A program made the position numbers and the translations under genes. From assembly GCA_963706575.1 (NCBI GenBank), contig CAVPNL010000008.1, positions 128,001 to 192,000 of the forward strand: a DNA stretch of 64,000 nt. Direction: 5' to 3'. Origin of the DNA: an uncultured delta proteobacterium. GTDB taxonomy: Bacteria; Desulfobacterota; Desulfobacteria; Desulfobacterales; JAHEIW01. The notes beneath the pieces were generated by a model, which did no database searches, was not told where the DNA came from, and saw only the letters and a list, made by a program, of their open reading frames with translations. This document shows positions 1-64,000 of the stretch, piece by piece. Each line of letters opens with the position of its first letter. Within the stretch, counting starts at the first letter, position 1.

Positions 1-682
1 TTGATTTTTGCCGTTTCGGAAAATCGGCGACCTGCTGGGTCTGATAAGCTCGGCATATTCGCGTTAACGGGCAGGCATCGCACAACGGATTTCGGGGCCT
101 GCAGATCAAGGCACCGAGTTCCATCATAGCCTGGTTGAAGATCCCCGGCTGCCGGATATCCAGCAGCCTGGCGGCGGCTTTTTTAAACTGCTCATAGGAA
201 CTGGGCTGGTTCACCGGCGCGTAAATTTTATGCAGACGGGCCAATACTCGCTTGACATTGCCGTCGACCACCGCATGGGGCTGGTTGAAGGCGATGCTCA
301 ACACGGCCGCTGCAATATAATCGCCGACACCCGGCAGGCTGTGGAAAGGTTCCCATTGATCCGGTATTCGCCCCCCATGATCCTGTACCACGGCTTTTGC
401 AGCCCGGTGCAGATTCCGAGCCCGGGCGTAATATCCCATGCCCTCCCAGACTTTGAGAACCGTTTGTGAATCGGCTGCAGCCAGCCGCCTAATATCTGGA
501 AATTTTGTTAAAAACCGGCCGTAATAATTTAATACCGTTTTTACCTGGGTTTGCTGCAGCATGGCCTCGGAAACCCAGATATGATAAGGTGTATTTGAGC
601 GGCGCCACGGCAAATCGCGATGGTTCGCCTGATACCACTTCATTAATTGTTTTCTGAGTAACTCAATATCGGCGGTGTTCAT
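1..682 (-). CDS. mutY: A/G-specific adenine glycosylase, 3' end outside window (absent from ORF track)
   Basis: Manual translation from ATG at 682: WYQANHRDLPWRR..PYHIWVSEAMLQQTQVKTV..WEGMGYYARARNLH..VDGNVKRVLARL..NQAMMELGALIC..P.CDACP. Confidence 0.95.
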   Translation of the reverse strand, partial: MNTADIELLRKQLMKWYQANHRDLPWRRSNTPYHIWVSEAMLQQTQVKTVLNYYGRFLTKFPDIRRLAAADSQTVLKVWEGMGYYARARNLHRAAKAVVQDHGGRIPDQWEPFHSLPGVGDYIAAAVLSIAFNQPHAVVDGNVKRVLARLHKIYAPVNQPSSYEQFKKAAARLLDIRQPGIFNQAMMELGALICRPRNPLCDACPLTRICRAYQTQQVADFPKRQKS

Positions 683-694
683 CAAAAAATTATC

Positions 695-2782
695 TCAAGA
701 TTTTTTCTCAAGGATGTGCGCGATCATGGCCTGGACATCTGAGGTGGGTTCTTTGCACGCAAAGCCTTTGCATACATGGGCGGTGGCTTTGCCTTTAACC
801 AGCTGAAGGCCGTCGGTATAACCGGCGAATTTGGCCAGCCGCTCTGCATTTTGGTTGGATTTGACCAGGGCCACCTTATGCGGTGCAAAATTAAGATTTA
901 ATGCGGCCAGCATTTGCTGGGCTTCGGTTTTTTCCGGGTCTGCCGCAATGACCACCTCCTGGCCCGGCCGCAGGATAAAATCCACGCCCAGCAAAAAAAA
1001 GGTAAAGGCGGTTGGTTGGGATTTTACCGTTCCCGCAAAAGCCCGCAGGAGATTATGGGCATGGTTATCCCATTTGGGGTCACCGGTCAATCGGGCTAAC
1101 CACAGCAGATTCAATAACGATACCGAATTGGCCGAAGGAATCGCACCGTCGTATAGTTCTTTGGGCCGCACCGGAAGCGCCTCGCCTTCAAGGGCCGTCG
1201 AAAAAAAGCCGCCGCTGCCCGGATCCCAGAAATCCTGCAGCATTTTTTCCTGAAGAGCGACTGCCTCTTCAGCGTAGGCTAAATTAAAAGTTGCCTGGTA
1301 TAAATTGAGCAGGCCATAGATCAGAAAGGCATAATCGGCGGCCTGGGCCTCGACGGCGAGCTCGCCGTCTCTGAAGCGGTGAAACATGCGGCCCCGGCCA
1401 TCGCGCATTTTAGTCAGTATGAACTGCGCGGATTTTTCAGCCGCCTGGGAATATTCGGAGTTATTGAGAATGCGAGCGCCCAGGGAAAAAGCGGCGATCA
1501 TCAAGCCGTTCCAATCAACGAGAATCTTATCGTCTTTTAAAGGATGAATTCGTTTTTTCCGGTACCGGAACAATTTTTCCCGGATGTTATCCCATTGGGT
1601 GCTTAGCGCCTCCGGCTTGATGTTCAGCTTTTCCGACCATTGTTGGATCGGTCTTTCAAGGTGCAGGATGTTTGCGCCGGTTTTTTGCCCACTGGCTTCG
1701 TCGGAAAAATTGCCATCCGGCTTCAGGTTTAAAATTTTTTCCCATACTTCCGAATGCTCGTCCCCCAGCACCGATCTGAATTCGTCAACGGTCCATACAT
1801 AAAATTTGCCCTCTTCGCCTTCGCTGTCGGCATCCTCTGCCGAGAAAAATGCACCTTCGGCAGATGTCATATCTCTTAAAACATAGGTGAAGATTTCATC
1901 CGCTGTTTGGGCATAAAAGTCATCTTTGGTGATCTGGTAAGTTTCCAAACAGGCCTGGGCGATGAGGGCCTGGTCGTACAGCATTTTTTCAAAATGGGGC
2001 AGCAACCATTCCGTATCCGTAGAATAGCGATGAAAACCATAGCCGACATGGTCCCAGATTCCACCCAATCTCATGGCAGTCAATGTTTTTTCGACCATCT
2101 TTAATGCCTTGATATCCCCGGTACGGTGGTAGCAGCGCAGTAAAAAGAGCAGGCGGTGGGGCGTCGGAAATTTGGGAGCGCCTTCGAACCCCCCAAATCT
2201 GGAATCATAGCCTTGCCAGGTCAGCTCAAAGGCATGATCCAGTAAGGATTCGCCAGGTTCATTGGCAGCTGAAAAGGTAAATGCACGGTCTAAGGTTGCC
2301 GCGATACTGGCAGCCGAGGCATTCACCTTATCCGTTTGGGATGTCCAAAGTTTGCCGACCTGCTGACATAGTTCGATAAGACCGGCGCGGCCGGCGCGGT
2401 TGTTTTTGGGGATGTAGGTGGCTGCGAAAAAGGGTTTTTTATCGGGCGTAAGGAATAGGTTTAGCGGCCAGCCGCCGCTTCCGGTTAACATCTGACAGAC
2501 GGCCATGTATACCGCATCAATATCCGGTCGTTCCTCGCGGTCGACCTTAATACTGATAAAGGTGTCGTTTAATTGACGGGCAACCGCTTCATCTTCAAAC
2601 GATTCTTTTTCCATAACATGACACCAGTGGCAGGTAGCATAACCGATGGAAAGAAAAACCGGTTTGTTTTGCTTGCGGGCAAGGTCAAATGTCTCTTCTG
2701 ACCATGCGTGCCAGTCTACCGGGTTATGGGCATGCTGTAAAAGATAAGGGCTTTTTTCATGTATTAACTGGTTGGAAGTCAT
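695..2782 (-). CDS. YyaL/DUF255 thioredoxin-domain protein with (alpha/alpha)6 barrel
   Basis: N-terminal [23 protein letters not shown] and [10 protein letters not shown] motifs. Confidence 0.92.
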
Positions 2783-2995
2783 CGTCTTCTCCTATTGAAT
2801 ATCGAATATCGAGCAAGGATTTCGAAGTTAAGTTTTACCTGTCCTGTTCAATTTTCTGTGGAAAAATAATCTGTGATTAGAAAAATAGGTACTCAAATCG
2901 CCATCCGCAATGAAAAAAGTATTTGAAACGGTTTTAGAATCTCAGAATGTGGCCGGGGTTCTCCTCAAGTCGGATTTTCACATTTTGAAACCAAT

Positions 2996-4627
2996 TTAGC
3001 GGTTTTTAAGGTGGTGGTATGGCGGATAGGTCGTCAATCGCGGGTCTTCAAGGGGTTTGCCGACGGTGAAATGGTAGAGGCTTTGATAGTGATTGTCACT
3101 AAAGCCCATGATTTCATGAACGGCATCATCAAAAAAACAGCCGATGCCCGTGCCTCTGACCCCATGGGCTTCAGCTTCCAGATACAGCACCTGCCCGATC
3201 ATTCCGGTTTCCCAGAACAAATGCCGGTAGCGATGAGGTGCGGCGCTGATAACGTCTTTAAATTTTGCAATCATTCCCAGCGAGAATGCGCTGGATCCGG
3301 CAATATCTTGATGGCAGCTGACCATCATGGCTTGCTGCCGGTAATTGCCCACTGAAAGGAGATAGAGCGGAAAATCGGTTTTGACCGGCTCCCAGAGAAA
3401 ATCGGAGCGAGAGATGCGTTTTATTTCAGCAAGATCCTCGTCACACCGACACAAAAAATAAAGCCCCGCTGCTATATCCGTCACATTATGAACAAAAAGT
3501 AGCAGATGGGTTGAAGCTTCTATTAATTCAGCATCAAAAGGGGCGTTATTCACTCGCGGCAGAGTTTTATCCAGCATGCTCAAAAACTGATTTCTGGTGA
3601 TAGAACCATTTCGATCAAAATCGGTTGCGCTTCTTCGATTTCGGATGATTTGCGCCGCAGATAATTGGTCGGGCTCACCGCTGGGCAATTTTCGATTTCC
3701 CAGTTTAACCGTGATTTCTGCGGTGGCCGGTTTGCGGGTCTGGCGAGCCGTTTGATAAATGAGCTCCCAGTTTACACCCTTTTGACTCAATGGGTCCGGT
3801 TCGCCAACAAAACGTAAATCGGTGAATTCAGGTATAATTTGATCCGGCAAATCCCGGGGAATGTGAAATGACGTCAGCGGATGTACAAAACATAAAAAAT
3901 CGGTGTGTTCCTCCTCTAATTTGCGGAATCGGATCTGATCAAAACCCAGAACCGCAAAGATCGCCTCGTCTGACAGTGCGTTCAAATAGGTTACTTTCCA
4001 CCCGAACAGATTTGCTGAAAAACTGAGACAGGCCAGGGCATGGCCGGCATCGTGATTGCAGTAGCGAAATGCACGTTCACCGTATTTCCAGGATTCTCGC
4101 CAGAAAATACTGCTGATGCCGATGAAGAATCCGTCTGCCCCGAAATGAGATAGGATGCGTTGCCATAATTCAGCAGGAACTTCGGCGCGCTTTTCCAACA
4201 TGTGGTCAAAAGCGTTGTAATGGTAGACACCGCTTTGATTTGAATTCAGAGGCGGCAGAATCAGATGTGCTTCGGTGGGGTGAAGATTTCCGCTTGAAGG
4301 GTTTATTCTTAGTGACCACCGGGAACCGGATGCCGCCTTCCAGGCAGATAGCCCCAGAGACAGTTCAAGAAAACCGGCGAGGGTTTCAATGGTTACCGGC
4401 TGCGGTGAATTATTTTTTCGGTCATATAAATCCCGGTGGGCTGCTGCCGGATCATTTTTCAGCAGCGGTAAGGGCAACGCGGGCGCTCCCACATAAGAGC
4501 GAAACGGATTCGGCTGATTTTGCCAGTCCATGTAACCCGGAGATCTGGCATAACGATCGTAATGATGTTTCGTCGCTTCGTGATAGTTAATGATTTCTTC
4601 TGCTTTTTCGGAGATCATTGTTGGCAT
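2996..4627 (-). CDS. SagB/ThcOx-family double nitroreductase-domain protein (start uncertain: 4654, 4627 or 4618)
   Basis: YHEATKH, RINPSSGNLHPTE, WKYGERAFRY, GMIGQVLYLEAEA..GIGCFFDD. Confidence 0.85.
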   Translation of the reverse strand: MPTMISEKAEEIINYHEATKHHYDRYARSPGYMDWQNQPNPFRSYVGAPALPLPLLKNDPAAAHRDLYDRKNNSPQPVTIETLAGFLELSLGLSAWKAASGSRWSLRINPSSGNLHPTEAHLILPPLNSNQSGVYHYNAFDHMLEKRAEVPAELWQRILSHFGADGFFIGISSIFWRESWKYGERAFRYCNHDAGHALACLSFSANLFGWKVTYLNALSDEAIFAVLGFDQIRFRKLEEEHTDFLCFVHPLTSFHIPRDLPDQIIPEFTDLRFVGEPDPLSQKGVNWELIYQTARQTRKPATAEITVKLGNRKLPSGEPDQLSAAQIIRNRRSATDFDRNGSITRNQFLSMLDKTLPRVNNAPFDAELIEASTHLLLFVHNVTDIAAGLYFLCRCDEDLAEIKRISRSDFLWEPVKTDFPLYLLSVGNYRQQAMMVSCHQDIAGSSAFSLGMIAKFKDVISAAPHRYRHLFWETGMIGQVLYLEAEAHGVRGTGIGCFFDDAVHEIMGFSDNHYQSLYHFTVGKPLEDPRLTTYPPYHHLKNR

Positions 4628-4714
4628 TGTTCGCAGCGTATAACCATTAAACAATAACTGAATATAGGAAACCCTTTGATGCGTTTCTTATTTTTCAGGT
4701 GCGGGTGCCGAATG

Positions 4715-4752
4715 AAAAAAAGGGCGACACGTGTTGGGGTGCCGCCCTTTTT
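4715..4752. terminator. Intrinsic terminator hairpin, possibly bidirectional, downstream of the hesB-like gene
   Basis: A7-GGGCGACAC...GTGCCGCCC-T5. Confidence 0.75.
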
Positions 4753-4770
4753 GTTTTTCGGTCAGGATAT

Positions 4771-5094
4771 TTAATCGCTGCAGTGTCCGGCTGTGCTGCA
4801 GCTTCCGCAGGCTGAGTCGCCGGCGTTGAATTCAATGCTGGAATCAATTTTAAACCCGTATCCCAAAAAATCGACCTTTACGGGTTGCGCTTTTTCATAG
4901 AACTCTTTTTCCATAATAAATTGAAAACCGTTTACATCGAAAACACTATCATCATCTTTAGGCTCATCCAGAGCCATGGCCAGAGAGGGGCCCCCTCAGC
5001 CTTGGGCATTCAAAAAGATCCGAATCGGCGCGACCTCTTTACCTTTAAAATATTCCTGAATCTGTTTCGTCGCTTCCTCAGTTACTTCAACCAT
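4771..5094 (-). CDS. HesB/IscA-like selenoprotein, 107 aa, in-frame UGA (Sec) at codon 33
   Basis: AGGAGG RBS, ATG at 5094, MVEVTEEATKQIQEYFKGKEVAPIRIFLNAQG-UGA(4998-4996)-GGPSLAMALDE, in frame with ORF 4771..4977; hairpin GGCTC-TGGAT-GAGCC 21-35 nt after the UGA. Confidence 0.9.
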
Positions 5095-5167
5095 AATATT
5101 CTTATCCTCCTTGCGTGTTTTCAGCTCAGTTCGGAAAATCTGGCCGAATTTGCTTAAATTCCTCTAA

Positions 5168-5196
5168 ATGTTAACTATGCCGGGGCAATTTGTCAA
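5168..5196 (-). promoter_or_regulatory. Sigma70-type promoter for the hesB-like gene
   Basis: TTGACA-N17-TAACAT on minus strand. Confidence 0.55.
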
Positions 5197-5357
5197 ATCT
5201 AAAATTAACTCTATCTAACCCGGACAACCTGTAAACGTAAAAGACAATTTTATCACGAAATCGCGAAAATTAAAAAATAAATTTCGTGCTTTTAAAATTT
5301 CGTGTTTTCGTGGTTGAAACAAATTATTCATAAAATGCCAAGGAATTACAATAAGTT

Positions 5358-5882
5358 CTAAAATATCGATTTTAGATAGGTTTCATACACCGCACAATCT
5401 TTTTCGGAAAATAGGATGAAAATGATTTTTTTGACAGATGGATTGGTTTTTAAAAAATTATAACTGGTATCTACGGCGATTTTACAGGCATCTTCAATCG
5501 GGTAGCCATAGACACCGCAGCTGATGGCTGGAAACGCAATCGTCGCCAGGTTGTGTTCAACGGCCAGTGTTAAACTATTTAAATAGCAGTTGGTCAACAG
5601 CTGGCTATCCTGCGGCTTTCCACTGTATACCGGCCCAACGGTATGAATAACATAGCGCGCCGGCAGATTGTATCCTCCGGTAACCCGGGCCTCACCTGTG
5701 GGGCAGCCGCCGATGCTCCGGCACTCTTCCAATAACTGAGGCCCGGCAGCTCGATGAATTGCCCCATCCACGCCGCCACCGCCTAAAAGCTTGGTGTTGG
5801 CGGCATTTACAATTGCATCCACATCCAGTCGGGTAATGTCACCCTGCCGGATTTCTAATTTTGCCAGTATATCTTTGTCCAT
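5358..5882 (-). CDS. Macro-domain O-acetyl-ADP-ribose deacetylase (YmdB-like)
   Basis: GDIT..DAIVNAAN..LLGGGGVDGAIHRAAG, HTVGP, FPAISCGVYGYP. Confidence 0.95.
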   Translation of the reverse strand: MDKDILAKLEIRQGDITRLDVDAIVNAANTKLLGGGGVDGAIHRAAGPQLLEECRSIGGCPTGEARVTGGYNLPARYVIHTVGPVYSGKPQDSQLLTNCYLNSLTLAVEHNLATIAFPAISCGVYGYPIEDACKIAVDTSYNFLKTNPSVKKIIFILFSEKDCAVYETYLKSIF

Positions 5883-5991
5883 GCCTTTTTCCCCTCAAAC
5901 AATTGTGATCTTGGTCCCTTTTTATCCTGAATATCGAATATCGAATCACGCTAAAGACGTGATCTAAAGTCAGGAATGTCCAACCGCAGAA

Positions 5992-6046
5992 GTAGGGCCG
6001 GCCTCTGTGCCGGCCTGGGAATGGCGGCCACAGAGGGCCGCCCTAC
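5992..6046. repeat. GTAG-type REP doublet (55 bp)
   Basis: GTAGGGCCGGCCTCTGTGCCGGCC...GGCGGCCACAGAGGGCCGCCCTAC; related copies at 8358 and 40385. Confidence 0.8.
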
Positions 6047-6144
6047 TTCGATATTCGAGATTCCCTGTTCGACTCGGCTGAGCTGTTCGGCCCTGAGCTC
6101 ACGGCCGGTGGTCTCGTCGCAGGCTGCGGTTCTAATTAATTTTT

Positions 6145-6636
6145 TTAGAGATCATATAACTTCTCATCTCTCATCGGTGCCGGTCTTCGAATTCTTTTAG
6201 CCCCCGTTTTTCCGGGTAAGAGGAAAGGTTCATCCTCCTCCAACAGATCTCCCATTTCGGCCTCGATAGCATCCGGGTCCTCGCCGGCCTCCATTCGCTT
6301 TAAGGCCTCATTCATACTGTCGCCCAGTTCAAGGCCCGTCATATCTGAAAGCTTTCGCATGAGGTTGGCGGCCTGGCGAGGATCATCTTCGTTGATTTTA
6401 TCCGCCTCGCCGGCCAGCATTTGCATGGCTTTTTCCATCTTATTTTCATCAAACGGCAGATCATCCGTGTCACTGTCCTCGGTGGCCTTGCCGGTAAACG
6501 CAAAAGCCGACATTTGTCTGGAAAGCGTTTTTGTCTCGCACCTGGGGCATTTGGGTTTCTTAGAGGTGTTTACGGTTTTTGAAAAAAAATTGAAGATGGT
6601 ATTACAATCTTCACAATAGAATTCGTAGATGGGCAT
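6145..6636 (-). CDS. FmdB-family zinc-ribbon protein
   Basis: Start re-assigned to MPIYEFYCEDC...CPRC. Confidence 0.85.
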   Translation of the reverse strand: MPIYEFYCEDCNTIFNFFSKTVNTSKKPKCPRCETKTLSRQMSAFAFTGKATEDSDTDDLPFDENKMEKAMQMLAGEADKINEDDPRQAANLMRKLSDMTGLELGDSMNEALKRMEAGEDPDAIEAEMGDLLEEDEPFLLPGKTGAKRIRRPAPMRDEKLYDL

Positions 6637-7096
6637 AACTGCTCCTTTGCAATTGAGTCCAATGCATTCGGTTATTGACATAATAAAAAGTGGTAATTTG
6701 GTTGTCAACCGCAATAAATGCTCGTTGACTTGCCAGTAGCCGTTTGTTATGGCACCCTGTTCAGAGGTTCAAAGTTCAGGGATTCAGGGTTCAGGGTCAA
6801 CAGATAAGTAATGAGTGCTGAGGACTGAGCACTGAGCAAAAAAACCTGCTTGGCCCGACTATTTTAACATAAGTTGTCGGTTTCCGTCATGAATTGTCTT
6901 CCTGGAACCATGGGTTGTCGTTTTCAGTCATGACCCGGAACGGCTATTTTCGCCCCTTTTTGTTACGATATACCTCAGCCCTCAGTCCTGTGTTTTCATA
7001 CGTGACACCTGAGACCATATTGATTAGAACTTTTGTAACATATTCTTGGTACACAACACTAGATCCTACTCTAAGAAAGGAAAGGGACTGGCTATT

Positions 7097-7513
7097 ATGG
7101 AAAGAACTCTGGCAATTATTAAACCCGATGGCGTGGCCCGCGGTATTATCGGTGAGGTGGTTAAGCGGCTGGAAAACAACGATTTTAAAATCATGGCGAT
7201 GAAGATGCTTCATCTCACGAAGCAGCAGGCGGAGGGGTTTTATGCGGTCCATCAGGGGAAACCCTTTTTTGAAAGCCTGACCGATTTTATGAGCTCCGGA
7301 CCGGCCGTGGTGATGATACTCGAGGGTGAAAATGTGATTTCCCGCTACCGGGAACTGATGGGGGCGACCAATTACAAAGATGCCGCAGAGGGGACCATCC
7401 GCAAGGAATTTGCAACCGATATTGAAAAAAATGTGGTTCACGGTTCAGATGCGCCGGAAACCGCTGCTTTTGAAATGGCCTATTTTTTCAACAATCTTGA
7501 AATTATTAGCTGA
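7097..7513 (+). CDS. ndk: Nucleoside diphosphate kinase
   Basis: [13 protein letters not shown]...GTIR...NVVHGSD. Confidence 0.97.
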
Positions 7514-8272
7514 ATGTCCGTAACCGTAAATCTAAAAAATATTTCCATTATCCTGAACCGACCGCGCTATCCGGAAAATATTGGTGCGGCTGCACGGGCG
7601 ATGCGCAATATGGGGTTTGAGCGGCTGATTGTGGTAGATCCGCAAAATTATGACATGTCCCGGGTTTTAAAAATGGCGACACATGCCGCTGTTGAAGTAG
7701 TCGAACAAATACAGGTTTATGAAGACCTGCAGACCGCTCTTGAGCCTTTAAGCTATATCATTGGCACGACAGCTCGCCTGGGTGGCCAGCGACAGCTTGT
7801 AGGTTCCGCGGCCAGGCTGGCTCAAAAACTGGCGCCCATTTCAAAGGAAAATCAGGTGGCGCTTTTGTTTGGCCCCGAGGACCGTGGGCTGACCAATGAA
7901 GACATCCGTTTGTGTCATGAGCTGGTCAATATCCCCACTGCTGAATTTTCCTCGTTAAACCTGGCCCAGGCCGTGATGGTCGTGTGCTATGAATTGCGGC
8001 GTTACAATCAACCCGGGGGGAAAACCTTTGTGCCGCGCCTCGCCAACCGTCATGAACTGGATGGCATGTATGCGCAATTGAAAGATATTCTGGTCAGAAT
8101 CAGTTACATTCAGCCTGACAATCCTGATTATTTTATGAATAATTTACGCCATTTTGGTACGCGCCTGAAACTGCGGGCCAAGGAAGTGAGTATTATTCGC
8201 GGTATTTGCCGACAAATCGATTGGTATGGCAAAAAATGTTACCGAGAAGGATTGGAAGATCGTCGAGATTGA
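7514..8272 (+). CDS. trmJ: SPOUT tRNA 2'-O-methyltransferase, TrmJ/LasT family
   Basis: PENIGAAARAMRNMG, FGPEDRGLTNE, SLNLAQAV. Confidence 0.85.
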   Translation: MSVTVNLKNISIILNRPRYPENIGAAARAMRNMGFERLIVVDPQNYDMSRVLKMATHAAVEVVEQIQVYEDLQTALEPLSYIIGTTARLGGQRQLVGSAARLAQKLAPISKENQVALLFGPEDRGLTNEDIRLCHELVNIPTAEFSSLNLAQAVMVVCYELRRYNQPGGKTFVPRLANRHELDGMYAQLKDILVRISYIQPDNPDYFMNNLRHFGTRLKLRAKEVSIIRGICRQIDWYGKKCYREGLEDRRD

Positions 8273-8357
8273 GGTCTCCAAATAACATATGGTGTCAGGT
8301 GTCAGGAAAGTGCAGAGAACAGAGCTCAGAAAACAGATGACAGAGGAAAACCGGAAA

Positions 8358-8412
8358 GTAGGGCAGCCCTCTGCGGCTGCCTTTTCATAACCGGCGCAGA
8401 GGCCAGCCCTAC
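8358..8412. repeat. GTAG-type REP doublet inside GGTGTCA/TGACACC heptamer arms
   Basis: GTAGGGCAGCCCTCTGCGGCTGCC...GAGGCCAGCCCTAC; close match to 40385..40439. Confidence 0.85.
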
Positions 8413-8494
8413 CGGCCAGCAGCGAGCAGCGAGAAGCCAGATGCCTGACACCTAATCTAAGATAGGTTTTGTAAATCACCTACAGATCGCGACG

Positions 8495-8944
8495 CTATAG
8501 TTTAAGAAGCGTAAACCCGGTTTGCGGGTCGAACACCCTTTTCCCCTTCGATTCTAGTAGTTCAAAAAGAATGACTTCCATGATGTGCCAAACCTTTACA
8601 CCCCGGCGAATGCACCCGGTCCGGGTGGATGATTTCCGGCCGCATGCCATGTGCAGATGAAGCACAGGATTGCCCTGGTCATCCGGAAAAAGGGTGCCGG
8701 CGCCGGCGATCTCGTGTACATTTTCTAAAACAACCTCCAGGGAAGTTACGGGTGTTCCATTTTCATTTTCCGGTTCAGGACCGACGATAAGTTTGCTGTC
8801 TTTATCGGCGCCACCAATGATAATCAAGGAAGCGGCCGCGATGGATTGGTCGCGGGCAAATTGCTCGATCACCTGATGAACAATATCTCCATTTTCAAGG
8901 CATAGAACAAAAATTCTACCGGGTTTGCATTCTGAAAATTTCAC
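8495..8944 (-). CDS. PPC-domain (DUF296) putative DNA-binding protein
   Basis: GRIFVL.LE.GD, HEIAGAGTL, PVLHLHMACG. Confidence 0.85.
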   Translation of the reverse strand: MKFSECKPGRIFVLCLENGDIVHQVIEQFARDQSIAAASLIIIGGADKDSKLIVGPEPENENGTPVTSLEVVLENVHEIAGAGTLFPDDQGNPVLHLHMACGRKSSTRTGCIRRGVKVWHIMEVILFELLESKGKRVFDPQTGFTLLKL

Positions 8945-8976
8945 GTTTTATCGCTTAGCCTCCCTTTGCCGCTGCC

Positions 8977-9122
8977 TAGAAGTGGTTTCAAAACCTCAGA
9001 TCAGGTTCAAGGGCAAGGCGCAGGCCGATCGAGAAAGCGCAGCATACATGGGTATGTGAGCATTTATCGGAGGCCTGCAACGCAGCCATTGGGCCTTAGA
9101 TGGGGTTATGAAACCACTTCTA
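8977..9122. mobile_element. Hairpin MITE, family A copy 1, TA-flanked
   Basis: TAGAAGTGGTTTCA...TGAAACCACTTCTA terminal inverted repeat; near-identical to 22614 and 58842. Confidence 0.85.
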
Positions 9123-10650
9123 ATGTACGCGTACCCATTGCTCTGCCGCCATCCATTTCCAGCACATGGGTCATACAGCTCAGGGTCTCTTCATCCTGAT
9201 TCGGTACATAAATCAAGTTCGTGCGGGTTTGACTTCCGATATATTCGAAAATATCCAGTATCTTTGTTCTATTTTTGATGTCCAGGCCTTGAAAAGGCTC
9301 ATCTAAAATTAGGATCTCAGGAGATTTGACCATGGCCCGGGCGATCATTATCAACTGTCGTTGGCCGTGGGAGAGGCGGCCGAATTTCTGATCGGCCAGT
9401 TCGTCAACACCTAAAAAATGGGTCCATTCTCTGGCAATTGAAAGCTCCTCTGAACTGCATTTTTTATACAGCCCATTTGAATCAAAAAATCCAGAGCAGA
9501 CGACATCGAAGGCATTGATATTTTTGTGCTGGCGGATCTGCAGGTCCGATGAGATGTATCCGATTTGTCTTTTTATGTCCCAGATACTTTCACCGGATCC
9601 TCTTCTTTTCCCGAAAAGATAAATTGCATTTGCGTAGGCCTGTAAATTATCGCCGAGGATCAGTGTTAAAACGGTTGATTTGCCGGCCCCTTTTGGCCCC
9701 AGGATGATCCAATTTTGGCCTTCTTTTACCCGCCAGTTAAATTTATCAAGAATTTGCTGACAGCCATATTTGACCGCTACATTTTTCATCTCGATTAAGA
9801 TCCTTGACGATCGTGAATCCTTTTTTTCAGTGGCAGTGATGGTCTGACCCATTTTTTGGGGATAGTTTTGTATCGGGTTCGGATCAATTTCATAGACCCG
9901 GTTGATGTTTGCAGCAGTAAAAATAGCTTCTTTTTTACCGCTCTTAAAGATTTTACCATACCTTAAAAGCAGGACATGGGTGATATTCGGTATCATTTCT
10001 GCGAATCGGTGGGTAATCAAAATGACCTGCATGTTTCCGTCCATTAAATCATTGATGATTTTGGCCAGGGCATTTCGCGAGGGCTCATCCAATCCGTCGA
10101 AGGGTTCGTCCAGTATCAGTAGCTTGGGGCGCTTTATTAATGCTTTTGCAATTAAGGCGGTATTCATCTCTCCGGTGGACAAAGATCTTATATCTCGCTC
10201 CAGCAGCGGTTCCATTCCGATCCTTTTAGCGATGACGTGCAATCTTTTTGTGTCCTGAATTCCATCCTCGGATTCAACCCGTTCATTTAAAATGATTTGT
10301 TTTACCGTTGTGATTTCATTTATTTTGCCGCTAAATTCCCTAAAATCATCCTCCAGGTCTTCGCGTTCAATAATGTCACGGTGAAGCTCAGGCGATACAT
10401 ATCCAATCGCATTGGCCATGGTGGCCGGGTTCTGGCGGTCTTCGTTTGAAAAATTAAAAATGATATTGCCCCTGACGACCGGCACGGCACCAAAAAGCGA
10501 TTTGGCAAATGTCGTTTTTCCGGATCCGTTAGGACCCAGTATTGCCCAATGCTCATTGGAATTCATCTGCCAGGAGGTATCTTCCAGAAACAGCCGGTCC
10601 CGCAAACGAACGGTCGTGTTGTCCAATGTTATAAAAGGTTCGGGTTCCAT
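9106..10650 (-). CDS. ModF-like ABC ATPase with two nucleotide-binding domains
   Basis: GPNGSGKT and GPKGAGKS Walker A, LSTGE and LSHGQ signatures, two ILDEPF motifs; last codons come from the MITE. Confidence 0.85.
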   Translation of the reverse strand: MEPEPFITLDNTTVRLRDRLFLEDTSWQMNSNEHWAILGPNGSGKTTFAKSLFGAVPVVRGNIIFNFSNEDRQNPATMANAIGYVSPELHRDIIEREDLEDDFREFSGKINEITTVKQIILNERVESEDGIQDTKRLHVIAKRIGMEPLLERDIRSLSTGEMNTALIAKALIKRPKLLILDEPFDGLDEPSRNALAKIINDLMDGNMQVILITHRFAEMIPNITHVLLLRYGKIFKSGKKEAIFTAANINRVYEIDPNPIQNYPQKMGQTITATEKKDSRSSRILIEMKNVAVKYGCQQILDKFNWRVKEGQNWIILGPKGAGKSTVLTLILGDNLQAYANAIYLFGKRRGSGESIWDIKRQIGYISSDLQIRQHKNINAFDVVCSGFFDSNGLYKKCSSEELSIAREWTHFLGVDELADQKFGRLSHGQRQLIMIARAMVKSPEILILDEPFQGLDIKNRTKILDIFEYIGSQTRTNLIYVPNQDEETLSCMTHVLEMDGGRAMGTRTLEVVS

Positions 10651-10655
10651 ATTTT

Positions 10656-11180
10656 TTAATAGTGGGAATCTGCGTATTCCACCCAGCCGCCGGCTTCTAC
10701 AAGGGCCCGGTCAAAGCCAGATAGCGAAAAACTGATTTCTTCTTTTACCTGGCCCCCTTCAATGATGAGCACCTGTTTTTCAAGATGAGATGTTATGTGG
10801 GTTTCCTGCTTTGCGTGGGATTGAAAGAGATGATCGATGGTAGATGCCGGCAGCTCAACCGTCAGCATGCCGCAGTTAAACATATTTTGTCTGAAGATAC
10901 GGGCGAAGCTTTCGGCAATGACCAGATTGATGCCGTTGGCCTCCAGTGCCCAGGGCGCATGCTCTCTGGATGAACCGCAACCGAAATTGGCGCGACTGAC
11001 AATAACTTTTTTACCGGGGATGTCACGGTCCCTATCGAACCCGTCCAGTTGAATATCTTCAAACAGATGCGGTCCGAGCGCTTTTTTAGAGATTTCGGTC
11101 AGGTATTTTGCTGCAATGATTTCGTCGGTGTTGATATCCGCACGATCCAGAAACAATGCCTTGCCGCTGAAGTTTTTCAT
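10656..11180 (-). CDS. leuD: 3-isopropylmalate dehydratase small subunit
   Basis: DINTDEII, NFGCGSSREHAPW, FARIFRQN. Confidence 0.92.
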   Translation of the reverse strand: MKNFSGKALFLDRADINTDEIIAAKYLTEISKKALGPHLFEDIQLDGFDRDRDIPGKKVIVSRANFGCGSSREHAPWALEANGINLVIAESFARIFRQNMFNCGMLTVELPASTIDHLFQSHAKQETHITSHLEKQVLIIEGGQVKEEISFSLSGFDRALVEAGGWVEYADSHY

Positions 11181-12475
11181 TATTTTTTCTTCTTCTTAAA
11201 AAGGGGTGAATTGGTGATATGGCCTGCAATGGCAGAGGCAGCGGCGGTTGCCGGGCTCATTAAATGGATCATTCCGCCTTTGCCCATTCGGCCCATAAAG
11301 TTACGATTGGTGGTTGAGGCGCATACTTCGCCTTCCGCCAGCACGCCGTTGCTCATTCCCAGACAGGCGCCACAGGTGGGATTGGTGACACAAAAGCCGG
11401 CATCCAGAAAGATACCCATAATACCCTCATCCAGCGCCTGCTGGAAAATTTTGGGCGTTGCCGGTGATACAATGCCGCGAACATTGTCGTCAATTTTGTG
11501 TCCCTTTAAAATCTGCGCCGCGATTCTCAAGTCTTCGATCCGGCCGTTGGTGCAGGATCCGATATAAATCTGATCAATTTCAGTGGCATTCATCTCCTGT
11601 ACAGGGCGCACCTGGTCCGGTTTAAATCCATGCGTCACCATGGGCTCCAACTGTGACACATCATGTTCAATTTTATCCTCGTAAGTGGCGTCCGAATCCG
11701 GCCAGAATGCTCTAAATGCTTCCAAAGCTTCGGATTTATCCGAATATTGATCTTGAATAAATGGCCACAGATACTCCAGGGTTGTTTGGTCCGGGTAGCA
11801 AATGCCGCTGGTGGCGCCGGCTTCAACAGCCATGTTGCACAGGGTCATGCGGGCATCCATGCTCATGGCTGAGACCACCGGCCCACTAAATTCAATGACC
11901 TTATTGGTGGCGCCGTCAACGCCGATCCTGCCGATAACCGATAGGATAACGTCTTTAGCAAACACGCCGGCCGGTAGTGTGCCGGTGATATCGATTTTGA
12001 TGGTTTTTGGATAATGAAAGGTGCAAATCCCTTTTAAAATACCAACCTCAAGATCTGTTGTCCCGACTCCGGCGGCAAAGGCGCCGAAAGCCCCGTATGT
12101 GCAGGTATGCGAATCTCCCATAATAATCGTATGCCCCGGTCTGACAAAGCCTTTTTCCGGGAAAAGAACATGACAGATGCCATTTCTGCCGATATCGAAA
12201 AAATCATGAATTTGATGACGTCGCGCCCATTCCCTTAAGATTTTTCCCTGGGTGGCGGTTTTTGAATCTTTGGCGGGAGAGACATGATCGATTACCACTT
12301 TGATCTTTTGGGGATCAAACACGCGGTCTTTGTCCCTTGCGATCAGATCGTTGATGGCTGTCGGGGTTGTAATTTCGTGACAGAAAACGGCATCGAGGCG
12401 CAACACGTGAATATTATCGGAAGGATTATCGATGCGGTGGGAATCGAAAATTTTTTCAGCAACGGTTTTACCCAT
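11180..12475 (-). CDS. leuC: 3-isopropylmalate dehydratase large subunit
   Basis: DSHTCT, GSCTNGRIEDLR, CGACLG, STTNRNF. Confidence 0.92.
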   Translation of the reverse strand: MGKTVAEKIFDSHRIDNPSDNIHVLRLDAVFCHEITTPTAINDLIARDKDRVFDPQKIKVVIDHVSPAKDSKTATQGKILREWARRHQIHDFFDIGRNGICHVLFPEKGFVRPGHTIIMGDSHTCTYGAFGAFAAGVGTTDLEVGILKGICTFHYPKTIKIDITGTLPAGVFAKDVILSVIGRIGVDGATNKVIEFSGPVVSAMSMDARMTLCNMAVEAGATSGICYPDQTTLEYLWPFIQDQYSDKSEALEAFRAFWPDSDATYEDKIEHDVSQLEPMVTHGFKPDQVRPVQEMNATEIDQIYIGSCTNGRIEDLRIAAQILKGHKIDDNVRGIVSPATPKIFQQALDEGIMGIFLDAGFCVTNPTCGACLGMSNGVLAEGEVCASTTNRNFMGRMGKGGMIHLMSPATAAASAIAGHITNSPLFKKKKK

Positions 12476-12573
12476 AATGTTCCCCAGGAAGCAATTTTAG
12501 TCTTGAATGTGATTTATACCAGGAATGGCTTATGTTCAAGTTCAATATAAGCCGCCCGCCAAGATTCGCAAGG

Positions 12574-12727
12574 CTCAAAGCATAGCGCATAGAGCATAGC
12601 GCAAAGCGTTGAATGGTTGCGGTTTCAAGTCAGCTCAAGGCCTTTACGCTATGCCCCATGCGCTTTGCCCCATGCGTGTTTGTCGCATTCCGCAATCCGC
12701 ATTCCGAAATCCAAAATCCGAAATCGA
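12574..12727. repeat. Heptamer tandem repeats (GCATAGC/GCTATGC inverted arms, then ATTCCGC/AATCCGA)
   Basis: Visible 7-nt periodicity between lepA and leuC. Confidence 0.75.
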
Positions 12728-12728
12728 A

Positions 12729-14534
12729 TTAGTCGGAGTCTGACTTTAGTACCGCCAGAAATGCCGATTGCGGAATCATCACTTTCCCGACCATTTTCAT
12801 CCGCTTTTTGCCCTTTTTCTGTTTTTCGAGCAATTTGCGTTTGCGGGTGATATCGCCGCCGTAGCATTTGGCGGTGACATCTTTTCTCAGGGCTGAGATA
12901 GTTTTACGTGCGATAATATTTCCGCCGATGGCCCCCTGAATCGCAATTTTGAACATCTGCTTCGGGATTTCCTGCTTCAGCTTTTCACAGGCCGCTCTGG
13001 CTCTGGCGACAGCATTGTCTTTGTATACCAGCTGCGACAATGCATCCACCCGTTCGCCGTTGATCAAAATGTCCATTTTGACCAGGTCGGTTTCGCGATA
13101 ATCGATCAAGTCGTAATCAAAGGAGCCGTAGCCCTGGGTCAAGGATTTGAGCCGGTCATAAAAGTCATAAATGACCTCTGACAGCGGAATCTCAAATATC
13201 ATTTCGAGGCGGTCGCTGGTGAGATAATGGTAGGTTTTGTTAATCCCGCGCCGCTCAAGGCACAGCGTCATCATCGCCCCCATGTAACGTTTCGGTACGA
13301 TAATGGCCGCGCGGATATAGGGCTCATGGGTCGTCGCTATTCCAGCCGGATCAGGGTAATATGCGGGATTATCGATCGTCATTTCTGAGCCGTCATTCAT
13401 GACCACCTGATATTGAACGGATGGTGCTGTCAGAATAAGCGAAAGATCGTATTCACGCTCCAGCCGCTCCTGGACGACTTCAAGATGTAAAAGCCCCAGA
13501 AAGCCGCAGCGAAAGCCAAAACCCAGGGCCACCGATGAATCCTTTTCATATACCAGCGCGGCATCATTTAATTTAAGCTTTTCCATACCGGCCGCCAGGT
13601 CTTCGTAACCATCTGAGGCCGTCGGGTATATCGAAGAAAAAACCACCGGTTTCGTCGCTTTAAACCCCGCCAGTGGTGAATCGCACGGGCGATCTTTATG
13701 GGTAATGGTGTCCCCGCAACGGGTATCGCTGATCGTCTTTATGCCGGCAATAATGTAACCCACCTGGCCGGCGCAAAGCGTTTGCATGGGGATGCGTTCC
13801 AGCTGGAAAACACCGACTTCTTCGACCCGGTAAGCTGACCGGTTGGATGTGAACATGATGGTGTCTCCCGGCTTTATCTGTCCGGAAAAAATGCGCAGAT
13901 GAACAACCGTGCCGCGGTAGGAATCGTAATGAGAATCAAAAATTAGCGCCTGTAACGGTTCGTCCGCGTCACCGCCGGGCGGCGGCAATTTTGTTACAAT
14001 GGATTCAAGAACCGCGTCGATTCCCAGCCCCTGCTTGGCTGATATCTGAAGAGCGACCTCCGGATCCAGCCCCAGATCTTCCGCAATCTGGTTTTTTACG
14101 CGATCAACATCAGCAGACGGCAGATCGATCTTATTAATGATCGGAATGATTTCCAGATCGTGCTCCAGCGCCAGGTACAAATTGGCTAACGTCTGGGCTT
14201 CAACGCCCTGACTGGCATCGATCAGCAGCAAAGCCCCTTCACAGGCAGCCAGGGCTCGCGAAACTTCATAGGTAAAATCCACATGTCCGGGAGTGTCAAT
14301 CAGGTTTAAAAAATAGGTGTGCTTATCATTGGCGGTGTACGGCAGGCAAATCGTCTGACTTTTTATGGTGATCCCTCGTTCCCGCTCAATATCCATGGTG
14401 TCGAGAATCTGGTCTTTAAAATCACGGTCCTCAATGATATGTGCAGCCTGGATAAGGCGATCAGATAAAGTGGATTTGCCGTGATCAATATGGGCAATAA
14501 TGCTAAAATTTCTAATGTATTGCATCTCAAACAT
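12729..14534 (-). CDS. lepA: Elongation factor 4
   Basis: [46 protein letters not shown]. Confidence 0.98.
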
Positions 14535-14607
14535 CGTTTTTGCCGGATCCGCTGCTGCATCTTAATTTAGATAGACACTTGAAAGTGTTGAAGAATCTAA
14601 AAGTCAG

Positions 14608-14636
14608 TTGACACAAATTGCCTTTCTGGATATATT
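14608..14636 (+). promoter_or_regulatory. Sigma70-type promoter for the diguanylate cyclase gene
   Basis: TTGACA-N17-TATATT. Confidence 0.55.
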
Positions 14637-14728
14637 ATACATATAAATAAAATAAAAACGTTTACCTATCAAATTATTTCAAATACTGTCAACCCCGGCT
14701 TTCCGGATGGATCCCGGCCAACTAATCA

Positions 14729-15685
14729 ATGGCACTGATGGGAAAAAAGAATTCAAATATTAATGTATTAATCGTTGATGATGACTTGAGCGTCAGAAAT
14801 ACGATGGATGAATATATTGCCAATGCCGGATTTAGTACGTTGGCCGCCTCATCTGCTGAAGAAGCTCTTGAATTAATTGAAAAAAATAATTTTGCTGTCG
14901 TCATTACCGATATTCGATTGCCGGGACTGGGCGGTCTTGAGCTCACCAAAGTCATCAAGCAAAAAAATGGGTCCGATGTCATTGTTGTGACCGGATACAG
15001 CGACGACTATTCCTATGAAGAGGCCATCAATATCGGTGCCAGTGACTTTGTCATCAAACCGGTGCGGCTTGAAGAGTTGCTGCTCAGACTGAGGCGTGTG
15101 CTTAAAGAGCGCCAGCTAAGCTCCGAACGTACCCGTATGATGCAAAAACTGCAAAAGCTCGCCACCACGGACGGTCTCACCAAACTTTACAATTCACGCT
15201 CATTTTACTCCCAGCTTGAATTGGAAGTGGACCGCTACAACCGTTACAAACATCCGCTTTCACTTCTGCTGCTGGACATTGATAATTTCAAAGAGTTCAA
15301 TGACAATTTCGGACATCTGGAAGGCGATAAAGTGCTTGTGCGATTCAGTCAAATCATCAAATCCTGTCTGAGAACAAATGACTCTGCCTATCGTTACGGC
15401 GGTGAAGAGTTTACGGTTATCCTGCCGGAAACAAATGGTGACGAAGCCAAAACTGTGGCCCAGCGTATCCGTTCCTCTCTGGAAACGGAAAAATTTAAGC
15501 CGATACCCGATAAAAATGCTAAAATTACCATCAGCATTGGGGTCACCCAGTACTTTCCCAAAGAGGAATTATCCGCATTTATTCGGCGAGCAGACAAGGC
15601 CATGTACCTTTCCAAGAAAAATGGGCGCAACCGCGTCTCCGTCCTGCTGGCCGAACCCCCTGTAAAGTCCAAACGAAAAGCCTAA
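14729..15685 (+). CDS. Receiver domain + GGDEF diguanylate cyclase
   Basis: VLIVDDD..ITDIRLPG..KP receiver; DGLT.LYN, DIDNFK, RYGGEEF. Confidence 0.93.
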   Translation: MALMGKKNSNINVLIVDDDLSVRNTMDEYIANAGFSTLAASSAEEALELIEKNNFAVVITDIRLPGLGGLELTKVIKQKNGSDVIVVTGYSDDYSYEEAINIGASDFVIKPVRLEELLLRLRRVLKERQLSSERTRMMQKLQKLATTDGLTKLYNSRSFYSQLELEVDRYNRYKHPLSLLLLDIDNFKEFNDNFGHLEGDKVLVRFSQIIKSCLRTNDSAYRYGGEEFTVILPETNGDEAKTVAQRIRSSLETEKFKPIPDKNAKITISIGVTQYFPKEELSAFIRRADKAMYLSKKNGRNRVSVLLAEPPVKSKRKA

Positions 15686-15694
15686 AAAGTTCAG

Positions 15695-15849
15695 AGTGCC
15701 TAAAATGACTAAAGTGAGCTAAAGTGCCTAAAGTTGTGGTGTCGCTCGCGCAGCGCAGGCGCTTGCGCCGCGTGCCGCTCCGTCGTTTATAAAATGGATA
15801 GAATTCCTTAACTTTAGTCACTTTAGATCACTCCCAACTTTAGTCACTT
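15695..15849. repeat. GTGACTAAA-like tandem arms in inverted arrangement around a GC-rich core; second copy 43926..44046
   Basis: Shared GTCGCTCGCGCAGCGC core and TATAAAA.GGAT..AGAATTC. Confidence 0.75.
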
Positions 15850-15864
15850 GTTTTTTAACTACTT

Positions 15865-16836
15865 CTAAGTGTCAATGGTGACTTTCAGAAACAAATCCCC
15901 GCTTCCGCGCGCGCCTGCGCGCTGTCCGAGGCCCTTGAGCCGCAGGACGGTTCCTTCCTGAATACCGGCCGGCACCTTTACGTTAAACGACCTTTTTTGA
16001 AATCCCAACGGAATATTGACCAGTTTCCGGGTACCGTTGACCGCCTCATGCGGCGTTATTTTGATCACACCATACAGGTGCGAGTCTTTTCCTGAACTTG
16101 CCGGGCGAATGACTTGCAGACGCGGTGTTTTCCTTTTGGCGGTGAATTGACGCAGCTGACGGGACACTCCGGTATCCGGCAAGGCACTAAATAGCTTCAA
16201 AAACAGCATGCCGAATACAAAACCGCCGATATGCGCCCACCAGGCAATACCACCTGCGGTTCCGTGACTGCCGGCGGCATTGATAAACTGCAAGATAAAC
16301 CACAGGCCGAGAAAAATAAATGCCGGTATATTGATAAAATAGGGAATAAAAAAAATCGGAATGAGCGTTAGAATTTTTGATCTGGGATGCAGAATAAAAT
16401 AGGCCCCCATGACGCCGGCAATGGCCCCGCTGGCCCCGATCGTGGGCACATTCGACTGCAGGTTTAAGATCAGGTGGGAAAGCCCGGAGGCGACACCACA
16501 CAGCAGGTAAAATAGCGCATAGCGGATGGACCCCAAGCGGTCTTCGACATTATCACCGAAAATGTATAGGGACCACATATTGCCCAGAAGGTGCCAAAAG
16601 CTGCCGTGCAAAAACATAAATGAAAGCAGTGAAAGAACCTGCTGGCTTGCGCTAAAATATTCGGCGACCTGGGGAATGGAGTAGCGCGCCGGGACCAGGC
16701 CATAGATATAGATGAATCGGTTTATTTCAGGGCCCTGGAGATGTTGAATTAAATAAACGACAACATTGATACCGATAATTGCGGTGTTAACAACAGGGTA
16801 ATTTCGGGTAGGCGTTGTGTCGCGTAATGGTATCAT
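15865..16836 (-). CDS. Rhomboid intramembrane serine protease fused to a DnaJ C-terminal-like domain
   Basis: HLLGNM, GASG, WWAHIGG; tail ITPHEAVNG..VKVPAGIQEGTVLRLKGLG..GDLFLKV. Confidence 0.88.
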   Translation of the reverse strand: MIPLRDTTPTRNYPVVNTAIIGINVVVYLIQHLQGPEINRFIYIYGLVPARYSIPQVAEYFSASQQVLSLLSFMFLHGSFWHLLGNMWSLYIFGDNVEDRLGSIRYALFYLLCGVASGLSHLILNLQSNVPTIGASGAIAGVMGAYFILHPRSKILTLIPIFFIPYFINIPAFIFLGLWFILQFINAAGSHGTAGGIAWWAHIGGFVFGMLFLKLFSALPDTGVSRQLRQFTAKRKTPRLQVIRPASSGKDSHLYGVIKITPHEAVNGTRKLVNIPLGFQKRSFNVKVPAGIQEGTVLRLKGLGQRAGARGSGDLFLKVTIDT

Positions 16837-16837
16837 A

Positions 16838-16997
16838 GTGCGGGTTACGGGTTGCGCGTTGCGGGTTACGCGGTACGAGTTGCGTGTTACGTGTTGCGCG
16901 TTTCGGGTTACGCGTTAAGGCAACATCTACTGTGTTGCAGCGATGGGTTCTGGTTTTTTAGAATTTAACCCGCAACCCGTAACTCGTAACTCGCAAC
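16838..16997. repeat. Inverted heptamer arrays (GGGTTGC/GGGTTAC-like ... GCAACCC/GTAACTC)
   Basis: 7-nt periodicity filling the valS-rhomboid intergenic region. Confidence 0.8.
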
Positions 16998-19661
16998 TTA
17001 GGTATCAAGCTCTTGTATCCGTTTTAGATGCGACGCTAATTTCTGCTGTTTTTCCTGAAAGCCGGCGTGTTTTGCCTTCACCTGCTCAACCACATCCTGT
17101 GGCGCCTTGTTCAGGAAATTTTCATTTTCCAGCTTCTTTGAAACTGCTGCCAGCTCATTTTCCAGCTTATTCATTTCTTTTTCAAGGCGCCGGGCCTCTT
17201 TGCCAAAATCGATAATTCCTTCTAAAGGAACAAAAATCGTGGCACCGCCAACCACAGCGGTAGCTGAAGATTTTGGCCTTTCAGCACTCTCATTGACGCT
17301 AAATGCACCCAGTTTGGCAAGGTTGATAATGATATCCTGGTGATGTTCCAATGTATTTTTAATATTCGTTTCTTTAGTGTGAACCATGGCTGTCAGATTT
17401 AAGGAAGGCGAAATATTCATTTCTCCTCTGATGTTTCTGACGGCAGATATGAGATAGATTAGCAGGTCCATTTCAGACTCTGCCTTATCTTCACGACGAA
17501 TGTCGGTGCTGTCCTCTCGATCCGCAGGAAATACGGCCTTCATAATGGATTCCTGAGTTCCGGGCAGCTTATGCCATATTTCTTCGGTGACAAACGGCAT
17601 AAACGGATGCAGCAGTATGAGCGTATCGTGCATGACGCGCCATAAGACCCCGAGGGTGGTCTCTTTTTTTTGTGGGCCTTCTTTTTCGTATAGAGCTGGT
17701 TTGATCGCCTCTAGGTACCAGTCACAAAATTGGTGCCAGACAAAATTATAGATTTCGGCGGCCGCATCGTTAAAACGATAGCTATCGAGCGCCTCGGCCA
17801 CCGTCTGGGTGACGCGACTGAGGCGGGACAAAATCCAGCGGTCCGGAAGCGATAGGTCATCAAAGTTAATCTTCGGGTAGGGCTGATCAATATGCATCAG
17901 CGCAAAACGGGCGGCATTCCACAGTTTGTTTACAAAATGACGGTATCCTTCGATGCGTTTTTCCGACATTTTGACGTCCCGGCCCTGGGCGGCAAAAGCC
18001 GCCAGGGTAAAGCGGAATGCATCGGTGCCATACTGCTCGATGACCGTTAACGGGTCAATGACGTTACCCGTTGATTTGCTCATTTTTTTGCCTTCTTCAT
18101 CGCGAACGAGCGCATGCACATACACGTCGGTAAAGGGCACTTCTTTCATGAATTGGATGCCCATCATCATCATACGTGCCACCCAGAAGAAGAGAATGTC
18201 AAACGCCGTTACCAGGACCGATGTTGGGTAAAACGTTTTTAGAAGCGGGGTTTTTTTCGGCCAGCCCATTGTTGAAAACGGCCACAGAGCCGAACTGAAC
18301 CAGGTGTCCAGTACATCGGTTTCCTGTACCAGCTTTGTTCCGCCGCATTGGGGGCAGGAGCGGGGTGCTTCCATAGAAACGATCATTTCATCACACCCCT
18401 CACAGGTCCAGGCCGGTATCTGATGGCCCCACCAGATCTGGCGGGAAATACACCAGTCGCGAATATTTTCCAGCCAATCATAATAGGTCTTGGTCCATGT
18501 ATCGGGTATGATGCGGGTCTGGCCGGATTTAACGGCTTCAATCGCTTTTTGCGCCATGGGTTTTACTTTTACAAACCATTGTTTTGAAAGATTCGGTTCC
18601 ACCATTGTGTGGCAGCGATAACAATGACCGACGCTGTGACGATAGGGTTCGATTTGTTCCAAACGCTTTTCTGCTTTCAATGCCTCAACCACCGCCTTGC
18701 GGGCTTCAAAACGATCGAGGCCTGCAAAATTTCCGGCATCCGGCGTCATTTTGCCGTCGTCTCCGATAACCTTAATGGCGGGCAGTTGGTGGCGCATTCC
18801 GATTTCAAAGTCATTGGGGTCATGGGCCGGTGTTACCTTTAACCCACCGGTACCGAATGCCATGTCCACATAGCTGTCTTTGATGAGCGGAATTTCCCTA
18901 TCCATCAACGGGAGAATAACGGATTCTGATTTAAGGTTCTGGTAGCGTTCATCATCCGGGTGCACGGCCACCGCCGTGTCACCCAGCATCGTCTCGGGCC
19001 TGGTAGTGGCCACCACAATATCGCCGTCGCCTTTGGTAAACGGATAACGGATATGATACAGATGGCCGTCGCGTTCTTCGTGTTCGACTTCAAGGTCGGC
19101 CAGGGCCGTGTGGCATCGATGACACCAGTTGATGATGTAATCATCACGATAGATAAGGCCCTCATGGTAGAGCTCCACAAAGACCTTGCGTACCGCTTGC
19201 GATAATCCTTCATCCATTGTGAAGCGTTCCCGATTCCAATCACAGGAAGCGCCGAGCCGTTTTAACTGATTGATGATTTCACCACCGTACTTTTTACGCC
19301 ATTCCCAGACCGCATCGATAAATTTTTCTCTGCCCAGCTGGTGGCGATCGCTGCCCTCGGCGGCCAGTTTTTTTTCGACGACGTTTTGAGTGGCAATGCC
19401 GGCATGATCCGTTCCCGGCATCCAAAGCACATTGTCTCCGCGTAAGCGCCGATAGCGGCAAAGCACATCCTGCAGGGTGTTGTTAAGCGCGTGGCCCATA
19501 TGCAGGACACCGGTAACATTCGGCGGCGGAATAACAATCGAATACGCTTTTTGAGAACTTTTTTCTTTGGCAGCAAACAAATCCTGCTCTTCCCAGTATT
19601 GATACCAGCGTTTTTCAACCTCATGCGGCTCGTAAGCCTTTTCAAGTAAATTTGAATTCAT
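16998..19661 (-). CDS. valS: Valine--tRNA ligase
   Basis: [31 protein letters not shown]-terminal coiled coil. Confidence 0.98.
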
Positions 19662-19735
19662 TAGATAACTGTTCCTCCATCGGACTGCTCAAACAAGAAA
19701 CTCAACGTAATGCCTGCATACGGCTGCCTGAAAGC

Positions 19736-19762
19736 AAAAAGGGGATTATTGAATAATCCCCT
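19736..19762 (-). terminator. Terminator-like hairpin upstream of valS
   Basis: GGGGATTATT-C-AATAATCCCC followed by T5 on minus strand. Confidence 0.6.
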
Positions 19763-19767
19763 GGGAT

Positions 19768-20031
19768 TACCTGAATTTTGCACGAGTCGGAGGCTTTCAT
19801 ATGCAAGGCACTTAAGGGCGGGACTATAATGAACTATGTCTCGCCCTTAATAACGCAGCAGATGGAAGCCTCCGGCTCGCCGCGTTGTTCTCAGGGTGAA
19901 AAGTAATGAGATAAAATGATTTTCAACCATTTTATTTGATCGGTATTTCTTTGTGCTTCTATAATTTACTTAACTTGCTATCTTTAAATGTGATCCTAAC
20001 CTCTCATTAATTTTCATGCAAGATTCGGGTA
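19768..20031. mobile_element. Probable MITE with a nested hairpin insert
   Basis: TACCTGAATTTTGCA / TGCAAGATTCGGGTA (13 of 15 inverted); inner IR TGAAAAGTAATGAGA / TCTCATTAATTTTCA; hairpin 19783..19879 with GCAAGGC..AACGCAGC core. Confidence 0.6.
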
Positions 20032-20069
20032 TTAGCATAGTCATGATAGAAAATATAGTTTTTTATTTA

Positions 20070-21704
20070 TCAGATGTTATCATCGCTGCCGTCATCCAGC
20101 AAAACGTTTTTAAGTCGGTCGATTTCTTTTGAGACCGCTTTTTCGATGGTCTGCGTAACGATGGATTCGATTTTATCGGAAAAATTGTTCAGAATGATCC
20201 GTTCGATTGATTTTTCGATTTGTCCCCGGCTGGCACCTGTTAAGGCGGCTAACGAGCCATCCGCCGGCGGCTCCCCGGAGGGTTCAACATCAGTGGTCTC
20301 AATATCTTCTTCGTCGGTGTCATCGCCGGTTTCAGATACATCCGACCCGATCACCTCTGCTTCTGATTCAGCATCTTCATTGAACTCGGCCTCTGCTTCT
20401 GATTCATCGAAAAAAGTGGTTTGCAGCCGGTCGATTTTTTCTGAAATTTCATCGGTGTCATCGCCGGTCTCAGATACAGCCGATCCGATCGCCTCTGCTT
20501 CTGATTCAGCATCTTCATCGAATTCGGCCTCTGCTTCTGATTCATCGAAAAAAGTGGTTTGCAGCCGGTCGATTTTTTCTGAAATTTCATCGGTGTCGTC
20601 GCCGGTCTCTGATACAGCCGATCCGATCGCCTCTGCTTCTGGTTCAGCATCTTCGTCGAGCTCGGCCTCTGCTTCTGATTCATCGAAAAAAGTGGTTTGC
20701 AGCCGGTCGATTTTTTCTGAAATTTCATCGGTGTCGTCGCCGGCCTCTGATACAGCCGATCCGATCGCCTCTGCATCTGGTTCAGCATCTTCGTCGAGCT
20801 TGGCCTCTGCTTCTGATTCATCGAAAAAAATGGTTTGCAGCCCGTCGATTTTTTCTGAAATTTCACTTGAATCCATTTCAAAATCAAATTCTTCCGTACC
20901 GGATGACGCAGCTGTCATATTTATATCCGATTCGCCTTCAACTTCCAGGGCGTTTGTTAAATCATCTTCGAAATTATCATCGATTCGAATTTCTTCACCT
21001 AATGAATCATTGATGAAGTCTTCAAGTTCAGCATCTTCAACATCAGCACCGGGACCGTCAAACTGGATGATATCGTCTTCGATTTCTTCACGCACGGTTT
21101 CATCAGCCATTTCCGGGACGCTGTCTTCTTCTGTTAGGCTGTCTTCCTCCACGTCAATCAATTCCAGAAATTCTTCGTCGGATTCCAATTCCTCACCGAC
21201 ATCGGAGAGGGTCATCAACTCATTACTGTCTTCGGATAAGATGTCGTCAAATTCAGTGATCTCTACCACTTCATTGTCAGCATTGGCTTTCAGGGGTTCT
21301 TCTTCGTCCACCAGTGGCAGCATTTCAGTCTGGTCTTCGTCTTCTTCCTCAAATGGAAGTTTGTCAGCCAGATGGTCGACGTTTTCCTTATCTTCATCCT
21401 CCTCCTCAAATACAAGGTCATCGACCAGATGGTCGACGTTTTTTGCAACATCGACTTCTTCGCCGAAGACATCCAGGCCGCTGATTGTATCTGCAGCCGG
21501 TTCATCCGCCTGTATGTCTTCATTCACTTGATCATCTTGGTCGATTCCTGTCATTTTTGCCTTTGGCGGAGGCTTGACCTCGTCTTTGAGCTCGATAATG
21601 TCATCATCATCATCGGAGCCCTGATTCAAAGCCTCGCTCAGGTCAAGCTTCAGCTTTTTATCAGATTCTGGTTTTTGCGGAGGCGTTTTCTCGTTTTCAT
21701 CCAT
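20070..21704 (-). CDS. Highly acidic, probably disordered protein with 4 x 46-aa repeats and a short C-terminal helical domain
   Basis: D/E-rich; DDIIEL at N-terminus; IESIVTQTIEKAVSKEIDRLK at C-terminus. Confidence 0.8.
   Translation of the reverse strand: MDENEKTPPQKPESDKKLKLDLSEALNQGSDDDDDIIELKDEVKPPPKAKMTGIDQDDQVNEDIQADEPAADTISGLDVFGEEVDVAKNVDHLVDDLVFEEEDEDKENVDHLADKLPFEEEDEDQTEMLPLVDEEEPLKANADNEVVEITEFDDILSEDSNELMTLSDVGEELESDEEFLELIDVEEDSLTEEDSVPEMADETVREEIEDDIIQFDGPGADVEDAELEDFINDSLGEEIRIDDNFEDDLTNALEVEGESDINMTAASSGTEEFDFEMDSSEISEKIDGLQTIFFDESEAEAKLDEDAEPDAEAIGSAVSEAGDDTDEISEKIDRLQTTFFDESEAEAELDEDAEPEAEAIGSAVSETGDDTDEISEKIDRLQTTFFDESEAEAEFDEDAESEAEAIGSAVSETGDDTDEISEKIDRLQTTFFDESEAEAEFNEDAESEAEVIGSDVSETGDDTDEEDIETTDVEPSGEPPADGSLAALTGASRGQIEKSIERIILNNFSDKIESIVTQTIEKAVSKEIDRLKNVLLDDGSDDNI
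20313..20864 (-). repeat. Four near-identical 138-bp coding tandem repeats
   Basis: GATTTTTTCTGAAATTTC recurs at 20433, 20571, 20709 and 20847. Confidence 0.95.
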
Positions 21705-21871
21705 ATTTTCACCGTGGTTAAAAAAAGTTAAAGGTAGCCGCTAAGCTACCAAAGCACTATTATTTTTAAGAAAATTATCATATGGTATAGTTTAAGTCAA
21801 GTTATTTGGGCGGGAGGCAATCTCCGGCAGGCCTTAAAAATAGAGCGTTTTTGCAACTAAAGGATGGATTT

Positions 21872-22616
21872 ATGCGCTATTTTTTTGTTGACTCCAAGGC
21901 ACTAAACATGCCCTTTGCTGCCATTGAGGGCTCCGAGGTGCGCCACATGAAAAATGTGCTACGCTTAAAACCGGGTGATAAGATCCGCGTGTTTGACGGC
22001 GAGGGATTTGAATATGATGCCAGCATACACCGATTTTTCGCCGATCGGGTTGAGATCAAGATTACGCACAAATTCCAGGGAACGAAAGAATCGCCTGTCC
22101 AAATCGGGGTGGCACAGGCGCTGTTGAAAGAAAAGAAAATGGATCGACTGTTGCGTCATCTCTGTGAGCTCGGTGTGACCCGATGGATCCCCTTTATTTC
22201 CGAGCGTTCCGTGCCCAGACCCGGCGAAAAACGGTTATCTGCCCGTACCCAAAGATGGAACAAGATCGTTCAGGAATCCTGCAAGCAATGTCGGCGGTCG
22301 AAGTTGCCCGAGATCATCAAGACCCTGACTTTTGAAGACGTTTTGGGCTATGGTTCATCCTGTGATCTGCAAATTGTCTTTTATGAGAATGAATCCGCTA
22401 CGCTCAAATCACTCATAAAACCCGATCCGCAGTCTGCCTCCCCGCAAGATTCTTTTGATTCTGGGGCCGGAGGGTGGTTTTTCCGATCAGGAAATCGAAA
22501 ATGCCCGGGCGGCCGGCTGTGTGGTCGCCGGATTGGGTTCCCGGATCCTGCGCGCTGAAACCGCTGCAATTGCCGCCTGCACGCTGATACAATTTCTATA
22601 CGGAGATATGGCCTAG
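21872..22616 (+). pseudogene. rsmE: 16S rRNA m3U1498 methyltransferase with an apparent frameshift near 22440 (possible sequence error)
   Basis: HMKNVLRL..ELGV..QCRR in frame 1; LILGPEGGFS..RILRAETAA..GDMA-TAG in the +1 frame after TCCCCG. Confidence 0.85.
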
Positions 22617-22759
22617 AAGTGGTTTCAGAATTCCAGATCAGGTTCAAGGGCAAGGCGTCAGGCCGGACGGGAAAGCGCAGCATACGTGGGTATGTGAGCA
22701 TTTACCGGAGGCCTGCAACGCAGCCATTGGGCCTTAGATGGGATTTTGAAACTACTTTA
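22614..22759. mobile_element. Hairpin MITE, family A copy 2; left TA lies in the rsmE stop codon, right TIR degenerate
   Basis: Same core as 8977 and 58842. Confidence 0.85.
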
Positions 22760-22839
22760 AAAATATCTTGACAAAGAAGGGTGCATTTAATAAAAATTCC
22801 ATTTTGAATTTAAGCTGAAAAATCAGTAAGATTCAAAGA

Positions 22840-22915
22840 GCCGAGGTAGCTCAGTCGGTAGAGCAGGGGACTGAAAATCCCCGTGTCGGCAGTTCGATTC
22901 TGTCCCTCGGCACCA
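22840..22915 (+). tRNA. tRNA-Phe (GAA)
   Basis: GCCGAGG..GGGGA-CTGAAAA-TCCCC..GTTCGATTC..CCTCGGC-ACCA cloverleaf, 76 nt; TTGACA upstream at 22768. Confidence 0.98.
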
Positions 22916-22922
22916 GGATTTC

Positions 22923-22956
22923 AGGCACTTACGAAACCATCGTAGGTGCCTTTTTT
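22923..22956 (+). terminator. Intrinsic terminator after tRNA-Phe
   Basis: AGGCACTTACGA-AACCA-TCGTAGGTGCCT then T run. Confidence 0.8.
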
Positions 22957-23266
22957 CGTTTAAAGGAGTCTATAAACGGGCACAATTCAGACTGCGTGCT
23001 AATTTAACCTAATGATATCACGCTAAAATTTGTTGAAGACAGGGGGATTTTCACTCTCCGTGCCTATGACTAGAGCAGCGTTTGAACCAGTATAGTGATT
23101 ACTAAGGAGGCTAGATCATTTCACCAAAAATTTATGATTATGATGGAAGGTGAAAAGAACTAAAATGAGATAGTTGAATCGGTGCCCTTTTGGAAGAATT
23201 TTTGATTTCCTCAATTCTCGGATGAGGCGGTCATAACGGATTCGTTAAACTGTTTATAATCTGAAT

Positions 23267-24214
23267 TTATACACTCACTTTTTTTTGAAGTAGCTTTGAA
23301 AAATCGTAGGTTCCGAGCCCCCGCTTCTTGGCCAATTTGATATACCCAATATTCTGCGGTTCTTTGCCAAAAAGCAAAGCCGCTTTGCCATCCGCAGCGA
23401 CCGGATCATCGCTTAAAATAAGCGTATTTTTTGTGACGACATCAGATGTGCTTCCACCTGAAGGACCATTTCTTGTTATGATTCGAGTGGCATCTATCAG
23501 TGTTATGGTAGGTTTGAAAAATTGGGCCAGATCAACAATATTTGGATGTATTTCTCTGTGGAGCGAACCGCGCCTTCCGCCAATCGCACCGAACCAATTC
23601 TTCATACCGAGTGTCAGGGAACTCAGGATGTGATCCTTGGCAACCGGCAGGTTGATGACCTTATCCGCCTCAATTATGGGCAAATAAACCGGCCAGACAT
23701 CCAGGCGATCCCCCTGCAGCTTCATCTCGCGCATTAAAGATGAATCGGGATTGATGAGTTCCGCTCCGGTTTTTTTTGCTACATCTGCTGCACCAGATAC
23801 AGAAAAACAGAATTTCGCATTTTCAATGGTATTATCAGCGATTCGGACCTTTTTGGCGCCCGCTTCCTGACAAAGCTCGATGACTGCCTGCAATACTTCC
23901 GGATTTGTGGTGGCAGCCATTTTCGGCGGTCTGGCCCAGGAGATATTCGGTTTGATGACCACCACATCACCTTTCGATACAAATTGCCTTATTCCTCCGG
24001 CAGCTTCAAAGACTTTTTGGGTCAGATCTTTGACGGAAAAATTATCTGTTTGACCGATGCCCTCGATAATAAATTTTTGGTTTGCGACCGTGGCCCTTGC
24101 CGCAGGCAATTCAAATAATGGCCAGCGGGCCATACCGGCAAGTGTGATGCACCCGGACCATTTCAAAAGCTTGCGAATTGATTCTCTGCGCGTAATCGGT
24201 TGATCAAATTTCAT
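23267..24214 (-). CDS. DUF362-family protein with twin-arginine-like signal
   Basis: TRRESI; VVIKPNISW, TTNPEV, INLPVAKDH, TLGMKNWFG, DPVAAD. Confidence 0.85.
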   Translation of the reverse strand: MKFDQPITRRESIRKLLKWSGCITLAGMARWPLFELPAARATVANQKFIIEGIGQTDNFSVKDLTQKVFEAAGGIRQFVSKGDVVVIKPNISWARPPKMAATTNPEVLQAVIELCQEAGAKKVRIADNTIENAKFCFSVSGAADVAKKTGAELINPDSSLMREMKLQGDRLDVWPVYLPIIEADKVINLPVAKDHILSSLTLGMKNWFGAIGGRRGSLHREIHPNIVDLAQFFKPTITLIDATRIITRNGPSGGSTSDVVTKNTLILSDDPVAADGKAALLFGKEPQNIGYIKLAKKRGLGTYDFSKLLQKKVSV

Positions 24215-24358
24215 GGATTTCACCTCTTTCCCCAATCACTTCATACGCGGATCGGGATGATTTGATGAGCGCAATAAACCTTTTTAAATCCCCTTAATTT
24301 TGCCACAAAAGCGGCTAACAAACAGCAGACCACCGCATGTCTTTTCGCTAAATTGGGA

Positions 24359-25237
24359 TTATAGCAATAACTCGTGTTTCCAGCCATAATGTTGAATTTG
24401 AATTTGCTCCATCCGGCTGGTCCCCAATCCATAGACTTTATCAGCGGCTTCCACACAAATCGGCGGAGGAGAAAGGGGCCATGGCTCACCTCGGATGACT
24501 TTCCTTTTTTCAGTAATAATTTTTAAACAAACCGTTTCGACGGCAACCGGATCGGTCCCGGCGATGAAACCATTGTAATTCCATTGGTATCTTGGATCAG
24601 GCTGCGGTCCCTTGTCACAGAGCGGATAAAGCGAATCCACCAGAACCAGTTTTGTCTTGCCTTTGACAAACGGAAGGTTCCAGATTTCTCCTAACTTGGA
24701 ACTGTTACTTTTATGATAATTGCTGGGGCTGCCGGAATACATGATGTAGTTCTTTAGAACCGTGCCGATCCCGGTCAACCAGTGTGCTTTCAGCCCCGGA
24801 ATCGCAATTAAAGCGTCACATTTTTTGGCATTCCGCGAGCCCTGTGCATCTCGAATCCTGTCTTCAGGGATTCCGGAGTCCATCAATGAATTTTTGACAA
24901 CATGCATGACTTCATCATGCGTTGGATTCAGATGATCGGTGGGCACCAGGCCAATCACATCAGTCGGTTTGACAAGGCTTAACCAGGCATCCTTTGTATT
25001 CTTTTGACCTGTAACTTTGGTCAATGTTTCGGTAAGCATTTTCTCCAGGACGGTGATGTCTATATTTTTTGCAGAATCCATGGCGTTTTTATCGCGTACG
25101 ATGGTCACTAAACTTGCGCCCGCAGCTCTTGCTTCTCCCTTGGGCCACTGAAAACCGAAAACAGACGCACCGAGGGTCACTCCGATGGTTCCCCGGATAA
25201 AATCCCTTCTGGTTATGACCGGCATTTTATCTTTCAT
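24359..25237 (-). CDS. DUF362-like protein with twin-arginine signal
   Basis: TRRDFIRG; PGLKAHWLTGIG.VLKNY; DPVAVE..YGLG. Confidence 0.75.
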   Translation of the reverse strand: MKDKMPVITRRDFIRGTIGVTLGASVFGFQWPKGEARAAGASLVTIVRDKNAMDSAKNIDITVLEKMLTETLTKVTGQKNTKDAWLSLVKPTDVIGLVPTDHLNPTHDEVMHVVKNSLMDSGIPEDRIRDAQGSRNAKKCDALIAIPGLKAHWLTGIGTVLKNYIMYSGSPSNYHKSNSSKLGEIWNLPFVKGKTKLVLVDSLYPLCDKGPQPDPRYQWNYNGFIAGTDPVAVETVCLKIITEKRKVIRGEPWPLSPPPICVEAADKVYGLGTSRMEQIQIQHYGWKHELLL

Positions 25238-26253
25238 GATCCCTCTCCTTTCTTCAGTAAATTGGATTCATTTTTTTGAAGGATTACCCTGGCAGATTCC
25301 GGGTCAGGACATTCAAACACGATCGCAATATATTTGCCGAACAGTTTATATGCCAACCAGCCGTCCTCCAGTTTAAAAAGACTTGGGTTGTCAGCGGCTG
25401 TGTCGACCGTTGTTTTTTTCTTATACTCCGGTAGATAGGCATCATGAAAACGATTCAGGGCCTGACGCGCACGTTCAGGTTTTTCATATTGCACCAGCAG
25501 AAACTGACTGCGTTTTGGGTCTCCCGAGCCAGGAATGTGTTCATAGGGCGCAATAACGGCTTCTGCTGAGAGATCGAGATCGAGAATATTTTCATGACTG
25601 AGGTAATAAATTGAATTTATCACCAGATGGGAACGAAAAAAGCTCAATCTGTCTACCCGTAATTCCCAAACGGCGTTAATCGCAAGGGGTAGTATTTTTA
25701 CGAGTGCCGGCTCTGGTGGATACTGAGTATTGGCAGCTATTGCCTTACCGAGTGCAAGGACCGCTTCCTTTGATGCCGGCGTCTCACGTTCGGCCATAAT
25801 TCGGATATAAATATAATCAGACCATAACCTCAACAGGCCACCACCATAGAGCGCCCGGGTGGATGCTGTAAAGGATTGGTTTGATATAGCTGCAGGGGCG
25901 CCGTCAAAGGATACCGCCTCACCGCCCCAATCCAGGGAAAGCAAGCCAAACGCATCGTCGGGGCTTTCCATAAAATATAATTCCACCAGAATATTACCCT
26001 GGTCAGCAGAAGTATAATCAAAAACCTCAAGATGACGGAATCGATAGCCCAAATAGAGTTCACCGGCGCCATTCATGTATTTAAAAATGTTCTTTGAGTT
26101 AATAATTCGAGGCGATTCAGGTCTATTCCAAACGCCAACAGTTTTGGGAAGATTGGGTTTGTCCACATTCATTTTGCCAGATGCTCCCCCGCAGATGACG
26201 ATCGTCATCGTGATTGTTAGAAGGACGAAAGTTATTTTCAGAAAAAATTTCAT
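25234..26253 (-). CDS. Exported conserved hypothetical protein (DUF6599-like)
   Basis: Signal peptide; IFKYMNGAGELYLGY, VELYFMESPDDAFG. Confidence 0.65.
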   Translation of the reverse strand: MKFFLKITFVLLTITMTIVICGGASGKMNVDKPNLPKTVGVWNRPESPRIINSKNIFKYMNGAGELYLGYRFRHLEVFDYTSADQGNILVELYFMESPDDAFGLLSLDWGGEAVSFDGAPAAISNQSFTASTRALYGGGLLRLWSDYIYIRIMAERETPASKEAVLALGKAIAANTQYPPEPALVKILPLAINAVWELRVDRLSFFRSHLVINSIYYLSHENILDLDLSAEAVIAPYEHIPGSGDPKRSQFLLVQYEKPERARQALNRFHDAYLPEYKKKTTVDTAADNPSLFKLEDGWLAYKLFGKYIAIVFECPDPESARVILQKNESNLLKKGEGS

Positions 26254-26579
26254 TATGGGCACTATTTTTATTTTAGTATTTCAGTTGCCTGCTTGGAGGC
26301 AGTCCGAGCTGCCAAGGGTTGCATTACTCATACCCGCGATTCTGGCAATCGATGAAATGTCAAAACCCTTTTTATTTTTATTGTCAACCATAATAACCCA
26401 AAATAAGCTGATTTCTGGGGTGTTCAAGTCAGGTAAAACAAATGAAATTGTGCCCAAACTGTGCCCGTCAAGGTCAAATATTTCCAAACAGTTCCAAACG
26501 AAACCAAAAATACGATTAAAAATTTAAATAGAATCAACTAGTTGTAATCACGACATTTTTTAATTTTCAAAAATTTGGT

Positions 26580-26621
26580 CTGAAAATCCCCGTGTCGGCA
26601 GTTCGAATCTTCCATAGCACC
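26580..26621 (+). repeat. att-like copy 1 of the tRNA-Phe 3' half (27 bp exact, then degenerate)
   Basis: CTGAAAATCCCCGTGTCGGCAGTTCGA-atcttccata-GCACC. Confidence 0.9.
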
Positions 26622-26969
26622 TGAATGAAAAATTTCATATTTTCCTCTTTAGAAGATATAACTGATTGAATATTACCCTTTGGCCAACCAGGGTACAGAA
26701 TTTAACGTTTCTGGTGCTGATATTGAAAATTTTAAATCATATGTGGCCGGAAGTATCGCTGATATGCACTCTCTTTTGCTTGACGTGGGCTTATATGGCA
26801 GTTGTATCAGGTTTGCCGGCAACCGTTGCACCCGTTGGACTGAGCCAATGAGGTCTTCCAGCAGGTATTCAGATTATTGGGGCCAGATTCGAGGATAGGA
26901 CAACCATAGCCTTAGCTCAAGGTTTGGTGAGCTGATAGGTGGTTTCGTGCCTCCGCCAGGTTATGATAA

Positions 26970-27164
26970 TTAGCTCGGATAATCTTTATCAATGCCATTG
27001 AGCTGTCGAGAAAGCATTCGGCAGGCATAGGCCCGAGAGCCTTGGATATCCTCCACGTCGCTTCGGCTTTGTCCATTGGCGCCGATCGGTTTCTGATGCT
27101 CGATGACAGACAAACCCAGATAGCCGCACTTGCCGGGTTGAAATTAGAAAGTATTAAGAAATGA
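26970..27164 (+). pseudogene. 3' fragment of a VapC/PIN-domain toxin gene
   Basis: Manual translation AIELSRKHSAGIGPRALDILHVASALSIGADRFLMLDDRQTQIAALAGLK; in-frame TAA at 26967, no ATG at its 5' end. Confidence 0.7.
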
Positions 27165-27812
27165 TGTATTCTCCGGAGGCGCATTAACACTTTTTATTCT
27201 GGCTTATCCGACAACCGCCAGAGTTAATGGCGACTTGTCCATTTCCGGCCCGAAGTTTCGTTTTGAGCACCCGAATCGTCGTACTCCGGCCCGGGCTTTC
27301 AAGAACGCAATGAGAAAAGGGGTCGAAAAGAAGTCAAGTCTTCGGTTGATTTTTCCCAAATGTCTAATCCCCCGTTCAGCTTGAATGCTGGCCAACACAA
27401 CAAAAGTCAACCGAAGACTTGAGCCGTAATCTGACCCGCAATCCGTAATCCTAATCTCTGGAGTGGGTGCTGCTTGAGCGGTTGGCGTAAAGCATTTGTA
27501 TCGATTTCCCCCTAAAAAAATGTTGATTTTCCTTTTTGGCTGCTGTATGGAACCTTCTGGATCGACGGCTTTTTTTACCAACAAGACCGTAAAGCTCAGC
27601 TCTTCACTTCCATCAAATTCTTCCAACGCGCTAAGCGCCGCCGATCGAAGTTCTTGACCGTCTTAAGGTGATAAGGGCGGGGCGCGCCCTTTGCTCAAAA
27701 CTGAATACTCATTTTCAGTCGCATACTGAGCTCCAAACGCTATGCATTCAGAACGATCTTTTTCCATCTGCTTCGTTTGCTGTTTTTCTCATACCGGAAA
27801 AAGGAAAATGCC

Positions 27813-30125
27813 ATGAAATCGGAAGAGGTATTATGTTGCGTCTGTGAAAAATCTTTCAGATGGATGAATGCCTACCGGTGTCAATATACCCCAGGCTCAG
27901 AGAAATATAATCCCCCCGGAACAGGGGACTATCGTCCACGGGCTTTTTGCCCACACTGCGGTGCGCTCGTGGCTCAGTGGCATGTCACGGCGAGCCGTGA
28001 CTTCAACGAGTGGTTGTGGTATGGACCCAACGACCGGGGAAACCGGGAATCTCCCCTGCCGCCCTCACCTTCGGCCGATGACTGGGGCCGTCCTATCCCG
28101 AATCCTTTCGTTCCCTCCATTCACCATAATGAAATAGAGTTAGACCAAATTAAGACCTTTACCGGGAAAGAAGTCTATCCTGCTGATGACGGGATGCGAG
28201 CAGCGGAGGATCGGGACAAATCGGTGCCTCAAACCACGCTTGCCGAGGAGGATGCCCCACCGCTGACGGAATCAGTCTCCGCTGAGGACCCCAGTCTGGT
28301 TGAGGAAGAGGGTGTATCAACCATCGGTGATGCCACCTTGGTCAAGGAAGGAACCTCCTCCGAAACGTTAGATTCCGACAGCATGCGGTTTCAGGAGGCG
28401 AGGCGGCCGATCAAGCCTCCCCGGGTTGACTCAGGTGTGAGTGAAAAAAAACTTACGCGAAAGCTGACCGCACTTCTCAGCGCCGATGTCAAGGGCTACA
28501 GCACGCTCATGGAGGAGGACGAGATTTCAACCGTTCAGATGCTGGTCGACTATCGTAATATCATGGCGGGACTCATTCGGCAATTCAGAGGCCGGGTGGT
28601 TGATTCCGTGGGAGACAACCTTCTGGCTGAATTCGCCAGCGTTGTGGATGCGGTCCAGTGTGCTGTTGAGATCCAGCAGGTGCTGACGGCAAAAAACGAG
28701 CTGCTGTCGCCTAACCGCCGGATGGAGTTTCGAATAGGGGTGAATCTGGGGGACGTGATCGAAGAAGAGGATCGAATTTACGGAGAAGGAGTAAATATCG
28801 CAGCCAGGGTCGAATCTTTTGCCAACCCGGGAGGGATCTGCATTTCCGGCAGCGCCTTCGAGCAGATCGAAAACAAACTATCTTTGGACTATGTCTACAT
28901 CGGGGAGCACAAAGTCAAAAACATCCGCAAGCCGGTCAAAATCTACCGCGCCCAGCTCGGCCATGGGCCGTCCGCTGATGTCGCCCGCATCGAAAAGCAG
29001 GACAAAAAAATCCGCCCCGGGCTTCTCGCACTGTCAGGGGTTTTATTTCTGGTGGCTGGCGGCATGACGTGGCATTTTTTCTTGCGTCCGCCGGCCTCCC
29101 AGATCCGATCGTCCGGTGTCAAGGAAAGCGTTTCGGTGAGCCCCCCAAAGACGGCCCCTGCTGAAAAAAAACAGACCTTGACAAAACCTTCGGAGATCTC
29201 GGCGCCCAACATCAGACCGGATAAGAAACGATTGACCGCAGTGGCCAAAAGCCCGGTATCGACGGGGATAGCAGACCCTGACTGGCAACTTATTCTGCAG
29301 GAGCTGGCCCAAAAGTTGCCGAACCTGTCTTCGGAAACCTATTTATTTTCCACCCGGGAAAAAGCACTGCGAAATGCCAGAATGATTGCGCTGACCCTCG
29401 TTGGGCCGAATCTTGGCGAGCTAAAGAAGAAGTTTGAGGAAAAGGGGTTCCGGGTCGCCATCATTCCCCAGTCGGAAATTGACAGAGCCCTTGAGACTTT
29501 GATCGTTGACGGCGTCGTCACCGCTTCGAAGGAGCTGACTGAAAAGCTCAAACGGGATTTTCAGGGAGGAATCGCGGTCCGATTGCATCCTGAACTCAGC
29601 ATAATGGACGAGAAAGCAGAGGGCAATGTATTAGACGGGTTGATATTCGCCGACCGGATCGAGGTGGATTTTGCACCGGACTGGGACCCCGACATCTGGT
29701 GGGCAGGAAAAGTCGTCGAGCAGCATACCAAAGAACAGCATCTGGCAAGCCTGGCTACATGGGGAGACAGGAGCTTCCGGAAGCATGTTGACCGAGATAC
29801 GAATCAGACCTCCGATATCCGCGTCATTTTTAAGGATGTCCCCTATGTGGACGATTTCTACGTGGTCATCTGCCCGCCCAAGGGGGGCGGATTCTACCAC
29901 GGTCAATGGTTTGTTGGGGACAAGCTGTTTCTGGACCGGCAATCCTATCAAAGCCATAAATTCCGAACGCCTGAATGTTTCAGGGTTCCAGCCTCCGCCA
30001 TCAACCATCAGCGTCAGGCGATCGTTCACGCTCGGGGTTTCAGAGGACTGTATGTTAATATTGCGGAAATCTTCTTATCCGACCGGGTGCTGGATGCCGC
30101 GGACATGGATACTCTGATGCAATGA
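27813..30125 (+). CDS. Class III adenylate/guanylate cyclase domain protein with N-terminal Cys motifs, one TM helix and an unknown C-terminal domain
   Basis: LSADVKGYS, VGDNLLAEF, RIGVNLGDV, GEGVNIAARVE; TM LLALSGVLFLVAGGMTWHFF. Confidence 0.85.
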   Translation: MKSEEVLCCVCEKSFRWMNAYRCQYTPGSEKYNPPGTGDYRPRAFCPHCGALVAQWHVTASRDFNEWLWYGPNDRGNRESPLPPSPSADDWGRPIPNPFVPSIHHNEIELDQIKTFTGKEVYPADDGMRAAEDRDKSVPQTTLAEEDAPPLTESVSAEDPSLVEEEGVSTIGDATLVKEGTSSETLDSDSMRFQEARRPIKPPRVDSGVSEKKLTRKLTALLSADVKGYSTLMEEDEISTVQMLVDYRNIMAGLIRQFRGRVVDSVGDNLLAEFASVVDAVQCAVEIQQVLTAKNELLSPNRRMEFRIGVNLGDVIEEEDRIYGEGVNIAARVESFANPGGICISGSAFEQIENKLSLDYVYIGEHKVKNIRKPVKIYRAQLGHGPSADVARIEKQDKKIRPGLLALSGVLFLVAGGMTWHFFLRPPASQIRSSGVKESVSVSPPKTAPAEKKQTLTKPSEISAPNIRPDKKRLTAVAKSPVSTGIADPDWQLILQELAQKLPNLSSETYLFSTREKALRNARMIALTLVGPNLGELKKKFEEKGFRVAIIPQSEIDRALETLIVDGVVTASKELTEKLKRDFQGGIAVRLHPELSIMDEKAEGNVLDGLIFADRIEVDFAPDWDPDIWWAGKVVEQHTKEQHLASLATWGDRSFRKHVDRDTNQTSDIRVIFKDVPYVDDFYVVICPPKGGGFYHGQWFVGDKLFLDRQSYQSHKFRTPECFRVPASAINHQRQAIVHARGFRGLYVNIAEIFLSDRVLDAADMDTLMQ

Positions 30126-30233
30126 ACCGACGGTCCGTCGATGCGCCCGGTACCCAGAGACAATCCAGCCGTACTGGCGGTCGGTCGAAATCGAATACAA
30201 GAACAATTGCGATAAGACTGGTTGGAGGTTGAC

Positions 30234-31469
30234 ATGATTTGCCAGAACTGCCTGCAGGAGCTACCCGATGATGCGGCTCTTTGTGTCGGTTGCGGAAAAA
30301 TTATCGAAGCCGACCAAAGCCCCAAAGTCAAAATCCCGGGCCGCAAAATGCGGCTCTTTCTCTATCTGGGCGTCTACTTTTTTTTCTTTTTTCTGTTTTT
30401 TTTCTTCTTGGCGACCAGCGGCGGCGACAAGATCGTGCAGGTTCTGGCCGTCCTTTCGCTTGCATGTGCGGTGATCGTCATCTGGGCGGCTTTTTTCAGG
30501 GGCTGGTCGGCCATCAACGACGGATATGCCCGCACCACTCCTGGTAGAGCGATCCTGTTCCTTTTGGTGCCGCTGGTAAACCTCTTCTGGATGTTTCAGG
30601 CATTCGCTGGATACCCGACGGATTACAATCTCTATCTCAGGCGCCACCAGCTGTCGGCGCCCACCCTCGGCAGGACCTGGTTCATCCTGCTTTGTGTTGT
30701 GTTTCTCATCAACACCGGCATGGCCCGGTTGCCGGAACCTTTGTTTCAGCTCATCGGCATTCTGGTAACGATGGCTATCGGCGTCATCGTGCTGACCAAA
30801 ATATGCAAGGCTGTCAACCGGTTGCCGGACGGTTTGCACAACGTTTCGCCGGCTCGGACCGATCTCGGGCCAATCGGGCAGTTTTTCAATAAACTCACCG
30901 CCCTCAGACTTCCGAGGTGGGCGTCGATCCTTGTGGTCGCTGCTGGTATCATCGTGATTTTAGGGATCGCCGCAGATCGCATTGCCCAGAATCAACGGAT
31001 CAGCAGGTTCAAATCGGCGGCACTGGAAACGGCCGAACACTATGGACCGTTGCTGGCTGCCGCGATCGCAGGTTCCGACCATTACTTATCCGGTCGACCG
31101 TCCCGCCAGCTCCACGAACTCATGAAAGAAATCCTCCAGAGAGGCTTCACCTATGCCATTCTGTACATGCCCGTGACGTCTTCGGAGGAATTTTTATGGC
31201 GGTACCAGGGTGTCGGACATTATATGAGCTATGAAAAGGACTCCCCTCAAATAACAAGTTGGGCTGGAGTAAAAAGGGTTCCTGTAAAAAACGAGATGGA
31301 GCGAGCCATCCACAGGGCCCTAAGCGGCGACAACACCTCCATCAACGAAATCAACCGCCGTTCAAGAGCAACTTTTCATTCTGTCATTGTAGGGAAAAGC
31401 GGCCAGCCGCTGGCGGTGCTGCGCCTCGTGATCTACGGAAGAGGTGGTACCGAGAGAGACATCATATAA
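30234..31469 (+). CDS. Zinc-ribbon multi-pass membrane protein
   Basis: GGAGG RBS; CQNC..CVGCG; several TM segments incl. TTPGRAILFLLVPLVNLFW. Confidence 0.75.
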   Translation: MICQNCLQELPDDAALCVGCGKIIEADQSPKVKIPGRKMRLFLYLGVYFFFFFLFFFFLATSGGDKIVQVLAVLSLACAVIVIWAAFFRGWSAINDGYARTTPGRAILFLLVPLVNLFWMFQAFAGYPTDYNLYLRRHQLSAPTLGRTWFILLCVVFLINTGMARLPEPLFQLIGILVTMAIGVIVLTKICKAVNRLPDGLHNVSPARTDLGPIGQFFNKLTALRLPRWASILVVAAGIIVILGIAADRIAQNQRISRFKSAALETAEHYGPLLAAAIAGSDHYLSGRPSRQLHELMKEILQRGFTYAILYMPVTSSEEFLWRYQGVGHYMSYEKDSPQITSWAGVKRVPVKNEMERAIHRALSGDNTSINEINRRSRATFHSVIVGKSGQPLAVLRLVIYGRGGTERDII

Positions 31470-31489
31470 TGGGCCTCGCGCGACCCCCC

Positions 31490-31620
31490 TCATTCATAAT
31501 GTGACATCAAAGCATTTTTCAGGGATTTGTACTCTTCGTAGGTAATAGCGCCGGCATCTTTGGCTTTTTTCAGGTCGATCAGCTTCTGCCACAGCGTCGG
31601 AGATTTGCCCAGCAGCTCGC
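31490..31620 (-). pseudogene. SHOCT-domain gene remnant
   Basis: PTLWQKLIDLKKAKDAGAITYEEYKSLK; the upstream part of the ORF runs into att-arm repeats. Confidence 0.55.
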
Positions 31621-31784
31621 CGCTGAATACACATCGTGGATCTTTGAAGTTGTGTGGGGATTGTGTGGGGAAAATTGTCCAAAATCTGCTAAAGTGTGGA
31701 AAATCAGCCAAAATGTGGAAAATACGGATTCAATGATTTCAGTAAGTTATGTTACATTAGGAGGTTAGGAAGCTCAGGGTTATT

Positions 31785-31831
31785 GACTGAAAATCCCCGT
31801 GTCGGCAGTTCGATTCTGTCCCTCGGCACCA
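31785..31831 (+). repeat. att-like copy 2 of the tRNA-Phe 3' half (47 bp exact)
   Basis: GACTGAAAATCCCC...CTCGGCACCA, followed by a terminator hairpin at 31838..31874. Confidence 0.95.
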
Positions 31832-31903
31832 TATAATAAAGGATACGAAGCATAAGCTTGGTATCCTTTTTTTTGATCAAATGAAGATAACGCCAACCGG
31901 AAT

Positions 31904-32251
31904 TCAACCATCCAATCCGGAGCGAATATTTTTTAAAATTGCTTTGAAAGCTGGAAGGTCTTTTTTAAGAATTTGCCAGACTATTTGCAGGTCGACACCA
32001 AAATATTCATGCACAATTCGATTACGCAAACCGATAATTTTTATCCATTCGATCTCTGAATGGCGATCGGTGAAATCCTTTGGCAAACGACTAGCAGCTT
32101 CACCAATTATCTCAAGATTCCGAACTACCGCATCGATTGTTTTTTCATCATTTTGAAAACGATTCTGGGTCATGCCTTCAGTATAACGTTCAATTTTTTC
32201 GATTGATTCCCAAATATCTTCAACCAAAAGTTCCAGAGATCTTTTAGACAT
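31904..32251 (-). CDS. HEPN/DUF86 RNase toxin (HepT-like)
   Basis: AVVRNLEIIGEA, RNRIVHEY (RX4HXY). Confidence 0.92.
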   Translation of the reverse strand: MSKRSLELLVEDIWESIEKIERYTEGMTQNRFQNDEKTIDAVVRNLEIIGEAASRLPKDFTDRHSEIEWIKIIGLRNRIVHEYFGVDLQIVWQILKKDLPAFKAILKNIRSGLDG

Positions 32252-32549
32252 AGATTAGATCCTGCTCAATGTATTTCAATTTGTTCGGTTTTATTGCGCG
32301 CCGGGAAACCAATTCAACTGGGAGTCCCAACAATTGCTCAATTTGTTCGGCGAGGGTCACAAAATCAAGACCCACTGATGGATCAATATCCACTAAAATG
32401 TCCACATCACTATCAAATCGCTGATCACCACGTGCATATGACCCAAAAAGGGCCATTCTGCGTACTTTGAATCTGTTTTCCAGATTAGATTTATTCTGAG
32501 ACAAGAGACTTAGGATTTCCTCTCGGGTTTTTTCGGGCATTTTTTTCAC
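32244..32549 (-). CDS. Minimal nucleotidyltransferase antitoxin (MntA-like)
   Basis: LFGSYARGDQRFDSDVD (GSX10DXD); overlaps the toxin start. Confidence 0.92.
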   Translation of the reverse strand: MKKMPEKTREEILSLLSQNKSNLENRFKVRRMALFGSYARGDQRFDSDVDILVDIDPSVGLDFVTLAEQIEQLLGLPVELVSRRAIKPNKLKYIEQDLIYV

Positions 32550-32784
32550 AGTTTGTTCGGAATTGTAATGTATATCAAAAATTTAAACTCATTGTCTTGA
32601 TAATATGCATAATACTGTTTATCGCAGTTTTGGTCAAATGTTAATAGGATCAAGTGTGTCCAAATTGTGCCCGTCAAGGTCAAAGTTTTCCAAATAGTTC
32701 CAAACGACGCCAAAAATAGCTAAAAAATGGGAATAGAAACAACTGCTTGTAATTAAAGCATTTCCAAATTTTTAAAAATTTCGG

Positions 32785-32829
32785 CTGAAAATCCCCGTGT
32801 CGGCAGTTCGATTCTGTCCCTCGGCACCA
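32785..32829 (+). repeat. att-like copy 3 of the tRNA-Phe 3' half (45 bp exact)
   Basis: CTGAAAATCCCC...CTCGGCACCA, followed by a terminator hairpin at 32836..32873. Confidence 0.95.
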
Positions 32830-32964
32830 TAATGCAAAGCTCCAGAGACATTTCTCCGGAGCTTTTTCTTTTTGGTATGCACATTTTAGATGGTGGGTCT
32901 TGAACCGTTCATTTTAGCCCCCAAAAGGGCCGTTTAAGGCTAAAACTAAAGCAAGAAAAGAAAT

Positions 32965-33984
32965 TTGCCGATGAATTATATTATGTCGGAAAAATTAGGG
33001 CAGCAAAAAATAAAAGCATTTGGAATCGTCTCAGGCCTGGGCGTCATTCTCTATTTGCTGCGCAAAGCAATTCCAATTCTGCAGAATGTACATCCTGCCG
33101 TATTTGGATTTATCTTCGTTGTTGGTGCGTGTATATTATTTAATTTTCTGGGGCAAAAGCAATTTGGACCGACGAAAAAGAAGAAATTCAATCTCTCCGA
33201 ACAGATACCGGGTCTCTTAATTTTTTCGGTCGTATTGTTAATTGTAATCGGCGTTGCGACCAAAAGCAAAGTGGTTTTAATTATCGCTTTTGGATCTTTC
33301 CTGCCCGTGTGGTTTTATCTTGCCATCACCACTTATTTCAAACCCCTGGCAAGAACAAAAAAAGCCATCAAAGAATTCAGCGCAAAAATGGGCATACAAA
33401 TGATCAAAAAGCCCACAGCGACCACACGGTTTTCGGAAATATTCTACACCGATCTGGGGAAGATACCCTTTGATAATGTAACGAATATTATTGATATCAA
33501 CCCTAATCTTACGATTTTCTGTAACGCCTATAGTCTCCCGAATCCTAACATAAAAGGTAAGTACCTTCCTCTGGAAAACCAATTGTGCTTTAGGTTTACG
33601 ATTCCTCCGTGTTCAGGTTATCATAGAATTCTTCTGCGAAATGATATGACCACTACTGCTGGAGGCTTTTCTATCGCTACGTCTGGTGGATCAGCCTCAA
33701 TCGTGCAAATAAACATTCCGGATTTTGCTGAAAATTATATTGTTTTGTCAAAATCTGAATCTGAAATTAAGGAAATCATATCCAGGATTCATTATGTATT
33801 GAGGAAATTAGTCGATATATTTCCAAACAAAGGCCAGATTTTTCTTCTCGATAATATCCCCGCCAATCTTGATATTCATATTACCCGTAACGAGATTCTA
33901 GCTCGGATTCCCTATCAGCAAGGATGGCTTATAAATCGTCTACATCTTTCATTCAAAGAAATCCAATCTATCTTATCTAGCTAA
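32965..33984 (+). CDS. Hypothetical membrane protein (about 4 N-terminal TM helices), AT-rich
   Basis: 339-codon ORF with hydrophobic N-terminal third; start uncertain. Confidence 0.65.
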   Translation: MPMNYIMSEKLGQQKIKAFGIVSGLGVILYLLRKAIPILQNVHPAVFGFIFVVGACILFNFLGQKQFGPTKKKKFNLSEQIPGLLIFSVVLLIVIGVATKSKVVLIIAFGSFLPVWFYLAITTYFKPLARTKKAIKEFSAKMGIQMIKKPTATTRFSEIFYTDLGKIPFDNVTNIIDINPNLTIFCNAYSLPNPNIKGKYLPLENQLCFRFTIPPCSGYHRILLRNDMTTTAGGFSIATSGGSASIVQINIPDFAENYIVLSKSESEIKEIISRIHYVLRKLVDIFPNKGQIFLLDNIPANLDIHITRNEILARIPYQQGWLINRLHLSFKEIQSILSS

Positions 33985-34015
33985 GACTATATCGTGTCAA
34001 ATTCCAAACTTTTCT

Positions 34016-35935
34016 TCACTTATAGTATCCACGCTGTTCAAGGTCTTGCCTGACATCATGGAGATCCAGCCTTTCCAATTCTTTCTTCCCCGGGATTCCC
34101 TTATAGTTCCAGCCCCTTAATTTATAGTAGCTTGAAATCATTTTATTAAACTTTTTGCGGTCAAGCTTGACGTCCGGCGGCGCCGGTGTTTCATGAAAGA
34201 ATTTCTGCGGGATCTTGATGTCAGCTCTCCGGCTAATGCCTCTTCTTACATTGTAGGCCCGGGTAAGCGCATTTATTCTTTTGGCAATCGTTATGGCGCC
34301 GGCTTCATCGAGGTCCATGCCGGTGGCATAAGACATAAGATTGATCTGATCATCCACGCTGATGGGAGGGTAAAGCCAGAACCCCGTCCAAAAGATGCAA
34401 ACGCCGGACGAATCCGCGATCGCGTTGGTGTCCACGTCGCGGGACGTGAACGGGACCATCTTTTCATAGTCAAGGCCCAGGCCCACATATGCTTCGACAA
34501 ACGGTTTTTCAAACTCTTTCGGATAGTGGAAGTAACCTGCCTTTACATAATCTTGTTTCCATTTCGGCGTATTCTCCATTGCCCATAACACGGCACTGCT
34601 TTCGGCTCTGGTCATATCCAGCCTGTCGGTAACGGCCGTCCGAAGGGCACGATAAGGATTGGAAGGCTGAAACGCGATCATTTCCAGTTTCTTAATGTGA
34701 TAGGCGTGTTTTCTCGCGCCTCTCCCGATCTGTCTGGCAGCTTCATAGACCCCATCGGCTAGGATATCTCCGATTCCTTCTCTCCCGGCGATCTTGCCGA
34801 TAAGCGAAAGCGCCAGATCCTGATTTTCCCATTCCAGATCTTCCCCACCGGTATCCGCTTTGGTCAAAATGCCTCTTTCAAAAAGGTCTATTGCAAAAGC
34901 AATGTTGCATGCGGTTGAAATCGTGTCCAATCCGTATTTTTCACACAGGTTGGTACATCTGGCATTGAAAAGAAGATCACGTGTCTTCACGGCAAACATG
35001 AACGAAAACCATGACTGACATTTCACGGAACAATATTCGCCTTCAGGGAGTGATATGTTCACCTTGCATGCGAGGGCACAATTGTAACAGCTATCTGTTC
35101 GCGCACCGAATTCCTCTACGAAATCCTCATGATGCTCTCCCGCATTGTCGAACGGGCGTCTCTGACCCAAATTGCCCCAGGCCCAGTTGTTCATGAACCA
35201 TTCATGGGTTTCAAAAGCGATTCTGTCAAAATACGCTCTTATCCCGTCCGTCTTTTTGAGGATATGTTCACACAGGTCATGAAACTCAGCTGGCCGGGCA
35301 ATATGGATATCTTTTGTCCCGTGGACGGCAATGGCTTTTAATTTCTTGTCTCCCATAACGGCGCCCACACCGGCTCGACTCGCACCGGTGCCGGAGCCAT
35401 GTTCGATTGTTGCCGCGAGGACCCGGTTCTCCCCAGCCTGGCCGATACTCAGAACTTGAGCTCCGTTCTGCTTCAGCTCGTCCCGGATGATTTTCGTGGT
35501 TTCCCTGATATCTTTGCCCCAGAGATGGGCGGCGTCACGGATCTCTGCTCTGTCATCGTTAATCCAGAGGTATACCGGTTTTGAAGACTTCCCCGAGATG
35601 ATAAGGTTATCGTACCCGGCCTGTTTTAGCTGCGCTCCCCAGAAGCCGCCCAGACTGGAATAGGTTTGAAGATTCGTCTGGGGCGAAAGGGTGGTGAGTA
35701 TCGTTCGATTCGCGCCCGGGGCGGGGGTGCCGCTAAGGACGCCGACACCGAATATCATGAGATTGTCGGGAGAATACGGATCTGTCTCCGGCGGGACCCG
35801 ATCCCAGAATAATTTGGTATTGGTTCCCCGCCCGCCGAGATACATTTCCCTGGCAGTCGTATCTACCGCTGTCTTGGAACTTATCCCTGTGGACAGGTCG
35901 ATTTCCAGATTTGTGCCTACCCAGCCGTAATCCAC
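34016..35935 (-). CDS. Aldehyde:ferredoxin oxidoreductase family (tungstopterin) enzyme
   Basis: YLGGRG, GGFWGAQLKQAGYD, SIGQAGE, R.GVGAVMGDKKLKAI, CYNCALAC, GLDTIS, YYKLRGW. Confidence 0.92.
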   Translation of the reverse strand: MDYGWVGTNLEIDLSTGISSKTAVDTTAREMYLGGRGTNTKLFWDRVPPETDPYSPDNLMIFGVGVLSGTPAPGANRTILTTLSPQTNLQTYSSLGGFWGAQLKQAGYDNLIISGKSSKPVYLWINDDRAEIRDAAHLWGKDIRETTKIIRDELKQNGAQVLSIGQAGENRVLAATIEHGSGTGASRAGVGAVMGDKKLKAIAVHGTKDIHIARPAEFHDLCEHILKKTDGIRAYFDRIAFETHEWFMNNWAWGNLGQRRPFDNAGEHHEDFVEEFGARTDSCYNCALACKVNISLPEGEYCSVKCQSWFSFMFAVKTRDLLFNARCTNLCEKYGLDTISTACNIAFAIDLFERGILTKADTGGEDLEWENQDLALSLIGKIAGREGIGDILADGVYEAARQIGRGARKHAYHIKKLEMIAFQPSNPYRALRTAVTDRLDMTRAESSAVLWAMENTPKWKQDYVKAGYFHYPKEFEKPFVEAYVGLGLDYEKMVPFTSRDVDTNAIADSSGVCIFWTGFWLYPPISVDDQINLMSYATGMDLDEAGAITIAKRINALTRAYNVRRGISRRADIKIPQKFFHETPAPPDVKLDRKKFNKMISSYYKLRGWNYKGIPGKKELERLDLHDVRQDLEQRGYYK

Positions 35936-36243
35936 TTTCCTTTACTCCCATTCCTTTGTTCTTGTCCGCTCATTTACACCGTCGCCCCGATGTGCCACGG
36001 AACAAACTCATTTTCAAAAGCAATCTTAAATGATTGGGGCCTGCCGGTACACTCGACAATAGCATCGGCCAAATTCAACCAGTCGTCTAAATCCAGTCCG
36101 TGTTCGATGCATTACCAGTTTAAATCTCAGAAATCGATCGGTCAAGGCGCATAACAAAGCGATCGTGATTCTTTGATCCTTATTTATGGTTGACCGAAAT
36201 TTTTAATTTTTCTTCAGAGGAAAGAAGAAACTTTCGGAAATAC

Positions 36244-36272
36244 TTGACTGTTTTTTTTGCGTCGCGTATTAT
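36244..36272 (+). promoter_or_regulatory. Sigma70-type promoter for the IHF gene
   Basis: TTGACT-N17-TATTAT. Confidence 0.55.
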
Positions 36273-36337
36273 TAACAATATCAAGGTGATGTCAGCGAGG
36301 CAAATCACAGTTCGAAAATCTTTATATCCGGGGAGAC

Positions 36338-36616
36338 ATGATGAATAAACTGGAACTTATTGACATGTTAAAAAATGAATGCCGACTCTCAAAGAAGGAA
36401 GCTGCAGCGGTTGTTGATCTATTTTTCGACAGAATGTCTGAAGCGCTTGCAAAGGGTGAGCGGGTTGAAATTCGCGGATTATGCTCTTTCTATGTTAAAG
36501 AATACCGATCCTACCAGGGCAGAAACCCCAAAACCGGCGAAAGCGTCCGGGTAGCGCCTAAAAAGCTGCCCTTTTTCAAAAGTGGTAAGGAATTAAAAGA
36601 ACGGGTAGATTATTGA
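36338..36616 (+). CDS. ihfB: Integration host factor beta / HU-family protein
   Basis: MNKLELI, ERVEIRGL.SF, GRNPKTGE, PFFKSGKELKERV. Confidence 0.85.
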   Translation: MMNKLELIDMLKNECRLSKKEAAAVVDLFFDRMSEALAKGERVEIRGLCSFYVKEYRSYQGRNPKTGESVRVAPKKLPFFKSGKELKERVDY

Positions 36617-36655
36617 CCGGTTGATCTTAAGACGCTTGCGGGTTTGTTTTTAATA

Positions 36656-37063
36656 ATGATGCCTTCACAGGATACAATTATTCGCAATAAACTCTTTTCT
36701 CTTAAAAAATCCAAATTCAGGTCAAAATTCAAGCTAAGTCACAAAGAACTCGATTACACTTCCGCCAAAGGGCTCGAGACCATCAAAGCCCATGCATTTG
36801 ATTTTGTAAATTCCAGAGTTGCTCCTGATTTCCCCAAAAATGACGGCAAACAAACACCCATGAGAGGGCATCCGGTCTTTAGCGCCCAGCACGCTACGGC
36901 GACTTGCTGCCGGGGATGCATTCAAAAGTGGCATGGAATTGAAAAGGGCAGGGCGCTGAATGCGGCTGAAATAGATTATGTTGTAGCCTTGATTATGGGA
37001 TGGATTGAGCGGCAGATGAGTGCTAAAAGAGTCAAATCGCATAAAATCGCGCAGGATGGATAA
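36656..37063 (+). CDS. DUF4186-family protein
   Basis: [38 protein letters not shown]. Confidence 0.85.
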
Positions 37064-37079
37064 GATGCAAGGAGGATTT

Positions 37080-37646
37080 ATGAAACATACGTTGTTGTCT
37101 ATTATAATTGCTTTGGCAGTTACTTCTGCAGCAATCGCAGGCGATAATCCTATAGTAGAGATGGATACGACCAAGGGGAAAATCTTACTGGAGTTGAATG
37201 CAGGCAAGGCGCCCAAAACCGTTAAGAATTTTTTGGCATACGTGGACGCCGGGTTTTATGACGGCACCATTTTCCACCGTGTTATCCCTAACTTCATGAT
37301 CCAGGGCGGGGGATTTTCCGCTGATATGAAGCGCAAGGACGCCCGAGCACCAATTGACAATGAAGCCGATAACGGTTTGCTGAATGAACGCGGCACCATC
37401 GCCATGGCGCGCACCTCAAACCCGCACAGCGCCACGGCCCAGTTTTTCATCAACACCAAAAACAATGATTTTTTGAATCACAAGGGCAAATCCCCCCAGG
37501 GCTGGGGCTATGCGGTATTTGGGCGTGTGGCTGAGGGCATGGACGTGGTGGCGGCCATCTCCGGGGTAAAAACCGGTACCCGCGGCCCGTTCCGTGATGT
37601 GCCCACCGATCCTGTCGTGATCCGCAAAGTCGTTCGATTGCAGTAA
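37080..37646 (+). CDS. Exported cyclophilin-type peptidyl-prolyl isomerase
   Basis: GGAGG RBS, signal peptide, [32 protein letters not shown]. Confidence 0.93.
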
Positions 37647-37650
37647 AGGT

Positions 37651-38880
37651 TCAAGGCGCGGCTGTTTCCGACGCTGTTTCCGATCCTTCCAGAATTTCTA
37701 GCGCTTTTTTAAGCACCTGCTCAGGCGGGATTTGTTTTAAACACAGATTATCCCCGTCGCAGGGTGAATTGCGATGATTGTAAGCGGTCAGGCAGGGCGA
37801 ACAGGGCAGGGGGTTATAGAATATCGTGGCTTTCGCATCAACCGGGCTATACAGGTCGGGCGTTTGCGGGCCGTAAAATATGATGGTCGGTATGGGCGTC
37901 ATGGCGGCGAACTGCCCCGGACCGCCTTCATTGGTGATCAACAGTTCGGCAAATTGAAAGATCAGCATGAGCTCGCCGACCGTACGGGTATATCCGGTCA
38001 GGTCGATGCAGGCCGGATTATTGCATTTCGACAGAATGGCGCTGGCCAGTTCCCGGTCTTCTTTCAACCCGACAATGCCCACCGCATATCCTTTTTTAAT
38101 CAGCTCACCGGCAACCTGGCTGTAGTAATTGCGGGGCCAGGCTCTAATCGGCAGGATGCCTGCGCCGGGGCAAATCAGCACCAGGCGCTTTTGGGCAACG
38201 GCGCTGAAATCGGCCCGCAATCTGGCCTGCGTAGCATCAATTTCATACTGGCTAAAATCAATAAACGGCACTCTCAAATTCGTGCGTCCCAGCGGTTGTT
38301 TGGCCTTGGGCACGCCGACGGAATCGACGGCTGCTGCCAGGGTCAGAAACTGCCTGGACATATGGTGATAGGGGTTGAACAAAACAGGGCGATTAATAAA
38401 ATTGCCGCGATACAGGCCTTCCTGGGTGTGGGGATGAAAGCCGACGCGAATCCTGGCACCGCTGAGAAATGAAAATATACTGCTGATTCTGGCAAACAGC
38501 TCACAGTCGATCACCACATCAATTTTGAGTTTGCGGATTCGATTCAACACCCGCAGGCAGTCTATGGTAAATACGCCGAAAGAGGTGTCGCGGATGGTCA
38601 GAATATTTTCTGGCGCGGTAACATCAAGCAGGGTTAAGATTTCTTTATTTTTTTCGAATAAAAGCCCGTACAGCTCGGCTCCTGGATAGCGCTTTTTAAT
38701 CTGCCGAAACATGGGGTAGGCCAGAACAAGACTCTCCGTCTGGGAGAGCAGAATTACCAGAAACTTCTTGGCCTGAAACCCGTCATCCTCATCTTTGCTT
38801 TTGCGATAAAAAAGCGAAAAAACCCGGCAGATAAATGTACCGATATACCGATCCACTTTGCGCTGAAAATTGATATTCAT
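37651..38880 (-). CDS. Glycosyltransferase family 9 (heptosyltransferase-like)
   Basis: RAWP..Y, DLTG.T, ITNEGGP..FA, CSPC..C..C; the ORF-track start at 38916 lies inside a MITE. Confidence 0.85.
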   Translation of the reverse strand: MNINFQRKVDRYIGTFICRVFSLFYRKSKDEDDGFQAKKFLVILLSQTESLVLAYPMFRQIKKRYPGAELYGLLFEKNKEILTLLDVTAPENILTIRDTSFGVFTIDCLRVLNRIRKLKIDVVIDCELFARISSIFSFLSGARIRVGFHPHTQEGLYRGNFINRPVLFNPYHHMSRQFLTLAAAVDSVGVPKAKQPLGRTNLRVPFIDFSQYEIDATQARLRADFSAVAQKRLVLICPGAGILPIRAWPRNYYSQVAGELIKKGYAVGIVGLKEDRELASAILSKCNNPACIDLTGYTRTVGELMLIFQFAELLITNEGGPGQFAAMTPIPTIIFYGPQTPDLYSPVDAKATIFYNPLPCSPCLTAYNHRNSPCDGDNLCLKQIPPEQVLKKALEILEGSETASETAAP

Positions 38881-38901
38881 ATGATTGATCACTGTTCTGA
38901 T

Positions 38902-39143
38902 TAGAACCCATCTCAAAAATGTCTTTTGGTCCCATATCTTTGTTGGTGCCTCGCTTTAAATCCTCAACATACAACAGTATGCCTCCGGTTTATGACCCAC
39001 CGACAGTATAAGATCAGATGGGGAATCCAGCAACGCTGGGCGACCCACAAAGAGAATTTAATCAGGCGGGAAGTCCAGCAACGCTGGAAAGCTCGGCCCC
39101 GCCGCGATCTTGAACCAAAATCCTATTTTTGAGATGGGTTCTA
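38902..39143. mobile_element. TA-flanked MITE (family B) with perfect 19-bp TIR
   Basis: TAGAACCCATCTCAAAAAT / ATTTTTGAGATGGGTTCTA; two internal CCAGCAACGCTGG hairpins. Confidence 0.85.
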
Positions 39144-39218
39144 GAATCAAGCTTCTGCTTTTCAAAAAACGTTTAAATTATAGCTTAAAAAACGGGGTAT
39201 TGAAAACACTTAATTTCT

Positions 39219-39503
39219 TCAACCCATATTGGCCGCTGGCGGCATTAACTCCACCAGGGTCGCCCCCCACCCGCCGGCTTCCGGGGGTGCATCTTTGAAG
39301 TTTATGACTGTCGGGTTGTTTTGCAAGATGCGGTGCACCTGTCTTTTTTGGATGCCCTTGCCTTTGCCGTGGATGACCCGCACCGAAAAAATGCCGGCTT
39401 TGATGCATTCATCAAAATAGTTTTCTAGCAGATCCGCAATATCCTTCGGCCGAAAAGTATGCAGATCCAGGACATCTTCGATTGGAATTTGAATCGGTTC
39501 CAT
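39219..39503 (-). CDS. Smr domain protein
   Basis: LDLH.F, VRVIHGKGKG, GGWGAT. Confidence 0.9.
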   Translation of the reverse strand: MEPIQIPIEDVLDLHTFRPKDIADLLENYFDECIKAGIFSVRVIHGKGKGIQKRQVHRILQNNPTVINFKDAPPEAGGWGATLVELMPPAANMG

Positions 39504-39643
39504 GCCTTAAATCGCGATGGCTTTCTTTTGGATTTGATCCCTGTTCTTGATCTGTGGTTATATAGTGGTATAAGCTTATAACCTTAATTGATCACAAACA
39601 AGATCAAAAACAGGGCGAAGATTTTACAATAAAGGGAATTTAT

Positions 39644-40295
39644 ATGTCGGGGCCGAGCACTTATGCCGATTGGACCTTCAGCGGGTTGCTGCTATTCGCT
39701 TATCTACTGGGCTCCATCCCCTGTGGCCTGATTTTAAGCCGCATCTTTGCCCGCGAAGATATTCGGCTGAAGGGCAGCGGAAATATCGGGGCGACCAATG
39801 TAACGCGGCAAGCCGGGTTAATCCCGGGTTTGCTGACATTGGCCGGCGATATTTTAAAAGGCGCCATTCCGGTTTATCTGGCACTGGTGGCATTTGGTCC
39901 GGCCGGCGGATCTGCTGATTTTTATCCGGCAGCCGTTGCGCTGGCTGCGTTTTTGGGCCATCTTTTCCCTGCATATCTAAAATTTCGCGACGGCGGCAAA
40001 GGAGTTGCCACCGCCGCTGGATGTTTTGCAGTGGTTTCACCCGGGGCAGTTCTGGCCGCAGGCGTCGTTTTCATTGCCATGCTGTCTATGGCCCGGCGGG
40101 TTTCAGTTGGTTCGCTTTCAGCCGCTGCTGGTCCTGCCGCTTGCGGTATGGATAGCCACGGATTCCGCTATAATGACCGCCACCGCCGGTATTGTTGCTC
40201 TTTTTATTTTTATCCGTCATCGTGATAACTTGAAACGACTTTTGGCCGGAAAAGAACCCGAATTCAGGCTAAAAAAAGAACGTTCCGGGAAATGA
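39644..40295 (+). pseudogene. plsY: Glycerol-3-phosphate acyltransferase with an apparent frameshift near 40130 (probable sequence error)
   Basis: YLLGSIP, GSGNIGATN, GHLFP, GGKGVAT in frame 1; RHRDNLKRLLAGKEP in the +1 frame. Confidence 0.85.
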
Positions 40296-40384
40296 TTTTT
40301 TCACCTGCCAAGCGCTGCAGCAATCGCCATCGCCGGTTTAAGTGTTCAGGTGTCAGATGACAGAGGCCAGATGAAAACCGGAAA

Positions 40385-40439
40385 GTAGGGCAGCCCTCCG
40401 CGGCTGCCTTTTCATGGCTGGCGCTGAGGCCAGCCCTAC
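40385..40439. repeat. GTAG-type REP doublet within heptamer arms
   Basis: Close match to 8358..8412, including the flanking GAAAACCGGAAA. Confidence 0.85.
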
Positions 40440-40528
40440 ATTCGCCAAGTCGAGGGCTGACACCTGACACCCGCCTGCGCGGCCGAAGCCGCTTCGGCGC
40501 GGCGAAGGCCCGACACCTGAACCCCCCC

Positions 40529-42268
40529 CTATCTGAGCCATAACCAGACGAAAGAAATTATACCCGCCACCAGAAACTGGGTTTCAAGCAAAAATTCCAG
40601 TCGTATACCCGGAAACATCAGCGCCCGTTCATACGCAAAAATAATAATCGATATCAGCAAAGGGCATATGACCAGGAAAAAGCCCAGACTCGAGGTCAGT
40701 TGAAAAACACTGGAAATAACCAATATCGCCATCAATACAATCAGCATTATTTTAAGCAGGTGCATTGACCGCTTTTCCCCCAGTATAATCGGGATGGTTT
40801 CTTTACCGACAAGCCGATCGCCCTGCATGTCGAGTATATCGAAAAAGGCGGTTCTGACAAATACCATCCCAACCGCCCACAACGCCACGAGTGCATTTAC
40901 CCAGCTGATGGTGCCGAATTTGGAAAGTGGTGGCAGGACAGCGGTTACCATCCCCCAGGCCATGGCAATCAAAAGCGTTTTTGAGCCGGGGATATCCCTT
41001 AATTTACGATATTTGATGCCAGCCAGCCTTTGCGGAATTATTTTCAGGTTGTAAGACAGCCCCAGAAGGCTCATGATCAACAAGGCCAAAAATGGAAACC
41101 GGCCAATATTGTAAGCGATGATCAGACCGGCCCCGCCCGAAAGCAGCGCTGATATGGCGAGCAGGGTTTTATGACGATCATAGAATTCGGCCCTGTCCGG
41201 ATCATTGAAACGGTCGGCACGGGTGTCCGTCAGATGATTGAGGATGTGCATGGATTGAACGTACAGCATCGAAATTAAAATATAGGGAAACGTCTGATGA
41301 ATTCCCTGAAGTTTGTTGCAGGCATAACACAATGCGCCGGCACCGACGGCCACATAAATATTGGTCAACAACAGTGCGCGCTGGATTTCAAATAAAATAC
41401 GCCGCCAACCCTGTTTGCGTTTGAAAAGCAAGGCCTCTAAAGCCCGGTAGACTTTTTTGATGACCCAGTTGGGTGTGGATGCGCCGGCGGTTATGCCGAT
41501 CTGGCGGGCGCTGGCCAACGCTGCCAGGTCCAGGCCGATCAGATCTTCCTCGCTTTCGATGTGAAAGGCCGGCTTGCCGGTCTGGCGGGCAATATCAACC
41601 AGTCTTTTGGTATTGCCGCTGTTGCGGCCGCCCACGACAATGACCGCATCCACTGATTCAGCCAGGCGTTGAACCTCTGCCTGTCGACGTTCTGTAGAAT
41701 CGCAGATGGTTTCAAAAATTTTATAGTGCGGGTGGTTTTCGGCCGCCCATTTTTTAACAGCACGCCAGAGGTGGGTGTTGAGGGTCGTTTGAGCGACGAT
41801 AATGGCATTTTCAAAGCGGGGCAGCGCTACCAGTTCATCAATATTTTTGGCGACATAGCTTTTATCACCGCCATAACCGTGCAAACCGATAACTTCCGGA
41901 TGATTCTTGTCACCGACGATGATGGAAGCAAATCCCTTTTTCAGGTGCTTTTTGATAATCGTCTGCACCTTTATCACCCGCGGGCAGGTTGCATCGATAA
42001 CGTTAAAACCCACTTCTTCTAACTCATTACGGGTCTCCGGCGGTACGCCATGGGCCCGGATGAGTACCGTACCCGAGCCCTGCTGAGGGGTTTCATTGAA
42101 AGCGGATATGCCTTTTTCTTCCAAAATTTCGAGAACTTGAGGATTATGAATCAGCGGGCCATATGTCGAAATGGGATTCAGGTGTTCCTCGGGGGCATCC
42201 AGCACCATTTCAACTGCCCGGCGAACGCCCATGCAAAATCCGGAAGTTTTGGCAATAATGATTTTCAT
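40529..42268 (-). CDS. ispH: HMBPP reductase fused to a UbiA-like prenyltransferase domain
   Basis: GFCMGVRRAV, DATCPRV, TICDST..RQ, TAGASTP; C-terminal TM helices with NHLTD..AD and DILDMQGD. Confidence 0.92.
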   Translation of the reverse strand: MKIIIAKTSGFCMGVRRAVEMVLDAPEEHLNPISTYGPLIHNPQVLEILEEKGISAFNETPQQGSGTVLIRAHGVPPETRNELEEVGFNVIDATCPRVIKVQTIIKKHLKKGFASIIVGDKNHPEVIGLHGYGGDKSYVAKNIDELVALPRFENAIIVAQTTLNTHLWRAVKKWAAENHPHYKIFETICDSTERRQAEVQRLAESVDAVIVVGGRNSGNTKRLVDIARQTGKPAFHIESEEDLIGLDLAALASARQIGITAGASTPNWVIKKVYRALEALLFKRKQGWRRILFEIQRALLLTNIYVAVGAGALCYACNKLQGIHQTFPYILISMLYVQSMHILNHLTDTRADRFNDPDRAEFYDRHKTLLAISALLSGGAGLIIAYNIGRFPFLALLIMSLLGLSYNLKIIPQRLAGIKYRKLRDIPGSKTLLIAMAWGMVTAVLPPLSKFGTISWVNALVALWAVGMVFVRTAFFDILDMQGDRLVGKETIPIILGEKRSMHLLKIMLIVLMAILVISSVFQLTSSLGFFLVICPLLISIIIFAYERALMFPGIRLEFLLETQFLVAGIISFVWLWLR

Positions 42269-42269
42269 T

Positions 42270-42791
42270 TCAGAGCTTTTTAATTTTCATGCGGTTGCGC
42301 CGCTGTTTTTTGGGCAGCCTGCGGGATGGCCCTTTTTTTCTGGTGGTGGGGATCCAGCCCTGGGAATCTTCGGCTTCGCCGATGGGGCTGTCGAAGTGTG
42401 TCGCCATCTCTATCTTCGCTTCGAACTCCTGAGAACTAATCGTTGCTGCACCATTTGCGGCCGCAGAATCGGCGACTTCCCGATCCGAGCTGACCACCAG
42501 GGCCTTTTCGCGTTCCCTGTGTGCCATGCGCTTGATCACATCATCCGCCGATTCCCCGCTGCGAGAAAACCGCATGGAAATTCCTTTTTGTCGGTTGCGT
42601 TGCGGGGAAAAACCTGGACTGTTGCGTCCATCAAAGACCACTGTAATCCGGTGAGGTTTTATTTTGCGGTAAGCCGCCAACATATCCACCAGCGCCTCAC
42701 GACCCAGCATGATGTCCTGCTGATCTAGGGTGCTTAACGTTGTTGATTGGCGGATAAAATTATAACCGTCTATGATGATATGAATGGACAT
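42270..42791 (-). CDS. NYN/YacP-like domain protein
   Basis: IIDGYN, VVFDG, SADDVI, VVSSDRE. Confidence 0.88.
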   Translation of the reverse strand: MSIHIIIDGYNFIRQSTTLSTLDQQDIMLGREALVDMLAAYRKIKPHRITVVFDGRNSPGFSPQRNRQKGISMRFSRSGESADDVIKRMAHREREKALVVSSDREVADSAAANGAATISSQEFEAKIEMATHFDSPIGEAEDSQGWIPTTRKKGPSRRLPKKQRRNRMKIKKL

Positions 42792-42889
42792 CTTTAGAGT
42801 CAATGCTGTTAAATTTGCTGGCTGAATGTTTGTCGTGACCCAGATCTATTGTCTAAAATATTATTAAGTACGGAGGCGTGTTACCCATC

Positions 42890-42956
42890 CGTCACTCCCG
42901 CGCAGGCGGGAGTCCAGTTCAAAGATTCATGGATTCCCGCCTGCGCGGGAATGACG
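42890..42956. repeat. CGTC-type REP / dRS3-like inverted doublet
   Basis: CGTCACTCCCGCGCAGGCGGGAGTCCA...TGGATTCCCGCCTGCGCGGGAATGACG. Confidence 0.8.
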
Positions 42957-42976
42957 ATCATTTAGAGGGGACAACA

Positions 42977-43885
42977 CTAGAATTTGGTTTGCTGCAGACG
43001 TTGTATCAGGCGGTCTAAATCGTCATTGCTGTAAAATTCAATTTCAACCCTGCCTGTCTGGCCCCGTTGTTTTATGACAACTTTGGTGCCAAAATGCCGC
43101 GAGAGATCATCCGCCAGGCTGAGCAGGTGAATGTCCTCGGTACTTTTGCGGCTCACCTTCGGTTTTTTCTTTTCGCCTTTCAATGATCGAATCAGCTCTT
43201 CGGTTTCCCTGACGGACAGGTCCCTTTTAACCACCGTCCGCCATGCAGCCATTTGCTGGGTGGTATTTTCGATACCCAGCAGCGCCCTGGCATGCCCCAT
43301 TGTCAGCTTGCCTTCCTGGATGCTGGTCTTAATGGGGTCGGGTAGCTGCCGCAATCTCAAAAAATTGGCAACCGCGGAGCGGCTTTTGCCCACCCGCGCT
43401 GCAACTTTATCCTGCGTCAGATTGAATTCGGTAATCAGACGGTGGTAGGCTTCGGATTCTTCGATGGGGTTGATATTGGCGCGCTGGATATTTTCGACAA
43501 TCGATAGCTCCAATAATTTGGAATCATCGATACGTTTGGTAACAACCGGCACCTGGGTGAGCCCGGCTTTTTTGGCTGCCCGCAAACGCCTTTCGCCGGC
43601 GATCAGCTCATACCCGTCGTTTTCTTCACGGACCAGAAGCGGCTGCAGGATACCCTGTTCTTTAATGGATTGGCAAAGTTCCGCCAATTCATCTTCGTCA
43701 AACTGCATGCGCGGTTGATACCGGTTGGGCCGGATATGTTCAATTTCACAGTAAAAAAAATCTTTGGATTCTTCCTGCGATTTCTCAATTTCCGGGATAA
43801 GTGCACCCAAACCTCTTCCCAGAGCCTGTTTTTTTCGCTTGGTCGGGCCGCCGGCAGACGCTTTCTTGGTTTTTTTCTTTTGCAT
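42977..43885 (-). CDS. parB: Chromosome partitioning protein ParB/Spo0J
   Basis: LGRGLGALI, QPR, GERRLRA, ENIQR, HTH KSRSAVAN.LRL. Confidence 0.96.
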   Translation of the reverse strand: MQKKKTKKASAGGPTKRKKQALGRGLGALIPEIEKSQEESKDFFYCEIEHIRPNRYQPRMQFDEDELAELCQSIKEQGILQPLLVREENDGYELIAGERRLRAAKKAGLTQVPVVTKRIDDSKLLELSIVENIQRANINPIEESEAYHRLITEFNLTQDKVAARVGKSRSAVANFLRLRQLPDPIKTSIQEGKLTMGHARALLGIENTTQQMAAWRTVVKRDLSVRETEELIRSLKGEKKKPKVSRKSTEDIHLLSLADDLSRHFGTKVVIKQRGQTGRVEIEFYSNDDLDRLIQRLQQTKF

Positions 43886-44046
43886 TGTCTTCCTCTGCAG
43901 CTATTAACTGGAACCTATTTCAAAAAAAGTGACTAAAGTGAACTAAAGTATGAAGTGACTAAAGTTAAGGAGTCGCTCGCGCAGCGCTCCATTATTTAAT
44001 ATAAAACGGATCGTTTGACCCTGAGGCTCTCGACGGGCAGAATTCA

Positions 44047-44805
44047 TCAGGTTGTTATAATTTCTCTGGCCAGTTCAAAGTAGCTCTGGGCGCCGACGGA
44101 TGTGGCATCGTACAGCAATATGGGTTTCCCAAAGCTGGGCGCCTCGCTTAAGCGGACGTTTCTGGGCACCATGGTTTTAAAAACCAGTTCCTTGAAATAG
44201 TTTTTGGCTTCTTCGGCGACCTGATAAGCGAGATTGGTGCGTTTATCAAACATGGTCAATAAGATTCCGGCAACTTTTAAATCCGGATTCAAGTTGCGCT
44301 TAATGCGTTTTATCGTGTTGAGGAGTTGCCCCAGACCCTCTAGCGCATAGTACTCCGCCTGCAGTGGTATCAATACTGAATGTGCGGCGGTAAGGGCGTT
44401 GACCGTCAGAAGACTCAAGGAAGGCGGGCAGTCCAGAAAAATATAGTCAAATGAATGGTCTAGGCCGGAAATCAAGTTTTTCAAGGCCTTTTCACGATCG
44501 TGTTTGGACATCATTTCGACTTCAAATCCGATCAATTCGACGTCAGCCGGAATTACTTTGAGGGTGGGAATTTCACTGTCCACGATCAGGCTTGACGCAC
44601 CGGCCCGGCCCAGCATGCCATGATAAAGGGTTTTTTCCAACCGGGAGCGATCGATGCCGAGTCCGGAAGTCGCATTTGCCTGCGGATCGCAATCGATCAG
44701 CAGTGTTTTTTTTTCTGAAACCGCCAGAGCGGCCGACAGGTTAACGGCAGTGGTTGTCTTGCCGACGCCGCCTTTCTGGTTGGCTATGCAGATGATGTGG
44801 GCCAT
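44047..44805 (-). CDS. parA: Chromosome partitioning ATPase ParA/Soj
   Basis: NQKGGVGKTT, DCDPQANAT, DCPPSL, EAPSFG. Confidence 0.96.
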   Translation of the reverse strand: MAHIICIANQKGGVGKTTTAVNLSAALAVSEKKTLLIDCDPQANATSGLGIDRSRLEKTLYHGMLGRAGASSLIVDSEIPTLKVIPADVELIGFEVEMMSKHDREKALKNLISGLDHSFDYIFLDCPPSLSLLTVNALTAAHSVLIPLQAEYYALEGLGQLLNTIKRIKRNLNPDLKVAGILLTMFDKRTNLAYQVAEEAKNYFKELVFKTMVPRNVRLSEAPSFGKPILLYDATSVGAQSYFELAREIITT

Positions 44806-44916
44806 AATCCGGATGCTCTAACATAAAATTTGGGGTTTGAAAAGAACTTTAAAATATGGCATTTTTGTTCTAACAGTGTTAAACTGGCGCTCAGAGTCAG
44901 GTCAGAATGCACCGTT

Positions 44917-45152
44917 TTTGTCGTAATCGAATGCCCTGGGGTAATGGAATGCTGGAATGCTGGAAAGCTGGGTTTGAAGGAGTGAGGATTACATTTATGT
45001 CGATGGCCCTTATCGGATAATAAAATCAGAAGATCATCCGTTTTTCATGCCCAATATTCCATTTTTCCACCGTTCCATTATTCCATTGGTTAATTGGCTG
45101 CAAACACCAGCCCTCTGTGGCGAAACCAAAGCATAGTCCTTTTGGCCGGGAC
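44917..45152. repeat. ~236-bp dispersed element with TGGAAT/ATTCCA octamer arms, copy 1
   Basis: Colinear similarity with 55198..55434. Confidence 0.75.
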
Positions 45153-45178
45153 TTTTTGCTTAAACTGTTTGAATACCA

Positions 45179-46585
45179 ATGATTCGAAAACTCATATATA
45201 TCTGGATTGCGGCTTTATTCTTGTTGACCCAGCTATACCCCCAGGGTGCCCTTGGCATTACCGTCAGTGAAGAAGAGAAGCTCTCCCGGGCGATCCTGCG
45301 CCACATTTATCAGCAGTATGAAATTATTGATGATCCGGAAGTTGTCAATTACGTTAACAAGGTCGGCAATCGCATCGTTGAGGGTCTGCAAGACCCCCTG
45401 TTCAACTATAGATTTCACGTTATCAATGTAGATGCGTATAATGCTTTTGCCATTCCGGCCGGCTATATTTTTATTAATAGCGGGTTGCTGGCGGCCATGG
45501 ACAGTGAAGAGGAGCTGGCCGGCATTCTGGCGCATGAAATTGCCCATGTAAACGCGCGCCATATATCCCAGAAAATCGAAAGATCCAAGAAAATCGGCTG
45601 GGCGACCATGGCGGGCATGGCCGCCGGCATTTTAATCGGAGCGGCCGGTGGGGGAGACGCGGCACAGGCCGTCACAAAAGGCAGCGCGGCTGCCGGGGCA
45701 GCCGCCGAATTGTCCTATAGCCGTGATAACGAAATGCAGGCCGACCAACTGGGCCTGATCTACCTGACGGATGCCGGTTACAGCAGCGAAGGCTTGCTGA
45801 AGATCTTAAAAAAGATGCGCAGCAAACAGTGGTTCGACACCGAACAGGTGCCCACTTACATGCGGACGCATCCGGCGATTGATGATCGCATTGTCTATCT
45901 TGATGCACAGATTTCCGCAACGCAGAAACCCGCCGAGACCAGACCCCGGGGATCTTCAGAAGAATTTTTAAGGGTGCACACCTATCTGATTACCCGATAT
46001 GGCGATGAAAATCTGGTATTAAGGCACCTTCAAACCGAGGTTACGAAATATCCGCAGGATCCGATGGCCCATTACCGTTACGGGCTTATTCTGGCCCGGG
46101 TGGGCCGCAAAGACGAAGCCATAGCGCATCTAAGGACCGCAATGGAAAAGCGGGCATTTGATCCTTATATCCTGAGGGATGTCGGCAGGGTTTATTATTT
46201 GGATGGGCAGTATCAGCAATCATTAAAAATGCTGAAAACGGCTCACCATATGATTCCGGATGATGCGGAATGCGGCCTGTACCTCGGGCAGACTTATATG
46301 GATATGGGATTGTTTGATGAGGCTTCGCCTGTTTTAGAGGAGGTGGTTAAAAAACATCCCGGTTATACCAAGGCTTACCTCATCCTGGGTCAAAGTCTGG
46401 GCAATCAGGGAAATCTGGGAGATGCGCACTATTATCTCGGTATCTACCACACGCGCCGAGGCGACCACAAGACTGCTGTTGTCCAATACCGGAATGCGCT
46501 CAAATATGTCAAGGATCCTGACAGGCGAGCCAAAATAGAAGAGCGCTTAAAACAGTTCGAGGAAGCATTTACCAAAAAGCGCTAA
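45179..46585 (+). CDS. M48 metalloprotease with TPR repeats (BepA/YfgC-like)
   Basis: Signal peptide, NAFA, HEIAH, YSRDNE..AD, THP, TPR tail. Confidence 0.9.
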
Positions 46586-48618
46586 CTGCGGTCAAAGTGC
46601 GAAAACTGCATCGAAAAGGTTCCGCGGCCCTGGGTTGCAGAGCGCAGGGTTGTCGAATAGCCGAACATTTGTGACAGCGGGACGGTTGCATTGATCACCT
46701 GGGCCCCGCTTTTGTGTTCTATGGATTCAATTTTCCCGCCTCTGGAATTCAAGTCTCCGATGACATCACCCATGAAGGCCTCGGGCACAAAGATCTCCGC
46801 ATTCATTATCGGCTCCAGCAAAAATGGGTTGCCGGCGGTCATGGCCTCTTTACATGCCATTGAGGCACTGACGGTATAGGCCAGTTGGGTCCCAAGTGAT
46901 TCCTTATAATTGGTATTCACCAGTTTGACCTCTACGTCCACCACCGGATATCCCATCAGCGATCCGCTTTCGAGGGATTCCAGAACTCCTTTTTCAAACG
47001 CGGCGATCAACAGGTCCGGCAGAACATCTGTCGAGATTTGGCTGATAAATTTATTCCCGGTTCCCCGGGGCAAGGGTGCCATTTTCACCGAAACTTCTGC
47101 AAAATGGCGCTGCCCGGCGATTTCTTTATCAAAAATGACCGAGGCCGACGATTTTTTTTCGATGGTTTCACGGTAAACCACCTGCGGCTTACCCACATTG
47201 ACATTGGTGCGGAACTCACGCTGCATACGGCTGATAATGATTTCCAGATGTAATTCTCCCATCCCCGATAGGATTGTCTGGGCGGTATCTTCATCTTTTC
47301 GAACGACAAGGGTTGGATCTTCGGCTATAAATTTGGCCAGGACCGCATCTAATTTTTCCTGGTCCGCATGGGTTTTGGGTTCCACCGCAACGGAGATAAC
47401 CGGTTCATAGAACTCGATTTTTTCGAGCAAGACCGGATGCTCATGGTTACACAGGGTTTCGCCGGTTGAAGATTCTTTTAATCCCATCACGCCGACAATG
47501 CGCCCGGCACCTGCGGATTCCATCCGTTCTCGTCGATTGGCATGCATGTTTAATATGCGCGCAATTTTTTCCTTTTCATTGCGGGCGGGATTAAATACCT
47601 CCCCGCCGACCTTGATTCGTCCGCTGTAAATCCGGATAAAGGATAATTTGCGCCCCTCCATCATTGCGACTTTGAAAATCAGGGCGGCCAGCGGTTCGGA
47701 ATCTTTGGGCAGACAGGTAATTATTTCACCGGATTCAGGGTGGGTCCCTTCAATCGGGGGGATATCCGCCGGACTCGGCAAAAATTCGATGATGGCATCA
47801 AGCAGCGGCTGGATACCTTTATTTTTCAAGGCCGCACCGCAGAGCACCGGTACCAGCTTCAGGTCAATCGTCGCTTTGCGTACGGCGGCGAGCAATTTAT
47901 CCGTATCAATGGGCGCTTCCGCCAGATAAGCCTCCATGATATCATCGTCAAATTCCGCCGCGGTTTCGATCAGCTTCTCGCGGTATTCTTCTGCGGTGTT
48001 CATAAATTCCGGCGCGATCTCCTGTTCTTCAAAGTCTACTCCCAGCGTTTCTTCATCCCACAGGATCTGCTTCATGCGGATTAAATCGATAATGGTTTTG
48101 AAATCATCTTCCGTGCCTCCCGGCAGTTGCAGGATGAGGGGTTGGGCCTTAAGGCGCTCTTTCATCATCTTAACCGTGCCGAAAAAATCAGCTCCGACTC
48201 GGTCCAATTTATTGATAAAGGCGATTTTGGGCACATGGTATTTATCCGCCTGGCGCCACACGGTTTCAGATTGCGGCTCCACTCCCTCCACGGCACTGAA
48301 TATACCGATGGCGCCGTCCAGCACCCGCAGGGACCGTTCAACCTCGATCGTAAAATCAACATGTCCGGGCGTATCAATGATGTGAATTTCCGCATTTCCC
48401 CAATGGCAGGTGGTGACGGCGGAAGTAATCGTAATGCCTCTTTCCTGTTCATCGGGCATCCAATCCATCACCGCCTCTCCATCATGGACCTCACCGATTT
48501 TATGGGAGCGACCGGTGTAATACAGAATGCGCTCGGTCACCGTCGTCTTACCGGCATCAATATGGGCGATAATGCCGATGTTGCGTATATTTCCGATTTT
48601 TGTTGCTTTTGTTTTCAT
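46582..48618 (-). CDS. fusA: Elongation factor G, stand-alone paralog
   Basis: [42 protein letters not shown]. Confidence 0.9.
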
Positions 48619-49187
48619 CGTATCAATAGCATATTTGCCTTAATCGGAATTTGCAGATCGATATGACCCGCAAGCGTCACTGATTCATCTCCGTTAATCA
48701 GTATTTTTACCGCCTCGATTTCAGTCACATTCAATACCAGCGAATTGACAATAGAATAGATGCTCAGCAATTCAGATTTTATTCCACCCGGGTGGTTTTC
48801 GACAACAGCAGACGTCAGGTCAAGATAGCAAATGCCCTGCGGGGTCAAATAAACGGCGCGCACGGCCGTCTCCGCAGGGAGGGTGCGCGCCAAGCCCAGC
48901 TGGGGGCCTTTTATCAGTGCTTCTACAATACTTCTGGCAAGAAATTCAGGGTCTTTCGGGCTTTTCAGAACCCGCTCTTCGGCCATCAAGAACCGGTTGT
49001 CTTTGTCCGAAAAATACAAATGGACCGGGGTTGCTTGTGCTGACGCCAGGTCTGCCGGTAGCGGGCTCTTTGCAAGCTGCCTGCGAACCGCCCCTTGTTG
49101 ACCCGACCGCATGATTAACACCAGCAGCAATACGATACCCACCATCAGTGTAGAAACAAAATACCAGATATAGCGCTTTGCGATCAT
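48615..49187 (-). CDS. GerMN domain membrane-anchored protein
   Basis: N-terminal [33 protein letters not shown]. Confidence 0.85.
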
Positions 49188-49355
49188 AATGCCGGAGGGG
49201 TCCTTTTGGGTAAAGTTTGCATACCGGTGGCGTCAATTAAAATAGAACCCGATTTTTATGCCAATCACCGGTGGATGTCAAGCATTAGCACTGCCTGCCA
49301 TTTTAGTTTGACTTGCCTCATGCAGGAATGGTATCAGAAGCGTTTTCAGAAAACA

Positions 49356-49383
49356 AAAAAGGTTAGTCATGGACTAACCTTTT
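49356..49383. terminator. Terminator after tRNA-Ala
   Basis: AAAAGGTTAGTC-ATG-GACTAACCTTTT. Confidence 0.75.
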
Positions 49384-49396
49384 ATCTATCAGTTGA

Positions 49397-49472
49397 TGGT
49401 GGAGCTGATCGGGATCGAACCGACGACCTCATGACTGCCAGTCATGCGCTCTCCCAGCTGAGCTACAGCCCC
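49397..49472 (-). tRNA. tRNA-Ala (GGC)
   Basis: GGGGCTGTAGCTCAGCTGGGAGAGCG-CATGA-CTGGCAG-TCATG..GTTCGATCC..CAGCTCCACCA. Confidence 0.97.
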
Positions 49473-49678
49473 ACTTGGTGTTTCCTGTTTTACAGGCGCA
49501 CCTAACAAAAACCGGCAGGGGTGTCAATATTTAATTCAACTATTTACCCTTCCGGTTGCAGCCGTTTAGGAAATCCATAGGAGCCGAAGGGCTGTTGCCA
49601 TCTATTGACAAAACTTTAAATGGCAAATATTATTAGCATGTTACGTTTTGCATCAGGCATTAGATGGGAGGGATTTGA

Positions 49679-49921
49679 ATGAAATGGGTTGGGAACCCAA
49701 CAGATCCGTTTTCGGATCAGCCAAACAGCCCGGATGCTTACAAGGATTTTGACGCCACCGAGCTTTACTGCCCGAAATGTAAACAGTCGGTACCGGTTCG
49801 CAAACGGCTTCTGCTGATATTGCCGCAAGGTGATAAATACGAATATTTATGTGCCTATTGCGCTGAAGCGGTTGGGACAAAAATTGACAAGCAGGACAAG
49901 CCGCTTACCATAATTACCTAA
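49679..49921 (+). CDS. Small zinc-finger protein
   Basis: GGAGG RBS; CPKC...CAYC. Confidence 0.75.
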   Translation: MKWVGNPTDPFSDQPNSPDAYKDFDATELYCPKCKQSVPVRKRLLLILPQGDKYEYLCAYCAEAVGTKIDKQDKPLTIIT

Positions 49922-50067
49922 TTTTGGGCTTTCTTTCTTTTACGTTTTTGTAGTATTTTATGAAAAATAACGGTTCAGCGGTTTAGGGTTCAGAGGTTCA
50001 GGGTTGAAATAACCCTGAACGTTGAACGTTGTATATTGAACCTTGAACCCACGAGGAGAAAAATTCG

Positions 50068-51963
50068 ATGTTAAGTTTAATGCGGAAACATGCCGGCACC
50101 TGGATGATCAAGATTATTTTAGGTGCCATTGTCGTTGTATTTGTGTTTTGGGGAGTTGGAAGTTACACATCCCGCAGATCTGGCAGGGTTGCCGATGTAA
50201 ACGGGACCATCATTACGTTAGGTGATTACCGCAACTCTTACACCAACCTTGTTGAACAGGTGCGGCAGTCATTCGGCAATAATTTGAATGACGAATTGAT
50301 TCAGGCATTGCAGCTGCGAAAGCGCGCTTTGGACCAGCTTGTTGATAGAGCCCTGATGCTTCAGGAGGCCGAAAAGTTAAAAATCCAGGTATCGGATGAG
50401 GAGCTTGCCGAAACGATTAGAAACATCCGTGCCTTTCAGACAGCCGGATTGTTCGACAACCAGCGTTATCTGAATGCGTTAAGTCGCACACAGCTTACGC
50501 CTGAAACCTTTGAGGAACAGCAGCGCGAGGCACTGATCATTGACAAACTTCAATACTTTATTACCGGCAACATTAAGGTATCGGAGCTGGAAGCCCGGCA
50601 ATGGTATAAATACAATAATACCCAAGTCGACCTGGATTATGTTCTGCTGGAACCCGGGCAATTTAAGAACATTGAACCCACAGCGGATGAGATTCTGGAT
50701 TATTTTGATCAGCATAAACAAACCTATAAAACCGATCCTGAAATTAAAGTTCGTTACCTGCATTTAAAACCAGAGGACTTTACAGCCAAGGTAACGGCTG
50801 CCGAAGATGATATCCAAGATTATTATGAAAACAATCTGGAAAAATTCAAAAATCCGAAAACAGTCCAAGCACGGCATATTCTGATAAAAGTCGATCAGAA
50901 CGCCAAGCCGCAAGAAGTTGAAAGCGCACGCCAAAAAGCCGAAGATGTTCTTAAACTGGCAAGGGCAGGTCAGGATTTCGCAGCGCTTGCCCGGCAATAC
51001 TCAGAGGGCCCGACAAAAACCAAAGGGGGGGATCTGGGGACTTTCCGCAGGGAAGCGATGGTCAAACCTTTTGCGGACAAGGCTTTTTCGATGAAAGCCG
51101 ATGATATCAGCGACCCGGTTCGCACCCGTTTCGGCTGGCATATTATCAAGGTTGAAAAAATAAATCCCGCAAAAACCCTTTCATTGGATGAGGCGCGAGA
51201 AGACATTGAAAAAACGCTGAGAACAGAGCGATCCAAAAATCTGGCCTATGATGAAGCCGAAAGTGTCTATGAAGCCACGTTTGAGGGCCAAAAGCTGGTC
51301 GATATTGCTCAAGAGCGTAATTTGAAACTTCTGACGACGAAACTTTTTCCTCAAAAAAGTCCCCCTCAAAAAATCAAAGATGCCGCCCGGTTTGCAACGG
51401 TTGCTTTTAGCCTGCCGGTTGACGAAGTCAGTGATGTTCAGGAATTTGGTGATGGCTATTATTTGATTGAAGTTATTGAAAAGGTGCCGTCTAAAATTCC
51501 GGAGCTCAAGGCCGTAGAAGACAGTATTAGAAAAGATGTCATCAAAGAAAAGCAGGATGCCAAAGCGCTTAGCGAAGCCAATCGGTTTTTGGCGGAGCTT
51601 AAGACCGGGCATCCTTTTGACACCGTCAGCCAAAAGTTCAAGTTAGTACCAAAAAAAACGGGCTTTTTCAAACGTAACGATTCCATACCCACGATCGGCC
51701 AAGAGGCCGAAATTGCACGCACTGCTTTTAATCTATCTGATCATGATCAGCTACCCGGCGAACCCCTAAAAGGTCAAAAAGGCTATTATGTGATCAGCTT
51801 CCGCGACCGGCAGGAACCAGAATTAGACGGATTTGAAAAGGAAAAGGCAGCCCTCAAGGATCGGTTGCTGCAACAAAAGACGTTTAAAACCATGGATGCC
51901 TGGTTGAAGCGCATAAAGAGTGAAAGCCAGATTTCCATCGAAGAAGGTTTCTGGCAAAGTTAG
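50068..51963 (+). CDS. ppiD: PpiD-like membrane-anchored chaperone (SurA N-terminal + parvulin)
   Basis: N-terminal TM, ARHILIK, GGDLG.F, VRTRFGWHIIKV. Confidence 0.85.
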   Translation: MLSLMRKHAGTWMIKIILGAIVVVFVFWGVGSYTSRRSGRVADVNGTIITLGDYRNSYTNLVEQVRQSFGNNLNDELIQALQLRKRALDQLVDRALMLQEAEKLKIQVSDEELAETIRNIRAFQTAGLFDNQRYLNALSRTQLTPETFEEQQREALIIDKLQYFITGNIKVSELEARQWYKYNNTQVDLDYVLLEPGQFKNIEPTADEILDYFDQHKQTYKTDPEIKVRYLHLKPEDFTAKVTAAEDDIQDYYENNLEKFKNPKTVQARHILIKVDQNAKPQEVESARQKAEDVLKLARAGQDFAALARQYSEGPTKTKGGDLGTFRREAMVKPFADKAFSMKADDISDPVRTRFGWHIIKVEKINPAKTLSLDEAREDIEKTLRTERSKNLAYDEAESVYEATFEGQKLVDIAQERNLKLLTTKLFPQKSPPQKIKDAARFATVAFSLPVDEVSDVQEFGDGYYLIEVIEKVPSKIPELKAVEDSIRKDVIKEKQDAKALSEANRFLAELKTGHPFDTVSQKFKLVPKKTGFFKRNDSIPTIGQEAEIARTAFNLSDHDQLPGEPLKGQKGYYVISFRDRQEPELDGFEKEKAALKDRLLQQKTFKTMDAWLKRIKSESQISIEEGFWQS

Positions 51964-52023
51964 CCGATCAACAGGTCCTTGACGGTACACCACTTCTAAG
52001 CAGTTAATGAAAGGAGATGGAAG

Positions 52024-52266
52024 ATGTCCAAAGGTGATTATCGGCCTGGCTCTGGCAGTTACGGTTTTGTGACTAAAAAATGCCCCGAGTGTTATACCCA
52101 TCTACCGCTGCAAACGCGTAAATGCCCATCCTGTAAAACCAAACTTGGCAATGTAGACAAGCTCGGCTTTGCCACCCGGCCGTTCGACTGGTCGGGTTAT
52201 CTCATAGCGATTGTTGCTATTGTGGGATTTTGTTGGTTTGTATGGTGGGGATTTATTAAAGACTAA
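52024..52266 (+). CDS. Small zinc-ribbon protein with C-terminal TM helix
   Basis: AGGAG RBS; CPEC..CPSC; hydrophobic tail. Confidence 0.75.
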   Translation: MSKGDYRPGSGSYGFVTKKCPECYTHLPLQTRKCPSCKTKLGNVDKLGFATRPFDWSGYLIAIVAIVGFCWFVWWGFIKD

Positions 52267-52358
52267 CGCCGGGGCAATTATCAGCGCCGAACTATTTGAC
52301 CGGCAGGATTGATCAAGACCGCACCTTTTACTTTTCTCTTCTCATCTCGAAATCTACT

Positions 52359-54299
52359 TCAGCGATACTCAAATTGTTTTTCAAGGATATCATCGGGCAT
52401 GTTGTCAAGGTAGCGTGACGGCCGGTTCAATATCAAACCGGTACTGCGATCATATACATCGCCCGGATAGGTGAAAAACAGGTTCTCTTTGGCCCGGGTG
52501 GCGGCCACATACATCAGCCTAAGTTCTTCTTCAAGCTCTTCTTCCTTATGCAAGCTATGCACCGAGGGGAATCTGCCGTCCAGGGTCCAAATGACAAATA
52601 CGCTGTGCCACTCCAGACCCTTGGCGGAATGGATCGTCGATAGAATCAGGCGATCCAAATTTGAAGCGCCGGCATACAGTGAGTTTTCATAACTGGTATT
52701 CGGCGGTTCAAGGGCCATATCGGTCAGAAATTGGTCAAGGCTTTTGTAGCGCACCATTATTTCTGTCAGATGCTCTAAATCCTTGGCCCGGCGAGGGTGG
52801 TCGTCATAGCGATTTTTTAAAATCGGCATGTAATAATCAATAATGGTTTCTCCCATTTCAGAAATACTCATCGGATGTGTATCCAGGGTTGAGATAAGCT
52901 TTTTGAGACGTTCAAGCCCCTTGATCCGACCGATTTTTGCCGAAAGCAGACCGGTATAACCTGATTGTTCATTGAGGGTCGCCTCAAAAATTCTTTGGGC
53001 GGTTTTAGGCCCAACCTTTTCGATGAGAAGTAAAATTCGGTACCAGCTGATGCGGTCGTAAGCATTGGCAATCACCCGCATGTGAGCGAGGACATCCTTG
53101 ATATGAGCCGATTCGATAAATTTAAATCCCCCCATCTTCACAAATTCGATGCCCTCCCGGCTAAGCTCGATCTCGAGGTCAAACGAATGGAAGCTGGCGC
53201 GAAACAGAACCGCGATTTCATTTAAGGCGACGCCCTGTTGCTGCAGATCTTTAATCTGATCAACCACAAATCTGGATTGGCTGTATTCATCGTCGGCATT
53301 AACGATTACCGGTATCGCTCCACCCCTCCGTCGGGTAAACAGATTTTTAGTGAATTTTTCTTTGGCGCGTTCGATGATGGCGTTGGTCAGGGTCAATATC
53401 GGCTGGATGCTGCGGTAATTTTCTTCCAGGTAAACGATTCGAGTTTCTGGAAACATTTTCGGAAAGTCGATAATATTTCTAAAATTGGCTCCCCGGAAGG
53501 CGTAAATACTCTGGGCATCATCACCGACAACCATGATATTTCTGTTCACCTGGGTCAATAGGTATAATATTTCGGCTTGAATGGTATTGGTGTCCTGGTA
53601 TTCGTCCACCATGATATACTGATAGCTAGCGGAAATGCGGTCACGCGCTGCGGGATAATCGGCTAAAAGACGACGCAAATAAATCAGCAGATCGTCGTAA
53701 TCTAAAAAATGGTGCTCCTGCTTGCGGATTTCGAAAGTCTGTTGAAGACGACTGATGATTTCGAGGTGAGGTTCGAAATGCGGGTAGTCGTTGGCAATGA
53801 TCTCCTCGAGTGAGCGAGCTTTATTGACCGCCCGGCTGAAAATGTTCGCCAGCGTCTTCTTTCTTGGAAACGATCGTTGTTGGGTTGCCGGCTGAAATTC
53901 TTTTCGCAGAAGGCCGATCAAGTTTTCCGAATCGGTGCGATCCAGGATTCCAAAGGCGGGATCCAAACCCATGTGGGAAGCATATCTGCGCAGCATCATA
54001 TTGGCAAAGGAATGGAACGTTCCGCCCGAAATTTTTTCGCAACGTTCATCCAGCAGTTGCGCGGCCCTGCGAAGCATTTCCTGTGAGGCTTTACGCGTAA
54101 AGGTCAAAAGAAGAATAGCGGTTGGAGATATGCCTTTTTCTACAAGGTAGGCTGCCCGGTAGGTCAGGGCCCTTGTTTTTCCACTTCCGGCTCCGGCGAT
54201 AACCAGCAGCGGTCCCTCCGTATGCGTGACCGCCTCGAGCTGAGAAAGATTCAAGGCGGTTTCATAGCGAATCCGGAAGTCTTCATGGTTTATCTTCAT
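52359..54299 (-). CDS. UvrD/PcrA/Rep-family helicase
   Basis: AGAGSGKT, VDEYQDTN, GDDAQSIYAFRGA, STIHSAKGLEW, YVAATRA. Confidence 0.93.
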   Translation of the reverse strand: MKINHEDFRIRYETALNLSQLEAVTHTEGPLLVIAGAGSGKTRALTYRAAYLVEKGISPTAILLLTFTRKASQEMLRRAAQLLDERCEKISGGTFHSFANMMLRRYASHMGLDPAFGILDRTDSENLIGLLRKEFQPATQQRSFPRKKTLANIFSRAVNKARSLEEIIANDYPHFEPHLEIISRLQQTFEIRKQEHHFLDYDDLLIYLRRLLADYPAARDRISASYQYIMVDEYQDTNTIQAEILYLLTQVNRNIMVVGDDAQSIYAFRGANFRNIIDFPKMFPETRIVYLEENYRSIQPILTLTNAIIERAKEKFTKNLFTRRRGGAIPVIVNADDEYSQSRFVVDQIKDLQQQGVALNEIAVLFRASFHSFDLEIELSREGIEFVKMGGFKFIESAHIKDVLAHMRVIANAYDRISWYRILLLIEKVGPKTAQRIFEATLNEQSGYTGLLSAKIGRIKGLERLKKLISTLDTHPMSISEMGETIIDYYMPILKNRYDDHPRRAKDLEHLTEIMVRYKSLDQFLTDMALEPPNTSYENSLYAGASNLDRLILSTIHSAKGLEWHSVFVIWTLDGRFPSVHSLHKEEELEEELRLMYVAATRAKENLFFTYPGDVYDRSTGLILNRPSRYLDNMPDDILEKQFEYR

Positions 54300-54393
54300 T
54301 GTCTTCTCCAATATTGACTTTTATAGATGCTGTCTTACTCTTCACTTAGTTGGATGACAAGAATAAATTATGTTTACAGGGAGGGTAAATAGA

Positions 54394-54753
54394 ATGAAGA
54401 GTATAAAAACTCAACTGAAAACCATCTCCAAATCGCTTGCTAGTCTTTCAAAGCAGGTGGATGGAATTACCAAAAAGGTAGACAAACTTCAACCCGCAAA
54501 AAAGGCGGCGCCCGCCAAGCGTAAGAAAACGGTTCGTAAAGCCGCTGTTCGCAAAAAAGCGGCACCGGCCAGAGGTCAAACGGTGCTCGATAAGGTTTAT
54601 GCTGTGATCAAACGCAGCAAAAAAGGGGCGACGATTGCCACCTTGAAAACCAAAACGGGCCTTGACTCCCGGCAGCTCAGCAATGCGCTGTATAAGCTTT
54701 CTAAAAAACACCTGGTGCATGCCAAATCCCGCGGCCTCTATGCCAAAAAATAA
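54394..54753 (+). CDS. Small Lys/Ala-rich histone-like protein with possible C-terminal winged helix
   Basis: GGAGG RBS; PAKKAAPAKRKK; C-terminal ATIATLKTKTGLDSRQLSNALYKL..SRGLY. Confidence 0.7.
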   Translation: MKSIKTQLKTISKSLASLSKQVDGITKKVDKLQPAKKAAPAKRKKTVRKAAVRKKAAPARGQTVLDKVYAVIKRSKKGATIATLKTKTGLDSRQLSNALYKLSKKHLVHAKSRGLYAKK

Positions 54754-54780
54754 TTCATCGGTGGGATTGGTTTAGTTCAT

Positions 54781-54908
54781 TAGAACCATCTCAAAAATGT
54801 GGATCAGGGTTCATGGCAAGGCGCGGGTCGGCGAAAAAGTCGTTGTTCCCAGCATACACGTTAGTATGTGAGCATTTTGAGCCGAGCCGCAACACCGTCA
54901 TGAGCACT
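54781..54908. mobile_element. Degenerate MITE: family B left end plus family A-like core, right TIR absent
   Basis: TAGAACCATCTCAAAAAT..GCAAGGCGC..CAGCATAC..GTATGTGAGCATTT..GCAAC. Confidence 0.65.
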
Positions 54909-54933
54909 AAGCACCAGATACCATCCATTTAAC

Positions 54934-54991
54934 AAAATAGCCTTCCGTATACCGACCTTCCCATTGGGTATCGGTAACGGAAGGCTATTTT
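54934..54991. terminator. Long hairpin, probable terminator
   Basis: AAAATAGCCTTCCGT..ACGGAAGGCTATTTT. Confidence 0.7.
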
Positions 54992-55197
54992 ATTTTAGAT
55001 CAACGAAACTGCCATGGCTGTAACACGAGTCATCTTTCCTCAAGCTAGATTGCCATTTCATTATGTTGCATAACCATCTGAAATAAAATAAGATTTTTTA
55101 CCTATTGCTTCATTCGGCTACTTTTGATAATAGCATATCTTACTTTTTTCCAAAATTTGTAATCTGGTTCCTTTGGACCAAGTCAGAGATCATGGGC

Positions 55198-55434
55198 TTT
55201 GCCGTAATCAAATGCCATGGGGTATTGGAAAATTGGAATGTTGGAATAATGGGTTAGGCGGAAATGAGATCTAATTTATATCGACGGCTTGGTCAAAAGT
55301 AAAAATCATGACCTCATCCGCATCTCAAACCCAATATTCCATTTTTCCACTATTCCATCATTCCATGATTTACAGAACGGCAAATGCCAATCCTCACAAG
55401 GTGAGATAAAATCCTGACTCTTTCAGCCAGGATT
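55198..55434. repeat. ~236-bp dispersed element, copy 2
   Basis: Shares CCCAATATTCCATTTTTCCAC and overall layout with 44917..45152. Confidence 0.75.
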
Positions 55435-55456
55435 GATTATTGAGAAAGGATTCATC

Positions 55457-56842
55457 ATGAGTTCAAAAGAGATCGCTTCAGATCTCTCGGTGATAGATCG
55501 ATTGTGGAAACTGTTTGCATCCGTTAAATTAACCATCATCCTTCTGCTGACCCTGGCGGCGACCTCCATTATTGGTACGCTTATTCCTCAAAATGAGGCA
55601 CCGATGGCCTACTTTGAAACCTTCGGTGCATTTTTGTTCCGGATCTTTTCGCTGCTGGGGTTTTTCGACATGTACCATTCCTGGTGGTTTCGGGCGTTGA
55701 TTCTTTTGCTGGTGGTTAACATTGTGGTTTGTTCGATTGACCGGCTGCAGGCCACCTGGAAAATTATCTTTGTTCGCCATCCAAGATTTAACCGGGGGCG
55801 CTATACCCAGCTTAAAAACAGGGTCGAATACGATCATGACGCTGAAGTCGGAAAGCTTAAAGCGTTCTATCAGCCAGTTGTTGCCCGCCGGTTTCGCTAC
55901 TATCGGATTGAGGAAACCGCTGAAGGCTTTGCCATATACGGCGAACGCGGGCGCTGGACGCGGCTGGGGGTCTATGTCGTTCATTTCAGCGTGGTACTTT
56001 TGTTAATCGGTGGGCTGATCGGATCTATTTTTGGCTTTGATGGCTTTGTCAACATAGCGGAAGGTGAAAGCGCCCAATCCATTCAACTCAGAAATAGCAA
56101 TCAAAAACTGCAGCTGGGTTTTGAAGTGCGCTGCGATGATTTTAGCGTCGATTTTTATGATACCGGTGCTCCCAAAGAATTTCGCTCCAGTTTAACCATC
56201 CTCAAACAGGGAAAGGCGGTGGTGCAAAGAGACATCATCGTCAATGACCCTTTACGCTATGAAGGCATCAGCTTTTTCCAGGCCAGTTACGGGAACCTGA
56301 CCCCCAATGAGGTTATCCTAAACTTTACCAGCAAGGCCACCGGAATGCTTTACAGCAAAAAGGCCGGTTTGAATATCCCCATTGTGATTCCTGAAGATTT
56401 GGGTACCTTCGTGCTGCAAAAACATACCGGCCAGGCCAATTTTCGGGGGCATAATATCGGCGAAGCATTTATCGGTGTTTTAACGCCCCCCAACGGCAGC
56501 CCGGTCGAGATCACGCTGCCGTTGAAGTTCCCGAGTTTTGATCGGATGCGTAAAGGCAATGTGTTTATAGCGGTCGCCGATTTTGTACCGCGTTATTACA
56601 CGGGGCTTCAGGTGAGTCGGGATCCCGGCGTCTGGGTGGTCTATGTGGGATTTATTCTGATGATCATTGGCATTTACATTACTTTTTTTATGTCCCATCA
56701 ACAGGTCTGTGTCGATGTCGCCAGTCAGGGCAAAAAGAGCCGAACACTGGTTGCTGGGACTTCAAATAAAAATAAACTGGGGATGCAAAAGAAAGTCACA
56801 AAACTATCCGAGCACCTGGCCGGCTTAACCACCGATGATTAG
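55457..56842 (+). CDS. resB: Cytochrome c biogenesis system II protein ResB/Ccs1
   Basis: FASVKLTI, IGTLIPQ, MYHSWWF, YVVH, VNDPLRY.G, YTGLQVSRDPG. Confidence 0.92.
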   Translation: MSSKEIASDLSVIDRLWKLFASVKLTIILLLTLAATSIIGTLIPQNEAPMAYFETFGAFLFRIFSLLGFFDMYHSWWFRALILLLVVNIVVCSIDRLQATWKIIFVRHPRFNRGRYTQLKNRVEYDHDAEVGKLKAFYQPVVARRFRYYRIEETAEGFAIYGERGRWTRLGVYVVHFSVVLLLIGGLIGSIFGFDGFVNIAEGESAQSIQLRNSNQKLQLGFEVRCDDFSVDFYDTGAPKEFRSSLTILKQGKAVVQRDIIVNDPLRYEGISFFQASYGNLTPNEVILNFTSKATGMLYSKKAGLNIPIVIPEDLGTFVLQKHTGQANFRGHNIGEAFIGVLTPPNGSPVEITLPLKFPSFDRMRKGNVFIAVADFVPRYYTGLQVSRDPGVWVVYVGFILMIIGIYITFFMSHQQVCVDVASQGKKSRTLVAGTSNKNKLGMQKKVTKLSEHLAGLTTDD

Positions 56843-56906
56843 CACCCCGTGTATTTCGGCGTTCAATGAAGATTTTGTTACAATTTCAGTAAAATAGAGG
56901 TAAACG

Positions 56907-57923
56907 ATGAACAGCTCTCTTATCTTATCCATCGTGACGTTTGTGTACGGCTTGTCCGGTTTTTTGTACATTTTTGCCTGGGTGTTTAAAAAACCGGCCG
57001 CCGGCCAGCTGGCAACCTGGATTGCTTTGATCGGATGGGTCGGCAACACCGCCGGTATTTTAATGCGATGGGTCGAATCCTATCAATTGGGTATCGGGCA
57101 TGCGCCATTTTCCAACTTATACGAATCGCTGGTCTTTTTTGCCTGGACCATCGCCGTGATTTACCTGATTATCGAGCGCAAGGCCGACAATCGCATTATC
57201 GGTGCTTTTATGATGCCGATTGCATTTCTGGCAATGGCCTATGCTTCATTGAGAACCGGCATCACCAACGAAATCCAACCCCTTATCCCCGCCTTAAAGA
57301 GCAACTGGCTGATAGCGCACGTCATCACCTGCTTTATTGGATATGCGGCGTTTGCCACGGCTTTCGGCATCAGCGCCATGTATCTGATGAAACAGGGGCG
57401 GGACCAGGAACAGGTCGGCTGGCTGGACGTTGCCAGGCCGCTGACATTGTTCATCTTTGTGTTGCTGTTTAGCCGGGTGCTGCTGGCGGGAAACTGGGCC
57501 ATGTCGCTTATCATTGCGCTGCCGATTTGCCTTGTTTTTTACATCGGCGTTTTTCTGGCTCGCCGCTTGCCCGAAGATTTCAAAAACCGAATGCTGACCA
57601 TGTTTCCGGAGCCCGCGATATTGGATGAACTCGGCTACCAAATGACGCTGTTCGGTTTCCTGTTTTTGTCCATTGGCATCATCAGCGGTGCAGTCTGGGC
57701 CAATTCCGCCTGGGGTCGGTATTGGGGATGGGACCCCAAAGAGACCTGGTCTTTGATCACCTGGTTTATTTACGCAACCTTGCTGCATGCGCGGATGATG
57801 CATGGCTGGCGCGGCAAGCGCATTGCCTATCTTTCCCTTGTGGGATTTGCCGCGGTTCTATTTACCTATTTCGGCGTCAATCTGTTGCCCGGCCTGCACA
57901 GTTACGGGGCCCTGGGCCAATGA
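56907..57923 (+). CDS. ccsA: Cytochrome c biogenesis system II protein CcsA/ResC
   Basis: GHAPFSNLYES, PALKSNWLIAHV, WWD domain WANSAWGRYWGWDPKETW, GLHSY. Confidence 0.93.
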   Translation: MNSSLILSIVTFVYGLSGFLYIFAWVFKKPAAGQLATWIALIGWVGNTAGILMRWVESYQLGIGHAPFSNLYESLVFFAWTIAVIYLIIERKADNRIIGAFMMPIAFLAMAYASLRTGITNEIQPLIPALKSNWLIAHVITCFIGYAAFATAFGISAMYLMKQGRDQEQVGWLDVARPLTLFIFVLLFSRVLLAGNWAMSLIIALPICLVFYIGVFLARRLPEDFKNRMLTMFPEPAILDELGYQMTLFGFLFLSIGIISGAVWANSAWGRYWGWDPKETWSLITWFIYATLLHARMMHGWRGKRIAYLSLVGFAAVLFTYFGVNLLPGLHSYGALGQ

Positions 57924-58119
57924 TTTTTGCTTGACAAAAACCAAATCGATAGGGTACACAACCGCAGACCTATTTCCCATCCTGCCAAATTCGCAGAATA
58001 ATTTTAATATATTGAAAATATTATGTTTTTTGTTTCGCATTTAAGGATTTTCTTTAAGTGCTTCAATCAAGAGGGTTCGGGCGAGCAAATAATATCAACT
58101 TGAATTGATCGGAGTTTCC

Positions 58120-58836
58120 ATGAGTACGGATGAGAAAACCAATGCGGCTTCAGCCAAGACCGCGGATCAGGAACCGATGACCCCTTCCTCTGAAACAGAC
58201 GAATCCGGCCATGGCGCTGAAGGCGGCGCCGGCGGACCGATTATTCTGTTTTTCATTCTCGGGTTGATTGCCAGTCTCATTGTTGGATGGGTAATTTTCC
58301 CTAAGCTTCTTTACTCCCAGAAAAAGCAACCCGTTGACTTCAACCATGCCCTGCACAATGAAGAGGTTGAAGATGGCTGTGAAAGCTGCCATTTTCTCAG
58401 GGAAGACGGCACGTATTCCGGGGTCCCCAAACTGGCCCAGTGCATTGATTGTCATGAAGAGGTCAACGGAGAGGATCCTGAGGAAGCAAAATTCGTAAAC
58501 GAATATGTTGCCAAGGAGCGGGAGGTTCCCTGGCTGATCTATTCGCGCCAGCCACAAAACGTATTTTTTTCACATGCCGCCCATGTGAAAATGGCGCAAA
58601 TGGACTGTGTCACCTGCCACGGGCATATCGGCGAATCAGAGAGCTTAAGGGTTTATCAGGAAAACCGTATTTCCGGTTACAGCATAGATATCTGGGGCAA
58701 AAATATCGCCGGTATTAAACGCAATTCCTGGGACCGCATGAAAATGGATGACTGCTCCGAGTGCCATGTGAGAGAAAACGTCAACCAAAACAGCGTGCAG
58801 ACCCTGCGGGGCGGCTGTTTTGTCTGCCACAAATAG
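58120..58836 (+). CDS. qrcA: Qrc menaquinone reductase pentaheme cytochrome c subunit
   Basis: TM anchor; CESCH, CIDCH, CVTCH, CSECH, CFVCH; operon context. Confidence 0.9.
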   Translation: MSTDEKTNAASAKTADQEPMTPSSETDESGHGAEGGAGGPIILFFILGLIASLIVGWVIFPKLLYSQKKQPVDFNHALHNEEVEDGCESCHFLREDGTYSGVPKLAQCIDCHEEVNGEDPEEAKFVNEYVAKEREVPWLIYSRQPQNVFFSHAAHVKMAQMDCVTCHGHIGESESLRVYQENRISGYSIDIWGKNIAGIKRNSWDRMKMDDCSECHVRENVNQNSVQTLRGGCFVCHK

Positions 58837-58841
58837 GCAAT

Positions 58842-58988
58842 TAGAAGTGGTTTCAAAACCTCAGATCAGGTTCAAGGGCAAGGCGTCAGGCCGATCGGGA
58901 AAGCGCAGCATACATGGGTATGTGAGCAATTACCGGAGGTCTGCAACGCAGCCATTGGGCCTGAGATGGGGCTTTGAAACCACTTCTA
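58842..58988. mobile_element. Hairpin MITE, family A copy 3, between qrcA and qrcB
   Basis: TAGAAGTGGTTTCAAA / TTTGAAACCACTTCTA. Confidence 0.88.
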
Positions 58989-59067
58989 AAAACCGACACC
59001 GTAATCGGATCTGTTGAAACTGGTTTTCTCAACTGTTAAATGTGCTTACCTTTACGGGGAAAAATAA

Positions 59068-61281
59068 ATGAAAGTAGACAGAAGAAGTTTTTTAGCATTC
59101 GCTCTTGGCGGTGCCGCGGGGACCGCGCTGTCGCCCCTGCCTTGGAAAGTGACCGATGACTTTGCGATCTGGAGTCAGAATTGGCCCTGGACACCGGTTC
59201 CGCAAAGAGGCGAAATCAGCTCGGTCAACTCCGCCTGCACACTGTGCCCGGGCGGCTGCGGTATTTCGGTGAAAAAAGTGGGGGAACGGGTGATAAAAAT
59301 CGAGGGGCTCAAGGGACACCCCGTAAATGATGGCGGCCTGTGTATCCTGGGACTTGCCGGAGCGCAGCTGCTATATGGCCCAACGCGCATCCAGACCCCC
59401 CTGAAGAAGGCCAATGGCCGCTGGCAAAAAATATCCTGGGAAGAGGCCATTACTGAAATAGCGGCCAAACTAAAAGAACTGCGTGCCGGCGGATCAGCTC
59501 ACAAGGTGGCCTGTGTGGCCGGATCGGATCGCGGTACGGTTCCGGAGCTTTTTAACCGGTTTTTAAGCGTATACGGTTCGCCCAATTTTTTTCGGACCCC
59601 CTCGATCTGGGATTCCTATGAGCTGGCGCTTTACCTGACCCAGGGCACGCGTTCCATGGCCGGATTCGATATCGAAAACGCCGACTTTATCTTAAGTTTC
59701 GGCAGCGGTCTAATCGAAGGTTGGGGCTCTCCCGGCTATATGTTCCGGGCCAAAGCCATGATGCGCAAAAATGGCGGCCGGATGGATCAAATTGAGGCAC
59801 GTCTGTCCAAGACTGCCGCCAAATCCGATCATTGGATTGCCATTAATCCCGGCACCGAAGGTGCGCTGGCATTGGGTCTGGCGCATGTGATCATCAAAGA
59901 AAAGCTGTATAATCAAAATTTTGTGAATGGTTACACCACCGGGCTGTCCGCACGTTTCCAACAGGCCATTGACGGTTTCCCGCCGGAAATTGTTTCCAAA
60001 ACCACCGGGATCAGTTCCGGAACGATTCTGGCACTGGCCAAAGATCTTGCCGGTGCCCGTAAGCCCCTGGCGATTTGCGGAGAGGGCCAGGGTCACCAGC
60101 CAGGCGGCCTGCAGACGTTTTTAGCCGTGCATACCCTGAATGCCCTGCTGGGCAATATCAACCAACCCGGGGGCGTCTGGGCCTTACCCGAACCCGATTA
60201 TATTGATTGGCCGGAGCCGGAAATCGACGCGGTTGCCTCCGAAGGACTGCAACAGACCCGCATAGATGGCGCCGGCAGCTACCGCTATCCGAATGCCAGA
60301 TATTTATTGCAGCGCCTGCCGAAAGTCGTTAACGCCAGTGCTGAATCGCCGGTTGAGGTGCTCTTTGTTTATGATGCCAATCCGGCCTACTCGTTGCCGG
60401 ATACCGAATCGGTGAAAAAGGCGTTTGAAAAGATTCCGTTTGTCGTTAGTTTTTCTTCCTATATGGACGAAACAACGGCCCTGGCCGATTTGTTACTGCC
60501 GAACCATATCTTTCTGGAACGTTACGAAGATGTCCCGGCGGCCCTCGGTTTCCCAAAACCCATCATCGGCCTGACCCAGCCGGCCGTCGAGCCACTGTAC
60601 AATACCCGCCATACCGGCGATTTTATCATTCAACTGGCCAAAGAGCTGGGTCACACCATTGGCGCTGCGTTTCCCTGGGATGATTATGCCACCTGCCTGG
60701 AAGAAACCCTGGGCGACCAGTGGGATGCAATGGTTGAAGAGGGCTACTGGGTTAATGACGAATTCAGCGGCGCGGATTGGGCGGATGCTTTTGAGACCGC
60801 CTCGGCCAAATTCGAATTTAGCAATAACGATATCAGTACACTGGCCGGATATCGTCCGGCAAAACTCGAAGGCGATGAATCACTCTATCCGCTGGTTTTG
60901 GTGCCTTTTGACACAATGAGGCTGACCAGCGGTTATGTCGCCTCACCGCCGTTTCTTGTTAAAGCCCTTGAAGACACGATTTTAAAAGGCAATGATGTTT
61001 TGGTTGAAATCAACCCGGCAACCGCCAAACCGTTGGGACTTTCAGAAGGAAAGACCGCCAGTCTGACAACCGTCAAGGGCTCTGCTCGGGTAAAAGTGCA
61101 TCTTACCAACCGGATTATGCCCGGCCTTATCGCCATCCCCCGGGGTCTGGGCCGTACGATTGACGACAGGTTTTTAGCCGGTAGAGGCGTCAATTACAAT
61201 CAGCTTAGCAGTCCATTTGAGGATCCGGCATCCGGCCATAACGCGGCCTGGGGCATTCGTGCCAAGCTTAGCAAAGCTTAA
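59068..61281 (+). CDS. qrcB: Qrc molybdopterin-oxidoreductase-like subunit
   Basis: Tat signal DRRSFL, SPLPWK..DD.AIWSQNW, CX2CX3CX27C. Confidence 0.9.
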   Translation: MKVDRRSFLAFALGGAAGTALSPLPWKVTDDFAIWSQNWPWTPVPQRGEISSVNSACTLCPGGCGISVKKVGERVIKIEGLKGHPVNDGGLCILGLAGAQLLYGPTRIQTPLKKANGRWQKISWEEAITEIAAKLKELRAGGSAHKVACVAGSDRGTVPELFNRFLSVYGSPNFFRTPSIWDSYELALYLTQGTRSMAGFDIENADFILSFGSGLIEGWGSPGYMFRAKAMMRKNGGRMDQIEARLSKTAAKSDHWIAINPGTEGALALGLAHVIIKEKLYNQNFVNGYTTGLSARFQQAIDGFPPEIVSKTTGISSGTILALAKDLAGARKPLAICGEGQGHQPGGLQTFLAVHTLNALLGNINQPGGVWALPEPDYIDWPEPEIDAVASEGLQQTRIDGAGSYRYPNARYLLQRLPKVVNASAESPVEVLFVYDANPAYSLPDTESVKKAFEKIPFVVSFSSYMDETTALADLLLPNHIFLERYEDVPAALGFPKPIIGLTQPAVEPLYNTRHTGDFIIQLAKELGHTIGAAFPWDDYATCLEETLGDQWDAMVEEGYWVNDEFSGADWADAFETASAKFEFSNNDISTLAGYRPAKLEGDESLYPLVLVPFDTMRLTSGYVASPPFLVKALEDTILKGNDVLVEINPATAKPLGLSEGKTASLTTVKGSARVKVHLTNRIMPGLIAIPRGLGRTIDDRFLAGRGVNYNQLSSPFEDPASGHNAAWGIRAKLSKA

Positions 61282-61307
61282 TTGTTTAATGATTAAATGA
61301 GGTGCTG

Positions 61308-62114
61308 ATGGAAAACGAAAATGCCAAGAAATTTGGAATGGTGATAGACCTGGACAAGTGCACCGGTTGCGGTGCCTGCATGGTTGCCTGCTACGCGGAA
61401 AACAATATTCCGTTTCGCGAAGATGATACCGATAAGATGCTGAGCGTTTCCTGGATGCATGTATACAAGCTAAACAACGGGAAATCCTTTCCGGATTATG
61501 AGGAATGCTATCTTCCGCGACCGTGTCAGCATTGCGAAGCCCACGCTGGGCACTCTCCCTGTGTGTCGGTCTGCCCGGCGACGGCGACGGATTACGATAT
61601 GTCGACGGGCATCGTCAGCCAGATCTATCCGCGCTGTTTTGGATGTCGTTACTGTATGGCAGCCTGCCCTTACCATGTGCGCCAGTTCAACTGGTGGGAT
61701 CCGGTCTGGCCCGATGGCATGGAGAAAATGCTCAATCCCGGTGTATCGGTGCGCATGCGCGGGGTTGTCGAAAAATGCAGCTTCTGTATGCATCGCTACC
61801 AGGCGGCCAAAGACCAGGCTTACATGGAAGACCGGCGGGAGATCGAAGAAGACGAATATCAGACCGCCTGCACCCAGGCCTGTCCGGCCGGCGCGATCAC
61901 CTTCGGTGATTTGACCAATCCGGAACATGCGGTTCATCAAATAGCGCAACCCGATGCGGCGCACCACGGTCACTCTAAGAATCCCAAGGCCTTTCGTCTT
62001 CTGGAACGTCTGGGCACCAATACCAAGATTTATTATCTGTCCAGCCGTGGGTGGGTTCGCAAGGCCGGTGACAACTATCTGAAGGATGAAATTAAAAATA
62101 AAGCACACAGCTAA
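61308..62114 (+). CDS. qrcC: Qrc iron-sulfur subunit (NrfC/DmsB-like)
   Basis: CTGCGACMVAC, CQHC..CVSVCP, CFGCRYCMAACP, EKCSFC..CTQACP. Confidence 0.92.
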   Translation: MENENAKKFGMVIDLDKCTGCGACMVACYAENNIPFREDDTDKMLSVSWMHVYKLNNGKSFPDYEECYLPRPCQHCEAHAGHSPCVSVCPATATDYDMSTGIVSQIYPRCFGCRYCMAACPYHVRQFNWWDPVWPDGMEKMLNPGVSVRMRGVVEKCSFCMHRYQAAKDQAYMEDRREIEEDEYQTACTQACPAGAITFGDLTNPEHAVHQIAQPDAAHHGHSKNPKAFRLLERLGTNTKIYYLSSRGWVRKAGDNYLKDEIKNKAHS

Positions 62115-62131
62115 CACGTCAATTTAGGAGC

Positions 62132-63478
62132 ATGGAACTTATGGATTCTGCCTTAATTCCCAAAGGGGTTAAACGCTGTCCAATCTGGCAATTTGGCCTG
62201 TGGATTGCCGCAAATGGTGCGGTTTTGACCTGGGGTGTTTTTGCGATGCTGCTGGTTTACATCAAAGGCCTTAACCAGACGAATATGAACAACGCCTACG
62301 GCTTTGCGCTGTGGATCTGGGCCGACCTTGCCGTAATTGCACTGGGCGGCGGCGCGTTTTTTACCGGTTTTTTAAGGTATATTGTCGGTAAAGACGAATT
62401 GAAGAATATTATCAATTATGCCGTGCTGATCGGATTTATCTGCTACAGTTCGGCGCTGATGATTCTGGGTTTCGATATCGGTCAACCCTTGCGGGGATGG
62501 TTTATTTTCTGGCATGCCAACGTTCACTCTATGCTGACCGAAGTGGCTTTTTGTCTGACCTGTTATTTCGGGGTGCTGACTATTGAATATATTCCCATGG
62601 TGCTGGAAAACCGCAAGATTGACAAAGTGCCGTTCTTTCATCACCTGGGTCACAACATGCATGAAATCATGGCGGTCTTTGCCGCCACGGGCGCCTTTCT
62701 GTCCTTTTTTCACCAGGGCTCCTTGGGCGGGGTGCCCGGCGTTTTGTTTGGCCGTCCTTTCGGTTTTCGGGAAGGGGTATTGGTCTGGCCCTGGACCTTT
62801 TTTCTGTTCACCTGGTCCGCGGCTGCCTTTGGGCCCTGCTTTACCATATTTATTACCAAAATAACCGAAACTATTGCACGCAAAAAACTGGTCAAGGACA
62901 ATGTTATCGATCTGCTGGCCAAAATATCGGGCTGGATGATTTTTTTCTATATTATCGCAAAGATCGTCGATACGGTGTATTGGGCAAATGTGACGGCGCC
63001 GGCTAAAGGCTTGACCTTTTGGGATTTTTACAGCAACAACCCGGGTTCGGCCTATGGGATTTGGATTTTGATTGCCGAAGTCGGCATCTGCGGTGTCCTG
63101 CCGGCTCTGATTTTGATTACCCCCAAACTTCGCCAAACCCAGGCGACTCTATGGCTGGCGGTCTTTCTGGGGGTGATCGGCGTGTGTCTCAATCGCTGGG
63201 TGATGGTGCTGCAGGTGTTGGCCATTCCGGTGCTGCCGTTTGAAAACTGGTTTGCCTATTTGCCGAGCTGGCAGGAAGTCGCCACCACCTTGTTACCGGT
63301 GGCTTACGGTGTTATTCTGATTTCAGTATCGTATCGCTATCTGCCGATTTTTCCCCAGGAACAGGAACTCAATCCGATCGATGAACCGGCAGCTCAGGCT
63401 GAAGTTGTCGAACCCGAACCGGAACCGGAACCGACCGGGACCGGACCCGAACCGGAATTGAGCCCGGCGGAGTCATAG
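62132..63478 (+). CDS. qrcD: Qrc NrfD-family membrane subunit
   Basis: WIWADLAVIALGGGAF, DIGQPLR, HQGSLGG, NRW, PSWQE. Confidence 0.92.
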   Translation: MELMDSALIPKGVKRCPIWQFGLWIAANGAVLTWGVFAMLLVYIKGLNQTNMNNAYGFALWIWADLAVIALGGGAFFTGFLRYIVGKDELKNIINYAVLIGFICYSSALMILGFDIGQPLRGWFIFWHANVHSMLTEVAFCLTCYFGVLTIEYIPMVLENRKIDKVPFFHHLGHNMHEIMAVFAATGAFLSFFHQGSLGGVPGVLFGRPFGFREGVLVWPWTFFLFTWSAAAFGPCFTIFITKITETIARKKLVKDNVIDLLAKISGWMIFFYIIAKIVDTVYWANVTAPAKGLTFWDFYSNNPGSAYGIWILIAEVGICGVLPALILITPKLRQTQATLWLAVFLGVIGVCLNRWVMVLQVLAIPVLPFENWFAYLPSWQEVATTLLPVAYGVILISVSYRYLPIFPQEQELNPIDEPAAQAEVVEPEPEPEPTGTGPEPELSPAES

Positions 63479-63603
63479 TGAGGGTAAGCGCTAAATTGGC
63501 AAGCCTTACAATCAGTTCTGAGACTTCGTTTTTTTAGATTTTTTTAACCACGAAGGGCACGAAGTTCACAAAGATTTAGAACAAAAATGTATGGAGGAAT
63601 TGC

Positions 63604-63762
63604 ATGTTTCCGTTTAGTTTCGAATGGATCTGGGATGCAGGACATCTGGTGTTTCATGGGGGGCTCTGGTACGCATTAACCATACTCGGTTTAGGGATAA
63701 CCTATTGTATCGTAAAAGCAGCTCTGGATGCCGCTAAAGGTAACGGCAGCCATCACCACTGA
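63604..63762 (+). CDS. 52-aa single-TM protein after qrcD (below ORF-track cutoff)
   Basis: GGAGG RBS; MFPFSFEWIWDAGHLVFHGGLWYALTILGLGITYCIVKAALDAAKGNGSHHH-TGA. Confidence 0.75.
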   Translation: MFPFSFEWIWDAGHLVFHGGLWYALTILGLGITYCIVKAALDAAKGNGSHHH

Positions 63763-63782
63763 TTCCAGAATCGATAAATGTT

Positions 63783-63821
63783 AAAAAGCGCTTGCCCACC
63801 ATAACAGGGGAGCGCTTTTTT
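63783..63821 (+). terminator. Probable terminator of the qrc operon
   Basis: AAAAAGCGCT...AGCGCTTTTTT. Confidence 0.7.
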
Positions 63822-63877
63822 ATTTCAGTTACGCTATGCTATTATTTTTTTGCATTCTTTTTAGAGACGGGATTCTT

Positions 63878-63961
63878 ACCACGAAGGACACGAAGTTCAT
63901 GAAGGGTTTTAAGATCAATCCTAAAATTATCCTTCTTTGTGTTCTTCGTGATCTTCGTGGT
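63878..63961. repeat. Inverted CACGAAG-like 9-nt tandem arms; partial copy near 63548, related element near 5253..5312
   Basis: ACCACGAAGGACACGAAGTTCATGAAG...CTTCGTGATCTTCGTGGT. Confidence 0.7.
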
Positions 63962-64000
63962 ATCATAATAATATAGCTCCAACATGGCCGAATAAGGAGT

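What the first reader, a model, noticed from the sequence alone, without database searches (positions are those of the whole stretch)
22840..32873. Tandem array of three integrase-less gene cassettes stacked behind tRNA-Phe
Seen: the tRNA 3' half recurs as a direct repeat at 26580, 31785 and 32785, always starting at or just before the anticodon loop (CTGAAAA). This divides the region into cassettes of ~3.7, ~5.2 and ~1.0 kb with unrelated cargo. The tRNA and the two intact copies are each followed by a different terminator hairpin. I find no integrase, relaxase, phage or transposase gene in any cassette or elsewhere in the window. Known: tyrosine integrases target tRNA anticodon loops and tandem islands occur, but they normally carry their own integrase. 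Inference: a tRNA-anchored, integron-like capture array of small non-autonomous elements mobilised in trans. The alternative is heavily decayed islands.
Basis: partly seen in the sequence, partly recalled or inferred. Interest (0 to 1): 0.85.

Follow-up and report, generated by a model that had tools for sequence, protein, structure and literature searches.

The report
Integrase-less island remnants stacked at tRNA-Phe
Three small gene packets sit behind the only phenylalanine tRNA gene of a sulfate-reducer-type bacterium; each keeps the right-hand docking arm of a known kind of integrating element but has no integrase, so they are best read as leftovers that a passing complete element can pick up and drop off, not as a new integron.

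Summary
Observation confirmed: tRNA-Phe (22840-22915) and three 3'-half copies starting at the anticodon loop bound units of 3.7, 5.2 and 1.0 kb with no integrase. Units 1 and 3 share one arm (R1), unit 2 has another (R2). Both arms recur across Desulfobacterota, and each traces to a tyrosine-integrase family whose C-terminus overlaps the same repeats. Complete 10-67-kb elements exist elsewhere, as do intermediates with integrase stubs. Neither integrase is in this genome. R1 elements use eight tRNAs that share a GGA-N7-TCC anticodon stem. Units 2 and 3 have no left arm. Unit 1 is a captured congeneric operon whose att copy is damaged; it is also present, with an independently decayed att, in a relative lacking units 2-3. 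Best reading: tandem accretion of decayed, right-arm-only elements (CIME-like), movable in cis by an incoming helper; not an integron. The scan has reported similar arrays on other DNA (19 findings). New here: the two arm/integrase families and the anticodon-stem target rule.

The parts
22840..22915 (+). tRNA-Phe(GAA), the target; anticodon stem-loop GGGGA-CTGAAAA-TCCCC with the 7-nt loop at 22871-22877 as the inferred crossover region
22923..22951 (+). terminator-like hairpin brought by unit 1's left end
22916..23070 (.). L1 left-end module: one inverted R1-type arm (22977-22986), IHF-like site on the minus strand (23005-23017, 1 mismatch), core-like hairpin (23043-23059) resembling the reversed tRNA-Phe anticodon stem-loop
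   Evidence: conserved in 8 aligned loci, 70% mean column identity, one behind tRNA-Arg(TCG)
23247..26437 (-). unit 1 cargo: DUF6599 (25234-26262), DUF362 with TAT-like signal (24359-25237), DUF362 (23267-24235); an operon captured from ordinary chromosomal context
   Evidence: Pfam; 88-93% identical in G012, G014, G018, G020, G021 with no arm or att beside it in the fetched DNA
26446..26579 (+). R1 right arm: direct arm-type repeats at 26449 and 26460, phased A-tracts, perfect IHF-consensus match 26532-26544
26577..26610 (+). att copy 1, damaged tRNA 3' half without terminator
26970..27164 (+). C-terminal fragment of a PIN (VapC-like) toxin gene
   Evidence: Pfam PIN E 0.011; 75-89% DNA identity to intact 146-aa PIN-like genes in arrays of G476 and G010
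27777..30125 (+). 782-aa membrane protein with adenylate/guanylate-cyclase domain (unit 2 cargo)
   Evidence: Pfam PF00211 E 1.5e-12
30222..31469 (+). 415-aa zinc-ribbon membrane protein (unit 2 cargo)
   Evidence: weak zinc-ribbon hits only
31490..31711 (-). SHOCT-domain gene fragment whose 5' end runs into the R2 arm
   Evidence: Pfam SHOCT E 0.007
31651..31786 (+). R2 right arm of a second integrase family: direct repeats 31651-31659 and 31662-31670, conserved block 31760-31775
31785..31831 (+). att copy 2, intact tRNA 3' half, followed by a hairpin (31838-31872)
31904..32549 (-). unit 3 cargo: MNT antitoxin (32244-32549) and HepT RNase toxin (31904-32251), type VII toxin-antitoxin pair
   Evidence: Pfam; NCBIfam (both just under the curated cut-offs)
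32652..32784 (+). second R1-type right arm (81-83% identical to the first)
32785..32829 (+). att copy 3, intact tRNA 3' half, followed by a hairpin (32836-32865)
32830..34010 (+). probable older fourth remnant: its hairpin recurs as the left end of units in G476, G006 and G004; 339-aa unknown gene, GC 0.38; no right att found
   Evidence: gene shared with relative L442 at 92%

Best explanation
A tandem-accretion island made of decayed derivatives of two families of lambda-type integrative elements. Complete elements carry int (plus a putative xis) next to the tRNA, with left arm repeats inside the int 3' end, and a right arm (repeats, A-tracts, IHF site) about 105 bp before the crossover at the 7-nt anticodon loop. 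They integrate at tRNA-Phe and push earlier residents outward. Residents lose int and usually the left arm but keep right arm + core + tRNA 3' half, an attR half-site. That is all a later cognate element needs: it supplies attL, Int and Xis at the tRNA, can excise to a distal attR and carry the unit along (cis pick-up), and can later excise alone, leaving an integrase-less unit behind. Units 1 and 3 answer to the P0001 family, unit 2 to the R2 family. Here nothing can move at present: no cognate integrase is in the assembly, and excising unit 1 alone would leave the only tRNA-Phe with a broken 3' half. Shown: anatomy, cognate families, decay series, variable content. Inferred: arm/IHF function, crossover position, cis pick-up and drop-off.
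For: Cognate integrase: 30 of 30 top P0001-family loci have a tRNA or tRNA piece beside the int 3' end, nearly all with the same arm repeat; complete elements with int at one end and R1+att at the other: 32.7 kb at tRNA-Phe (G362), 42 kb at tRNA-Leu (G364); R2 equivalent of 67 kb at tRNA-Gln (G215). Decay series: of 22 R1 units bounded by the same tRNA on both sides (24 bounded, 2 dropped for mismatched tRNAs), 1 has a large int remnant, 2 have stubs, 19 none; 14 of 22 lack a left arm by pattern. Right arm is maintained: 90-94% identical to G003 and G476 where rsmE is 63%; identity among 66 unique modules falls to chance (0.26-0.32) just upstream of the first repeat. Neither family in G000. 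Relative L442 has unit 1 (95.6%) with its own decayed att (85% over 48 nt) and lacks units 2-3. The model matches passages on CIME accretion (PMC5704250) and tycheposon islands.
Against: No excision product or composite circle was seen; no run spans the array. In the extra DNA fetched around complete elements I found no complete element followed by integrase-less cognate units (many contigs end early). The counts are biased: loci were found through R1 and had at most 10 kb of flank, so large complete elements are excluded and 37 of 61 att-bearing modules had no upstream boundary in view. High arm identity could also reflect recent spread of complete elements followed by fast decay. All 7 complete L1 units end in R1 and carry 4 different cargo sets, which fits a two-ended unit moved in trans. 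G006's R1 is only modestly better conserved than rsmE (82.6 vs 75.4%).
Confidence: 0.6

Rival explanations
1. Dedicated non-autonomous elements mobilised in trans: L1 (inverted arm, IHF-like site) and R1 are the two working ends of a reusable chassis that captures cargo and is excised and integrated by P0001-family integrases from elements at other tRNAs. The whole 9.9-kb L1...att3 span could be one such composite.
For: 7 of 7 complete L1 units end in R1 and hold 4 cargo sets; L1 is conserved and occurs at tRNA-Phe and tRNA-Arg; its arm sits about 62 bp behind the tRNA end, as the direct left arms of complete elements do. In the host family, P0001-family genes lie at tRNA-Leu or tRNA-Arg in 10 of 12 loci checked and at tRNA-Phe in none. 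G362 has a complete element at tRNA-Phe and six R1 modules without int at tRNA-Leu.
Against: L1's arm is inverted and single in this window; several of the 7 units were found through R1, which is the commonest right arm anyway; units 2 and 3 have no left arm; unit 1 is shared by descent with a decaying att; the host has no cognate integrase.
Confidence: 0.2
2. A graveyard: each unit is the dead stump of a once-complete element; arms persist only because they are young, and nothing moves again except by deletion or RecA recombination between the 165-210-bp R1+att repeats.
For: Damaged att 1, PIN and SHOCT fragments, missing left arms; many truncated integrases and truncated R1 modules without att in relatives (23 of 84 modules had no att in view, some being chance hits or contig ends); one cassette is present twice in the G362 array.
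Against: Cargo abuts the arm within about 9 bp, including an operon that congeners keep without any att; the non-coding arm outlasts rsmE in conservation; an AbiEi/AbiEii-like gene pair (label recalled, not scanned) appears in units at tRNA-Phe and tRNA-Arg.
Confidence: 0.15
3. A true integron-like platform: a fixed tRNA site plus one dedicated recombinase that captures and reorders small cassettes.
For: Small units (0.8-9 kb), toxin-antitoxin cargo, arrays of up to six modules.
Against: No integrase at the site or in the genome; two unrelated arm families in one array and further arm types in relatives; lambda-type arms rather than attC hairpins; displaced att copies decay.
Confidence: 0.05

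Closest known systems
CIMEs and tandem accretion (ICESt1/ICESt3 model; passage in PMC5704250; primary papers Pavlovic 2004 and Bellanger 2011 seen only as reference entries)
   Same: Tandem units at one att site, integration and transfer genes lost, movable with an adjacent complete element
   Different: CIMEs are defined as keeping attL and attR; units 2 and 3 keep only the right arm; two integrase families are mixed; the same arms serve many tRNAs
Tycheposon islands of Prochlorococcus (bioRxiv 10.1101/2020.12.28.424599, passages)
   Same: tRNA-seeded islands, partial tRNAs between elements, transient elements that bring and leave flanking material
   Different: There each tRNA has its own integrase cluster; here one family spans 8-9 tRNAs, with 96%-identical integrases at Arg-TCG and Arg-CCT and 85% at Phe and Leu
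Dehalococcoides ssrA genomic islands (PMC3146451, passages)
   Same: Tandem islands, 15 without integration module, read as cis-mobilisable
   Different: Serine recombinase, tmRNA target, 20-bp repeats
Islander tDNA islands with anticodon-centred attP (PMC4383910, passages)
   Same: tDNA plus displaced fragment, crossover in the anticodon loop, 5'-fragment cases, frequent target switching in integrase evolution
   Different: Islander requires an integrase in each island, so these units would be filtered out; it lists only 4 tandems of three or more
Integrons (recalled)
   Same: Array of small cargo units, toxin-antitoxin pairs
   Different: No IntI, no attC hairpins, double-stranded arm-dependent sites

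Membership tests
CIME | integration and transfer genes absent | tested here: met
CIME | right att site retained (arm + core + target fragment) | tested here: met
   units 2 and 3 intact; unit 1 arm intact but tRNA half damaged
CIME | left att site retained | tested here: not met
   no cognate left arm in units 2 and 3; only an inverted single arm in unit 1
CIME | derived from a complete element that uses the same site | tested here: met
   complete elements and int-stub intermediates for both arm types
CIME | mobilised in cis by an adjacent element | not testable with these tools
   no reads span the array
Integron | dedicated integron integrase next to the array | tested here: not met
Integron | attC hairpin sites between cassettes | tested here: not met
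   junctions are arm + tRNA 3' half by inspection; no attC model was run
IME/ICE | own integrase and relaxase/oriT or T4SS | tested here: not met
   absent from the units; no relaxase or T4SS Pfam hit among the 50 selected proteins of three complete R1 elements (small ORFs left out, oriT not searched)
Tycheposon | integrase in the element, one integrase cluster per tRNA | tested here: not met
   no integrase; the cognate family changes target at least 12 times on a 30-protein tree
IntDes subgroup (PMC8138268) | Desulfovibrio only; first catalytic His replaced by Tyr | tested here: not met
   P0001 has HDFRR and comes from other Desulfobacterota; the subgroup HMMs were not available

The most novel reading that the evidence does not exclude
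Desulfobacterota share a population-wide cassette chassis: the ~135-bp right arm, with or without the L1 left end, captures ordinary chromosomal operons right at its edge and is moved between at least eight tRNA genes by transient integrases that read only a GGA-N7-TCC anticodon stem, restoring the tRNA in three different geometries. The arrays would then be a maintained gene-exchange system without a resident recombinase.
Probability: 0.25. Interest if true: 0.7.

Novelty: new variant of a known kind. Interest (0 to 1): 0.42.

Why it matters
Island finders that demand an integrase miss these units, yet they are common in sediment sulfate reducers and carry toxin-antitoxin pairs and captured metabolic operons. 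If a right arm alone is enough for pick-up, it explains how clean integrase-less cassettes arise without any integron. The target rule (8 of 9 tRNA types share GGA-N7-TCC) makes integrase target switching directly testable and offers native landing sites for engineering Desulfobacterota.

Tried and rejected
Misassembly: not testable by reads (no run holds half of the words; none spans it), but the repeats are short and the same junction types occur in independent assemblies. P0002, the tyrosine recombinase inside the genome's second array, as R2's integrase: rejected, 0 of 30 family loci have a tRNA or R2 arm within about 1.5 kb. Integrase pseudogenes in the units: none. Structured RNA: Rfam found only the tRNA in 21000-38000. 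Phage origin: the R1 pattern had 0 hits and P0001 no confirmed relative in IMG/VR (the protein search reaches close relatives only). Excision circles: the joint 26502 to 23123 in runs X1 and X8 does not fit a core-to-core circle, and the joint 26512 to 32723 in X7 is explained by the R1 repeat. Sequencing runs with small shares were not used as habitat evidence. L1 as a remnant of the region upstream of xis: similar layout but little sequence likeness, left open. Literature searches for these families or the stem rule returned nothing specific; subscription papers and supplements were not seen.
Full report
Observation. ARAGORN finds tRNA-Phe(GAA) at 22840-22915, the single tRNA-Phe among 43 tRNAs of the 5.67-Mb, 25-contig, 92%-complete assembly. 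Its 3' half recurs at 26577-26610 (94% over 34 nt, then lost), 31785-31831 and 32785-32829 (both 100%). The units are 3664, 5207 and 998 bp. Cargo: two DUF362 genes and DUF6599; a PIN fragment, a cyclase-domain protein, a zinc-ribbon membrane protein and a SHOCT fragment; an MNT-HepT pair. No tyrosine recombinase or remnant lies in the window. Relatives carrying the same arm are mostly labelled Desulfobacterales or other Desulfobacterota.

The ~135 bp before att copies 1 and 3 are homologous (81-83%). This R1 module starts with two direct repeats 11 bp apart, has phased A-tracts and a perfect match to the IHF consensus (consensus recalled), the layout of a lambda-type P arm (recalled knowledge). 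Its repeat is present in 11 of 24 other genomes of the family by the query ranges. Of 84 non-redundant modules, 61 are followed by a tRNA piece, at one fixed offset in 36 of 51 forward cases and within 2 bp of it in 49. Unit 2 ends in a different module, R2, found in 24 of 251 genomes of the order.

Cognate integrases. P0001 (367 aa, PF00589) has homologues at E <= 1e-30 in 63 of 401 genomes of the class. In 30 of 30 top loci its 3' end lies beside a tRNA or tRNA piece, and in nearly all the R1 repeat overlaps the int 3' end (two loci have a variant repeat). Complete elements have int at the tRNA and R1+att at the far end: 32.7 kb (G362, Phe) and 42 kb (G364, Leu); a 10-kb one (G083, Arg) ends in a truncated R1. 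A small HTH-type gene upstream of int is read as xis by eye, not by a family hit. Their cargo is restriction-modification, defence and replication genes, with no relaxase or T4SS hit among 50 selected proteins. R2 traces to a second family (371-438 aa, about 21-27% identical to P0001), with a complete 67-kb element at tRNA-Gln. Neither family is found in this genome. In the host family 12 of 24 genomes have a P0001 hit at 1e-8, ten of them at 45% identity or more; three appear full length; 10 of 12 loci checked lie at tRNA-Leu or tRNA-Arg and none at tRNA-Phe.

Targets. R1 or P0001 occurs at Phe, Leu CAA/TAA/TAG, Arg TCG/TCT/CCT/ACG and once at Lys CTT. Eight of these nine belong to the 11 of 43 tRNAs here with a GGA-N7-TCC stem; hypergeometric P 9.5e-6, which ignores uneven tRNA use by islands in general and relatedness. 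Targets track the trees only partly: 12 changes among 30 integrases against 15-22 in 200 shuffles, and 24 among 59 arms against 27-33 (FastTree; 4 unlabelled arms dropped). Integrases 96% identical sit at Arg-TCG and Arg-CCT, 85% at Phe and Leu; the window's R1 is 88.5% identical to arms at Arg-TCG. The tRNA is restored by a 3' half, by a 5' half in reverse orientation, or by a 5' half on the arm side. R2 is broader: Phe, Arg, Ala, Asn, Thr, Gln.

Decay and retention. Among 22 R1 units bounded by the same tRNA (0.8-9.1 kb; 2 of 24 dropped for mismatched tRNAs), 1 has a large int remnant, 2 have stubs and 19 have none; left arms by pattern: 14 none, 4 direct, 4 inverted (one more direct arm was seen by eye in L136). 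The 10-kb flank excludes large complete elements by design. R1 is 93.9% and 90.2% identical to G003 and G476, where rsmE is 63.5% and 62.6%; for G011 89.4 vs 67.8; for G006 82.6 vs 75.4. Among 66 unique modules identity is at chance upstream of the first repeat and 0.68-0.81 in the 30 bp after the search motif. Unit 1's operon occurs at 88-93% in five congeners with no arm or att in the fetched DNA, and homology ends about 9 bp before the arm: a captured chromosomal operon. A metagenome contig (L442) has unit 1 with the same cargo-arm junction (95.6%), an independently decayed att, no units 2-3, then other genes, the 339-aa gene and ihfB; the contig does not reach the tRNA. Unit 1 is thus probably inherited and fixed; excising it alone would break the only tRNA-Phe (inference). 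Units 2-3 were gained here or lost there. AFOR-ihfB-DUF4186-cyclophilin is syntenic in G013, so the foreign stretch ends near 34 kb.

Mechanism. Inference: complete elements integrate at the anticodon loop and displace residents, which lose int and the left arm. A right arm with core is enough for a later cognate element to excise to that distal site, carry the unit and later leave it behind. This accounts for missing left arms, different terminators, a sharp and conserved right arm and the absent helper (confidence 0.6). Against it: no circle or composite was observed, and 7 of 7 complete L1 units end in R1 with 4 cargo sets, which keeps a two-ended, trans-mobilised unit alive (0.2). Pure decay (0.15) and an integron-like platform (0.05) fit worse.

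Known systems. I read passages, not whole texts, of PMC5704250 (CIME definition and accretion), bioRxiv 10.1101/2020.12.28.424599, PMC4383910, PMC8138268, PMC12884075, PMC3146451 and PMC5812530; no supplements. The array works like CIME accretion but fails the retained-attL test for units 2 and 3, so it is filed as a variant. Target switching by integrases is known (PMC4383910). Seven searches found no description of these two families or of the stem rule in the held library, which lacks most subscription papers. The scan's own notes list 19 similar arrays in other genomes, three elements with P0001-like proteins and no look-alike of this stretch; these are unchecked and not independent support.

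Verdict. A real, ordinary-in-kind accretion array, unusually well resolved, with two apparently undescribed arm/integrase families and a testable target rule. Interest 0.42.

Noticed in passing
G000:C18:112348-105116 (minus strand): Second array in the same genome at tRNA-Arg(TCG): a 6.2-kb unit with R2 arms at both ends and a probably 5'-truncated P0002 recombinase, then a 1-kb MNT-HepT-like unit with no right arm
   Followed up: partly
window 23043-23059; also upstream of R1 in L065, L083, L102, L129 and upstream of the putative xis in G362 and G364: A second core-like GGA-N7-TCC hairpin; in L1 it forms a reversed core-IHF-arm module. Function unexplained (inversion site or Int operator)
   Followed up: partly
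window 26502 to 23123: Contigs of two studies (X1 DNA, X8 RNA library) join part of R1 to the left end of unit 1's cargo; about 79 unknown letters lie between in X8 by subtraction; circle, tandem copy or another context
   Followed up: partly
G362:C1:1071800-1083200 (L274, L275): Six R1 modules without integrase at tRNA-Leu(CAA), one unit present twice, in a genome with a complete R1 element at tRNA-Phe
   Followed up: partly
G083:C44 (L282, L283); L185, L187: Elements in which the displaced piece is the tRNA 5' half; in G083 the intact tRNA-Leu lies at the far end behind a promoter-like sequence
   Followed up: partly
L295-L323: A widespread ~278-aa tyrosine recombinase family (53 of 251 genomes) not linked to tRNAs; role unknown
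   Followed up: partly
G000:C8:221900-238112 (outside the window): Five 20-23-nt copies of the tRNA-Leu(GAG) 3' end and an orphan R2 arm at 223736: a third accretion island
   Followed up: no
L044, L066, L133 att copies: A palindromic insert interrupts the T-loop of displaced tRNA-Phe halves in several genomes
   Followed up: no
window 22614-22760: Repeat-like element between rsmE and the tRNA with very high summed contig depth and many loose ends in sediment runs
   Followed up: no
window 20070-21704: 544-aa acidic protein with five 138-bp tandem repeats; shorter in relatives
   Followed up: no
G000:C15:118432-118505 and C3:141925-142022: The genome has tRNA-Pyl and tRNA-SeC, both with GGA-N7-TCC stems, predicted but unobserved targets
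   Followed up: no
window 27334-27422: 21-nt inverted repeat (95%) in unit 2's non-coding left part; no Rfam match
   Followed up: no
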